Source: Eledone cirrhosa (taxonomy: Eukaryota). Taken from it: a stretch of 64,000 nucleotides of DNA. The stretch spans positions 367,846,001-367,910,000 of the forward strand of contig OZ024742.1 of NCBI GenBank assembly GCA_964016885.1, written 5' to 3'. This document shows positions 1 through 64,000 of the stretch, in pieces. The translations under genes were made by a program, and so were the position numbers. Position 1 is the first letter of the stretch, and every line of letters begins with the position of its first letter. The notes beneath the pieces were generated by a model that did no database searches, was not told the DNA's origin, and saw only the letters and a list, made by a program, of their open reading frames with translations.

Positions 1-3000
1 CAATACCTGCTCCGGTGTGTCTTAATGCTGTCTCCAATGTCTGGTCAGTCCAACAGATCTAGCTGAACTGTCTTCTGACAATACCAGCTCCGGTGTGTTT
101 AATGCAGTCTCCAATGTCTGGTCAGTCCACCAGATCTAGCTGAACTGTCTTCTGACAATACCAGCTCCGGTGTGTCTTAATGCAGTCTCCAATGTCTGGT
201 CAGTTCACCAGATCTAGCTGAACTGTCTTCTGACAATACCAACTCCGGTGTGTCTTAATGCAGTCTCCCATGTCTGGTCAGTCCAACAGATCTAGCTGAA
301 CTGTCTTCTGACAATACCAGCTCCGGTGTGTCTTAATACAGTCTCCAATGTCTGGTCAGTCCACCAGATCTAGCTGAACTGTCTTCTGACAATACCAACT
401 CCGTTGTGTCTTAATGCAGTCTCCCATGTCTGGTCAGTCCAACAGATCTAGCTGAACTGTCTTCTGACAATACCAACTCCGGTGTGTCTTAATGCAGTCT
501 CCAATGTCTGGTCAGTCCACCAGATCTAGCTGAACTGTCTTCTGACAATACCAGCTCCGGTGTGTCTTAATGCAGTCTCCAATGTCTGGTCAGTCCAGCA
601 GATCTAGCTGAACTGTCTTCTGATAATACCAGCTCCGGTGTTTCTTAATGCTGTCTCCCATGTCTGGTCAGTCCAACAGATCTAGCTGAACTGTCTTCTG
701 ACAATACCAGCTCCGGTGTGTCTTAATACAGTCTCCAATGTCTGGTCAGTCCACCAGATATAGCTGAACTGTCTTCTGACAATACCATCTCCGGTATGTC
801 TTAATACAGTCTCCAATGTCTGGTCAGTCCACCAGATCTAGCTGAACTGTCTTCTGACAATACCAGCTCCGGTGTGTCTTAATGCAGTCTCCCATGTCTG
901 GTCAGTCCACCAGATCTAGCTGAACTGTCTTCTGACAATACCAGCTCCGGTGTGTCTTAATGCAGTCTCCAATGTCTGGTCAGTCCACCAGATCTAGCTG
1001 AACTGTCTTCTGACAATACCAGCTCCGGTGTGTCTTTATACAGTCTCCAATGTCTGGTCAGTCCAACAGATCTAGCTGAACTGTCTTCTGACAATACCAG
1101 CTCCGGTGTGTCTTAATGCAGTCTCCAATGTCTGGTCAGTCCACCAGATCTAGCTGAACTGTCTTCTGACAATACCAGCTCCGGTGTGTCTTAATGCAGT
1201 CTCCAATGTCTGGTCAGTCCACCAGATCTAGCTGAACTGTCTTCTGACAATACCAGCTCCGGTGTGTCTTAATACAGTCTCCAATGTCTGGTCAGTCCAC
1301 CAGATCTAGCTGAACTGTCTTCTGACAATACCACCTCCGGTGTGTCTTAATGCAGTCTCCAATGTCTGGTCAGTCCACCAGATCTAGCTGAACTGTCTTC
1401 TGACAATACCAGCTCCGGTGTGTCTTAATGCAGTCTCCCATGTCTGGTCAGTCCACCAGATCTAGCTGAACTGTCTTCTGACAATACCAGTTCCGGTGTG
1501 TCTTAATGCAGTCTCCAATGTCTGGTCAGTCCACCAGATCTAGCTGAACTGTCTTCTGACAATACCACCTCCGGTGTGTCTTAATGCAGTCTCCAATGTC
1601 TGGTCAGTCCACCAGATCTAGCTGAACTGTCTTCTGACAATACCAGCTCCGGTGTGTCTTAATGCAGTCTCCCATGTCTGGTCAGTCCACCAGATCTAGC
1701 TGAACTGTCTTCTGACAATACCAGCTCCGATGTGTCTTAATGCAGTCTCCAATGTCTGGTCAGTCCACCAGATCTAGCTGAACTGTCTTCTGACAATACC
1801 AGCTCCGGTGTGTCTTAATGCAGTCTCCAATGTCTGGTCAGTCCACCAGATCTAGCTGAACTGTCTTCTGACAATACCAGTTCCGGTGTGTCTTAATGCA
1901 GTCTCCAATGTCTTGTCAGTCCAACAGATCTAGCTGAACTGTCTTCTGACAATACCACCTCCGGTGTGTCTTAATACAGTCTCCAATGTCTGGTCAGTCC
2001 ACCAGATCTAGCTGAACTGTCTTCTGACAATACCAGCTCCGGTATGTCTTAATGCAGTCTCCTATGTCTGGTCAGTCCACCAGATCTAGCCGAACTGTCT
2101 TCTGACAATACCAGCTCCGGTGTGTCTTAATGCAGTCTCCCAATTCTGGTCAGTCCAACAGATCTAGCTGAACTGTCTTCTGACAATACCAGCTCCGGTG
2201 TGTCTTAATACAGTCTCCAATGTCTGGTCAGTCCAACAGATCTAGCTGAACTGTCTTCTGACAATACCAGCTCCGGTGTGTCTTAATACAGTCTCCAATG
2301 TCTGGTCAGTCCAACAGATCTAGCTGAACTGTCTTCTGACAATACCAGCTCCGGTGTGTCTTAATACAGTCTCCAATGTCTGGTCAGTCCACCAGATCTA
2401 GCTGAACTGTCTTCTGACAATACCAGCTCCGGTGTGTCTTAATGCAGTCTCCAATGTCTGGTCAGTCCACCAGATCTTGCTGAACTGTCTTCTGACAATA
2501 CCAGCTCCGGTGTGTCTTAATGCAGTCTCCAATGTCTGGTCAGTCCAACAGATCTAGCTGAGCTGTCTTCTGACAATACCAGCTCCGGTGTGTCTTAATG
2601 CAGTCTCCAATGTCTGGTCAGTCCAACAGATCTAGCTGAACTGTCTTCTGACAATACCAGCTCCGGTGTGTCTTAATGCAGTCTCCAATGTCTGGTCAGT
2701 CCACCAGATCTTGCTGAACTGTCTTCTGACAATACCAGCTCCGGTGTGTCTTAATGCAGTCTCCAATGTCTGGTCAGTCCAACAGATCTAGCTGAACTGT
2801 CTTCTGACAATACCAGCTCCGGTGTGTCTTAATGCAGTCTCCAATGTCTGGTCAGTCCAACAGATCTAGCTGAACTGTCTTCTGACAATACCAGCTCCGG
2901 TGTGTCTTAATGCAGCCTCCTATGTCTGGTCAGTCCAACAGATCTAGCTGAACTGTCTTCTGACAATACCAGCTCCGGTGTGTCTTAATACAGTCTCCTA

Positions 3001-6000
3001 TGTCTGGTCAGTCCAACAGATCTAGCTGAACTGTCTTCTGACAATACCAGCTCCGGTGTGTCTTAATACAGTCTCCAATGTCTGGCCAGTCCACCAGATC
3101 TAGCTGAACTGTCTTCTGACAATACCAGCTCCGGTATGTCTTAATGCAGTCTCCTATGTCTGGTCAGTCCACCAGATCTAGCTGAACTGTCTTCTGACAA
3201 TACCAGCTCCGGTGTGTCTTAATGCAGTCTCCCATGTCTGGTCAGTCCAACAGATCTAGCTGAACTGTCTTCTGACAATACCAGCTCCGGTGTGTCTTAA
3301 TGCAGTCTCCAATGTCTGGTCAGTCCACCAGATCTAGCTGAACTGTCTTCTGACAATACCAGCTCCGGTGTGTCTTAATACAGTCTCCAATGTCTGGCCA
3401 GTCCACCAGATCTAGCTGAACTGTCTTCTGACAATACCAGCTCCGGTGTGTCTTAATACAGTCTCCAATGTCTGGCCAGTCCACCAGATCTAGCTGAACT
3501 GTCTTCTGACAATACCAGCTCCGGTGTGTCTTAATCCAGTCTCCAATGTCTGGTCAGTCCACCAGATCTAGCTGAACTGTCTTCTGACAATACCAGCTCC
3601 GGTGTGTCTTAATGCAGTCTCCCATGTCTGGTCAGTCCACCAGATCTAGCTGAACTGTCTTCTGACAATACCAGCTCCGGCGTGTCTTAATGCAGTCTCC
3701 AATGTCTGGTCAGTTCACCAGATCTAGCTGAACTGTCTTCTGACAATACCAGCTCCGGTGTGTCTTAATGCAGTCTCCAATGTCTGGTCAGTCCACCAGA
3801 TCTAGCTGAACTGTCTTCTGACAATACCAACTCCGGTGTGTCTTAATCCAGTCTCCAATGTCTGGTCAGTCCAACAGATCTAGCTGAACTGTCTTCTGAC
3901 AATACCAGCTCCGGTGTGTCTTAATACAGTCTCCAATGTCTGGCCAGTCCACCAGATCTAGCTGAACTGTCTTCTGACAATACCAGCTCCGGTGTGTCTT
4001 AATGCAGTCTCCAATGTCTGGTCAGTCCACCAGATCTAGCTGAACTGTCTTCTGACAATACCAGCTCCGGTGTGTCTTAATCCAGTCTCCAATGTCTGGT
4101 CAGTCCAACAGATCTAGCTGAACTGTCTTCTGACAATACCAGCTCCGGTGTGTCTTTATACAGTCTCCAATGTCTGGTCAGTCCACCAGATCTAGCTGAA
4201 CTGTCTTCTGACAATACCTGCTCCGGTGTGTCTTAATGCTGTCTCCAATGTCTGGTCAGTCCAACAGATCTAGCTGAACTGTCTTCTGACAATACCAGCT
4301 CCGGTGTGTCTTAATGCAGTCTCCAATGTCTGGTCAGTCCACCAGATCTAGCTGAACTGTCTTCTGACAATACCAGCTCCGGTGTGTCTTAATGCAGTCT
4401 CCAATGTCTGGTCAGTTCACCAGATCTAGCTGAACTGTCTTCTGACAATACCAGCTCCGGTGTGTCTTAATGCAGTCTCCCATGTCTGGTCAGTCCAACA
4501 GATCTAGCTGAACTGTCTTCTGACAATACCAGCTCCGGTGTGTCTTAATGCAGTCTCCCATGTCTGGTCAGTCCAACAGATCTAGCTGAACTGTCTTCTG
4601 ACAATACCAGCTCCGGTGTGTCTTAATGCAGTCTCCAATGTCTGGTCAGTTCACCAGATCTAGCTGAACTGTCTTCTGACAATACCAGCTCCGGTGTGTC
4701 TTAATGCAGTCTCCCATGTCTGGTCAGTCCAACAGATCTAGCTGAACTGTCTTCTGACAATACCAGCTCCGGTGTGTCTTAATACAGTCTCCCATGTCTG
4801 GTCAGTCCAACAGATCTAGCTGAACTGTCTTCTGACAATACCAGCTCCGGTGTGTCTTAATGCAGTCTCCAATGTCTGGTCAGTCCAACAGATCTAGCTG
4901 AACTGTCTTCTGACAATACCAACTCCGGTGTGTCTTAATGCAGTCTCCAATGTCTGGTCAGTCCACCAGATCTAGCTGAACTGTCTTCTGACAATACCAA
5001 CTCCGGTGTGTCTTAATGCAGTCTCCAATGTCTGGTCAGTCCAACAGATCTAGCTGAACTGTCTTCTGACAATACCAACTCCGGTGTGTCTTAATGCAGT
5101 CTCCAATGTCTGGTCAGTCCACCAGATCTAGCTGAACTGTCTTCTGACAATACCTGCTCCGGTGTGTCTTAATACAGTCTCCAATGTCTGGTCAGTCCAC
5201 CAGATCTAGCTGAGCTGTCTTCTGACAATACCAGCTCCGGTGTGTCTTAATGCAGTCTCCCATGTCTGGTCAGTCCACCAGATATAGCTGAACTGTCTTC
5301 TGACAATACCAGCTCCGGTATGTCTTAATAAGTCTCCAATGTCTGGTCAGTCCACCAGATCTAGCTGAACTGTCTTCTGACAATACCAGCTCCGGTGTGT
5401 CTTAATGCAGTCTCCCATGTCTGGTCAGTCCACCAGATCCAGCTGAACTGTCTTCTGACAATACCAGCTCCGGTGTGTCTTAATGCAGTCTCCAATGTCT
5501 GGTCAGTCCACCAGATCTAGCTGAACTGTCTTCTGACAATACCAGCTCCGGTGTGTCTTTATACAGTCTCCTATGTCTGGTCAGTCCAACAGATCTAGCT
5601 GAACTGTCTTCTGACAATACCAGCTCCGGTGTGTCTTAATACAGTCTCCAATGTCTGGTCAGTCCACCAGATCTAGCTAAACTGTCTTCTGACAATACCT
5701 GCTCCGGTGTGTTTTAATGCAGTCTCCCATGTCTGGTCAGTCCACCAGATCTAGCTGAACTGTCTTCTGACAATACCAACTCCGGTGTGTCTTAATGCAG
5801 TCTCCAATGTCTGGTCAGTCCAGCAGATCTAGCTGAACTGTCTTCTGACAATACCAGCTCCGGTGTGTCTTAATGCAGTCTCCAATGTCTGGTCAGTTCA
5901 CCAGATCTAGCTGAACTGTCTTCTGACAATACCAGCTCCGGTGTGTCTTAATGCAGTCTCCCATGTCTGGTCAGTCCAACAGATCTAGCTGAACTGTCTT

Positions 6001-8477
6001 CTGACAATACCAGCTCCGGTGTGTCTTAATGCAGTCTCCCATGTCTGGTCAGTCCACCAGATCTAGCTGAACTGTCTTCTGACAATACCAGCTCCGGTGT
6101 GTCTTAATGCAGTCTCCAATGTCTGGTCAGTCCACCAGATCTAGCTGAACTGTCTTCTGACAATACCAGCTCCGGTGTGTCTTAATGCAGTCTCCCATGT
6201 CTGGTCAGGCCAACAGATCTAGCTGAACTGTCTTCTGACAATACCAGCTCCGGTATGTCTTAATAAGTCTCCAATGTCTGGTCAGTCCACCAGATCTAGC
6301 TGAACTGTCTTCTGACAATACCAGCTCCGGTGTGTCTTAATGCAGTCTCCCATGTCTGGTCAGTCCACCAGATCCAGCTGAACTGTCTTCTGACAATACC
6401 AGCTCCGGTGTGTCTTAATACAGTCTCCAATGTCTGGCCAGTCCACCAGATCTAGCTGAACTGTCTTCTGACAATACCAGCTCCGGTATGTCTTAATGCA
6501 GTCTCCTATGTCTGGTCAGTCCACCAGATCTAGTTGAACTGTCTTCTGACAATACCAGCTCCGGTGTGTCTTAATGCAGTCTCCCATGTCTGGTCAGTCC
6601 AACAGATCTAGCTGAACTGTCTTCTGACAATACCAGCTCCGATGTGTCTTAATGCAGTCTCCAATGTCTGGTCAGTCCACCAGATCTAGCTGAACTGTCT
6701 TCTGACAATACCAGCTCCGGTGTGTCTTAATACAGTCTCCAATGTCTGGTCAGTCCAACAGATCTGGCTGAACTGTCTTCTAACAATACCAGCTCCGGTG
6801 TGTCTTAATTCAGTCTCCAATGCCTGGTCAGTCCAACAGATCTAGCTGAACTGTCTTCTGACAATACCAGCTCCGGTGTGTCTTAATGCATTCTCCAATG
6901 TCTGGTCAGTCCACCAGATCTAGCTGAACTGTCTTCTGACAATACCAGCTCCGGTGTGTCTTAATACAGTCTCCAATGTCTGGTCAGTCCACCAGATCTA
7001 GCTGAACTGTCTTCTGACAATACCAGCTCCGGTGTGTCTTAATACAGTCTCCAATGTCTGGTCAGTCCAACAGATCTAGCTGAACTGTCTTCTGACAATA
7101 CCAACTCCGGTGTGTCTTAATGCATTCTCCAATGTCTGGTCAGTCCACCAGATCTAGCTGAACTGTCTTCTGACAATACCAGCTCCGGTGTGTCTTAATA
7201 CAGTCTCCAATGTCTGGTCAGTCCACCAGATCTAGCTGAACTGTCTTCTGACAATACCAGCTCCGGTGTGTCTTAATACAGTCTCCAATGTCTGGTCAGT
7301 CCAACAGATCTAGCTGAACTGTCTTCTGACAATACCAGCTCCGGTGTGTCTTAATACAGTCTCCTATGTCTGGTCAGTCCACCAGATCTAGCTGAACTGT
7401 CTTCTGACAATACCAGCTCCGGTGTGTCTTAATGCATTCTCCAATGTCTGGTCAGTCCACCAGATCTAGCTGAACTGTCTTCTGACAATACCAGCTCCGG
7501 TGTGTCTTAATACAGTCTCCAATGTCTGGTCAGTCCAACAGATCTAGCTGAACTGTCTTCTGACAATACCAGCTCCGGTGTGTCTTAATACAGTCTCCAA
7601 TGTCTGGTCAGTCCAACAGATCTAGCTGAACTGTCTTCTGACAATACCAGCTCCGGTGTGTCTTAATGCAGTCTCCAATGTCTGGTCAGTCCACCAGATC
7701 TAGCTGAACTGTCTTCTGACAATACCAGCTCCGGTGGGTCTTAATGCAGTCTCCAATGTCTGGTCAGTCCAACAGATCTAGCTGTACTGTCTTCTGACAA
7801 TACCAGCTCCGGTGTGTCTTAATACAGTCTCCAATGTCTGGTCAGTCCACCAGATCTAGCTGAACTGTCTTCTGACAATACCTGCTCCTGTGTGTCTTAA
7901 TGCAGTCTCCAATGTCTGGTCAGTCCACCAGATCTAGCTGAACTGTCTTCTGACAATACCAGCTCCGTTGTGTCTTAATGCATTCTCCAATGTCTGGTCA
8001 GTCCACCAGATCTAGCTGAACTGTCTTCTGACAATACCACCTCCGGTGTGTCTTAATGCAGTCTCCAATGTCTGGTCAGTCCACCAGATCTAGCTGAACT
8101 GTCTTCTGACAATACCAGCTCCGGTGTGTCTTAATGCAGTCTCCCATGTCTGGTCAGTCCAACAGATCTAGCTGAACTGTCTTCTGACAATACCAGCTCC
8201 GGTGTGTCTTAATACAGTCTCCAATGTCTGGTCAGTCCACCAGATCTTGCTGAACTGTCTTCTGACAATACCAGCTCCGGTGTGTCTTAATGCAGTCTCC
8301 AATGTCTGGTCAGTCCAACAGATCTAGCTGAACTGTCTTCTGACAATACCAGCTCCGGTGTGTCTTAATACTGTCTCCAATGTCTGGTCAGTCCAACAGA
8401 TCTAGCTGAGCTGTCTTCTGACAATACCAGCTCCGGTGTGTCTTAATGCAGTCTCCAATGTCTGGTCAGTCCAACAG
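1..8477. repeat. Tandem satellite A, 78-bp monomer, about 109 copies in window (continues past left edge)
   Basis: Consensus CAATACCAGCTCCGGTGTGTCTTAATGCAGTCTCCAATGTCTGGTCAGTCCACCAGATCTAGCTGAACTGTCTTCTGA recurs every 78 nt with few substitutions; each monomer has a stop in all six frames. Confidence 0.99.
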
Positions 8478-8541
8478 CTGACCTGAAAGTTAAATCACAC
8501 TCATTGTAAATATACTTTATTTGGTTTAGAGGAATACATCT
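8443..8541 (-). pseudogene. Degenerate terminal C2H2 zinc finger plus stop (RTE-like LINE ORF2 end or ZNF last exon); founder of satellite A
   Basis: Manual translation of minus strand 8541->8443 gives RCIPLNQIKYIYNECDLTFRSAVGLTRHWRLH*. This fits Y-x-C-x2-C-x3-F-x5-L-x2-H-x3-H with the first Cys as TAC, one change from TGC. Confidence 0.8.
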
Positions 8542-8627
8542 AGAAACGAAGGAACTATATGTCACTATACTTTCTCAAGTATTGAGTACAATATTTTATA
8601 TATTTTATCTCTATTATCACTAACACG

Positions 8628-8800
8628 AATTGGCAGTATTGGTAAAGGGTCAGACATGTTTTCCAGCATAGTTACGTCCATTTGCGATCCGAGTTCAAAT
8701 CCCGCCGAGGTTAACTTTGCCTTCCATCCTTACGTAGTTGATAAAATAAAGTACCAGTAATACAGTGGTATTTGCTGGCTTTGTGCCAAAAGTAGAAACA
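8628..8800 (+). mobile_element. tRNA-derived SINE with 15-bp target-site duplication
   Basis: A-box-like TGGCAGTATTGG and B-box GAGTTCAAATCCC; body shared with other copies in the window; ATTATCACTAACACG at 8613-8627 and 8801-8815. Confidence 0.9.
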
Positions 8801-8898
8801 ATTATCACTAACACGCATACACTCATTCATATAGGTGTGTGTGTATGATTGCATGTATGCATGTGTAGAGAGAGAAAGGACGGTTAGATGGATAGATA

Positions 8899-8960
8899 TA
8901 TTTATTTGCCACAAGGCCGCACAAGATATGGGGGCAATACAAGGACATATGGCGGGGATT
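8899..8960 (-). mobile_element. Short 3'-end stub of Tx1-type LINE in GATA repeat
   Basis: TTTATTTGCCACAAGG matches the 3' termini at 11008-11024, 13704-13720 and 61224-61240; flanked by TTAGAT(G/A)GATAGATA on both sides. Confidence 0.65.
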
Positions 8961-9128
8961 TTAGATAGATAGATAGAAAGATAGATAGGCTAGGAAGACG
9001 TGTATTATCATACATATGCATTAAATCGTAGGCGGGTTTATTGGAATTGAATGCCTTCTGCCATAAACTTCCAAATCTGCATATGTAATTTTCTTTGTTC
9101 TTGTGTAATTATGCGTAGGTACAGTTCT

Positions 9129-9130
<2 letters not shown>

Positions 9131-9191
<61 letters not shown>

Positions 9192-9208
9192 ATATATGTA
9201 TAGATATG

Positions 9209-9255
<47 letters not shown>

Positions 9256-9909
9256 TTATTTAAATATTTACTTAAATAGACATATCTATGTATATATTTA
9301 AATGTTATATAAATAATATATATATACATATATTATACATAGGTGTATCTATATTATATATATATATATATATTTATATTACATACATACACACATGCAT
9401 ACACACATGCATACATACACACATACATACATACATATGTGTAGACATATACACTCGTCTGTATATAAGTGTGTATGTGTTCCTATCAGTAAGTACAACA
9501 TTAAGTGATTGCTGATGAATGGTTACGTAAGTACCTTCATGTTTACATGTTGTTACTATATATGGTGATGAGTGTGTGTATATGTGAGGGAGGGTGTGTG
9601 TGTGAGAGAGAGGGTGGGTGTATCTGAGGGAGGGTGTATATGTGTGTGAGGGAGAGTGTGTGTGTGTGTGAGGGAGTGTGTGTGTTTGAGTATGTGTCAG
9701 TATCTGTGTATGTATGTGTAATTGCGTGAGTGTGTTTGTCAGTGTGTGTTTCAATATGTGTATGTTTGAGTATGTGTATGTGTGTGTGTCTGTCTGTCAC
9801 TCTCTCTCTCTCTCTCTCTCTCTATCTCTATCTCTCTCTCTCTGTCTCTCTCTATCTCTCTCTCTCTCTCTCTCACTCTATCTCTCTCTCTATCTATCTC
9901 TCTATCTCC

Positions 9910-10003
<94 letters not shown>

Positions 10004-10251
10004 CTCTCTCTCTCTGTATGAATATGTGTGTGTATATGTGTGAGTCTATATGTGAGTGTGTGTTTGTGTATGTTTGACTACCAGTCAGTCCGTGTTTGTG
10101 ACTGAGTGTGTATGTGTGTGTATCTGTGTGGGTATGCATGTGTGTGTTTGAGTATGAATATATGTGTGTGTATGTGTATGTGTGTGTGCGCGTAACTGTC
10201 GGTATGTGTGTGTATCTGTCGGTATATATATATATATATAGGTATCTTTCG

Positions 10252-10285
<34 letters not shown>

Positions 10286-10310
10286 GTCGGTGTATATATA
10301 TATGTGTCAG

Positions 10311-10353
<43 letters not shown>

Positions 10354-10385
10354 ATGTGTGTGTGTATGGTGTGTATCTGTCGGTA
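9131..10385. repeat. Compound microsatellite tract (TA)n/(TG)n/(CA)n/(CT)n
   Basis: Directly visible dinucleotide runs and degenerate variants. Confidence 0.95.
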
Positions 10386-10678
10386 TGTCTACAAGACTAT
10401 ATTAAATTGCTTTCCGGAATGTTAATCAATATTGAGACAATAAAATATTACAGACTATATAACAGAGAAGGAAGGGGAGAGGGAGGTGGGGGAGAGGAGA
10501 GAGTGGGAGGGGGTGGGGGGGAGATCATAGGAAAATATGTTGAACAACAACAACATCAAGATAGCTGTAGGAGATGAAGGAAGGAGATAGAGGAGGTGAG
10601 GGGGATAGAGGGGGGGAACAAAGGAAGAAAGAAGGGAAGAGAGGAAATAGATAAAGAAATAATTGAATAATGAATAAA

Positions 10679-10680
<2 letters not shown>

Positions 10681-10711
<31 letters not shown>

Positions 10712-10760
10712 GTACATATATACATTATATATACACATATATATATATATTTATACACAT

Positions 10761-10823
<63 letters not shown>

Positions 10824-10888
10824 CATATGAAATGTACTTTCATTTATATAAAAGGTCTATGGGTGAATCACCGCTAGTTATATAACTA

Positions 10889-10953
<65 letters not shown>
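10681..10953. repeat. (TA)n microsatellites
   Basis: Runs at about 10681-10820 and 10893-10953. Confidence 0.95.
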
Positions 10954-10958
<5 letters not shown>

Positions 10959-11000
10959 TATGTTATTATCTATATAGCTAGACAGATAGGTAGATAGATA

Positions 11001-13677
11001 TGTTGTTTTTATTAGCCACAGGGGCACAAAAGAAGTGGGCAAATACAAAGGGGGAAGTTTACATACAATAAAAACGTGTAAAATACTATCACAAATGCAA
11101 TTTAAAAAACAATCGATTTTCCCCAATAGGGGGAGACATTACATATGGGTAACACATACCCCCGAAAAAATGTGCAACCTTCATCTCCAGGAGTACGAAG
11201 AGTGAGTACTCCTTTCCTCTTTTCCTCTTTTTCCTCAACTTACAGGCTGATATAGAGAGAAGGCCCATTCACTCGGGCCATTCTCGCCACTTTCACCCAC
11301 CTTTCATAAAACTTGCTGGGGTACAGCACCTCTCTCTCCATCCTGGGGTACAGCACCTCTCTCTCCATCCTGGGGTAGAGCACCTCTCTCTCCATCCTGA
11401 TTCTTCTTCCAAAGTGGTATTTGAAAAAAAAGAATCAGTTGTTGGCCGGAGAGAAAGGTGTCTGACCTCAGCCCTTTTAACCTCGTCCACCATACAACCT
11501 CTTTCGCCATAGCTACCACACCGACTTTTGAAGGAGGGTGGTGGTTTGATCATGACAATGGACTCAGTGGTCAACCGGATTGGTCCCACCCGCGACAATA
11601 GTCCTTCTATATAGCCCCACGGGTCGGTAACGCCCGGGCAGTGTACGAATGCGTGCGCGACGGTTTCTTCGTCTCGCACGCATCTCGGACAGATCTTTTT
11701 CGAAAGGTCCCTGCTCGGGCGCCCGTGTCTGTAGAGCTTGTCTCGAACTGCTAGAGCTCCTCGGTAGCACTCCCAGGCCAGGGGTTTTGGAAGTTGTCCA
11801 TCGTCCCGGGCGGAAGGTCCTACCGAACAGACTGGCCAATTCATCTTCCTCTACGCCTAGAGTTTCTCCGAGCGCGTCGTCGCACTTGCTGCGGACCAAC
11901 CCTCTATATAATGACGAAGTGGAGTCTCCACTGATCGCCGGGTCCGCCTGCCAGAGGGCTGTGAGCGCCTGAGCACATTCGATGTGCCAGTCACCCATTT
12001 TCCTCGGTCTTTTCTTGACACAGCACTGCAGCTCGGTCAGCGAGACGAGTCGTGGGAAGGCTCGCCTCACGAACGGGGCCCACACCGGTTGTCCGGTGAG
12101 GAATACGTGGAGGTGCCGCAGTCTGAGCGCGTGTTTGCGCATCGTCAGCCACGGCTTCCCCAGCCCTCCGTTGGAAGGGTGTTGGCAGCAGATGGATCTT
12201 CTCACCAAAGGAGCCTGCTTCTTCCAAAGGAATTGGAAGGGCGCGCGCTCCATTTTGGTGAGCGTTTGGGCTGGACAAGGCACGACGGTCAAGCGGTAGT
12301 AGATGACGGACGCTATAAAAGTGTTCGCCACCTCCGCTCGACCTTTCAAGTATAGTTTTCACTGGGTGAGTGCAAACACCTTGGCCGTCACCTCGTTCCA
12401 GTTCTTCTCCACCTGGAGGTCCTGACCAAACCAGACCCTGAGCAGCTTTACCGGTCCTTCCGTCCAGCGTCCGACGACGGCATCGGAAGGCATCGGTTTG
12501 CCTCTCCACGATCCGAGTTGCAAACCGATGGACTTGTCCCCTCTTCAGCTTCGTTCCTGCGAACCTTTCTTATTCCTCCAGTAAGGTGCCGACTTCCTAG
12601 ATTTGCGAGGTGCTCGACACCATTACTGTCACGTCGACGGCGTAGGCCGACGCCGCATTCCACAGTCCTGGTTCCAGAGGGATGCCCTGCAATAGCTGCA
12701 ACTTCCGCAGTAGTGGCTCGAGAGTCAGAACGTAGAGAAGGGAGGAGAGAGGGCATTCCTATCGGATGGATCGCGTGATATGGAACGGCTCCGAGAGGTA
12801 GCCGTTCACCTTGACCCTTGAGCAGATGTTGCTGCTGTGCATTGCAGCAATCCAGCCCCTGAACAGGGGTCCGAAGCCTGCCGCCTCGAGCACCGCATCC
12901 AGGTAACCCTATCGAAAGCCTTAGACTGATCCAAGTTGATCAGGGCCCCACTCAAGTCGGGTTTACACCCTACCCTCTCTACGATGTATCGCATGAGGTG
13001 GAGGTTGTCGTGTATGGACCTGGTCGGGATTGCGCATGTCTGCGCTTCTCCCACCAGGTTTTCGACGACAAGCACCAGCTTCTTTGCCAAGAACTTGGCC
13101 AAAATCTGTAACTCTGTGTTTAGGAGAGTTATGGGCCGGAGGTTGCCTATGTCATCCCCCTTATTCTCGCCTTCGTGACTAGAGTGACTACGCCCTTGGT
13201 CACAGAGCTGGGAATTCTCCCGTTCTGTTGTCAGTTGCAGTAAACCGCTTCCAAGAGAACAGACAACAAGTCCGGCATTGCTACGTAAAATTCGTAGGGT
13301 AGACCGTCGAGACCTGGAGATTTGAGTTTGCCGCATTGGCTCAGCGCGTCCCCTATCTCAGCGGCCGAAATAGGCCTTTTGCAGAACTTCGCCTCGCTGT
13401 CCGAGAGTCGCGGTAGGCCGTCGAGGTATGGACCGAAATCCATAGCCCCTCCCGGCACGCCACCCTGCCCGAACAGTTGAGCAAAGTGCCGCTGAAAGGC
13501 CGCGCACATCTGCTTCGGCTCACGTATCATGCGTCCGTCCTGGTCCTTCAAAGACCGAATCGTGGACTTGTTGCCACTTTTCGCCTCCGTCGCTCGGGCC
13601 CAGCTAACAGCTTTGGCTCCCTCGTTACCCAGAGCACGTATTTTGCTTCTGAGAACGCAGCCCTCGTGCTTTGCGTA
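11001..13677 (-). mobile_element. 5'-truncated, frameshifted Tx1/L1-clade LINE (RT domain, C-terminal Cys/His motif, 3' UTR)
   Basis: Minus-strand ORF pieces: KSPGLDGLPYEFY, NLRPITLLNTELQILAK, LINLDQSKAFDRV, KGRAEVANTFIASVIYYRL, WECYRGALAVRDKL..CPRC..ETVAHAFVHC. AATAAA lies just before a TATC-repeat tail. Confidence 0.92.
11316..11396. repeat. 3 x 27-bp tandem repeat inside Tx1 ORF2 C-terminal region
   Basis: CTGGGGTA(C/G)AGCACCTCTCTCTCCATC three times; the homologous segment of the second Tx1 (about 61588-61615) is single copy. Confidence 0.95.
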
Positions 13678-13697
13678 GACAGACAGAGTGATAGATA

Positions 13698-13778
13698 TGT
13701 TTCTTTATTTGTCACAAGGGTGCACAATAAAAGGGACATTACAAGACGTGACGTCGGGTGTTGTACGTAACAAATGTT
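13698..13778 (-). mobile_element. 81-bp 3'-end stub of Tx1-type LINE with 12-bp TSD
   Basis: TGTTTCTTTATTTGTCACAAGGG terminus; GAGTGATAGATA at 13686-13697 and 13779-13790. Confidence 0.75.
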
Positions 13779-13782
13779 GAGT

Positions 13783-13831
<49 letters not shown>

Positions 13832-13916
13832 TAGATAGATAGTAGATAGATAGATAGATAGTAGATAGATAGTAGATAGATAGTAGATAGATAGATAGAT
13901 AGTAGATAGATATAGA
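13783..13916. repeat. (GATA)n microsatellite with GTA interruptions
   Basis: Directly visible. Confidence 0.95.
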
Positions 13917-14129
13917 CATATATGCCAAAAGTTCCATCGTTGGCATCTAGAGTAAGGACCAGATACTGAATTAGCTTGAGGTTCAAGAATTCCCAGCTTT
14001 GCAATATGCTGCCAAACCTGAGAGTCCTACATGTGGTGGGTGGAGATATTTTGGAGAAGAATCTCGACATTCTGCTATATAAGATGAACAAGATGACATG
14101 GTGTACAAGTATCAACAGTGACATATCCA

Positions 14130-14320
14130 TCAATAATCCAGAGCTCTTTTTGATTTCGATGTGTCTAACACACGTGGGCATGCCAACAAAGTCAGAAAAC
14201 AGCACAGCTCCCATGATTTTCGGAAACATTTTTTCACGTTCAGAGTTGCTGAATCAAGGAACAAACTACCTGCATCGGTTGTTAGCTGACGAGACACTGC
14301 ATCCTTTAAAACCTCCATGG
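14130..14320 (+). mobile_element. CR1-group LINE ORF2 C-terminal fragment; founder of satellite B
   Basis: Frame starting 14161 reads VSNTRGHANKVRKQHSSHDFRKHFFTFRVAESRNKLPASVVS*RDTASFKTSM, matching the CR1-type C-terminal signature TRGH..K......R..FF..RV...WN.LP..VV......FK. Confidence 0.88.
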
Positions 14321-17300
14321 AACAAACTACCTGCATCAGTTATTAGCTGCCGAGACACTACATCCTTTAAAACCTCCATGGAACAAACTACCTGCATCAG
14401 TTCTCAGCTGCCGAGAAACTACATCCTTTAAAACCTCCATGGAACAAACTACCTGCATCAGTTGTTAGCTGCCGAGACACTACATCCTTTAAAACCTCCA
14501 TGGAATAAACTACCTGCATCAGTTGTTACCTGCCAAGACACGGCATCCTTTAAAACCTCCATGGAATAAACTACCTGCATCAGTTGTTACCTGCCAAGAC
14601 ACGGCATCCTTTAAAACCTCCATGGAACAAACTACCTGCATCAGTTCTTAGTTGCCGATACACTGCATCCTTTAAAACCTCCATGGAACAAACTACCTGC
14701 ATCAGTTATTAGCTGCCGAGACACTACATCCTTTAAAACCTCCATGGAATAAACTACCTGCATCAGTTGTTAGCTGTCGAGACACAGCATCCATTAAAAC
14801 TTCTATGGAACAAACTACCTGCATCAGTTGTTAGCTGCCGAGACACTGCATTCTTTAAAACCTCAATGGAACAAACGACCTGCATGAGTTCTTATCTGCC
14901 GAGACACTCCATTGTTTAAAAACCCATGGAACAATCTACCTGCATCAGTTGTTAGCTGTCGAGATACAGCATCCTTTAAAAGCTCCATGGAACAAACTAC
15001 CTGCATCAGTGCTTAGCAGCCGAGAAACTCCATTGTTTAAAAACCCATGGAACAAACTACCTGCATCAGTTGTTAGTTGCCGAGACACTGCATCCTTTAA
15101 AACCTCTATGGAACAAACTTCCTGCATCAGTTGTTAGCTGTCGAGACACAGCATCCTTAAAACCTCCATGGAACAAACTACCTGCATCAGTTGTTAGCTG
15201 TCGAGACACTCCATCGTTTAAAACCTCCATGGAACAAACTTCCTGCATCAGTTGTTAGCTGCTGAGACACAGCATCCTTTAAACCCTCCATTGAACAAAC
15301 TACTTGCATCAGTTATTAGCTCCCGAGAAACTACATCCTTTAAAACCTCCATGGAAGAAACTACCTGCATCAGTTGTTAGCTGCCGAGACACAGCATCCT
15401 TTAAAACCTCCATGGAACAAACTACCTGCATCAGTTGTTAGCTGTCGAGACACAGCACCCTTTAAAACCTCCATGGAACAAACTACCTGCATCAGTTATT
15501 AGCTGTCGAGACACAGCACCGTTTAAAACCTCCATGGAACAAACTACCTGCATCAGTTGTTAGCTGCCGAGACACAGCATCCTTTAAAACCTCCATGGAA
15601 CAAACTACCTGCATCAGTTGTTAGCTGTCGAGACACAGCACCCTTTAAAACCTCCATGGAACAAACTACCTACATCAGTTGTTAGCTGTCGAGACACAGC
15701 ACCCTTTAAAACCTCCATGGAACAAACTACCTGCATCAGTTGTTAGCTGCCGAGACACAGCACCCTTTAAAACCTCCATGGAACAAACTACCCGCATCAG
15801 TTGTTAGCTGTCGAGACATAGCACCCTTTAGAACCTCAATGAAACAAACTACCTGCATCAGTTGTTAGCTGTCGAGACACTACATCCTTTAAAACATCCA
15901 TGGAACAAACTACCTGCATCAGTTGTTAGCTTCCGAGACACAGCACCCTTTAAAACCTCCATGGAACAAACTACCTGCATCAGTTCTTAGCTGTCGAGAC
16001 ACAGCATCCTTTAAAATATCCATGGAACAAACTAACTGCATCAGTTGTTAGCTTTCGAGACGCAGCATCCTTTAAATCCTCATGGAACAAACTACCTGCC
16101 TCAGTTATTAGCTGCCGAGACACTACATCATTTAAAACCTCCATGGAACAAACTACCTGCATCAGTTGTTAGCTGTCGTGACACTACATCCTTTAACACC
16201 TCGATGTAACAAACTATCTGCATCAGTTGTTAGATGCCGAGACACTGGACCCTTTAAAACCTCCATGGAACAAACTACCTGCACCAGTTGTTAGCTGTCG
16301 AGACACTGCATCCTTTAAAACCTCCATGGAACAAACTACCTGCATCAGTGGTGAACTGTCGAGAAACAGCATACTTTAAAACCCCATGGAACAAGCTACC
16401 TGCATCAGTTGTTAGCTGTCCAGATACAGCATCCTTTAAAACCACCATGGAAGAAACTACCTGCATCAGTTGTTACCTGCCAAGACACGGCATCCTTTAA
16501 AACCTCCATGGAACAAACTACCTGCATCAGTTGTTAGCTGACGAGACACTCCATCGTTTAAAACCGCCATTGAACAAACTACCTGCATCAGTTGTTAGCT
16601 ACCGAGACACAGCATCCTTTAAAGCCTCCATGGAACAAACTACCTGCATCAGTTGTTAGCTGCCGGGACACTACATCCTTTAAAACCTCCATTGAACAAA
16701 CTACCTGCATCAGTTGTTAGATGCCGAGACACTATATCCTTTAAAACCTCCATGGAACAAACTACCTGCATCAGTTGTTAGCTGCCGATACACTGCATCC
16801 TTTAAAACCTCCATGGAACAAACTACCTGCATCAGTTCTTAGCTGCCTAGACACTACATTCTTTAAAACCTCCATGGAACAAACTACCTGCATCAGATGT
16901 TAGCTGCCGAGACACTACATCCTTTAAAACCTCCATGGAACAAACTACCTGCATCAGTTGTTAGCTGCCGGGACACTACATCCTTTAAAACCTCCATGAA
17001 ACAAACTACCTGCATCAGTTGTTAGCTGCCGAGACACAGCATCCTTTAAAGCCTCCATGGAACAAACTACCTGCATCAGTTGTTAGCTGACGAGACACTA
17101 GCCGTCGACACACAGCATCCTTTAAAACCTCCATGGAACAAACTAGCTGCATCAGTTGTTAGCTGTCGAAACACTTCATTCTTTAACACCTCGATGGAAC
17201 AAACTACCTGCATCAGTTGTAAGCTGTCGAGACACTGCACACTTTAAAACCTCCATGGAACAAACTAGCTACATCAGGTGTTAGCTGTCGAGACACTACA

Positions 17301-20300
17301 TCCTTTAACACCTCGATGGAACAAACTACCTGCATCAGTTGTTAGCTGTCGAGACACTGCACCCTTTAAAACCTCCATGGAACAAACTACCTGCATTAGT
17401 TGTTTTATGTCCAGATACAGCATCCTTTAAAACCTCCATGGAACAAACTACCTGCATCAGTTGTTAGCTGTCGAGAGACTGCATCCTTTAAAACCTCTAC
17501 GGAACAGATTAACTTCATCAGTTGTTAGTTGCGATATATTGCATCCTTTAAAACCTCCATGGAACAAACTACCTGCATCAGTTGTTAGCTGCCGAGACAC
17601 TACATTCTTTAAAACCTCCATGGAACAAACTAACTGCATCAATTGTTAACTGCCGAGACACAGTATCCTTTAAAACCTCCATGGAACAAACTACCTGCAT
17701 CAGTTGTTAGCTGTCGAGACACTGCATCCTTTAAAGCCTCCATGGAACAAACTACCTGCATCAGTTGTTAGCTGCCGAGACACTGCATCCTTTAAAACCT
17801 CCATGGAACAAACTACCTGCATCATTTCTTTTATGTCCAGATACAGCATCCTTTAAAACCTCCATGGAACAAACTACCTGCATCAGTTGTTAGATGTCGA
17901 GAGACTGCATCCTTTAAAACCTCTACGGAACAGATTAACTTCATCAGTTGTTAGTTGCGATATATTGCATCCTTTAAAACCTCCATGGAACAAACTACCT
18001 GCATCAGTTGTTAGCTGCCGAGACACTACATCCTTTAAAACCTCCATGGAACAAACTACCTGCATCAGTTTTTAGCTGTCGAGACACAGCATCCTTTAAA
18101 ACATCCATGGAACAAACTACTTGCATCAGTTCTTAGCTGCCGAGACACTCCAACGTTTAAAATCTCCATGGAACAAACTTCCTGCATCAGTTGTTAGCTG
18201 CCGAGACACAGCATCCTTTAAACCCTCCATTGAACAAACTACTTGCATCAGTTATTAGCTCCCGAGAAACTACATCCTTTAAAACCTCCATGGAACAAAC
18301 TACCTGCATCAGTTGTTAGCTGCCGAGACACAGCATCCTTTAAAACCTCCATGGAACAAACTAACTGCATCAGTTGGTAGCTGTCGAGACACAGCACCCT
18401 TTTAAACCTCCATGGAACAAACTACCTGCATCAGTTATTAGCTGTCGAGACACAGCACCGTTTAAAACCTCCATGGAACAAACTACCTGCATCAGTTGTT
18501 AGCTGCCGAGACACAGCATCCTTTAAAACCTCCATGGAACAAACTACCTGCATCAGTTGTTAGCTGTCGAGACACAGCACCCTTTAAAACCTCCATGGAA
18601 CAAACTACCTGCATCAGTTGTTAGCTGTCGAGACACAGCACCCTTTAAAACCTCCATGGAACAAACTACCTGCATCAGTTGTTAGCTGTCGAGACACAGC
18701 ACCCTTTAAAACCTCCATGGAACAAACTACCTGCATCAGGTGTTAGCTGTCGAGACACTACATCCTTTAAAACATCCATGGAACAAACTACCTGCATCAG
18801 TTGTTAGCTGTCGAGACACAGCATCCTTTAAAACCTCCATGGAACAAACTACCTGCATCAGTTGTTAGCTGTCGAGACACAGCACCCTTTAAAACATCCA
18901 TGGAACAAACTAACTGCATCAGTTGTTAGCTGTCGAGACACTACATCCTTTAAAACATCCATGGAACAAACTACCTGCATCAGTTGTTAGCTGTCGAGAC
19001 ACAGCATCCTTTAAAACCTCCATGGAACAAACTACCTGCATCAGTTGTTAGCTGTCGAGACACAGCACCCTTTAAAACCTCCATGGAACAAACTACCTGC
19101 GTCAGTTGTTAGCTGTCGAGACACTACATCCTTTAAAACATCCATGGAACAAACTACCCGCATCAGTTGTTAGCTGTCGAGACACAGCACCCTTTAAAAC
19201 CTCCATGGAACAAACTACCTGCATCAGTTGTTAGCTGTCGAGACACTACATCCTTTAAAACATCTATGGAACAAACTACCTGCATCAGTTGTTAGCTGTC
19301 GAGACACAGCACCCTTTAAAACATCCATGGAACAAACTAACTGCATCAGTTGTTAGCTGTCGAGACACTACATCCTTTAAAACATCTATGGAACAAACTA
19401 CCTGCATCAGTTGTTAGCTGTCGAGACACAGCACCCTTTAAAACATCCATGGAACAAACTAACTGCATCAGCTGTTAGCTTTCGAGAAACAGCATCCTTT
19501 AAAACCTCCATGGAACAAACTACCTGCCTCAGTTATTAGCTGCCGAGACACTACATCCTTTAAAACCTCCATGGAACAAACTACCTGCATCAGTTGTTAG
19601 CTGTCGAGACACTGCATCCTTTAAAACCTCCATGGAACAAACTAGCTGCATCAGTTGTTAGCTGCCGAGACACAGCATCCTTTAAAATCTCCATAGAACA
19701 AACTACCTGCATCAGTTGTTAGCTGCCGAGACACTGCATCCTTTAAAACCTCCATGGAACAAACTACCTGCATCATTTCTTTTATGTCCAGATACAGCAT
19801 CCTTTAAAACCTCCATGGAACAAACTACCTGCATCAGTTGTTAGATGTCGAGAGACTGCATCCTTTAAAACCTCTACGGAACAGATTAACTTCATCAGTT
19901 GTTAGTTGCGATATATTGCATCAGTTATTACCTCCCGAGAAACTACATCCTTTAAAACCTCCATGGAACAAACTACCTGCATCAGTTGTTAGCTGCCGAG
20001 ACACAGCATCCTTTAAAACCTCCATGGAACAAACTACCTGCATCAGTTGTTAGATGTCGAGACACAGCACCCTTTTAAACCTCCATGGAACAAACTACCT
20101 GCATCAGTTATTAGCTGTCGAGACACAGCACCCTTTAAAACCTCCATGGAACAAACTACCTGCATCAGTTGTTAGCTGCCGAGACACAGCATCCTTTAAA
20201 ACCTCCATGGAACAAACTACCTGCATCAGTTGTTAGCTGTCGAGACACAGCACCCTTTAAAACCTCCATGGAACAAACTACCTGCATCAGTTGTTAGCTG

Positions 20301-23300
20301 TCGAGACACAGCACCCTTTAAAACCTCCATGGAACAAACTACCTGCATCAGTTGTTAGCTGTCGAGACACAGCACCCTTTAAAACCTCCATGGAACAAAC
20401 TACCTGCATCAGTTGTTAGCTGTCGAGACACAGCACCCTCTAAAACCTCCATGGAACAAACTACCTGCATCAGTTGTTAGCTGTCGAGACACTACATCCT
20501 TTAAAACATCCATGGAACAAACTACCTGCATCAGTTGTTAGCTGTCGAGACACAGCATCCTTTAAAACCTCCATGGAACAAACTACCTGCATCAGTTGTT
20601 AGCTGTCGAGACACAGCACCCTTTAAAACCTCCATGGAACAAACTACCTGCGTCAGTTGTTAGCTGTCGAGACACTACATCCTTTAAAACATCCATGGAA
20701 CAAACTACCTGCATCAGTTGTTAGCTGTCGAGACACAGCACCCTTTAAAACCTCCATGCAACAAACTACCTGCATCAGTTGTTAGCTGTCGAGACACAGC
20801 ACCCTTTAAAACCTCCTTGGAACAAACTACCTGCATCAGTTGTTAGCTGTCGAGACACTACATCCTTTAAAACATCTATGGAACAAACTACCTGCATCAG
20901 TTGTTAGCTGTCGAGACACAGCACCCTTTAAAACCTCCATGGAACAAACTACCTGCATCAGTTGTTAGCTGTCGAGACACAGCACCCTTTAAAACCTCCA
21001 TGGACCAAACTACCTGCATCAGTTGTTAGCTGTCGAGACACTACATCCTTTAAAACATCCATGGAACAAACTACCTGCATCAGCTGTTAGCTGTCGAGAC
21101 ACAGCATCCTTTAAAACCTCCATGGAACAAACTACCTGCATCAGTTGTTAGCTGTCGAGACACAGCACCCTTTAAAACCTCCATGGAACAAACTACCTGC
21201 ATCAGTTGTTAGCTGTCGAGACACAGCACCCTTTAAAACATCCATGGAACAAACTAACTGCATCAGTTGTTAGCTGTCGAGACACAGCACCCTTTAAAAC
21301 ATCCATGGAACAAACTAACTGCATCAGTTGTTAGCTGTCGAGACACAGCACCCTTTAAAACATCCATGGAACAAACTACCTGCATCAGTTGTTAGCTGTC
21401 GAGACACAGCACCCTTTAAAACATCCATGGAACAAACTAACTGCATCAGTTGTTAGCTGTCGAGACACAGCACCCTTTAAAACATCCATGGAACAAACTA
21501 ACTGCATCAGTTGTTAGCTGTCGAGACACAGCACCCTTTAAAACATCCATGGAACAAACTAACTGCATCAGTTGTTAGCTGTCGAGACACAGCACCCTTT
21601 AAAACATCCATGGAACAAACTAACTGCATCAGTTGTTAGCTGTCGAGACACAGCACCCTTTAAAACATCCATGGAACAAACTACCTGCATCAGTTGTTAG
21701 CTTTCGAGACACTGCATCCTTTAAATCCTCTTGGAACAAACTACCTGCCTCAGTTATTAGCTGCCGAGACACTACATCCTTTAACACCTCGATGTAACAA
21801 ACTATCTGCATCAGTTGTTAGATGCCGAGACACTGGACCCTTTAAAACCTCCATGGAACAAACTACCTGCATCAGTTATTAGCTCTCGTGACACTACATC
21901 CTTTAACACCTCGATGTAACAAACTATCTGCATCAGTTGTTAGATGCCGAGACACTGGACCCTTTAAAACCTCCATGGAACAAACTACCAGCACCAGTTG
22001 TTAGCTGCCGAGACACTACATCCTTCAAATCCTCCATGGAACAAACTACCTTTATCAGTGGTGAACTGTCGAGAAACAGCATACTTTAAAACCCCATGGA
22101 ACAAGCTACCTGCATCAGTTGTTAGCTGCCGAGACACAGCATCCTTTAAAACATCCATGGAACAAACTACCTGCATCAGTTGTTAGCTGTCGAGACACAG
22201 CATCCTTTAAAACATCCATGGAACAAGCTACCTGCATCAGTTGTTAGCTGCCGAGACACAGCATCCTTTAAAACATCCATGGAACAAACTACCTGCATCA
22301 GTTGTTAGCTGTCGAGACACTGCACCCTTTTAAACCTCCATGGAACAAACTACCTGCATCAGTTATTAGCTGTCGAGACACAGCACTCTTTAAAACCTCC
22401 ATGGAACAAACTACCTGCATCAGTTGTTAGCTGCCGAGACACAGCATCCTTTAAAATCTCCATAGAACAAACTACCTGCATCAGTTGTTAGCTGTCGAGA
22501 CACAGCACCCTTTAAAACCTCCATGGAACAAACTACCTGCATCAGTTATTAGCTGTCGACACACAGCACCCTTTAAAACCTCCATGGAACAAACTACCTG
22601 CCTCAGTTGTTAGCTGCCGAGACACAGCATCCTTTAAAATCTCCATAGAACAAACTACCTGCATCAGTTGTTAGCTGTCGAGACACAGCACCCTTTAAAA
22701 CCTCCATGGAACAAACTACCTGCATCAGTTGTTAGCTGTCGAGACACAGCACCCTTTAAAACCTCCATGGAACAAACTACCTGCATCAGTTGTTAGCTGT
22801 CGAGACACAGCACCCTTTAAAACCTCCATGGAACAAACTACCTGCATCAGTTGTTAGCTGTCGAGACACAGCACCCTTTAAAACCTCCATGGAACAAACT
22901 ACTTGCATCAGTTGTTAGCTGTAGAGACACTACATCCTTTAAAACATCCATGGAACAAACTACCTGCATCAGTTGTTAGCTGTCGAGACACAGCATCCTT
23001 TAAAACCTCCATGGAACAAACTACCTGCATCAGTTGTTAGCTGTCGAGACACAGCACCCTTTAAAACATCCATGGAACAAACTAACTGCATCAGTTGTTA
23101 GCTGTCGAGACACTACATCCTTTAAAACATCTATGGAACAAACTACCTGCATCAGTTGTTAGCTGTCGAGACACAGCATCCTTTAAAACCTCCATGGAAC
23201 AAACTACCTGCATCAGTTTGTTAGCTGTCGAGACACAGCACCCTTTAAAACCTCCATGGAACAAACTACCTGCATCAGTTGTTAGCTGTCGAGGCACTAC

Positions 23301-26300
23301 ATCCTTTAAAACATCCATGGAACAAACTACCTGCATCAGTTGTTAGCTGTCGAGACACAGCACCCTTTAAAACCTCCATGGAACAAACTACCTGCATCAG
23401 TTGTTAGCTGTCGAGACACAGCACCCTTTAAAACCTCCATGGAACAAACTACCTGCATCAGTTGTTAGATCTCGAGACACTACATCCTTTAAAACATCCA
23501 TGGAACAAACTACCTGCATCAGTTGTTAGCTGTCGAGACACAGCACCCTTTAAAACCTCCATGGAACAAACTACCTGCATCAGTTGTTAGCTGTCGAGAA
23601 ACTACATCCTTTAAAACTTCCATGGAACAAACTACCTGCATCAGTTGTTAGCTGTCGAGACACAGCATCCTTTAAAACATCCATGGAACAAACTACCTGC
23701 ATCAGTTGTTAGCTGTCGAGACACAGCACCCTTTAAAACCTCCATGGAACAAACTACCTGCATCAGTTGTTAGCTGTCGAGAAACTACATCCTTTAAAAC
23801 ATCCATGGAACAAACTACCTGCATCAGTTGTTAGCTGTCGAGACACAGCACCCTTTAAAACCTCCATGGAACAAACTACCTGCATCAGTTGTTAGCTGTC
23901 GAGAAACTACATCCTTTAAAACATCCATGGAACAAACTACCTGCATCAGTTGTTAGCTGTCGAGACACAGCACCCTTTAAAACCTCCATGGAACAAACTA
24001 CCTGCATCAGTTGTTAGCTGTCGAGAAACTACATCCTTTAAAACCTCCATGGAACAAACTACCTGCATCAGTTGTTTTATGTCCAGATACAGCATTCTTT
24101 AAAACCTCCATGGAACAAACTACCTACTTGAGTTGTTAGCTGGCGAGAGACTGCATTCTTTAAAACCTCTACGGAACAGATTAACTTCATCAGTTGTTAG
24201 TTGCGATATATTGCATCCTTTATAACCTCCATGGAACAAACTACCTGCATCAGTTGTTAGTTGTCGAGACACAGCACCCTTTAAAACCTCCATGGAACAA
24301 ACTACCTGCATCAGTTCTTAGCTGTCGAGACACAGCACCCTTTAAAACCTCCATGGAACAAACTACCTGCATCAGTTGTTAGCTGTCGAGACACTACATC
24401 CTTTAAAACATCCATGGAACAAACTACCTGCATCAGTTGTTAGCTGTCGAGACACTGCATCCTTTAAATCCTCCATGGAACAAACTACCTGCATCAGTTG
24501 TTAGCTGTCGAGACACAGCACCCTTTAAAACCTCCATGGAACAAACTACCTGCATCAGTTGTTAGCTTTCGAGACACAGCATCCTTTAAATCCTCTTGGA
24601 ACAAACTACCTGCCTCAGTTATTAGCTGCCGAGACACTACATCCTTTAAGACCTCCATGGAACAAGCTACCTGCATCAATTGTTAGCTCTCGTGACACTA
24701 CATCCTTTAACACCTCGATGTAACAAACTATCTGCATCAGTTGTTAGATGCCGAGACACTGGACCCTTTAAAACCTCCATGGAACAAACTACCTGCATCA
24801 GTTGTTAGCTGCCGAGACACTGCATTCTTCAAATCCTCCATGGAACAAACTACCTTTATCAGTGGTGAACTGTCGAGAAACAGCATACTTTAAAACCCCA
24901 TGGAACAAGCTACCTGCATCAGTTGTTAGCTGCCGAGACACAGCATCCTTTAAAACCTCCATGGAACAAACTACCTGCATCAGTTGTTAGCTGTCGAGAC
25001 ACAGCACCCTTTTAAACCTCCATGGAACAAACTACCTGCATCAGTTATTAGCTGTCGAGACACAGCACCCTTTAAAACCTCCATGGAACAAACTACCTGC
25101 ATCAGTTGTTAGCTGCCGAGACACAGCATCCTTTAAAATCTCCATAGAACAAACTACCTGCATCAGTTGTTAGCTGTCGAGACACAGCACCCTTTAAAAC
25201 CTCCATGGAACAAACTACCTGCATCAGTTGTTAGCTGTCGAGACACGGCACCCTTTAAAACCTCCATGGAACAAACTACCTGCATCAGTTGTTAGCTGTC
25301 GAGACACAGCACCCTTTAAAACCTCCATGGAACAAACTACCTGCATCAGTTGTTAGCTGTCGAGACACAGCACCCTTTAAAACCTCCATGGAACAAACTA
25401 CTTGCATCAGTTGTTAGCTGTCGAGACACTACATCCTTTAAAACATCCATGGAACAAACTACCTGCATCAGTTGTTAGCTGTCGAGACACAGCATCCTTT
25501 AAAACCTCCATGGAACAAACTACCTGCATCAGTTGTTAGCTGTCGAGACACAGCACCCTTTAAAACATCCATGGAACAAACTAACTGCATCAGTTGTTAG
25601 CTGTCGAGACACTACATCCTTTAAAACATCTATGGAACAAACTACCTGCATCAGTTGTTAGCTGTCGAGACACAGCATCCTTTAAAACCTCCATGGAACA
25701 AACTACCTGCATCAGTTGTTAGCTGTCGAGACACAGCACCCTTTAAAACATCCATGGAACAAACTAACTGCATCAGTTGTTAGCTGTCGAGACACAGCAC
25801 CCTTTAAAACCTCCATGGAACAAACTACCTGCATCAGTTGTTAGCTGTCGAGACACAGCACCCTTTAAAACCTCCATGGAACAAACTACCTGCATCAGTT
25901 GTTAGATGTCGAGACACTACATCCTTTAAAACATCCATGGAACAAACTACCTGCATCAGTTGTTAGCTGTCGAGACACAGCACCCTTTAAAACCTCCATG
26001 GAACAAACTACCTGCATCAGTTGTTAGCTGTCGAGACACTACATCCTTTAAAACATCCATGGAACAAACTACCTGCATCAGTTGTTAGCTGTCGAGACAC
26101 AGCATCCTTTAAAACCTCCATGGAACAAACTACCTGCATCAGTTGTTTTATGTCCAGATACAGCATCCTTTAAAACCTCCATGGAACAAACTACCTGCAT
26201 CAGTTGTTAGCTGGCGAGAGACTGCATCCTTTAAAACCTCTACGGAACAGATTAACTTCATCAGTTGTTAGTTGCGATATATTGCATCCTTTAAAACCTC

Positions 26301-29300
26301 CATGGAACAAACTACCTGCATCAGTTGTTAGCTGCCGAGACACTACATTCTTTAAAACCTCCATGGAACAAACTAACTGCATCAATTGTTAACTGCCAAG
26401 ACACAGTATCCTTTAAAACCTCCATGGAACAAACTACCTGCATCAGTTGTTAGCTGTCGAGACACTGCATCCTTTAAAGCCTCCATGGAACAAACTACCT
26501 GCATCAGTTGTTAGCTGCCGAGACACTACATCCTTTAAAACCTCCATGGAACAAACTACCTGCATCAGTTCTTAGCTGTCGAGACACAGCATCCTTTAAA
26601 ACATCCATGGAACAAACTACTTGCATCAGTTATTAGCTGCCGAGACACTCCAACGTTTAAAATCTCCATGGAACAAACTTCCTGCATCAGTTGTTAGCTG
26701 CCGAGACACAGCATCCTTTAAACCCTCCATTGAACAAACTACTTGCATCAGTTATTAGCTCCCGAGAAACTACATCCTTTAAAACCTCCATGGAACAAAC
26801 TACCTGCATCAGTTGTTAGCTGTCGAGACACAGCACCCTTTTAAACCTCCATGGAACAAACTACCTGCATCAGTTATTAGCTGTCGAGACACAGCACCCT
26901 TTAAAACCTCCATGGAACAAACTACCTTTATCAGTGGTGAACTGTCGAGAAACAGCATACTTTAAAACCCCACGGAACAAGCTACCTGCATCAGTTGTTA
27001 GCTACCGAGACACAGCATCCTTTAAACCGTCCGTGGAACAAACTACCTGCATCAGTTATTAGCTCCCGCGACAGTACATCCTTTAAAACCTCCATGGAAC
27101 AAACTACCTGCATCAGTTGTTAGCTGCCGAGACAGAGCATCATTTAAAAGCTCCATGGAACAAACTACCTGCATCAGTTGTTAGCTGTCGAGACACAGCA
27201 CCCTTTAACACCTCGATGTAACAAACTATCTGCATCAGTTGTCAGATGCCGAGACACTGGACCCTTTAAAACCTCCATGGAACAAACTACCTGCATCAGT
27301 TGTTAGCTGCCGAGACACTGCATCCTTTAAAACCTCGATGTAACAAACTATCTGCATCAGTTGTTAGATGCCGAGACACTGGACCCTTTAAAACCTCCAT
27401 GGAACAAACTACCTGCATCAGTTGTTAGCTGCCGAGACACTGCATCCTTTAAAACCTCCATGGAACAAACTACCTGCATCATTTCTTTTATGTCCAGATA
27501 CAGCATCCTTTAAAACCTCCATGGAACAAACTACCTGCATCAGTTGTTAGCTGTCGAGAGACTGCATCCTTTAAAACCTCTACGGAACAGATTAACTTCA
27601 TCAGTTGTTAGTTGCGATATATTGCATCCTTTAAAACCTCCATGGAACAAACTACCTGCATCAGTTGTTAGCTGCCCAGACACTACATCCTTTAAAACCT
27701 CCATGGAACAAACTATCTGCATCAGTTGTTAGCTGTCGAGACACAGCACCCTTTAAAACCTCCATGGAACAAACTACCTGCATCAGTTGTTAGCTGCCGA
27801 GACACAGCACCCTTTAAAACCTCCATGGAACAAACTACCTGCATCAGTTGTTAGCTGTCGAGACACAGCACCCTTTAAAACCTCCATGGAACAAACTACC
27901 TGCATCAGTTGTTAGCTGTCGAGACACAGCACCCTTTAAAACCTCCATGGAACAAACTACCTGCATCAGTTGTTAGCTGTCGAGACACAGCACCCTTTAA
28001 AACCTCCATGGAACAAACTACCTGCATCAGTTGTTAGCTGTCGAGACACAGCACCCTTTAAAACCTCCATGGAACAAACTACCTGCATCAGTTGTTAGCT
28101 GTCGAGACACTACATCCTTTAAAACATCCATGGAACAAACTACCTGCATCAGTTGTTAGCTGTCGAGACACAGCATCCTTTAAAACCTCCATGGAACAAA
28201 CTACCTGCATCAGTTGTTAGCTGTCGAGACACAGCACCCTTTAAAACATCCATGGAACAAACTAACTGCATCAGTTGTTAGCTGTCGAGACACTACATCC
28301 TTTAAAACATCCATGGAACAAACTACCTGCATCAGTTGTTAGCTGTCGAGACACAGCATCCTTTAAAACCTCCATGGAAAAAACTACCTGCATCAGTTGT
28401 TAGCTGTCCAGACACTACATCCTTTAAAACCTCCATGGAACAAACTATCTGCATCAGTTGTTAGCTGTCGAGACACTGCATCCTTTAAAGCCTCCATGGA
28501 ACAAACTACCTGCATCAGTTGTTAGCTGCCGAGACACTACATCCTTTAAAACCTCCATGGAACAAACTAACTGCATCAGTTGTTAGCTGCCGAGACACTA
28601 CATCCTTTAAAACCTCCATGGAACAAACTACCTGCATCAGTTGTTAGCTGTCGAGACACTGCATCCTTTAAAGCCTCCATGGAACAAACTACCTGCATCA
28701 GTTGTTAGCTGCCGAGACACAGCATCCTTTAAACCCTCCATGGAACAAACTACTTGCATCAGTTGTTAGCTGTCGAGACACAGCATCCTTTAAACCCCCC
28801 ATGGAACAAACTACCTGCATCAGTTATTCGCTCCCGAGACACTACATCCTTTAAAACTTCCATGGAACAAACTACCTGCATCAGTTGTTAGCTGTCGAGA
28901 CACTGCACCCTTTAAAATCTCCATGTAACAAACGACCTGCACCAGTTGTTAGATGTCCAGATACAGCATCCTTTAAAACATCCATGGAACAAACTAGCTG
29001 CATCAGTTGTTAGCTATTGAGAAACTACATCCTTTAACACCTAGATGGAACAAACTACCAGCATCAGTTGTTAGCTGCCGAGACACTACAACCTTTAAAA
29101 CCTCCATGAAACAACTACCTGCATCAGTTGTTAGCTGCCGAGACACAGCATCCTTTAAAACCTCTATGGAACAAACTACCTGCATCAGTTGTTAGCTGCC
29201 GAGACACTACATCCTTTAAAACCTCCATGAAACAAACTACCTGCAACAGTTGTTAGCTGCCGAGACACAGCATCCTTTAAAACCTCTATGGAACAAACTA

Positions 29301-32300
29301 CCTGCATCAGTTGTTAGCTGCCGAGACACTATATCCTTTAAAACCTCCATGAAACAAACTACCTACATCAGTTGTTAGCTGCCGAGACACTGCATCCTTT
29401 AAAACCTCCATGAAACAAACTACCTGCACCAGTTGTTAGCTTCCGAGACACAGCATACTTTAAAACCTCCATGGAACAAACTAACTGCAGCAGTTGTTAG
29501 CTGCCGAGCCACTACATCCTTTAAAACTGCCATGGAACAAACTACCTGCATCAGTTGTTAGCTGTCGAGTCACAGCATCCTTTAAAACCTCTATGGAACA
29601 AACTAGCTGCATCACTTGTTAGCTGTCGAGACACTGCATCCTTTAACACCTCGATGGAACAAACTACCTGCATCAGTTGTTTGATGTCCAGATACAGCAT
29701 CCTTTAAAACCTCTACGGAACAGATTAACTTCATCAGTTGTTAGTTGCGATATATTGCATCCTTTAAAACCTCCATGGAACAAACTACCTGCATCAGTTC
29801 TTAGCTGCCGAGACACTACATCCTTTAAAACCTCCATGGAACAAACTACCTCTATCAGTTGTTAGCTGCCGAGACACTACATCCTTTAAAACCTCCCTGA
29901 AACGAACTACCTGCATATGTTGTTAGCTGTCGAGACACTGCACCCTTTAAAACATCCATGGAACAAACTACCTGCATCAGTTGTTAGCTGTCGAGACACT
30001 GCATCCTTTAAAACCTCCATGGAATAAACTAAATTCATCGGTTGTTAACTGTCGAGACACTGCATCGTTTAAAACCTCCATGGAACAAACTACCTGCATC
30101 AGTTGTTATCTACCGAGTCACAGTATCCTTTAAAACCTCCATGAAACAAACTACCTGCATCAGTTGTTAGCTGTCGAGACACAGCATCATTTAAACCCTC
30201 CATGGAACAAACTACCTCTATCAGTTGTTAGCTGCCGAGACACTACATCCTTTAAAACCTCCATGGAACAAACTACCTCTATCAGTTGTTAGCTGCCGAG
30301 ACACTACATCCTTTAAAACCTCCCTGAAACAAACTAAATGCATCAGTTATTAGCTGCCGAGACACTACATCCTTTAAAACCTCCATGGAACAAACTAGCT
30401 GCATCAGTTGTTACCTGCCAAGACACTGCATCCTTTAAAACCTCCATGGAACAAACTACCTGCATCAGTTGTTAGCTGTCGAGACACTGCATCCTTTAAA
30501 ACCGCCATGGAACAAACTTCCTGCATCAGTTGTTAGATGTCGAGACACAGCATCCTTTAAAACCTCTATGGAACAAATTAACTGCATCGGTTGTTAGTTG
30601 CGATACACTGCATCCTTTAAATCCTCCATGGAACAAACTACTTGCATCAGATGTTAGCTGCCGAGACACAGCATCCTTTAAAACCTCTTTGGAACAAACT
30701 AGCTGCATCAGTTGTTAGCTGTCGAGACACTACTTCCTTTAACACCTCGATGGAACAAACTACCTGCATCAGTTGTTTGATGTCCAGATACAGCATCCTT
30801 TAAATCCTCTACGGAACAGATTAACTTCATCAGTTGTTAGTTGCGATATATTGCATCCTTTAAAACCTCCATGGAAGAAACTACCTGCATCAGTTGTTAG
30901 CTGCCGAGACACAGTGTCCTTTAAAACCTCCATGAAACAAACTAACTGCATCAGTTGTTAGCTGACGAGACATAGCATCCTTTAAACCCTCCATGGAACA
31001 AACTACTTGCATCAGTTGTTAGCTGTCGAGACACAGCATCCTTTAAACCCTCCATAGAACAAACTACCTGCATCAGTTATTAGATGCCGAGACACTACAT
31101 CCTTTAAAACTTCCATGGAACAAACTACATGCATCAGTTGTTAGCTGTCGAGACACTACTACCTTTAACACCTCGATGGAACAAACTACCTGCATCAGTT
31201 GTTAGCTGTCGTGACACTGCACCCTTTAAAACCTCCTTGGAACAAACTACCTGCACCAGTTGTTAGATGTCCAGATACAGCATCCTTTAAAACCTCCATG
31301 GAACAAACTAGCTGCACCAGTTGTTAGCTATTGAGAAACTACATCCTTTAACACCTAGATGGAACAAACTACCTGCATCAGTTGTTAGCTGCCGAGAAAC
31401 TGCATCCTTTAAAACCTCCATGGAACAAACTACCTCCATCAGTTGTTAGCTGCCGAGACACTACATCCTTTAAAACCTCCCTGAAACAAACTACATGCAT
31501 CAGTTATTAGCTGTCGAGACACTACCTCCTTTAAAACCTCCATGGAACAAACTACCTGCATCAGTTGTTACCTGCCAAGACACTGCATCCTTTAAAATCT
31601 CCATGAAACAAACTACCTGCATCAGTTGTTAGCTGTCGAGACACTGCATCCTTTAAAACCGCCATGGAACAAACTACTGCATCAGTTGTTTGATGTCCAG
31701 CTACAGCATCCTTTAAAACCTCTACGGAACAGATTAACTTCAGCAGTTGTTAGTTGCGATATATTGCATCCTTTAAAACCTCCATGGAACAAACTACCTG
31801 CATCAGTTGTTAGCTGCCGAGACACAGTGTCCTTTAAAACCTCCATGAAACAAACTAACTGCATCAGTTGTTAGCTGCCGAGACACAGCATCCTTTAAAC
31901 CCCCCATGGAACAAAATACTTGCATCAGTTGTCAGCTGTCGAGACACTACATCCTTTAAAACTTCCATGGAACAAACTACCTCCATCAGTTGTTAGCTGT
32001 CGAGACACAGCATCCTTTAAACCCTCCATAGAACAAACTACCTGCATCAGTTATTAGCTGCCGAGACACTACATCCTTTAATACTTCCATGGAACAAACT
32101 ACCTGCATCAGTTGTTAGCTGTCGAGACACTACTACCTTTAACACCTCGATGGAACAAACTACCTGCATCAGTTGTTAGCTGTCGAGACACTGCACCCTT
32201 TAAAACATCCATGGAACAAACTACCTGCATCAGTTGTTAGCTGTCGAGACACTGCACCCTTTAAAACCTCCTTGGAACAAACTACCTGCACCAGTTGTTA

Positions 32301-35300
32301 GCTATTGAGAAACTACATCATTTAACACCTAGATGGAACAAACTACCTGCATCAGTCGTTAGCTGCCGAGAAACTACATCCTTTCAAACCTCCATGAAAC
32401 AAACTACCTGCATCAGTTGTTAGCTGCCAAGACACAGCATCCTTTAAAACCTCTATGGAACAAACTACCTGCATCAGTTGTTAGCTGTCGAGACACTGCA
32501 TCCTTTAAAACCTCCATGGAACAAACTAAATTCATCGGTTGTTAACTGTCGAGACACTGCATCCTGTAAACCTCCATGGAATAAACTTCCTGCATCAGTT
32601 GTAAGCTGCCGACACACAGCATCGTTTAAAACCTCCATGGAACAAACTACCTCCATCAGTTGTTAGCTGCCAAGTCACAGTATCCTTTAAAACCTCCATG
32701 AAACAAACTACCTGCATCAGTTGTTAGCTGTCGAGACACTGCACCCTTTTAAACCTACATGGAACAAAATACCTGCATCAGTTGTTAGCTGCCGAGACAC
32801 AGCATCGTTTAAACCCTCCATGGAACAAACTACCTGCATCAGTAGTTAGATGCCGAGACACTACATCCTTTAAAACCTCCCTGAAACAAACTACATGCAT
32901 CAGTTGTTAGCTGTCGAGACACAACATCCTTTAAAACGGCCATGGAACAAACTACCTGCATCAGTTGTTAGCTGTCGAGACACAACATCCTTTAAAACCT
33001 CTATGGAACAGATTAACTGCATCGTTTGTTAGTTGCGATACACTGCATCCTTTAAATCCTCCATGGAACAAACTACTTGCAGCAGATGTTAGCTGCCGAG
33101 ACCCAGCATCCTTTAAAACCTCTTTGGAACAAACTCGCTGCATCAGTTGTTAGCTGTCGAGACACTACTTCCTTTAACACCTCGATGGAACAAACTACCT
33201 GCATCAGTTGTTTGATGTCCAGATACAGCATCCTTTAAAACCTCTACGGAACAGATTAACTTCATCAGTTGTTAGTTGCGATATATTGCAATCCTTAAAA
33301 CCTCCATGCAACAAACTATCTGCATCAGTTGTTAGCTGCCGAGACACTACATGCTTTAAAACCTCCATGGAACAATCTACCTCCATCAGTTATTAGCTGC
33401 CGAGACACTACATCATTTAAAACCTCCATGGAACAAACTACCTGCATCAGTTGTTAGCTGTCGAGACACTGCATCATTTAAAACCGCCATGGAACAAACT
33501 ACCTGCATCAGTTGTTAGATGTCGAGACACAGCATCCTTTAAAACCTCTATGGAACAAATTAACTACATCGGTTGTTAGTTGCGATAAAGTGCATCCTTT
33601 AAATCCTCCATGGAACAAACTACCTTCAACAGTTGTTAGCTGTCGAGACACTACATCCTTTAACACCTCGATGGAACAAACTACCTGCATCAGTTGTTAG
33701 CTGTCGAGACACTACATCCTTTAAAACCTCCGTGGAACAAACTACCTGCATCAGTTGTTAGCTGCCGAGACACGACTTCCTTTAAAACCTCCATTAAACA
33801 AACTACCTGCATCAGTTGTTAGCTGCCGAGACACTACATCCTTTACAAACCTCCATGGAATATACTACCTGCATCAGTTGTTAGCTGCCGAGACACTACA
33901 TCCTTTAAAACCTCCATGGTAGAAACTACCTGCATCAGTTGTTAGCTGCCGAGACACTACATCCTTTAAAACCTCCATGAAACAAACTACCTGCATCAGT
34001 TGTTAGCTGCCGAGACACAGCATCCTTTAAAGCCTCCATGAAACAAACTACCTTCATCAGTTGTTAGCTGTCGAAACACTAGCCCTCGAGACACAGCATC
34101 CTTTAAAACCTCCATGGAACAAACTAGCTGCATCAGTTGTTAGCTGTCGAGAGACTGCATCCTTTAAAACCTCTACGGAACAGATTAACTTCATCAGTTG
34201 TTAGTTGCGATGTATTGCATCCTTTAAAACCTCCATGGAACAAACTGACTGCATCAGTTGTTAGCTGCCGAGCCACTACATTCTTTAAAACCTCCATGGA
34301 ACAAACTAACAGCATCAGTTGTTAGCTGCCGAGACACTACATTCTTTAAAACCTCCATGGATCAAACTAACTGCATCAGTTGTTAGATGTCGAGACACTG
34401 CATCCTGTAAACCTCCATGGAATAAACTTCTTACATCAGTTGTTAGCTGCCGAGACACTGCATCCTTTAAACCCTCCATGGAACAAACTACCTGCATCAC
34501 TTGTTAGCTGCCGAGACACAGTATCCTTTAAAACCTCCATGGAACAAACTACCTGCATCAGTTATTAGCTGCCGAGACACTACATCCTTTAAAACCTCTA
34601 TGGAACAAACTAGCTGCATCAGTTGTTAGCTGTCGAGACACTTCTACCTTTAACACCTCGATGGAAGAAACTACCTGCATCAGTTGTTAGCTGTCGAGAA
34701 ACTGCACCCTTTAAAACCTCCATGGAAGAAACTAGCTATATCAGGTGTTAGCTGTCGCGACACTACATCCTTTAACACTTCGATGGAACAAACTACCTGC
34801 ATCAGTTGTTAGCTGTCGAGACACTGCATCCTTTAAAACCTCCATGGGACAAACTACCTGCATCAGTTGTTTTATGTCCAGATACAGCATCGTTTAAAAC
34901 CTCCAGGGAACAAACTACCGGCATCAGTTGTTAGCTGTCGAGAGACTGCATCCTTTAAAACCTCTACGGAACAGATTAACTTCATCAGTTGTTAGTTGCG
35001 ATATATTGCATCCATTAAAACCTCCATGGAACAAACTACCTGCATAAGAACTTAGCTACCGATACACTGCATCCTTAAAAACCTCCATGGAACAAACTAT
35101 TTGCATCAGTTCTTAGCTACCGAGACACTACATTCTTTAAAACCTCCATGGAACAAACTAACTGCATCAGTTGTTAACTGTCGAGACACTGCATCGTTTA
35201 AAACCTCCATGGAACAAACTACCTACATCAGTTGTTAACTGCCGAGACACTACATCCTTTAAAACCTCCATGAAACAAACTACCTGCATCAGTTGTTAGC

Positions 35301-35716
35301 TGCCGTGACACAGCATCCTTTAAAGCCTCCATGGAACAAACTACCTGCATCAGTTGTTAGCTGTCGAGACACTAGCCGTCGAGACACAGCATCCTTTAAA
35401 ACCTCCATGGAACAAACTACCTGCATCAGTTGTTAGCTGTCGAGACACTGCATCCTTTAAAACCTCCATGGAAAAAACTACCTGCATCAGTTGTTAGCTG
35501 CCGAGACACTACTTCCGTTAAAACTTCCATTAAACAAACTACCTGCATCAGTTGTTAGCTGCCGAGACACTACATCCTTTACGAACCTCCATGGAACATA
35601 CTACCTGCATCAGTTGTTAGCTGCCGAGACACTACATCCTTTAAAACCTCCATGAAACAAACTACCTGCATCAATTGTAAGCTGTCGAGACACTGCACAC
35701 TTTAAAACCTCCATGG
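14258..35716 (+). repeat. Tandem satellite B, 61-bp monomer, first forward block
   Basis: Consensus GGAACAAACTACCTGCATCAGTTGTTAGCTG(T/C)CGAGACAC(T/A)(G/A)CATCCTTTAAAACCTCCAT repeated with period 61. Confidence 0.99.
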
Positions 35717-38700
35717 TTTTAAACTGATGCAGGTAGTTTGTTCCATGGAGGTTTTAAAGGATGCAATATATCGCAACTAACAACTGATGAAGTTAATCTG
35801 TTCCGTAGAGGATTTAAAGGATGCAGTCTCTCGACAGCTAACAACTGTTGCATGGAGTTTTTTCCATGGAGGTTTTAAAGGAAGCTGTATCTGGACATAA
35901 AACAACTGATGCAGGTAGTTTGTTCCATGGAGGTTTTAAAGGGTGGAGTGTCTCGACAGCTAACAACTGAGGCAGGTAGTTTGTTCCATGGAGGTTTTAA
36001 AGGATGCTGTGTCTCTGCAGATAACAACTGATGCAGGTAGTTTGTTCCATCGATGCTTTAAAGGATGCTGTGTCTCGGCAGCTAACAACTGATGCAGGTA
36101 GTTTGTTTCATGGAGGTTTTAAAGGATGTAGTGTCTCGACAGCTAACAACTGATGCGGGTAGTTTGTTCCATGGAGGTTTTAAAGTGTGCAGTGTCTCGA
36201 CAGCTTACAACTGATGCAGGTAGTTTGTTCCATCAAGGTGTTAAAGGATGAAGTGTGTCGACAGCTAACAACTGATGCAGCTAGTTTGTTCCATGGAGGT
36301 TTTAAAGGATGCTGTGTATCGACGGCTAGTGTCTCGACAGCTAACAACTGATGCAGGTAGTTTGTTCCATGGAGGCTTTAAAGGATGCTGTGTCTCGGCA
36401 GCTAACAACTGATGCAGGTAGTTTGTTTCATGGAGGTTTTAAAGGATGTAGTGTCTCGGCAGCTAACAACTGATGCAGGTAGTTTGTTCCATGGAGGTTT
36501 TAAAGGATGTAGTGTCTTGGCAGCTAACAACTGATGCAGGTAGTATGTTTCATGGAGGTTTGTAAAGGATGTAGTGTCTCGGCAGCTAAGACCTGATGCA
36601 GGTAGTTTGTTTAATGGAGGTTTTAACGGAAGTAGTGTCTCGGAAGCTAACAACTGATGCAGGTAGTTTGTTCCATGGAGGTTTTAAAGAATTCTGTGTC
36701 TCGGCAGCTAAAAACGGATGCAGGTAGTTTGTTCCATGGAGGTTTTAAAGGATGCTGTGTCTCGGTAGCTAACAACTGATGTAGGAAGTTTATTCGATGG
36801 AGGTTTACAGGATGCAGTGTCTCGACAGATAACAACTGATGCGGGTAGTTTGTTCCATGGAGGCTTTAAAGGATGCAGTGTCTCGAAGCTATCAGCTGAT
36901 GCAGGTAGTTTGTTCCATGGAGGTTTTAAAGGATGTAGTGTCTCGGCAGCTAATAACTAATGCAGGTAGTTTGTTCCATGGAGGCTTTACAGGATGCATT
37001 GTCTCGACAGCTAACAACTGATGCAGGTAGTTTGTTTCATGGATGTTTTAAAGGCTATAGTGTCTCGACAGCTAACAACTGATGCAGGTAGTTTGTTTCA
37101 TGGAGGTTTTAAAGGATATAGTGTCTCGGCAGCTACCAACTGATGCAGTTAGTTTGTTCCATGGAGGTTTTAAAGAATGTAGTGTCTCGGCAGCTAACAA
37201 CTGATGCAGGTAGTTTGTTCCATGGAGGTTTTAAAGGATGCAGTGTATCGGTAGCTAAGAACTGATGCAAGTAGTTTGTTCCATGGAGGTTTTAAAGGAT
37301 GCAATATATCGCAACTAACAACTGATGAAGTTAATCTGTTCCGTAGAGGTTTTAAAGGATGCAGTCTCTCGACAGCTAACAACTGATGCAGGTAGTTTGT
37401 TCCATGGAGGGTTTAAAGGATTCTGCGTCTCGGTAGCTAACAACTGATGCAGGTAGTTTGTTCCATGGAGGCATTAAAGGATGCAGTGTCTCGACAGCTA
37501 ACAACTGATGCAGGTAGTTTGTTCCATCGAGGTGTTAAAGGATGCAGTGTATCGACAGCTAACAACTGATGCAGGTAGTTTGTTCCATGGAGGTTTTAAA
37601 GTGTGCAGTGTCTCGACAGCTTACAATTGATGCAGGTAGTTTGTTTCATGGAGGTTTTAAAGGATGTAGTGTCTCGGCAGCTAACAACTGATGCAGGTAG
37701 TATGTTCCATGGAGGTTCGTAAAGGATGTAGTGTCTCGGCAGCTAACAACTGATGCAGGTAGTTTGTTTAATGGAAGTTTTAACGGAAGTAGTGTCTCGG
37801 CAGCTAACAACTGATGCAGGTAGTTTTTTCCATGGAGGTTTTAAAGGATGCAGTGTCTCGACAGCTAACAACTGATGCAGCTAGTTTCTTCCATCGAGGT
37901 TTTAAAGGATGCTGTGTCTCGACAGCTAACAACTGATGCAGGTAGTTTGTTCCATGGAGGTTTTAAAGGATGCTGTGTCTCTGCAGATAAAAACTGATGC
38001 AGGTAGTTTGTTCCATGGAGGCTTTAAAGGATGCAGTGTCTCGACAGCTAACAACTGATGCAGGTAGTTTGTTCCATGGAGGCTTTAAAGGATGCAGTGT
38101 ATCGACAGCTAACAACTGATGCAGGTAGTTTGTTCCATGGAGGTTTTAAAGTGTGCAGTGTCTCGACAGCTTACAATTGATGCAGGTAGTTTGTTTCATG
38201 GAGGTTTTAAAGGATGTAGTGTCTCGGCAGCTAACAACTGATGCAGGTAGTATGTTCCATGGAGGTTCGTAAAGGATGTAGTGTCTCGGCAGCTAACAAC
38301 TGATGCAGGCAGTTTGTTTAATGGAAGTTTTAACGGAAGTAGTGTCTCGGCAGCTAACAACTGATGCAGGTAGTTTTTTCCATGGAGGTTTTAAAGGTTG
38401 CAGTGTCTCGACAGCTAACAACTGATGCAGGTAGTTTGTTCCATGGAGGTTTTAAAGGATGCTGTGTCTCGACGGCTAGTGTCTCGACAGCTAACAACTG
38501 ATGCAGGTAGTTTGTTCCATGGAGGCTTTAAAGGATGCTGTGTCACGGCAGCTAACAACTGATGCAGGTAGTTTGTTTCATGGAGGTTTTAAAGGATGTA
38601 GTGTCTCGGCAGCTAACAACTGATGCAGGTAGTATGTTCCATGGAGGTTTGTAAAGGATGTAGTGATTCGGCAGCTAACAACTGATGTAGGTAGTTTGTT

Positions 38701-41209
38701 TAATGGAAGTTTTAACGGAAGTAGTGTCTCGGCAGCTAACAACTGATGCAGGTAGTTTTTTCCATGGAGGTTTTAAAGGATGCAGTGTCTCGACAGCTAA
38801 CAACTGATGCAGGTAGTTTGTTCCATGGAGGGTTTAAAGGATGCTGTGTCTCTGCAGATAAAAACTGATGCAGGTAGTTTGTTCCATGGAGGCTTTAAAG
38901 GATGCAGTGTCTCGACAGCTAACTACTGATGCAGGTAGTTTGTTCCATGGAGGTTTTAAAGGATGCTGTGTCTCTGCAGATAAAAACTGATGCAGGTAGT
39001 TTGTTCCATGGAGGCTTTAAAGGATGCAGTGTCTCGACAGCTAACAACTGATGCAGGTAGTTTGTTCCATGGAGGTTTTAAAGGATGTAGTGTCTCGGCA
39101 GCTAATAACTAATGCAGGTAGTTTGTTTCATGGAGGTTTTAAAGGATGTAGTGTCTCGGCAGCTACCAACTGATGTAGTTAGTTTGTTCCATGGAGGTTT
39201 TAAAGAATGTAGTGTCTCGGCAGCTAACAACTGATGCAGGTAGTTTGTTCCATGGAGGTTTTAAAGGATGCAGTGTATCGGTAGCTAAGAACTGATGCAA
39301 ATAGTTTGTTCCATGGAGGTTTTAAAGGATGCAATATATCGCAACTAACAACTGATGAAGTTAATCTGTTCCGTAGAGGTTTTAAAGGATGCAGTCTCTC
39401 GACAGCTAACAACTGATGCAGGTAGTTTGTTCCATGGAGGGTTTAAAGGATGCTGCGTCTCGGTAGCTAACAACTGATGCAGGTAGTTTGTTCCATGGAG
39501 GCATTAAAGGATGCAGTGTCTCGACAGCTAACAACTGATGCAGGTAGTTTGTTCCATCGAGGTGTTAAAGGATGTAGTGTCTCGGCAGCTAACAACTGAT
39601 GCAGGTAGTTTGTTCCATGGAGGTTTTAAAGGATGTAGTGTCTCGGCAGCTAACAAATGATGCAGGTAGTATGTTCCATGGAGGTTTGTAAAGGATGTAG
39701 TGTCTCGGCAGCTAACAACTGATGCAGGTAGTTTGTTTAATGGAAGTTTTAACGGAAGTAGTGTCTCGGCAGCTAACAACTGATGCAGGTAGTTTTTTCC
39801 ATGGAGGTTTTAAAGGATGCAGTGTCTCGACAGCTAACAACTGATGCAGCTAGTTTGTTCCATGGAGGGTTTAAAGGATGCTGTGTCACGGCAGCTAACA
39901 ACTGATGCAGGTAGTTTGTTTCATGGAGGTTTGTAAAGGATGTAGTGTCTCGGCAGCTATCAACTGATGCAGGTAGTTTGTTCCATGGAGATTTTAAAGA
40001 ATGTAGTGTCTCGGCAGCCAACAACTGATGCAGATAGTTTGTTCCATCGAGGTTTTAAAGGATGCAGTGTCTTGGCAGGTAACAACTGATGCAGGTAGTT
40101 TGTTCCATGTAGGTTTTAAAGGGTGCAGTGTCACGACAGCTAACAACTGATGCAGGTAGTTTGTTTCATGGAGGTTTGTAAAGGATGTAACGTCTAGGCA
40201 GCTAACACCTGATGCAGCTAGTTCCTTCCATGGAGGTTTTAAAGGATGCTGTGTCTCGACAGCTAACAACTGGTACAGGTAGTTTGTTCCATGGAGGTTT
40301 TAAAGTATGCTGTGTCTCTGCAGATAACAACTGATGCAGGTAGTTTGTTCCATGGAGGATTTAAAGTGTGCAGTGTCTCGACAGCTTACAACTGATGGAG
40401 GTAGTTTGTTCCATGGAGGTGTAAAAGAATGAAGTGTTTCGACAGCTAACAACTGATGCAGCTAGTTTGTTCCATGGAGGTTTTAAAGGATGCTGTGTCT
40501 CGACGGCTAGTGTCTCGACAGCTAACAACTGATGCAGGTATTTTGTTCCATGGAGGCTTTAATGGATGCAGTGTCTCGGCAGCTAACAACTGATGCAGGT
40601 AGTTTGTTCCATGGAGGTTTTAAGGGATGTAGTGTCTCGGCAGCTAAGACCTGATGCAGGTAGTTTGTTCCATGGAGGTTTTAAAGGATGCAGTGTATCG
40701 GCAGCTAACAACTGATGCAGGTAGTTTGTTCTATCGAGGTGTTAAAGGATGCTGTATCTCGACACCTAACAACTGATGCATGTAGTTTGTTCCATGGAGG
40801 TTTTAAAGGATGTAATATATCGCAACTAACAACTGATGAAGTTAATCTGTTCCGTAGAGGTTTTAAAGGATGCAGTCTCTCGACAGCTAACAACTGATGC
40901 AGGTAGTTTGTTCCATGGAGGGTTTAAAGGATGCTGTGTCTCGGTAGCTAACAACTGATGCAGGTAGTTTGTTCCATGGAGGTTTTAAAGGGTGCAGTGT
41001 CTCGACAGCTAACAACTGATGCAGGTAGTTTGTTCCATGGAGGTTTTAAAGGGTGCAGTGTCTCGACAGCTAACAACTGATGCAGGTAGTTTGTTCCATC
41101 GAGGTGTTAAAGGATGTAATGTCTCGACAGCTAACACCTGATGCAGCTAGTTTCTTCCATGGAGGTTTTAAAGGATGCTGTGTCTCGACAGCTAACATCT
41201 GATGCAGGT
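35717..41209 (-). repeat. Satellite B, inverted block (about 5.5 kb, about 90 monomers)
   Basis: Monomer reads as reverse complement (CTGATGCAGGTAGTTTGTTCCATGGAGGTTTTAAAGG...) between junctions at about 35716 and about 41208. Confidence 0.98.
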
Positions 41210-44200
41210 GTCGAGATACAGCATCCTTTAACACCTCGATAGAACAAACTACCTGCATCAGTTGTTAGCTGCCGATACACTGCATCCTTTAAAACCTCCA
41301 TGGAACAAACTACCTGCATCAGGTCTTAGCTGCCGAGACACTACATCCTTTAAAGCCTCCATGGAACAAACTACCTTCATCAGTTGTTAGCTGTCGAGAC
41401 ACTAGCCGTCGAGACACAGCATCCTTTAAAACCTCCATGGAACAAACTAGCTGCATCAGTTGTTAGCTGTCGAAACACTTCATTCTTTAACACCTCAATG
41501 GAACAAACTACCTGCATCAGTTGTTATCTGCAGAGACACAGCATCCTTTAAAACCTCCATGGAACAAACTACCTGTACCAGTTGTCAGCTGTCGAGACAC
41601 AGCATCCTTTAAAACCTCCATGGAAGGAACTAGCTGCATCAGGTGTTAGCTGCCGAGACGCTACATCCTTTACAAACCTCCATGAAACAAACTACCTGCA
41701 TCAGTTGTTAGCTGTCGAGACACTGCACCCTTTAAAACCTCCATGGAACAAACTACCTGCATCAGTTGTTACCTGCCGAGACACTACATTCTTTAAAATC
41801 TCCATGGAACAAACTACCTGCATCAGTTGTTAGCTGCCGAGACACTACATCCTTTAAAACCTCCATGAAACAAACTACCTTCATCAGTTGTTAGCTGCCG
41901 AGTCACTACATCCTTAACAAACCTCCATGAAACAAACTACCTGCATCAGTTGTTAGCTGCCGTGACACAGCATCCTTTAAACCCTCCATGGAACAAACTA
42001 CCTGCATCAGTTGTTAGCTGTCGAGACACTGCATCCTTTAAAACCTCCATGGAACAAACTACCTGCATCAGTTGTTAGCTGCCGAGACACAGCATCCTTT
42101 AAAACCTCCATGATACAAACTACCCCCATCAGTTGTTAGCTGCCGAGACACAGCATCCTTTAAACCCCCCATGGAACAAACTAACTGCATCAGTTATTAG
42201 CTGTCGAGACACCACATCCTTTAACACCTCCATGGAACCAACTACCTTCATCAGTTGTTAGCTGCCGAGACACTACATCCTTTAAAACCTCCATGGAACA
42301 AACTACCTGCATCAGTTGTTAGCTGCCGAGACACTACATCCTTTAAAACCTCCATGAAACAAACTACCTGCATCAGTTGTTAGCTGCCGTGACACAGCAT
42401 CCTTTAAAGCCTCCATGGAACAAACTACCTGCATCAGTTGTTAGCTGTCGAGACACTAGCCGTCGAGACACAGCATCCTTTAAAACCTCCATGGAACAAA
42501 CTACCTGCATCAGTTGTTAGCTGTCGAGACACTGCATCCTTTAAAACCTCCATGGAAAAAACTACCTGCATCAGTTGTTAGCTGCCGAGACACTACTTCC
42601 GTTAAAACTTCCATTAAACAAACTACCTGCATCAGTTGTTAGCTGCCGAGACACTACATCCTTTAAAACCTCCATGAAACAAACTACCTGCATCAATTGT
42701 AAGCTGTCGAGAAACTGCACACTTTAAAACCTCCATGGAACAAACTACCTGCATCAGTTGTTAGCTGTCGATACACTGCATCCTTTAAAGCCTCCATGGA
42801 ACAAACTACCTGCATCAGTTGTTAGCTGTCGAGACACTGCATCCTTTAAAGCCCCCATGGAACAAACTACCTGCATCAGTTTTTATCTGCAGAGACACAG
42901 CATCCTTTAAAACCTCCATGGAAGAAACTAGCTGCATCAGGTGTTAGCTGTCGAGACACTACTTCCTTTAACACCTCGATGGAACAAACTACCTGCATCA
43001 GTTGTTAGCTGTCGAGACACTGCATCCTTTAATGCCTCCATGGAACAAACTACCTGCATCAGTTGTTAGCTACCGAGACGCAGCATCCTTTAAACCCTCC
43101 ATGGAACAAACTACCTGCATCAGTTGTTAGCTGCAGAGACACAGCATCCTTTAAAACCTCCATGGAACAAACTACCTGCATCAGTTGTTAGCTGTCGAGA
43201 CACTCCACCCTTTAAAACCTCCATGGAACAAACTACCTGCATCAGTTGTTTTATGTCCAGATACAGCTTCCTTTAAAACCTCCATGGAAAAAACTCCATG
43301 CAACAGTTGTTAGCTGTCGAGAGACTGCATCCTTTAACACCTCTACGGAACAGATTAACTTCATCAGTTGTTAGTTGCGATATATTGCATCCTTTAAAAC
43401 CTCCATGGAACAAACTACCTGCATCAGTTCTTAGCTACCGATACTCTGCATCCTTTAAAACCTCCATGGAACAAACTAACTGCATCAGTTGTTAGCTGCC
43501 AAGACACTACATCCTTTAAAACCTCCATGAAACAAACTACCTGCATCAGTTGTTAGCTGTCGAGACACTACATCCTTTAAAACCTCCATGAAACAAACTA
43601 CCTGCATCAGTTGTTAGCTGCCGAGACACTACATTCTTTAAAACCTCCATGGAACAAACTAACTGCATCAGTTGTTAGCTGCCAAGACACTACATCCTTT
43701 AAAACCTCCATGAAACAAACTACCTGCATCAGTTATTAGCTGCCGAGACACTACATCCTTTAAAACCTCCATGGAACAAACTACCTGCATCAGCTGTTAG
43801 CTTCGAGACACTGCATCCTTTAAAGCCTCCATGAAACAAACTACCTGCATCAGTTGTTAGCTGCCGAGACACAGCATCCTTTAAACCCTCCATGGAACAA
43901 ACTACCTGCATCAGTTATTAGCTTCCGAGACTATACATCCTTTAAAACATGCATGGAACAAACTACCTGCATCAGTTGTTAGCTGTCGAGACACAGCACC
44001 CTTTAAAACCTCCATGGAACAAACTAGCTGCATCAGTTGTTAGCTATTGAGAAACTACATCCTTTAACACATCGATGGATCAGACTACCTGCATCAGTTG
44101 TTAGCTACCGATACACTACATCCTTTAAAACCTCCATGGAACAAACTACCTGCATCAGGTCTTAGCTGCCGAGACACTACATCCTTTAACACCTCGATGG

Positions 44201-47200
44201 AACAAACTACCTGCATCAGTTGTTAGCTGCCGTGACACTACATCCTTTTAAACCTCCATGAAACAAACTACCTGCATCAGTTGTTAGCTGCCGAGACACT
44301 ACATCCTTTACAAACCTCCATGGAACAAACTACCTGCATCAGTTGTTAGGTGTCGAGATACAGCATCCTTTAACACCTCGATAGAACAAACTACCTGCCT
44401 CAGTTGTTAGCTGCCGATACACTGCATCCTTTAAAACCTCCATGGAACAAACTACCTGCATCAGGTCTTAGCTGCCGAGACACTACATCCCTTAAAACCT
44501 CCATGGAACAAACTACCTGCATCAGTTGTTAGCTGCCGAGACACTGCATCCTTTAAAGCCTCCATGGAACAAACTACCTTCATCAGTTGTTAGCTGTCGA
44601 GACACTAGCCGTCGAGACACAGCATCCTTTAAAACCTCCATGGAACAAACTAGCTGCATCAGTTGTTAGCTGTCGAAACACTTCATTCTTTAACACCTCC
44701 ATGGAACAAACTACCTGCATCAGTTGTTATCTGCAGAGACACAGCATCCTTTAAAACCTCCATGGAACAAACTACCTGTACCAGTTGTCAGCTGTCGAGA
44801 CACAGCATCCTTTAAAACCTCCATGGAAGGAACTAGCTGCATCAGGTGTTAGCTGCCGAGACGCTACATCCTTTACAAACCTCCATGAAACAAACTACCT
44901 GCATCAGTTGTTAGCTGTCGAGACACTGCACCCTTTAAAACCTCCATGGAACAAACTACCTGCATCAGTTGTTACCTGCCGAGACACTACATTCTTTAAA
45001 ATCTCCATGGAACAAACTACCTGCATCAGTTGTTAGCTGCCGAGACACTACATCCTTTAAAACCTCCATGAAACAAACTACCTTCATCAGTTGTTAGCTG
45101 CCGAGACACTACATCCTTTACAAACCTCCATGAAACAAACTACCTGCATCAGTTGTTAGCTGCCGTGACACAGCATCCTTTAAACCCTCCATGGAACAAA
45201 CTACCTGCATCAGTTGTTAGCTGTCGAGACACTGCATCCTTTAAAACCTCCATGGAACAAACTACCTGCATAAGTTGTTAGCTGCCGAGACACAGCATCC
45301 TTTAAAACCTCCATGGAACAAACTACCTTCATCAGTTGTTAGCTGCCGAGACACAGCATCCTTTAAACCCTCCATGGAACAAACTAACTGCATCAGTTAT
45401 TAGCTGCCGAGACACTACATCCTTTAAAACCTCCGTGGAACCAACTACCTTCATCAGTTGTTAGCCGTCGAGACACTGCATCCTTTAAAACCTCCATGGA
45501 ACAAACTACCTTCATCGGTTGTTAACTGTCGAGACACTGCATCCTGTAAACCTCCATGGAACAAACTACCTGCATCAGTTGTTAGCTGTCGAGACACTGC
45601 ACCCTTTAAAACCTCCATGGAACAAACTACCTGCACCAGTTGTTAGATGTCCATATACTACATCCTTTAAAACCTCCATGGAACAAACTACTTACATCAG
45701 TTGTTACCTACCAAGATACTGCATCCTTTACAACCTCCATGGAACAAACTACCTGCATCAGTTGTTAGTTGTCGAGACACTGCATCCGTTAAAACCGCCA
45801 TGGAACAAACTACCTGCATCAGTTGTTAGTTGTCGACACTGCATCCTTTAAAACCTCCATGAAACAAACTACATGCATCAGTTGTTAGCTGCCGAGACAA
45901 AGCATCCTTTAAAACCTCGTTGAAACAAAATACCTGCATTAGTTGTTAGCTGCCGAGACACAACATCCTTTAAACCTTCCATGGAACAAACTACCTGCAT
46001 CAGTTATTAGCTGCCGAGACACTACATCCTTTAGAACTTCCATGAAATAAACTACCTGAATCAGTTGTTAGCTGTCGAGACACAGCATCCTTTAAAACCT
46101 CTATGGAACAAACTAGCTGCATCAGTTGTTAGCTGTCGAGACATTATATCCTTTAACACCTCCATGGAACAAACTACCTGCATCAGTTGTTAGCTGTCGA
46201 GACACTGCATCCCTTAAAACCTCCATGGAACAAACTACCTTCATCAGTTGTTAGCTGCCGAGACACTACATCCTTTACAAACCTCCATGAAACAAACTAC
46301 CTGCATCAGTTGTTAGCTGCCGTGACACAGCATCCTTTAAACCCTCCATGGAACAAACTACCTGCATCAGTTGTTAGCTGCCGAGACAGCACATCCTTTA
46401 ACACCTCCATGGAACAAACTACCCCCATCAGTTGTTAGTTGTCGAGACACAGCATCCTTTAAAACCTCCATGGAACAAACTACCTGCATCAGTTGTTAGC
46501 TGCCGAGACAGCACATCCTTTAACACCACCATGGAACAAACTACCTGCATCAGTTGTTAGTTGTCGAGACACTGCATCCTTTAAACCCTCCATGGAACAA
46601 ACTACCTGCATCAGTTGTTAGCTGTCGAGACACTACATCCTTTAAAACATCCATGGAACAAACTACCTGCATCAGTTGTTAGCTGTCGAGACACTGCATC
46701 CTTTAAAACCTCCATGGAACAAACTACCTGCATCAGTAGTTAGCTGTCGAGACAGCACATCCTTTAAAACCTCCATGGAACCAACTACCTTCATCAGTTG
46801 TTAGCTGCCGAGACACAGCATCCTTTAAAACCTCCATGGAACAAACTACCTGCATCAGTTGTTAGCTGCCGAGACACTGCATCCTTTAAAGCCTCCGTGG
46901 AACCAACTACCCTCATCAGTTGTTAGCTGTCGAGACACCACATCCTTTAACACCTCCATGGAACATACTACCTGCATCAGTTTTTAGCCGTCGAGACACT
47001 GCCTCCTTTAAAACCTCCATGTAACAAACTACCTGCATCAGTTGTTATCTGTCGAGACACAGCATCTTTTAAAACCTCCATGGAACAAACTACCTGCATC
47101 AGTTGTTAGCCGCCGAGACACTGCATCCTTTAAAGCCTCCATGGAACAAATTACCTGCATCAGTTGTTAGCTGCCGATACACTGCATCCTTTAAAACCTC

Positions 47201-50200
47201 CATGGAACAAACTACCTGCATCAGGTCTTAGCTGCCGAGACACTACATCCTTTAAAGCCTCCATGGAACAAACTACCTTCATCAGTTGTTAGCTGTCGAG
47301 ACACTAGCCGTCGAGACACAGCATCCTTTAAAACCTCCATGGAACAAACTAGCTGCATCAGTTGTTAGCTGTCGAAACACTTCATTCTTTAACACCTCAA
47401 TGGAACAAACTACCTGCATCAGTTGTTATCTGCAGAGACACAGCATCCTTTAAAACCTCCATGGAACAAACTACCTGTACCAGTTGTCAGCTGTCAAGAC
47501 ACAGCATCCTTTAAAACCTCCATGGAAGGAACTAGCTGCATCAGGTGTTAGCTGCCGAGACGCTACATCCTTTACAAACCTCCATGAAACAAACTACCTG
47601 CATCAGTTGTTAGCTGTCGAGACACTGCACCCTTTAAAACCTCCATGGAACAAACTACCTGCATCAGTTGTTACCTGCCGAGACACTACATTCTTTAAAA
47701 TCTCCATGGAACAAACTACCTGCATCAGTTGTTAGCTGCCGAGACACTACATCCTTTAAAACCTCCATGAAACAAACTACCTTCATCAGTTGTTAGCTGC
47801 CGAGACACTACATCCTTTACAAACCTCCATGAAACAAACTACCTGCATCAGTTGTTAGCTGCCGTGACACAGCATCCTTTAAACCCTCCATGGAACAAAC
47901 TACCTGCATCAGTTGTTAGCTGTCGAGACACTGCATCCTTTAAAACCTCCATGGAACAAACTACCTGCATAAGTTGTTAGCTGCCGAGACACAGCATCCT
48001 TTAAAACCTCCATGGAACAAACTACCTTCATCAGTTGTTAGCTGCCGAGACACAGCATCCTTTAAACCCTCCATGGAACAAACTAACTGCATCAGTTATT
48101 AGCTGCCGAGACACTACATCCTTTAAAACCTCCTTGGAACCAACTACCTTCATCAGTTGTTAGCCGTCGAGACACAGCATCCTTTAAAACCTCCATGGAA
48201 CAAACTAGCTGCATCAGTTGTTAGCTGCCGAGACACTACATCCTTTAAAACCTCCGTGGAACCAACTACCTTCATCAGTTGTTAGCCGTCGAGACACTGC
48301 ATCCTTTAAAACCTCCATGGAACAAACTACCTTCATCGGTTGTTAACTGTCGAGACACTGCATCCTGTAAACCTCCATGGAACAAACTACCTGCATCAGT
48401 TGTTAGCTGTCGAGACACTGCACCCTTTAAAACCTCCATGGAACAAACTACCTGCACCAGTTGTTAGATGTCCAGATACTACATCCTTTAAAACCTCCAT
48501 GGAACAAACTACTTACATCAGTTGTTACCTACCAAGATACTGCATCCTTTACAACCTCCATGGAACAAACTACCTGCATCAGTTGTTAGTTGTCGAGACA
48601 CTGCATCCGTTAAAACCGCCATGGAACAAACTACCTGCATCAGTTGTTAGTTGTCGAGACACTGCATCCTTTAAAACCTCCATGAAACAAACTACATGCA
48701 TCAGTTGTTAGCTGCCGAGACAAAGCATCCTTTAAAACCTCGATGAAACAAAATACCTGCATTAGTTGTTAGCTGCCGAGACACAGCATCCTTTAAACCT
48801 TCCATGGAACAAACTACCTGCATCAGTTATTAGCTGCCGAGACACTACATCCTTTAAAACTTCCATGAAATAAACTACCTGAATCAGTTGTTAGCTGTCG
48901 AGACACAGCATCCTTTAAAACCTCTATGGAACAAACTAGCTGCATCAGTTGTTAGCTGTCGAGACATTATATCCTTTAACACCTCCATGGAACAAACTAC
49001 CTGCATCAGTTGTTAGCTGTCGAGACACTGCATCCCTTAAAACCTCCATGGAACAAACTACCTTCATCAGTTGTTAGCTGCCGAGACACTACATCCTTTA
49101 CAAACCTCCATGAAACAAACTACCTGCATCAGTTGTTAGCTGCCGTGACACAGCATCCTTTAAACCCTCCATGGAACAAACTACCTGCATCAGTTGTTAG
49201 CTGCCGAGACAGCACATCCTTTAACACCTCCATGGAACAAACTACCCCCATCAGTTGTTAGTTGTCGAGACACAGCATCCTTTAAAACCTCCATGGAACA
49301 AACTACCTGCATCAGTTGTTAGCTGCCGAGACAGCACATCCTTTAACACCTCCATGGAACAAACTACCTGCATCAGTTGTTAGTTGTCGAGACACTGCAT
49401 CCTTTAAACCCTCCATGGAACAAACTACCTGCATCAGTTGTTAGCTGTCGAGACACTACATCCTTTAAAACATCCATGGAACAAACTACCTGCATCAGTT
49501 GTTAGCTGTCGAGACACTGCATCCTTTAAAACCTCCATGGAACAAACTACCTGCATCAGTAGTTAGCTGTCGAGACAGCACATCCTTTAAAACCTCCATG
49601 GAACCAACTACCTTCATCAGTTGTTAGCTGCCGAGACACAGCATCCTTTAAAACCTCCATGGAACAAACTACCTGCATCAGTTGTTAGCTGCCGAGACAC
49701 TGCATCCTTTAAAGCCTCCGTGGAACCAACTACCCTCATCAGTTGTTAGCTGTCGAGACACCACATCCTTTAACACCTCCATGGAACAAACTACCTGCAT
49801 CAGTTTTTAGCCGTCGAGACACTGCCTCCTTTAAAACCTCCATGTAACAAACTACCTGCATCAGTTGTTATCTGTCGAGACACAGCATCTTTTAAAACCT
49901 CCATGGAACAATCTACCTGCATCAGTTGTTAGCCGTCGAGACACTGCATCCTTTAAAGCCTCCATGGAACAAACTACCTGCATCAGTTGTTAGCTGTCGA
50001 GACACTGCATCCTTTAAAACCTCCATGGAACAAACTACCTGCATCAGTTGTTAGCTGTCGAGACAGCATTCTTTAAAACCTCCATGGAACAAACTACCTG
50101 CATCAGTTGTTACCTGTTTAGACACTGCATCCTTTAAAACCTCCATGGAACAAACGACCTCCATCAGTTGTTACCCATCGAGACACTGCATCCTTTAAAA

Positions 50201-50249
50201 CCTCCATGGAACAAACTACCTCTATCAGTTGTTAGCTGTCGAGACACTG
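41206..50249 (+). repeat. Satellite B, second forward block with about 2.8-kb higher-order duplication
   Basis: Forward monomers resume at AGGTGTCGAGATACAGC. Identical variant strings are offset by 2821-2823 nt (ORFs 45458/48279, 46187/49010). The array ends at GAGACACTG 50249. Confidence 0.98.
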
Positions 50250-50261
50250 TACACAATAATT

Positions 50262-50298
<37 letters not shown>

Positions 50299-50300
50299 AA

Positions 50301-50483
50301 GGGTGGTGGATTGGCAGTATCGGTAGAGTCGGATGCCATGCCTTGAAGCATAGAGTTACGTCCGTTTATTATCTGAGTTTAAATCCCGCAGAGGTTATCT
50401 TTGCCTTTAATCCTTACGATAATATAAAGTTGCAGTAATGTACTGGGGTAATTTGTGTCCTTGTGTCAAAAGTAGAAACTATT
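50301..50483 (+). mobile_element. tRNA-derived SINE copy after (ATT)n
   Basis: TTGGCAGTATCGGTAG...GAGTTTAAATCCCGCAGAGG...CCTTGTGTCAAAAGTAGAAACTATT, homologous to 8628-8800. Confidence 0.88.
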
Positions 50484-50682
50484 AGGTTCTAGAATATATA
50501 GGAACAGTGAGAGTACCTCGAGGTGGCCGGCTGGAACACGTAACAGAGTAAAAGATCGTATATATATATACATATATATATATGGTGTGTATTATATATA
50601 TATATATATATTATAAAGAGTCGGGACCCGACAGCTGAGCTCTTGCCGTTTCAACAGCTAGTTCCTGACTATATATATATAA

Positions 50683-50744
<62 letters not shown>

Positions 50745-50754
<10 letters not shown>

Positions 50755-50861
50755 AGATCAAAAGATGGTTAAATGAGTTCCATGTATTTTATTATGCGCA
50801 TTTTAAAAACATAATAAAATACATGGAACTCATTTAACCATCTTTTGATCTTATATATTAT
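50745..50861. repeat. Perfect inverted repeat, 52-bp arms, 13-nt loop, in (TA)n
   Basis: 50745-50796 is the reverse complement of 50810-50861. Confidence 0.95.
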
Positions 50862-50952
50862 GTATACTCCAGTCCTACACAGTGTAGAGTGCTTCTTATC
50901 CGATATCTGCATTGCTTTATTGTACTACAATAAAACTCACCTCCTACATATA

Positions 50953-51025
<73 letters not shown>

Positions 51026-51126
51026 TCAGGTTATCAATAATGTAGTGATAATATATCGTTACGTTATAGATGAACAGCGTACGTGCAGGTTTGCTCAACG
51101 AGTATAAATTATATTCCGGAGAAATG

Positions 51127-51486
51127 TAGAAAGGATGAATATAAAATGAAAGTGCTTTTGTTAAAAAAGGAATTTATTAGGTATTGACATATGTTTCTGT
51201 AACAGACCGAATACCTATGTATCGCTGCTTGCGTAATCATATAATGTTAGCAAGTATTCGATAGCAAATGTATAATCAGTTGTCACTTCTTCAGAGATTT
51301 TGGATAAAACTTTATCCAAAATCTCTGAAGAAGTGACAACTGATTATACATTTGCTATCGAATACTTGCTAACATTATATGATTACGCAAGCAGCGATAC
51401 ATAGGTATTCGGTCTGTTACAGAAACATATGTCAATACCTAATAAATTCCTTTTTTAACAAAAGCACTTTCATTTTATATTCATCC

Positions 51487-51492
<6 letters not shown>
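51127..51492. repeat. Palindrome with 182-bp arms and 2-nt loop; probable Penelope-like element inverted terminus
   Basis: 51127-51308 is the reverse complement of 51311-51492. Each arm carries CTGAAGA...GAAACATATGTC followed by AATAAA. Confidence 0.9.
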
Positions 51493-51518
<26 letters not shown>

Positions 51519-51608
51519 TACATTATCGGAGAAAACTTTTAGCGATACCCCGGCCAAATTCCAACTCACTCAACAAACATTAGGAAATAAGTAGTATATT
51601 CCTAATTA

Positions 51609-51691
<83 letters not shown>

Positions 51692-51694
<3 letters not shown>

Positions 51695-52363
51695 GTTCAA
51701 GAGTAACCAATCTTAAAGAGAGAGATGGAGATAGGAGAGGTGAAGAGAGATTGGTGAATTAGTTAGAAGCTAAAGCGTAAAGGCATGTGCTCAATGTGCC
51801 TCGACAGAAGAATACTGCTCGACTATGGCAGACAATAGATATACCCAGGACACCATAGTGAAATACCAATATATGGAACATTACATTCATGTAACATTCT
51901 TTCCTTATTTTAATTTATATTTCTTTTGAAGTTCCGATGAGCTGCTCTAATTTTCCTAAATTAATTATTTTCAGCTGAACCAGATCAATAATGATCTATA
52001 ATCATTTGATCCAGAAATATTATATGGAGTAGCGAAACAATTGTAAACGGACATTATTACTATTATTAATATTATTATTATTATTCTCTACATTCCTTAC
52101 ATCAAACTAAAATATGTTGACAATCTTTTAATAAAGTCTTCCTTGTGAAATTTGTGGTCTTGTTTTGCTTAACTAAAGAATATTTCCAGCTCTGTGCACC
52201 TAACCTCTGCATGAACCCAGCCACCTAGCTGTCTTCCACTGCATATTACACATTGAGCACATGCCTTTACGCTTTGGCTTCTAACTAATTCAACAATCTC
52301 TCCTCTCTTCTCCTATCTCCTCTCTTATCTCCATCTCTCTCTTTAAGATTGGTTACTCTTGAA

Positions 52364-52367
<4 letters not shown>
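51692..52367. mobile_element. 676-bp element with about 110-bp inverted termini in (TA)n, containing a hammerhead motif (Penelope-like derivative or MITE)
   Basis: 51692-51798 and 52249-52367 are imperfect reverse complements (ACAGTTCAAGAGTAACCAATCTTAAAG... / ...CTTTAAGATTGGTTACTCTTGAACTGT); (TA)n on both sides. Confidence 0.8.
51931..52048 (+). ncRNA. Type I minimal hammerhead ribozyme motif with extended stem II
   Basis: GTT-CCGATGA-GCTGCTCT[77 nt]GGAGTAGC-GAAA-CAATTG-TA-AAC: stem I GTT/AAC, 8-bp stem II, palindromic stem III, GUA triplet. Confidence 0.7.
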
Positions 52368-52399
<32 letters not shown>

Positions 52400-52405
<6 letters not shown>

Positions 52406-52478
52406 ACTCTACTACCCAAAGTATCGAGTACTCTGGTGCGTTATGGACTACCTGGTTCCTTACCCCACTTCCTTCGTT
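52400..52478 (+). repeat. Interspersed repeat fragment, homologous to 54220-54297 (minus)
   Basis: TTACCCACTCTACTACCCAAAGTATCGAGTACTCTGGTGCGTTATGGACTACCTGGTTCCTTAC versus the reverse complement of 54235-54297. Confidence 0.85.
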
Positions 52479-52492
52479 ATATATATATAAAC

Positions 52493-52578
<86 letters not shown>

Positions 52579-52610
52579 GGGGGGGAGCAGACAGACAGAA
52601 AAAGATCCCG

Positions 52611-52654
52611 GGCATTCCTGATGATTTCATACGAATGAAACAGTTCTAGAAGCC
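52611..52654 (+). ncRNA. Degenerate minimal hammerhead motif
   Basis: GGCATTC-CTGATGA-TTTC ATAC GAAT-GAAA-CAGTTC-TA-GAAGCC. Core boxes are intact; the stem II closing pair and stem III are mismatched. Confidence 0.55.
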
Positions 52655-52689
52655 ATTTCTATATTAAATTTTTTATATGTATTTACCTG

Positions 52690-53257
52690 TGTGCGTGTGT
52701 CTATCTGTGTGTGTGTGTATGTGTGTGTGTGTGAGAGAGAGAGAGATTGTGTGTGTGTATGTGTATATATACTAGGGTAGATAGATAAATACATAGAGGT
52801 ATTCCCAGCTAATTAAATATATATGAGTATATATATCTATATAGACAGATAGAGACACAAATTGCTAGAATGAGAAGAGCTAAAAAAATTGGCTGTCGAA
52901 AATATATTTCGTTTGTCTGGAAAGGAAATCTGTATTCTTCATATTTTCAATATGAGTAGATCACAGTTATTGATTCTACCTTCACACACCAATAAACTCA
53001 GGTACATACACGGACAGACACACACAAACACAAGCACACACACTAGCACACATACTAGTACACACACACACACCCAAAGAAACACATAAACATACACATA
53101 TACATACATACATCGACCCAAAGTTATCCTCATTCACGTACGTATGTGTGTGTTTATATGTATGTTTATATATGTGTGGCTCTGAGTGTATGTACGTATG
53201 TTTGTGTGTACATATAAAATATGCATATATATATATATAATATATAATATATATATG

Positions 53258-53297
<40 letters not shown>

Positions 53298-53310
53298 CAT
53301 ATATATATAT

Positions 53311-53341
<31 letters not shown>

Positions 53342-53485
53342 GCATGTATATCCATATCCATATACACACTCACACACACACATATGTATAGATATAAACA
53401 AAGACATACACATATATAGACATGTACTCTCACACATATATATACACATATGCGCATGTGTATATGAGTGTCTGTATATATTTAT
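52690..53485. repeat. Compound (TG)/(CA)/(TA) microsatellite and low-complexity tract
   Basis: Directly visible. Confidence 0.85.
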
Positions 53486-53885
53486 ATGTTTTCGTTGGTT
53501 GTCTTCAATTCAGTTGCTCTACGTAACTCTATATTAATTCATATTGCAATAAACATAGAAAACTGTTTGGTTTATTATATTTCACGAGACATTGCTGATG
53601 TAATTTAATAAATATTTCTTGTTGTAGCTGCTTAAAAGTAGCTGCTGTATTGTTTAAGGTACTTTCAAATCTCTAGAGTTTGATACAAAGAAGCTGACAG
53701 TCGTAACTGAATGTGGTTTGAACCAGGAACCTCTGCAATGTACCAGTGTAGACAAGGAGTTATGTGGAAGACTAACAGTCTCCCCTTTATGTAAATATCC
53801 TCTCCCAGTGCCACTGATGTTCTTTATGAAGGTGTGGTGAAGATGGATGAGGAGTTCAACAGGTTAGGAACTCAATTAAATTCAC

Positions 53886-54066
53886 GTCAGACATGTTTTG
53901 TGTTATATAGTTACAGTCCTTTTACGATCTGAGTTCAAATCCTGCCGAGGCTAGCTTTGGCTTTCATCCCTAGGGGGTCAATAAAATAAAGTACCAGTAA
54001 TACACTGGAGTCGATTTTACCTTCTCCAAAAATTGTTGGCCCTGTGCCTAAATCAGAAACCAATAT
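53886..54066 (+). mobile_element. tRNA-derived SINE copy (5'-truncated)
   Basis: GAGTTCAAATCCTGCCGAGG...AAAATAAAGTACCAGTAATACACTGG...GGCCCTGTGCCTAAATCAGAAAC. Confidence 0.85.
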
Positions 54067-54297
54067 TTAATATTTGATAAAATTGTTATACCAATCGAAA
54101 CCGGTTATATATAATGCACAATTATAAAATTATTCATTCTGTCGGATTAAAGAAAAAATAATCTTTATATATACTTCTGTGTATTTTCACCTTCACGTCG
54201 TAACAATATATATATATAAAACATAAAAGTGTTGTAAGGAACCAGGTGGACTATAATGCACCAGTGTACTCGATACTTAGGCTAGTAGAGTGGGTAA

Positions 54298-54399
54298 TAG
54301 GAAAAGTGTCAGGACCCCAACGGCTGAGCTCCGGCCGTTTCGACAGCTAGATGCGAATTCAGTTCGGATCTAGCCGTCTGGCTCCTGACTCTTTTCCTA
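54298..54399 (-). other. Structured 102-nt element with hammerhead-like three-way topology but no CUGANGA box
   Basis: Outer stem TAGGAAAAG.GTCAGGA/TCCTGAC.CTTTTCCTA; inner GACGGCTAGAT/ATCTAGCTGTC stem followed by GAAA-CGGCCG; deleted second copy at 50615-50670. Confidence 0.6.
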
Positions 54400-54722
54400 A
54401 ATATATATAAACAGAAAAAATGAATGGAATAACAACACCCAAACAAACAATACTGACCTAAGAGAAATATTAATAAATAAATATATAAATATATACACAA
54501 GCACAATAACAACAAACACACATAAATACACACTAGTAAACTAAGATAGAATACAATAACCAAAACACAGTCACCCAAACGCGAACACACGCACCAAACA
54601 CTATACACACACGCAAACGCATGCGCAGAGACGAAAACAAAAATAAATAAATAAATAAATAGATAAAATAAAAATGGCGTAGACATTACAATACATACAA
54701 TATAGCAGGGGAAACATGATAA

Positions 54723-54766
54723 TACCACTGATGATGTTGCAGATGGGCAACGAAAGAACTTTGTTA
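54723..54766 (+). ncRNA. Minimal hammerhead motif
   Basis: TACCA-CTGATGA-T-GTTGC AGATGG GCAAC-GAAA-GAAC-TT-TGTTA: 5-bp stem II, stem I 4/5 pairs, minimal stem III. Confidence 0.55.
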
Positions 54767-55389
54767 GACTATATATATATGTTTATATCTGTATTTTTAA
54801 CCGTTGGTCAGTCAATGATAAACATTGATGGCCAAATGAATTAACTATGGAGATATAAAAGATACAGAAGCGAAAACCAACCAAACAGTGAGTGTGTTCT
54901 GTTATTATTTCTGGCAATATTATTACAACAATATGACGCTTCCCAAGTATAACAATATATGTATATACAAATGGAAGTTTAGTAAAATAGAAGTTTTGGC
55001 TGTGGCCAAGCTAACGATATTCAATAGGGAGTGTGCAGCAAACACTCGATAAGGTTGTGTCACCTTAGAGTAATAACATACGTTAGATAGTTTGACAAAT
55101 TGAAAACTGCGACTGGTGAGCCCAGCCACATGGAACCAAAGCGACGAAAAATCCAATCGGGTCTTGATAACAAACCTGGACCATCTCGATCGATATTAAG
55201 CAATATCTCCGATAGGTTTCTATGAAACCACGATCAACAATCCTACTTGCGCAGTACGCAAGTTTGTGTTATTCGATGACGAAACTGTGGACTCACGTAA
55301 TTGCTCACCACAACGAAGGCGATAAAGTGGCCAAAGTGCAAGGGGTTACTGAGAAAAGAGAAGAACAAAACAGAGAGAACATAATTCAA

Positions 55390-55860
55390 GGAGACGATTG
55401 ATATTGCTTTTATATTTGCAAATTATAGTTGCCAGGTAAGCAAGAGTCTAGAATATATTTCCGTAGGCGAGAAATGCTAAGGAATAAACTCTCAGATAGA
55501 ATTTGCTATTGTATTTAGGAATTTCCACTGTGAATAAGACCTAGCCGCCAGTCTAGAGCTCCGGTTACGCTCGTGAATATGAGACAATAACGAAGAAAGC
55601 TTATCAGAAGAATATCCATTAAAATATTTATAAGACAGGGAGGAAACATTTCAATCGTGATTGAAGCTAACATAAGTCAGGACCTATAATGTTGACTATT
55701 CGTCTTTGGATCTTATCTAGACTCTCAACGTACACGACAGAGGCACCAGACCAGCTGTGGAGACAGTACTCAATACAAGGACCAATGGTAGATTTAGAAA
55801 GATATAAGATGTTTTCAGTCGAGAAAATATTTTTGGCTTGATAGAGTGTACCAACGTTTG
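55390..55860 (-). mobile_element. Decayed CR1/Jockey-group LINE ORF2 3' fragment
   Basis: LYLSKSTIGPCIEYCLHSWSGAS...LDKIQRRIVNIIGP, then (with frameshifts) YKYFNG.SSDKL, FTVEIP, PGNYNLQ. Confidence 0.75.
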
Positions 55861-55877
55861 GGGCAGTAGGCTTGGCT

Positions 55878-56300
55878 ACCGGGGTGGATTTAATCGACTT
55901 TTCCCTCCTCAAACATTTGTTGGCCTTGTGCTTAAATCAGAAATCGGGATTGGCAGTATCGGTAGAGGGTCGAACGCCATGCTTTGACGCATAGAGTTAC
56001 GGCCCTTGCCATTCTGAGTTAACTTTGCCTTTCATCGGTACGGGGTCAATAAAATAAATACCAGTTATGCACTGGGTAATTGCTGACCTTGTGGCAAAAG
56101 TAGAAACAATTATTATACTCTAAATAGAGCGTCGGACATGCTTTGTGGCATTGAGCTACGGCCCTTTTACGTTCTGAGGTGAAATCCTGCCAAGTTTAGC
56201 TTTGACTTTCATCCTTATGTTGTTGATAAAATAAAGTACCAGTAATGTACTGGAGTAATTGCTGGCCTTGTGCCAAAAGTAGAAACAATTATTATACTCT
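55878..56300 (+). mobile_element. Three head-to-tail SINE copies (3' half, near-full, 5'-truncated)
   Basis: 3' ends CCTTGTG..AAA..AGAAA at about 55924-55944, 56087-56107 and 56266-56286; AATTATTATACTCT duplicated at 56108-56121 and 56287-56300. Confidence 0.88.
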
Positions 56301-56708
56301 GTATCTATAAAGAACGGGAAGATTTCTAATTATGTCTCACGGTAATATTTCATCTGTGTAAACAATCCTCTTCGTTTTCCTACATTGGATATCAGTCCGT
56401 TAATGGGTTCTGATATTCCAGTGTTTTCAAAGGCTTCCTCTCGTTCATTGGCGTATCAGTAATATGTAAACATACGAGAGATATACGGGCCGTTGGGAAA
56501 TCGATAATAGACTTCGACTGAAGTAAGAAATTTAAAGCTGGTGGTTATATGAGAGAAGAAAGCATAAAGTAATGGAATTCCGTCGATTTCGACGATGAGT
56601 ATTCAATTCTTTGATCAAGGGATCAGCTTGCTCATGAAAGTAACGTGTTCGTCGCTGGGCATTCTACAAACACTTGTACCATTAACGTAATTAACTAGCT
56701 GGGAATTA

Positions 56709-56824
56709 ATCCTGTGATAGGCCGGCGTCCTGTCCAGGGGAATGTTATATACACTCAGTCGCTTAACACCAAGCAAACCGGGGATAAACACCGGCTATAT
56801 CAGCCTTCGGCTTAGAACAGACTC
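56709..56824 (+). mobile_element. Fragment of a different SINE family (resembles the conserved MetaSINE-type central/3' domain)
   Basis: CCTGTGATAGGCCGGCGTCCTGTCCAGGGG...CTCAGTCGCTTAACACCAAGCAAACCGGGATAAACACCGGC resembles a widespread metazoan SINE domain; recognised from memory only. Confidence 0.45.
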
Positions 56825-56972
56825 TCATAACACCTGATGCAGCCGTAGGGGTGCTCTCCTGACATAGGGTGTGTCTTAAGTATGTTTAAACCAGGTGGAG
56901 CCCATCTCTCTCCAGGTCGGAACACCGCCGATTTCATCGAGAGAAAGAGAGAGAGAGAGAGAGAAGGAGAAC

Positions 56973-57113
56973 CGACCCCAGTGTTTAATTGATACTTTAT
57001 TTATCATCCTTGAAATTTGACCTCGGCTAGATTTGAACTCAGAAGGCAGTTAGCCGAAACAAATACCAAGATATTTTTAATTCCTCGCTCTAATATCTCT
57101 GCCACTTCACCAC
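56973..57113 (-). mobile_element. Older tRNA-derived SINE copy
   Basis: Minus strand GTGGTGAAGTGGCAGAG...CTGAGTTCAAATCTAGCCGAGGTCAAATTT...AAATAAAGTATCAATTAAACACTGGGGTCG. Confidence 0.8.
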
Positions 57114-57137
57114 TTTATTATTAATCAATAACATTCG

Positions 57138-57140
<3 letters not shown>

Positions 57141-57235
<95 letters not shown>

Positions 57236-57236
57236 A
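57141..57236. repeat. (CT)n microsatellite
   Basis: Directly visible. Confidence 0.97.
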
Positions 57237-57344
57237 TTTCTTGATTCTCTCTTAGACCTCTTCCTCTCATTCTCACAAGAATCCAGCTAAAAATGGTAAA
57301 ACACTTTTCAATTCTTAGTTCGCAGCGATATTTTACTTTGTAGG

Positions 57345-57490
57345 GAGATCGACTTTGAGATTGCACCGAGGTCAGCTTTGCTCTTCCTCCTTCTTCCGGG
57401 AGGTCTATAAAATAGTGTATCAATCAACTATTCAGATCGATATAATCGACCTTTCCATTCCCAACAAATGTCTGCCCCAACTTCTGTCAC
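57345..57490 (+). mobile_element. Highly diverged SINE copy
   Basis: CACCGAGGTCAGCTTTGCTCTTCCTCCTT...GGTCTATAAAATAG...GATCGATATAATCGAC matches the SINE body. Confidence 0.6.
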
Positions 57491-57540
57491 TATGTAAGAG
57501 ATTATCATAATCTTCTCTACCCTGTATGAAGTCAGCATTA

Positions 57541-57907
57541 TTACCACCACCACCACCACCACTACCACTACCACCACTACCACCACCACCACCACCACTA
57601 CCATCACCACCACCATCACCACCACCATCACCACCACCACCACCACAACCACCACTACCACTACCACGACCATCACCACCACCACCACAACCACCACCAC
57701 AACCACCACTACCACCACCCCCACCACTACCACCACCACCACCACCAACACAATTACCACCACCACCACCAACACCAACACCATTACCACCACCATCACC
57801 ACCACCATCACCACCACCACCATTACCACCACCACCACCACCACCATCACCACCACCACAACCAACACCATCACCACCACCACCACCACCACCACCACCA
57901 CCACCCC
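57541..57907. repeat. Degenerate (CCA)n microsatellite
   Basis: CCA/CTA/TCA/CAA triplets. Confidence 0.97.
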
Positions 57908-58149
57908 ATTACTGTAACTCCCTCCTACTCCTTATTCCCTAATCAATATCCTAATAAACTTATTATACCTGAACAAGTTGTCATGTTAACGTGGATTAAC
58001 GTGAATTTCCTATCAATTGTGAACTGATGATCGAAGTTAGATATATTAATATATAGAATCACGTGATATAGATAGAATCACGTGATGGCAGACTTAATGA
58101 AGATCTCCAGCTTGTAGAGTCGTCATTTCATCAATTCTATAATTCCATA

Positions 58150-58347
58150 TGGTGGTGGTGGTGGTGGTGGTAGTGGTGGTGATGGTTGTGGTAATGGTGG
58201 TGGTGGTGGTAGTGATGGTGATGGTGTGATGGTGATGGTGTGGTGGTGATGGTGGTAGTGATGGTGGTGATGGTGGTGATGGTGATGGTGGTGGTAGAGG
58301 TGGTTGTGGTGGTTGAGGTTGTGGTGGTGGTGATGGAAGTGGTGGTG
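58150..58347. repeat. Degenerate (TGG)n microsatellite
   Basis: TGG/TGA/TAG triplets; reverse-complement class of the preceding tract. Confidence 0.95.
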
Positions 58348-58496
58348 ACTCTGGTAATTATTTGTCACGAAATAAGGAAACTTTCGGAGGAACCACGCAA
58401 TTTTCAGATTTCCTCTGATGTTAGTGTGGTGGAGTGGGGGTTAATTTAGCGGTTGTAAGGAGACAGAGAGGAACTGGAAATTCCTTGTGGCCATTT

Positions 58497-58770
58497 TGTG
58501 TGTGTGTGTGTGTATGTGTGTGTACTTGTGTGTGTGTGTGTGTGTGTATGTGTTTATGTGTGTATGTGTATGTGTGTATGTGTGAGTGTGTATATTGTGT
58601 GTGTATGTGTGTATGTGTTTGTGAGTTTGTATGTGTATGTGTGTGTGAGTGTGTGTATATATGTGTGTGAGTGTGTATGTATGTGTGTGAGTGTGTGTAT
58701 ATATGTGTGCGAGTGTGTGTATGTATGTGTATGTGTGTATGTATGTGTATGTATGTGTCTGTGTATGTGT
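58497..58770. repeat. Degenerate (TG)n microsatellite
   Basis: Directly visible. Confidence 0.95.
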
Positions 58771-58849
58771 TGTTTGCAGTACTTTATTTCATCAAACCTT
58801 GTAAAGATGAAAGACAAAGTTAATCTCGACGAAATTTCAACTCAGGACG

Positions 58850-58961
58850 GAAGAAGAAGAAGAAGAAGAAGAAGAAGAAGAAGAAGAAGAAGAAGAAGAA
58901 GAAGAAGAAGAAGAAGAAGAAGAAGAAGAAGAAGAAGAAGAAGAAGAAGAAGAAGAAGAAG
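58850..58961. repeat. Pure (GAA)n
   Basis: Uninterrupted run. Confidence 0.98.
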
Positions 58962-58984
58962 CCAATGTATCATATAAGATTACA

Positions 58985-59245
58985 TTACGACTGTATAGTT
59001 TTAAGTGATCCATAAATAATAAATGAATGGAGTTGTTCCTATCCTTCCCTAGACTGTATCTGATTGGCACGTTTCTAAGAACACAGACAGTGGAATCATT
59101 GCAACAACAAACAGAATTGGAGATAAACAGTTTCCTTGGAAGAAGACCCGCTTTATCTTCACTTCATCAAATGTTTTTTCCAGTTGATGTCAATCCTACT
59201 TTCCATTTAGCTACTGATTTCTCTATAAGGATCTTGATGATATCT
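58985..59245 (-). mobile_element. Old R4/Dong-clade LINE RT fragment
   Basis: YSLGKDRNNSIHLLFMDHLKLYSRN aligns to GYKLGKGELTIIHLLFMDDINLFGKS of the plus-strand copy at 59828. Confidence 0.7.
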
Positions 59246-59356
59246 GATAACTAAAATTATACAAACGTTGAAGATAAAAATGCAGACATTGTCATATGAT
59301 TTCTTGTAGTCATTCTAAGCAAGGGACATATCGGTGGGTCTCTTCTCGTAGATCAA

Positions 59357-59446
59357 GAAGAAGAAGAAGAAGAAGAAGAAGAAGAAGAAGAAGAAGAAGA
59401 AGAAGAAGAAGAAGAAGAAGAAGAAGAAGAAGAAGAAGAAGAAGAA
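59357..59446. repeat. Pure (GAA)n
   Basis: Uninterrupted run. Confidence 0.98.
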
Positions 59447-59634
59447 TTTAAAAAAATAAAAAAATAAACATGTTTCATTGTAGTGTTTGAATGTACTTAG
59501 TTTTTTTGTTTGTTTGTTTTTTTGTTTTGTTTTCCTTTTTGTTTTTCAAGGCCAGTAACATCGGTTACTAGTGTTGTTGTTGTTGTTGTTGCTGCTGCTG
59601 CTGTTTTTGATTTTAGCTACGAGGCAACAAAAGC

Positions 59635-60492
59635 CTAGAGATCTTCAAGGTGGCAGATAACATCAGACAGTTGTTGAGCAAAAGTATGAAGTCCTGGGAA
59701 ACAGAGTTAACATCGGGTGGAGAATCCTTGGGAGGCGTGAAGATCAAGAGAGGTATCTTCCAGGGAGATAGTTTGTCCCTCTGCTGTTTGTCCTTGCCCT
59801 GATACCCCTGACCATTATATTGCGAAAGTGAGAGCAGGATACAAGTTGGGAAAAGGAGAGCTTACCATCATCCACCTCCTTTTCATGGACGATATTAACC
59901 TCTTTGGGAAGAGTGAGAAGGAGTTGGATGTACTTGTTGACACTGTGCGTATTTTCAGCAATGATATATGTATGGAATTTGGTATTAGTAAGTGTGGAAT
60001 CCTAGTGATGAAGAGGGGTAAATTGAGCAGAAGCAACGGAATCCAGGTACCAACAGATGAGATGATAAAGGAAATTGACACTGAAGAAGGATACAAATAT
60101 TTAGGTGTTCTGGAGGCTGATGACATCAAGAACGAAAAAATGAAAGAATTGATAAGATCTGAGTACATAAGGAGAGTAAGGAGCGTATTAAAATCACATC
60201 TGAACAGCAGGAATGCCATAAGTGCAGTGAATTCCCGAGCTGTGTCTATTATTAGGTACAGTGCGGGAATTCTGAGATGGAATGTTGCTGAACAAAAAGA
60301 AATGTATAAGAAGACTAGGAAGCTATTGACTATCTACAACATGTTCCACAAGAGGAGTGATGTCGATAGACTCTACTTAAAGAGATCTGAAGGTGGAAGA
60401 GGTCTTATCAGCATAGAGGACTGTGTTTAGATGGAGAAAAACAACCTACACAAATATGTGACTGATAGTAAGGAGCCAATACTGAAGGAGAA
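59635..60492 (+). mobile_element. R4/Dong-clade LINE reverse-transcriptase fragment (pseudogenised)
   Basis: IKRGIFQGDSLS (frameshift) LLFVLALIPL...HLLFMDDINLF...MEFGISKC...YKYLGVLEAD...RLYLKRSEGGRGLISIEDCV*. Confidence 0.85.
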
Positions 60493-60830
60493 GTTGTACT
60501 GGTTGTATTGCAGAGCTTCCAAGAGGACTTTCACACTGTAGTATCTTCTTTCAGGCAGACTGAATGAGCTAGGGGCAGTGTCGGGAACTTGTTTCCCTTG
60601 TGGAGGAGGACAGCCTTCAAACTTGTGGTGGAGCTGGCTATAAATAGCCGCCACTCCCTGGGCACAAACGGCACGGCCAATAACGTCAAACAGTCCAGGC
60701 ACGTCATGGCAGAAGCAGAGGCCATCCCTAAAAGTGTAAAAGCCTGAGAAAGGTTCGTGTCGACTTCTCTGACTTGTCACCTGCACTTCCTCCTTGACCA
60801 AGTTCCACTGCTTCATCCTGGAGACAAATG
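60493..60830 (-). mobile_element. DNA transposase fragment, probably CMC/Chapaev3-type
   Basis: KQWNLV...LCFCHDVPGLF and EWRLFIASSTTSLKAVLLHKGNKFPTLPLAHS..LKE across frameshifts, matching the EWRLFIDSSK.SLKAVLLHNGN transposase motif. Confidence 0.7.
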
Positions 60831-61216
60831 CTTAAAACACAACTTACCCTTTACTCAGGGTGCGAAAATCCAGTATCAATAAATCTCTTTAATCCACTTT
60901 TTAACAATTTTATACTTTATTGCACTTTTATAATTTTCTTTAGGTATTACTCTTTATTTTATAATTTTAATTTAACCTGAAACATATAAAAAAATCATTT
61001 AACATAAGCAAATTAAACTTACATACAACGTAAAATCCAGCATACAAATAATTCTAGTGAATAGCTTAGAATTTTACAAACCGAAACTTTTAACTGTTTA
61101 ATAGCACTTTTTTTTTTTTATTTGGGACATAAGCAACACAAGAAAAGAGATTACAAGCCAGGAACAGAGGGAAAAAAATGTTCACGGTGTAATAATAATA
61201 ACAATAATAATAATAA

Positions 61217-64000
61217 TGATTTCTTTATTGGCCACAAGGGCTGACATCAAGAAAAAACATTACAAACGGCACAGGACGGTACGATGTGGGTTTTGTGCGT
61301 GTAAATATTTTTATTATTTATATAAGAAAAGAAAAAAAGACATATAAACATATATATATATATAAACAATAAAAATGAAAATTGAAACAATGAAAAATTC
61401 CCCTATAGGAGGGAAACCTCCGAGGGTTACTCGTGGCGAAAACCACACAAAAAGCCACGGCCACCCTGACCACCAGGGCGAGCGCCCTCTCTCAAATTTT
61501 CCATTTCTCAAACTACAGATGTATTTTCAGAGCGGTACCCTTCACTCGGACCATTCACGCTACATTCACCCACCTTTCAACAAACTTGCTAGAAAGCAGC
61601 ACTTGCCTCTCCACCCTGATTTTCATCTTCACGTGAAACTTGAAAAAGTTAATTAGAGATTCGCCGAAGAGGAAAGTGTCTGTCTTTAACCCTTTCAACC
61701 TTGTCCACTACACAATCTCTTTCGCCATGGCCACCAGGCAGATGAAAACCGCCTGCCCTTCCTCCTCGAAGGAAGAGGGCGAGACCATCTGCACAATGGA
61801 CTCAGTCGATAACCGGATCAGTGCTACACGCGACAGCAACTGTTCGACATAGCTCTACAAGTCAGCAATGCTCGGGCACTGAACGAGTGCGTGCACGACG
61901 GTTTCGTCGCCCTGCGCGCATCTCGGACAGGCTCGGCTGACGGCACTTCCGTGCCTGTAGAGTTTATCTCGAACCGGCAGTGCTCCCCGGTAGCACTGCC
62001 AGGCCAGGGATTTTTGGAAGTTATCCATAGGCCCTGGGCTGAAAGTTCTCCGGAAGAGAGCAAACAGCTGATCTTCGACGCCTAGGATCTCTCCGAGAAC
62101 GTCGTCGATCTTCGACTCCACTCGTCCTCTATAGAACGCCGAGGTGGATGTTCCACCGATACTGGTGCCCAGCTGACAGAGGGCAATGAGCGCCTGGAGA
62201 CATTCCAGTTTCCAAGCACTATCCCTCGGTCTTTTCCTGACCCAGGACTGCAGCTCCGTCAAGGAGACGATCTGTGGGAAAACGTGCCTGGCGAACGGCG
62301 ACCACAGCTATTCACCGTAAAAGAAGCATCAGAGATGTCGCAGGCTCAGCGCATGTTTGCGCATCATCAGCCATGGCATGTCCAGTCCTCCACGCAACGG
62401 GTGTTGACAGCAGATAGATCGTCTGACCACGGGAGCGCGTCCCTTCCACAAAACACGGAAGAGAAGGCGCTCCATTTTGGTGAGAGTTGGGACGGGGCAA
62501 GAGACGACGGTGAGGCGGTAGCAGATGACGGATGCGATGTACGCATTCGCCACCTCCGCGCGGCCTTTCAGGGACAGATTCCCCTCGGCCCATTTCTGGG
62601 GGAGGGAGGCCACCCTGCTCGTCACCTCGCTCCAGTTTTTCTCCATCTGGAGGTCCGGTCCAAACCAGACCCCGAGAAATTTAACCAGTCCGTCCGTCCA
62701 ACGCCCCACGACTCTGTCGGACGGCATGGACTTGCCTCTCCAGGTGCCGAGCTTCAAGCCCACCGACTTTTCCTGGATTATCTTTGCTCCTGTCACCGCT
62801 TCGTATTCCTTGAGAGCGGTGCCGAGCATCTGGACGTGTCTTGTGCTCGACACCAGCACGGTAACGTCGTCGACGTAAGCCGACTCGGATTTCCCGAATC
62901 CTAGTTCGCGTGGGACGCCCTCATCGCCCCCAGTTTGTGCAGTAACGGCTCGAGAGACAATACGTACAAGAGAGACGAGAGGGGACAACCCTGGCGGACC
63001 GAGCACATGATGCTGAACGGCTGCGACAGGTGACGGTTCGCCCTCACAACTGAGCAGATGTCGCTGTACATCGCAGCGATCCAACCCCTGAAAACGGGCC
63101 CGAAACCGGCTGCCTCGAGAACGGTCGCTAAGCATCGATTGTCGACCCTATCGAATGCTTTGGATTGATCCAAGTTGATCAGGGACCCACTTGTGCCAGG
63201 TTGCTTAACCGCCCTCTCTACGATGTATCGCATGATGTGGAGGTTGTCGTGTATGGATCTGTCCGGAATGGCGGATGCGCTCCTCCCACCAGACCCCCGA
63301 CGACATGCGCCAACCTCGTTGCTAACACCTTGGCCAAAATCTTGAACTCTGCGTTTAGCAGCGTTATGAGCTTGAAGTTATCGATAAATCCCCCTTGTTC
63401 GGGTCTTTTCTCAGCAGCGCCACCGCTCTCCGGTTCACAAAACTGGTAATGCTCCCGTTCTGTTGCCAGTTGCAGTAGACGTCTGTCAAGAGGTCACCGA
63501 ACAAGTCTGGCATAAATGCATAAAGTTCGTAGGGCAGACCATCCAAACGTGGCGATTTACCCCTCGTGCAGTTAGCCATCGCTTCCCGTATTTCACCGGC
63601 TGTTATTGGCTTTTCGCAACACTGCGCTGCGGTCGTCGAGAGCCGAAGCAGTCCGTCGAGGTATACACTGACCTCCATACCCCGATCCGGCCCGCCGCTG
63701 CTCCCTAACAGTTCAGCAAAGTGCTGCTGAAAAGCCTCACACATCTGCTCGGGTTCGAGCAACACGCGCCCGTTTTATTCAGATAAAGACCCAATTGTGG
63801 CTTTGTTGCCACGTCGCGCCTCTGCCACGCCGGCCCATTGGACGGCTTTTGTCCCCTCGTGTTTCAGAGAACGTGCTCTAGCTCTGACAACGCAGCCTTC
63901 GTGTTTTGCGTTTGATGAATTGGTCGAGTGCCAATCTCGCCGCAAGCACGTCGGTTGCGATGCCTGTCCTAAACGCCCCTTCTAGCTTTCTGACTAGCTC
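61217..64000 (-). mobile_element. Second Tx1/L1-clade LINE (frameshifted; continues past right edge)
   Basis: GKSPRLDGLPYELY, LINLDQSKAFDRV, SVRQGCPLS, SAYVDDVT, LSLKGRAEVAN, WQCYRGALPVRDKL..CPRC..ETVVHALVQC; 3' end CCCTTGTGGCCAATAAAGAAATC followed by (ATT)n. Confidence 0.93.

What the first reader, a model, noticed from the sequence alone, without database searches (positions are those of the whole stretch)
1..8554. 78-bp satellite grows out of the last half of a C2H2 zinc finger and its stop codon
Seen: on the minus strand the unique flank encodes KYI(Y)NECDLTFRSA and continues into the array as VGLTRHWRLH*. Every monomer repeats SA-RS-(V/G)GLTRHWRLH* plus about 30 nt of 3' flank. Monomers carry a 6-bp AGATCT insert (BglII site) that the founder lacks (CAGCT-GTTGG vs CAGCT-AGATCT-GTTGG), so it was fixed at or soon after the first duplication. 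Known: many RTE-clade ORF2 proteins end in CxxC..S..GL..H.R.H*. Alternative: terminal exon of a C2H2-ZNF gene, since an acceptor-like TTCCTTCGTTTCTAG lies at 8554-8540.
Basis: partly seen in the sequence, partly recalled or inferred. Interest (0 to 1): 0.8.

Follow-up and report, generated by a model that had tools for sequence, protein, structure and literature searches.

The report
Satellite born from retrotransposon zinc finger
A 48-kb non-coding array of 78-base repeats is made from the middle zinc finger of a decayed LINE retrotransposon copy, likely by local duplication and expansion, and the same short segment is also repeated in tandem at two other loci, which makes it a clear but largely ordinary case of satellite DNA arising from a transposon.

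Summary
The array is real: about 618 monomers of 78 bp, 48.2 kb, at one locus (476 of 476 genome-wide junction matches lie in it). Its unique flank and monomer match a dispersed LINE at 75-87% (38 places). Those copies have variable 5' truncation, a fixed 3' end, reverse transcriptase upstream and an ORF ending in three C2H2 fingers: RTE-type by architecture, no tree run. Two details are wrong. The finger is the second of three, not the last. The TAA is a nonsense change: 35 of 47 copies have GAA there and none has TAA. AGATCT sits at the monomer junction; insert versus remnant of finger 3 is unresolved. All six frames are closed. New: the same 47-bp segment seeded two more arrays in other copies (25.9 kb on C1719; at least 1.7 kb on C10), while two control segments gave none. 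The neighbouring 61-bp satellite lies inside a CR1-like LINE. Verdict: new member of a known kind, with a possible hotspot of satellite birth.

The parts
1..8477 (-). 78-bp satellite array, 109 monomers in the window; whole array G000:C3:367806268-367854477, about 618 monomers, 48.2 kb
   Evidence: monomers 2.4% from the array majority
8478..8518 (-). Founder stub: unique 5' remnant of a 5'-truncated RTE-type LINE copy, encoding the first half of zinc finger 2; homology to the family stops at about 8514-8519
   Evidence: 8 of 37 bases differ from the family majority
8446..8508 (-). Decayed C2H2 finger 2 of the LINE ORF: first Cys codon is TAC (8508-8506), second Cys 8499-8497, His codons 8460-8458 and 8448-8446
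8443..8445 (-). TAA, a nonsense change of the family's Glu codon, copied into 582 of 610 monomers
   Evidence: GAA 35, AAA 6, other 6, TAA 0 among 47 copies
8411..8442 (-). Linker between fingers 2 and 3, the second half of the monomer, with a 4-bp deletion near its end relative to the LINE
8398..8403 (-). First AGATCT, at the junction between monomers 1 and 2; either inserted at the junction or a remnant of finger 3

Best explanation
This is a single-locus, non-coding satellite whose monomer is the second half of zinc finger 2 plus the following linker of a decayed, 5'-truncated LINE of RTE-type architecture, and it likely arose in place by a microhomology-guided tandem duplication followed by expansion. 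Step 1 (shown by homology; insertion mechanism inferred): a LINE copy truncated about 40 bp upstream of the future array inserted here. Step 2 (shown): it decayed, losing the first Cys, gaining the TAA and a 4-bp deletion, to 18% from the family majority. Step 3 (inferred): one duplication joined the end of the linker back into finger 2 through a few shared bases, leaving AGATCT at the joint. Step 4 (inferred): unequal exchange or replication slippage expanded this to about 618 copies, late in the copy's history, since monomers share the decay changes and differ by only 2.4%. Step 5 (absence shown, cause inferred): the founder's third finger and tail were lost where the array now abuts a 38-bp satellite. 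It most likely has no protein function.
For: 38 dispersed matches at 75-87% to window 8518-8411. 19 of 38 fetched with long flanks share a fixed 3' end and differ in 5' extent from 0 to over 1.2 kb; 10 of these 19 end in an ATGT-type tail by a strict rule. Upstream reads as RT: RVT_1 E=2.6e-14. Intact relatives carry endonuclease, RT and fingers; 29 of 63 have three fingers; a genomic copy aligns at 55% over 136 aa to all three fingers of P0004. The stub is contiguous and in register with monomer 1. 476 of 476 junction-pattern matches in the genome lie in this array. All six frames of the majority monomer hold a stop. The C1719 array shows the same kind of event with both LINE flanks intact.
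Against: The founder's 3' remainder was not found in 50 kb beyond the far end, in 12 samples of 2 kb, or in 50 kb at the far side of the 66-bp array, so the junction cannot be read directly. The founder is more diverged (19 of 105 bases) than the copies examined (mean 9.8%, sd 3.2, maximum 18.4%), which may mean an older subfamily. Homogenisation can make an array look younger than it is. RTE clade membership rests on architecture and recalled motifs, not on a tree. Pfam found no endonuclease domain in the two broken genomic pieces tested; that link is through P0004 (58% over 341 aa).
Confidence: 0.93

Rival explanations
1. The stub is the last exon of a C2H2 zinc-finger gene, spliced at the acceptor-like site at 8554-8540, or a LINE fragment exonised in that way.
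For: A pyrimidine run ending in AG is present; the peptide scores weakly as zf-C2H2.
Against: The sequence is one of many dispersed LINE copies that continue into RT. The first Cys is lost and the stop is derived. The acceptor-like string lies outside the homology. The upstream 5.7 kb is microsatellite, a SINE-like insert and another LINE.
Confidence: 0.02
2. The monomer arose elsewhere, in a LINE subfamily or mobile unit already carrying the 78-bp tandem, and was delivered here, as for retrotransposon-borne tandem repeats.
For: The neighbouring 61-bp satellite fits this model: 6 of 6 related CR1-like copies fetched hold 2 to 14 or more units.
Against: No junction match outside this array; none of the 47 aligned RTE copies shows the junction; the unit joins finger 2 off-register and carries a stop, so no active element would hold it.
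Confidence: 0.04
3. The array is an assembly artefact.
For: The far end abuts another satellite in mid-monomer with no spacer, as a mis-join could.
Against: Monomers carry many distinct variants. In run X1, contigs on the array have summed depth of 1,567-2,852 against 9.5 on the unique flank, though X1 may be the sample that was assembled.
Confidence: 0.01

Closest known systems
Satellites derived from LINE ORF2: chicken HinfI (CR1), Phodopus PROsat and seal Pvc 20 (L1), as listed in PMC9659126 (passages and section 2.2 read)
   Same: Tandem repeat whose monomer matches coding sequence of a non-LTR retrotransposon.
   Different: Here the parent is RTE-type, the whole monomer is coding-derived, and the founder stub is still attached.
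Retrotransposon-derived satellites of Lathyrus sativus (PMC7004042, abstract read)
   Same: Short TE-internal sequence expanded to long arrays at a few loci that are rich in satellites.
   Different: There the short arrays already exist inside LTR elements. The RTE parent here has no such array; the neighbouring 61-bp CR1-like satellite does fit that model.
RTE-2_OV of Octopus vulgaris (PMC9115989, passages read)
   Same: Single ORF of about 1,100 aa with endonuclease, RT and a C2H2 finger, which that paper calls relatively rare in RTE elements.
   Different: No sequence comparison was possible; the copies here are old and broken (about 10% from their majority), and the host of this window is not established.
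Microhomology-mediated tandem duplication (PMC13167724, abstract and start of introduction read); hotspots for tandem repeats within AluS and LTR12 (PMC3389668, passages read)
   Same: A single-copy segment flanked by short shared words duplicates and expands; certain TE segments do so repeatedly.
   Different: The two 47-bp arrays have clear 8-bp arms; the 78-bp junction is complex. Two of the arrays here reach tens of kb.

Membership tests
RTE-clade non-LTR retrotransposon (parent element) | One ORF with AP endonuclease and reverse transcriptase (feature as given in PMC5850137) | tested here: met
   RVT_1 hit; N-terminal piece 58% identical to P0004, which carries PF03372/PF14529, PF00078 and PF00096 in 1,091 aa. 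Genomic copies are broken, so the single ORF is taken from relatives.
RTE-clade non-LTR retrotransposon (parent element) | 3' end in short tandem repeats, not poly-A | tested here: met
   10 of 19 copies end in an ATGT-type tail by a strict rule; 4 lack the terminal motif, 5 have altered tails; none of the 15 tails read is poly-A.
RTE-clade non-LTR retrotransposon (parent element) | Dispersed copies with fixed 3' end and variable 5' truncation | tested here: met
RTE-clade non-LTR retrotransposon (parent element) | RT domain groups with named RTE elements in a tree | not tested
   No named RTE reference was returned by any tool.
RTE-clade non-LTR retrotransposon (parent element) | Target-site duplications | not tested
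   Not examined in the dispersed copies; impossible for the founder, whose 3' end is missing.
TE-derived satellite DNA | Long head-to-tail array of similar monomers | tested here: met
   617 anchored monomers, 610 of 616 spacings exactly 78 bp, 48.2 kb.
TE-derived satellite DNA | Monomer homologous to part of a transposable element | tested here: met
   First monomer matches the family majority at 57 of 68 bases.
TE-derived satellite DNA | Heterochromatic or centromeric location | not testable with these tools
   It lies in a cluster of other satellites; no chromatin data.
Satellite expanded from a tandem repeat already carried by the TE | Short arrays of the same unit in dispersed TE copies | tested here: not met
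   No 78-bp junction outside this locus.
Microhomology-mediated tandem duplication | Short direct repeat flanking the duplicated unit in the parent | tested here: inconclusive
   Several break positions with 2-4 shared bases fit the 78-bp junction. For the 47-bp arrays the arms match at 7 of 8 bases in the family majority, and 17 of 47 copies carry the base that removes that mismatch.
C2H2 zinc-finger gene, terminal exon | Intact CxxC...HxxxH finger in an open frame | tested here: not met
   First Cys codon is TAC; score below the Pfam cut-off.
C2H2 zinc-finger gene, terminal exon | Spliced transcript using the acceptor at 8540 | not testable with these tools
   No RNA holder listed.

The most novel reading that the evidence does not exclude
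One 47-bp coding segment of this RTE-type LINE, which holds no tandem repeat in the parent, is a sequence-determined hotspot of satellite birth: three separate insertions each turned it into an array (48 kb, 26 kb, at least 1.7 kb), and CpG decay in the linker, which perfects an 8-bp direct repeat with a palindromic core, primes dead copies for the first duplication. The three arrays would be natural replicates for testing how satellites start and what lets them grow.
Probability: 0.5. Interest if true: 0.55.

Novelty: new member of a known kind. Interest (0 to 1): 0.36.

Why it matters
The origin of the first monomer of a satellite is rarely visible. Here the parent sequence, the founder stub and the decay changes fixed in the monomer can all be read, and two further arrays from the same segment give independent replicates, one with both flanks intact. 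A 2022 review (PMC9659126, section 2.2) found no conclusive evidence that given parts of a TE are preferred sources of satellites; this family lets that be counted. It also warns annotators: such arrays give hundreds of false zinc-finger fragments. The kind of event itself is known, and no function is indicated.

Tried and rejected
Expression: no RNA holder listed; not evidence either way. Zinc-finger score: tested on the unaltered peptide and on natural LINE copies, which leaves the score of a Cys-restored peptide open. Search for the founder's 3' half on the far side of the array: nothing in the stretches read; most of the 269-kb 66-bp array was only sampled. Hairpin as the cause of the hotspot: the 60-nt windows over the unit are unremarkable (z from -0.4 to +1.1 for windows starting at positions 32-52); rejected for the family majority. 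Uniqueness of the direct repeat: 10 such 7-of-8 repeats in about 390 nt, so it does not single the site out. One search lost its anchor for finger 2, so only its whole-element counts were usable. Higher-order repeat: none clear; lag 1 gives 3.7% difference against a median of 4.05%. In-register recombination between fingers 2 and 3: rejected, as that would give about 108 bp. Further finger-2 arrays with periods 62-92: one match, inside the C1719 array; the pattern cannot see the 78-bp array or other diverged ones. Second depth peak along the LINE: no tandem match, and 40 of 40 scored hits were single dispersed copies at 93-100%, so likely due to closer likeness there. Runs X4, X5 and X6, labelled as other organisms, each hold one or two low-depth array-type contigs; trace DNA cannot be told from shared ancestry, so not used. 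Origin of the 66-, 38-, 27-, 39- and 21-bp satellites: only low-complexity or 23-26-bp matches in the loci held. Earlier findings: none returned. Literature: eight searches listed no paper whose title or abstract start describes a satellite from an RTE zinc finger; only open-access papers are held. Supplements 5-8 of PMC9115989 were not searched and may hold the RTE-2_OV sequence.
Full report
Observation. Tandem Repeats Finder gives one array at window 1-8477, period 78, 108.7 copies, 96% matches. On the minus strand the flank reads KYIYNECDLTFRSA and continues in frame as VGLTRHWRLH*. The window is G000:C3:367846001-367910000 in a 3.0-Gb genome. The array runs on past the window start to C3:367806268: 617 anchored monomers, 610 of 616 spacings exactly 78 bp, 48.2 kb. 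An exact 28-base junction pattern has 476 matches in the genome and 476 in this array, so it is a single-locus satellite at that stringency. Full-length monomers differ from their majority by 2.4%, evenly along the array, and all six frames of the majority contain a stop.

The parent. A search with window 8400-8600 found 38 dispersed places at 75-87% identity, covering only window 8518-8411 (39 of 73 candidates scored). I fetched 19 of the 38 with long flanks. They share a 3' end about 130-150 bp downstream and differ in 5' extent from none to over 1.2 kb; 10 of the 19 end in an ATGT-type tail. The longer ones read as reverse transcriptase upstream. A 1.8-kb piece had 984 candidate places, and longer copies reach about 3.9 kb. 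Pfam gives RVT_1 at E=2.6e-14 but no endonuclease hit in two broken pieces; one of these aligns at 58% over 341 aa to P0004, an unnamed 1,091-aa protein with endonuclease, RT and C2H2 domains. Of 63 relatives, 29 end in three C2H2 fingers, 1 in five, 5 in two, 10 in one and 18 in none by a strict motif. One ORF with endonuclease and RT and a tandem-repeat tail are the RTE features given in PMC5850137 (passages), and an octopus RTE with a C2H2 finger is described in PMC9115989 (passages). I ran no tree, so the clade is inferred. That the host is an octopod is my guess from the repeat landscape, recalled and untested.

I aligned 47 copies (53 loci examined, 48 covered the region, one segmental duplicate dropped). 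The satellite comes from finger 2 of 3 and the linker after it. After the second His the copies have GAA 35, AAA 6, other 6, TAA 0, so the stop is a nonsense change, now in 582 of 610 monomers. The unaltered peptide scores E=3.9e-4 against zf-C2H2, under the cut-off, while some natural copies pass it. The acceptor-like string lies outside the homology. Stub plus first monomer differ from the family majority at 19 of 105 bases, against a mean of 9.8% for the copies. As the monomers share these changes and differ by 2.4%, amplification likely came late, with the caveat of homogenisation.

The junction. AGATCT is at 574 of 609 junctions and not before monomer 1. It could be an insert after an early break, or a remnant of finger 3, whose sequence matches it at 5 of 6 bases a few bases further on. 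A pair-HMM over all break positions gave 51-83% for an early break and 7-40% for a late one across six settings. The founder's 3' half, which would decide this, is missing: the array ends in mid-monomer against a 38-bp satellite (3.3 kb), followed by a 66-bp satellite of about 269 kb, sampled not read whole.

Two more arrays from the same segment. Contigs laid hinted at a 47-bp repeat. A pattern search placed it on C1719: 132989-158845, about 550 units, 3.6% from their majority, inside one truncated LINE copy with finger 1 upstream and finger 3 and the 3' end downstream. A tandem pattern for periods 31-61 gave 294 matches, 285 there and 9 at C10:40.065 Mb. The C10 array has 47/48-bp units and derived 27- and 31-bp units, spans at least 1.7 kb and runs into a gap. 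The three founders have different flanks and mostly private changes; the shared ones are two common family variants, one unit-boundary base and one rare base shared by C3 and C10. The 47-bp unit is bounded by CAGCTGGT and CAGCCGGT in the family majority, and 17 of 47 copies carry T at the mismatched CpG site.

Is it a hotspot? For: three separate founders; no tandem match for two control cores elsewhere in the LINE, one of similar conservation; summed contig depth along 2.9 kb of the LINE peaks in the finger-2 bin (3,764 against a median near 870 in X1). Against: a second bin is as high (3,646), though it traced to dispersed copies; the tool warns that contig depth cannot rank parts; direct repeats of this quality are common (10 in about 390 nt) and folding is unremarkable; the controls are two, with narrow period ranges and exact matching; 3' parts of a LINE are the most numerous. 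I put it at even odds.

Known context. LINE ORF2-derived satellites are listed in PMC9659126 (passages and section 2.2), which also states that no preferred TE portion is established. PMC3389668 reports such hotspots in AluS and LTR12 (passages). PMC7004042 (abstract) shows expansion of TE-borne arrays, and PMC13167724 (abstract) supports microhomology-guided duplication as a general first step. Eight searches, seen as listings only, showed no report of a satellite from an RTE zinc finger.

Verdict. Real, well explained, non-coding; a new member of a known kind. Interest 0.36, mostly for the three replicate births and the readable founder.

Noticed in passing
window 14127-50290 (+), array 14258-50249: The 61-bp satellite (36 kb, with inverted blocks between 35.7 and 41.2 kb) lies inside a 5'-truncated CR1-like LINE copy: it repeats the codons near the end of ORF2 and ends in the element's 3' end and ATT tail. 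An open ORF2 with one unit is at L066:871-3081; 6 of 6 related copies fetched hold 2 to 14 or more units. The CR1 label is recalled from motifs.
   Followed up: partly
G000:C1719:132989-158845 (L102-L104): 25.9-kb array of a 47-bp unit from the same finger-2 segment, inside one LINE copy with both flanks intact; eight 76-bp variants recur at kb-scale spacings, suggesting block duplications. It lies near a 27-bp satellite of at least 30 kb.
   Followed up: yes
G000:C10:40064186-40065908 (L108): Third array from the same segment, with 47/48-bp units and shorter 27- and 31-bp units, running into an assembly gap.
   Followed up: yes
G000:C3:367533923-367806267: A 66-bp satellite of about 269 kb (sampled) and a 38-bp satellite of 3.3 kb abut the 78-bp array without spacers; 21- and 39-bp arrays lie further on. 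The cluster of five or more satellites could mark heterochromatin or a centromere. Some 66-bp units hold a 16-bp palindrome with the same CCAGCTGG core as the 47-bp unit.
   Followed up: partly
window 8613-8814: A roughly 175-bp dispersed repeat with a tRNA B-box-like motif (recalled), flanked by a 14-bp direct repeat at 8613-8626 and 8801-8814: a likely SINE with its target-site duplication.
   Followed up: partly
window about 11000-13700 (-) and about 61900-64000 (-): Decayed LINE copies of another family, judged by eye and by translation to resemble the RT-bearing element in L058 and L056; the Tx1/L1-like label is recalled.
   Followed up: no
protein P0002: A relative of the parent ORF with five fingers, apparently from an in-frame duplication of fingers 2 and 3.
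   Followed up: no
window about 59740-60430 (+): A 229-codon open stretch that reads like an RT fragment of a further retroelement.
   Followed up: no

Follow-up and report, generated by a model that had tools for sequence, protein, structure and literature searches.

LINE-related satellite arrays in a satellite-rich distal chromosomal domain of the octopod Eledone cirrhosa

Two satellite arrays and a short repeat in LINE coding ends

The window, by which we mean the whole 64,000-nucleotide stretch analysed (contig OZ024742.1, positions 367,846,001 to 367,910,000, chromosome C3), contains two satellite arrays, A and B, with an L1/Tx1-like LINE between them. Satellite A (78-bp unit, minus strand) occupies positions 1..8477 and runs leftward past the window edge to -39732, giving 618 copies in 48 kb, of which 108.7 copies lie in the window. 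Thus, the first-pass annotation, which had counted 3, at least 109 and about 590 copies for the three repeats of this locus, was right within the window, but A is really far larger. An exact read contig covers 8449-8656 at the edge of the array, so the assembly is backed by reads, and read depth is about 4,000 in the array versus 5-9 in the unique flank. The A junction has 411 exact matches genome-wide and all 411 are local, making this a satellite private to one locus.

At the edge of array A lies its founder (8411..8518, minus strand), a remnant of about 108 bp made up of about 40 bp of unique sequence and the first unit, which is a decayed C-terminal C2H2 zinc-finger coding fragment of the ORF2 of a LINE that we take to be RTE-like from its motifs, there being no named homolog among its matches. 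The founder region has 38 dispersed matches at 75-87% identity, and most of the 19 homologs fetched run on to a stop codon and an (ATGT)n tail; RVT_1 and zf-C2H2 domains are present in these homologs, in agreement with a retroelement-derived founder. A splice-acceptor or host-exon origin was ruled out, as the flank is RTE-like. The array had been drawn from the end of a minus-strand ORF; the array is real, but no ORF end exists there. LINE sequence is found on the 5' side of A only, and the far end adjoins another satellite, with neither an RTE stop nor a tail. Identity to the family majority is 84% in the founder and 92% in other copies, whereas the units of A diverge by only 2.4% from their own majority, and the satellite was therefore probably amplified post-insertion. 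By homology, A can be classed as a TE-derived satellite, with a monomer related to a dispersed RTE-like LINE in a long head-to-tail array.

Satellite B (plus strand, 14258..50249) comprises about 590 units of 61 bp in 36 kb, with CATG bounding the unit and LINE sequence at both edges of the array. On the left is the C-terminal part of ORF2 of a 5'-truncated CR1-like LINE (14127..14257, plus strand), where homology begins only at 14127 and reaches 90-96% to dispersed copies; on the right, the last unit is joined via CACTG microhomology to the 3' terminus and (ATT)n tail (50250..50297, plus strand), as judged by comparison with intact copies. Because the right end joins the CR1 terminus and tail at 50250, the array is internal to one CR1 copy and not, as had been suggested, an external extension rightward from an ORF end, although its strand and size were described correctly. 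No target-site duplication around the host copy was evident by eye, and a 153-aa plus-strand frame from 13970 was ruled out as the frame of the LINE. The array majority is identical to the single unit of the CR1-like LINE, and the window array holds 250 of the 19,434 exact junctions genome-wide; in addition, each of three further samples with the same species label yielded about 700 raw reads that contain the 61-bp 'goes back' junction. The array includes an inverted block (35722..41209, minus strand) whose left breakpoint is a CCATGG palindrome, and a 15-bp-duplication variant recurs at nine sites, which shows kb-scale block copying. Other copies of the LINE carry RVT_1 upstream (Pfam), and those of its homologs that have a name are RT proteins from birds and turtles. 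With an RT ORF that has CR1-type relatives and a microsatellite tail, the host appears to be a CR1 element. B, too, is a TE-derived satellite, its monomer homologous to a dispersed CR1-like LINE.

The intervening Tx1-like LINE (10995..13704, minus strand) is 5'-truncated and frameshifted, retains RT and zf-RVT parts (Pfam RVT_1 and zf-RVT, in translation), and belongs to a family with 1,865 candidate copies in the genome. The three-copy repeat reported near the end of its ORF2 was found at 11316..11399 (minus strand) as an in-frame 27-bp VNTR of 9 codons, with 3.1 copies and CAG microhomology. Elsewhere, 1-5 units were found at 24 other loci, some of which overlap; the 3-unit form occurs in 17 of the 24, a proportion inflated by the 3-unit query, and some Tx1 loci hold roughly 30-40 units as judged by span. 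On these unit counts, the triplet fits a family-wide VNTR inherited from the parent family and not a local event; as the 3-unit form is common across the family, the proposed three independent local amplifications are not upheld. The three units do share one position class, all lying no more than about 200 nt from the end of a LINE ORF2. The suggested involvement of microhomology also agrees with the data, in that short direct repeats bound every unit (CATG for CR1, CAG for Tx1, and approximately CTG for A); a 47-bp RTE unit is bounded by CAGCTGGT.

Chromosomal distribution of satellites and CR1 arrays

In the 760 kb around the window, 77% of the sequence is satellite (taking array E to run unbroken from one sampled point to the next), in 11 arrays with a median gap of 3.6 kb. 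The 5.8 kb separating A and B is thus ordinary here, and while the two arrays point outward as annotated, such an orientation has a 1-in-4 chance of arising. At blind sample midpoints on C3, satellite was found in 10 of 17 within the last 29 Mb (350-378 Mb) and in 0 of 18 in the interior. Satellite midpoints were also frequent at the ends of C1 (6/8) and C2 (6/7), and were scarce at the C4 ends (0/5), the C3 left end (0/5) and on smaller chromosomes (1/7). A roughly 25-Mb stretch near the C3 end is therefore a patchwork of unrelated satellite arrays, and the 6-kb 'nursery' envisaged for the locus gives way to a domain of tens of Mb; a promoting effect of location is retained in so far as position matters, but at that far larger scale. 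The GC content of the domain is 39.5% versus 35.7%, a comparison confounded by the satellites themselves. For the 269-kb satellite C, a genome search that scored the best 40 of its 261 candidates, every one of them local, yielded no founder. The 39-bp satellite E had a by-eye likeness to the CR1 3' terminus, but was rejected as a derivative, since comparison gave nothing at E<1e-3 and neither of its ends adjoins a LINE.

By exact-match patterns, which miss diverged copies, the 61-bp repeat is in tandem at 799 CR1 loci and single at 5,096. The same LINE-end segments have been amplified repeatedly, as supported by these 799 loci and by two more loci of the RTE segment, where the unit differs from that of satellite A. 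Among the matches listed (the first 100 places), the distance to a chromosome end is at most 40 Mb for 80 of 92 tandem loci on C1-C3, the three largest chromosomes, but for 1 of 11 single loci (p=3e-7). On C1, the first 32 Mb hold 12 tandem and 56 single loci, and no tandem locus was found from 31.4 to 332 Mb, though 80 single copies of one lineage occur in 32-150 Mb. Thus, for C1-C3, the CR1 fragment of a genome-wide TE is expanded almost only in terminal copies. However, about 700 of the 799 arrays are on C4 and smaller sequences, with a cluster at 47-51 Mb of C4; since these sequences hold most CR1 arrays, yet the C4 ends scored 0/5, the positional rule is not simply 'distal'.

Origin and spread of the tandem junction

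A tree of CR1 flanks (27 array-bearing and 31 single copies) rejects a single clade of array-bearing copies (AU p=2e-57) and forces at least 6 state changes, so array-bearing copies are polyphyletic, which argues against a VNTR inherited from a master and spread by retrotransposition. The 'X' lineage, with 1,814 single copies, has only 47 X-type junctions, in about 14 regions, whereas 100 loci have an X end behind a non-X junction. Of 22 such X-end loci fetched, 10 were unscorable, and 11 of the 12 scorable ones have X flanks on both sides of the non-X junction, the remaining one having a non-X 5' flank. Tract lengths vary among these mosaics, and there are two donor types. Reciprocal patches were seen at L249 and at L248, the latter 79 kb from the X array L245. 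A donor patch between recipient flanks, with variable tracts, is the pattern of ectopic (interlocus) gene conversion, which is the mechanism we infer. In-place duplication or homogenisation also occurs, because L124 and L128 each have a pair of identical units that share private variants, and the X junction of L245 lies within X flanks. The window array itself lies in a non-X host, so that import is not demonstrable for B.

Our main reading, to which we assign a probability of about two in three, is that A and B are ORF2-end pieces of RTE-like and CR1-like LINEs, amplified after insertion by recombination in the ~25-Mb distal domain. The process would start from LINE fragments that hold, genome-wide, short direct repeats 27-85 bp apart, between which a rare microhomology-mediated duplication may make the first tandem junction. 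In CR1, this junction would be copied from arrays into single-unit copies by ectopic gene conversion, in which synthesis-dependent strand annealing on a tandem donor could yield two units. Unequal exchange and block copying would lengthen the arrays, almost only near giant-chromosome ends and on smaller chromosomes; by analogy, the satellite domain may be linked to high recombination. The stronger proposal, that the tandem junction is an infectious unit, born a few times in CR1 and passed by conversion to hundreds of scattered single-unit copies in different subfamilies, with some arrays reaching tens of kb, stands at even odds.

A related but unlikely possibility is that extrachromosomal circles released from arrays carry the junction patch into single CR1 copies through homologous re-integration, perhaps with rolling-circle amplification. 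Circles would yield the same X/non-X mosaics, and have been proposed beside conversion for Drosophila Rsp-like satellites (PMC7403614), but in the two-unit loci L253, L255 and L263 the donor alleles cover less than one unit, and L248 is suited by its nearby donor. Alternatively, the domains may be low-recombining heterochromatin, possibly pericentromeric, in which arrays are kept while duplications arise everywhere and are lost elsewhere. The direct adjoining of arrays of 150-270 kb, the internal CR1 cluster on C4, and the expansion of LTR-derived arrays at Lathyrus centromeres (PMC7004042) are in line with retention. However, C1 and C2 are affected at both ends, monomers change at nearly every sample point, unlike a single centromeric family, and two Octopus species are reported to recombine more toward the ends of their chromosomes (PMC13669787), which counts here in so far as they are relatives. 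We hold such retention to be improbable as well.

Slippage or template switching by RT early in target-primed reverse transcription, whereby LINE 3' ends would be inserted already duplicated, was an earlier explanation for the arrays. All three units do lie near the 3' end, the Tx1 VNTR is carried by its family, and 7 of 93 CR1 loci have 2-3 copies of the 125-136-bp 3' terminus. Those terminal duplications never exceed 3 copies in the sample, though, and slippage leaves the positional restriction of the 61-bp arrays unexplained; a foreign junction flanked by X on either side would call for two switches, and A was amplified after its founder had decayed, such that we give slippage little credence for A and B. 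A small cis-acting locus in the spacer is very improbable, for although A and B diverge from it and B is the longest CR1 array seen, the gap is typical of the domain, nothing but SINE, microsatellite and Tx1 sequence lies in the spacer, and elsewhere there are CR1 arrays with no fewer than 148 and 49 units, as well as an RTE array of 26 kb. A general LINE-3'-end route to satellites, also put forward, is not borne out: of 40 unselected monomers, 1 derived from the three LINE 3' ends tested, where their abundance alone predicts about 0.2, numbers too small to demonstrate enrichment, with a 646-kb, unmasked library that covers only three LINE families well.

How satellites are born and spread to new sites is an open question, as intermediates are usually missing. 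Here, about 5,900 copies of one CR1 LINE span the whole series from one unit, through two and a few, to hundreds; subfamily markers record donor and recipient, and the chromosome interior is an internal control. A single assembly thus makes it possible to count how often junctions are born, how long conversion tracts are, how far away donors lie and what effect the chromosomal domain has. If the tandem junction is infectious, a retroposon family could become a genome-wide minisatellite network, and each CR1 copy would, by its array status, act as a readout of how recombination behaves locally, in a lineage for which genetic maps are few.

Comparison with known systems

For O. vulgaris, a term search of the main text of a repeat paper did not find the word 'satellite' (PMC13282606). 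No direct report of junction spread among LINE copies, or of such arrays in cephalopods, was found in the literature within scope, which mostly did not extend to subscription papers. In Lathyrus, the LTR retrotransposon that is the source of satellites is reportedly Ogre. As here, short in-element arrays grow only in a favourable chromosomal region, but in Lathyrus the element already contains the arrays, which then expand at primary constrictions, a situation that the Tx1 VNTR fits better than A or B (Vondrak et al., PMC7004042). Human TE-derived tandem repeats also have TE parts as seeds, hotspot TE regions, and flanking short direct repeats that can start them; unlike here, the accessible text of that study describes no genomic hotspot and attributes the hotspots to repeats pre-existing in the master (Ahmed and Liang 2012, PMC3389668). 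The monomers of chicken HinfI (CR1) and of the cetacean common satellite and PROsat (L1) resemble LINE ORF2 or 3' ends, as do A and B, but are presented in the accessible text as single families recognised by similarity, without a 2-to-~590-unit series in dispersed copies (PMC9659126).

The spread of Rsp-like repeats into 1.688 clusters in Drosophila is similar in that a rare microhomology-born junction is common to many loci; interlocus conversion or eccDNA has been proposed as the means, with an abundant homologous repeat as the seed (Sproul et al. 2020, PMC7403614). In that case a satellite invades another satellite, whereas here it is single-copy LINE insertions, at hundreds of loci, whose own sequence becomes an array. 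In Xenopus and other frogs, the terminal 20-30 Mb of chromosomes are satellite-rich, with some arrays from parts of SINE/tRNA-V and LINE/CR1, and, as in Eledone, a TE is present genome-wide while its fragment is expanded only in subtelomeric copies (Bredeson et al. 2024, PMC10794172). An extended subtelomere of this type, satellite-rich against a poor interior, appears at the C3 right end and on C1 and C2, but not at the C3 left end or the C4 ends. The frog study, unlike this one, has a linkage map; conversely, subfamily-marker evidence for junction transfer is available here and is not described for frogs in the accessible text (PMC10794172). The present case differs in its invertebrate host and in that not every chromosome end is affected, and points to a frog-like satellite patchwork at giant-chromosome ends in an octopod genome.

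Origin of the three tandem repeats

The window (G000:C3:367,846,001-367,910,000, on chromosome C3 of assembly G000) belongs to a 379-Mb chromosome, whose end is 11 Mb away, in a genome of 3.0 Gb. Its SINE motifs and microsatellite content look octopod. TRF recovered the three tandem repeats reported by the first-pass annotation: satellite A, an array of 78-bp units (1-8477); a triplet of 27-bp units (11316-11399); and satellite B, an array of 61-bp units (14258-50249). The assembly is supported by an exact contig over 8449-8656 and an array read depth ~500-800x that of the unique flank, both from public reads that are probably of the same sample as the assembly, and by three further samples, each with ~700 raw reads that contain the 61-bp unit-to-unit junction. 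A long inverted repeat (arms ~120 bp) was spotted by eye at 51240-51480.

The proposed LINE origin of satellites A and B was borne out. For satellite A, 38 dispersed places match window 8411-8518 at 75-87%, and in the 19 copies retrieved this segment codes for C-terminal C2H2 fingers, with a stop codon and then an (ATGT)n tail coming next in most of them. The finger part is joined to an RT domain in two database homologs, and from its motifs we take the source to be an RTE-like LINE. Identity to the family majority is 84% for the founder, as against an average of 92% for other copies, and the 610 units diverge only 2.4% from their own majority; satellite A therefore expanded long after the insertion had decayed. 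The array is 48 kb long, and at its far end there is no RTE tail but a 38-bp satellite. All of the exact satellite A junctions in the genome (411/411) are local. The annotation's idea that a LINE-end segment is used repeatedly found agreement in the separate amplification of the RTE segment on sequences C10 (11 units) and C1719 (~26 kb, with RTE sequence flanking both sides), where the unit is 47 bp long and has an 8-bp direct repeat at its bounds. At L304 (C10:40.06 Mb), the 47-bp array passes into 43 copies of a 27-bp internal deletion derivative.

The CR1-like LINE to which satellite B belongs can be recognised by homology from window 14127 onward. Ordinary CR1-like copies have a single 61-bp unit, with CATG at its bounds, ~30 nt upstream of the stop, and the right end of satellite B is joined to the LINE terminus and an (ATT)n tail, so the array is internal to one LINE copy. 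It contains a 5.5-kb inversion starting at a CCATGG palindrome, and a marker variant recurs at 9 sites within it. Genome-wide, 799 CR1 loci have a 5' anchor and a tandem junction, versus 5,096 with a single unit, and there are 19,434 exact 61-bp junctions, with 250 in the window. Among the first 30 tandem loci, unit numbers run from 2 upward, and five arrays extending past the retrieved locus have 28, 37, 38, 63 and at least 148 units.

The Tx1-like 27-bp unit is in frame with CAG at its bounds, and 1-5 units are present at 24 other loci, the 3-unit form being included in 17, a count in which the query is itself biased to 3 units and some loci overlap. Further loci carry up to ~30-40 units. 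The triplet is thus a VNTR of the whole family, and not the third local amplification previously proposed. Three related Tx1-like 3' termini (8895-8960, 10995-11050 and 13697-13750) each adjoin a GATA-type microsatellite, possibly reflecting a target preference, and a second Tx1-like element at ~61540-63910 is 70% identical to that at 11-13.7 kb.

A satellite-rich chromosome region

The sequence left of satellite A holds a 38-bp array of 3.3 kb, arrays of 45-, 21-, 20-, 22- and 39-bp units (up to 150 kb), and a 66-bp array at G000:C3:367,533,923-367,802,946 (L141-L160, L096-L105, L181) that, at 269 kb, is the largest seen; no founder was found for this candidate centromere. An abundant SINE-like repeat supplied, from its 5' end, the unit of an 18-kb, 45-bp array (L191-L192, C3:367,420,288-367,438,453); this unit matches 44 retrieved loci. 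Eleven arrays cover 77% of the 760 kb around the window, if the 39-bp array is treated as unbroken between sampled points. With a median of 3.6 kb for the gaps between arrays, the 5.8-kb spacing of satellites A and B is unremarkable, and the notion of a 6-kb satellite nursery falls away. Related 48-bp arrays, from an unclassified dispersed repeat in 27 loci, also occur 17 Mb apart at L206 and L218 (C3:357 and 374 Mb).

In blind samples, scored by whether the midpoint falls in complex satellite, satellite was found in 10/17 at C3 350-378 Mb, 0/18 in the C3 interior, 0/5 at the C3 left end, 6/8 at C1 ends, 6/7 at C2 ends, 0/5 at C4 ends and 1/7 on smaller chromosomes. On C1-C3, 80/92 tandem CR1 loci (copies with more than one unit) are within 40 Mb of an end, versus 1/11 single copies, all of one variant (p=3e-7). 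No tandem CR1 locus was found at C1 31.4-332 Mb, although single copies are at least as dense in that stretch (44 in 32-49 Mb; 80 copies from one lineage in 32-150 Mb). The three interior tandem loci of C1 have two units each. Of the earlier suggestion that the locus promotes amplification, a strong regional effect stands, but not at the 6-kb scale. A simple end-distance rule is opposed by CR1 arrays clustered internally at G000:C4:47-51 Mb, where the C4 ends (L348-L352) are satellite-poor, and by ~700 tandem CR1 loci on C4 and smaller sequences, whose blind samples are satellite-poor. This C4 pattern may mark the scar of a fusion, or else a fault in scaffold order.

LINE ends are not the main source of satellites, judging from sequence matches as far as a 646-kb library reaches. 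Of 40 unselected monomer families, only one, a CR1 61-mer array on C2, derives from any of the three LINE 3' ends, versus ~0.2 expected from the ~0.5% of blind sequence that these ends make up, a count compatible both with enrichment and with none. Other dispersed repeats are matched by 5/40, at least two being SINE-like, and the remainder have no match in three or more library loci.

Probable spread of the CR1 junction between copies

One common clade for all array-bearing copies is rejected (AU p=2e-57) by a tree built from flanks alone, with 27 array-bearing and 31 single CR1 copies; duplicates were left out, as were loci whose 5' homology is short or whose array ends are open. The array label is unclustered (72/500 shuffles were as low), with bootstrap not settled. 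The X subfamily, defined by marker sites just upstream of CATG, has 1,814 single copies but only 47 own-type junctions in ~14 regions, whereas an X end lies behind a non-X junction at 100 loci. All 22 retrieved loci of one X variant have X 3' flanks (22/22), and where the 5' flank is sufficient (12/22), it is X in 11 and non-X in 1. The non-X tracts range from under one unit to entire arrays and are of two donor types. Reverse mosaics are present at L249 and at L248, the latter at a distance of 79 kb from the X array L245.

RT slippage, one cause put forward by the first-pass annotation, is disfavoured, since X flanks either side of a non-X junction would need two template switches and satellite A grew after its founder had decayed. 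A duplicated CR1 3' terminus, found at 7/93 loci, all X lineage (L273, L279, L284, L254, L258, L269, L272), may be an RT product, perhaps by re-priming; it consists of 2-3 tandem copies of 125-136 bp, never more. In-place duplication cannot place foreign alleles at a junction, but identical units sharing private variants (L124, L128) and the own-type junction of L245 imply that new junctions or homogenisation arise too. Subfamily markers point to movement of the tandem state between dispersed LINE copies, a result additional to the original proposal; we infer that break repair would copy tandem donor sequence into a single-unit CR1 copy.

Comparison with known systems

LINE-end satellites (PMC9659126) and TE hotspots for tandem repeats (PMC3389668) are already known, and we found no open-access report of a tandem junction that spreads from one LINE copy to others across subfamilies. 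Extended subtelomeres in frogs have a similar satellite domain, with TE-fragment expansion confined to terminal copies (PMC10794172), and the model for spread of a shared junction in Drosophila Rsp-like satellite resembles the spread of the CR1 junction (PMC7403614).
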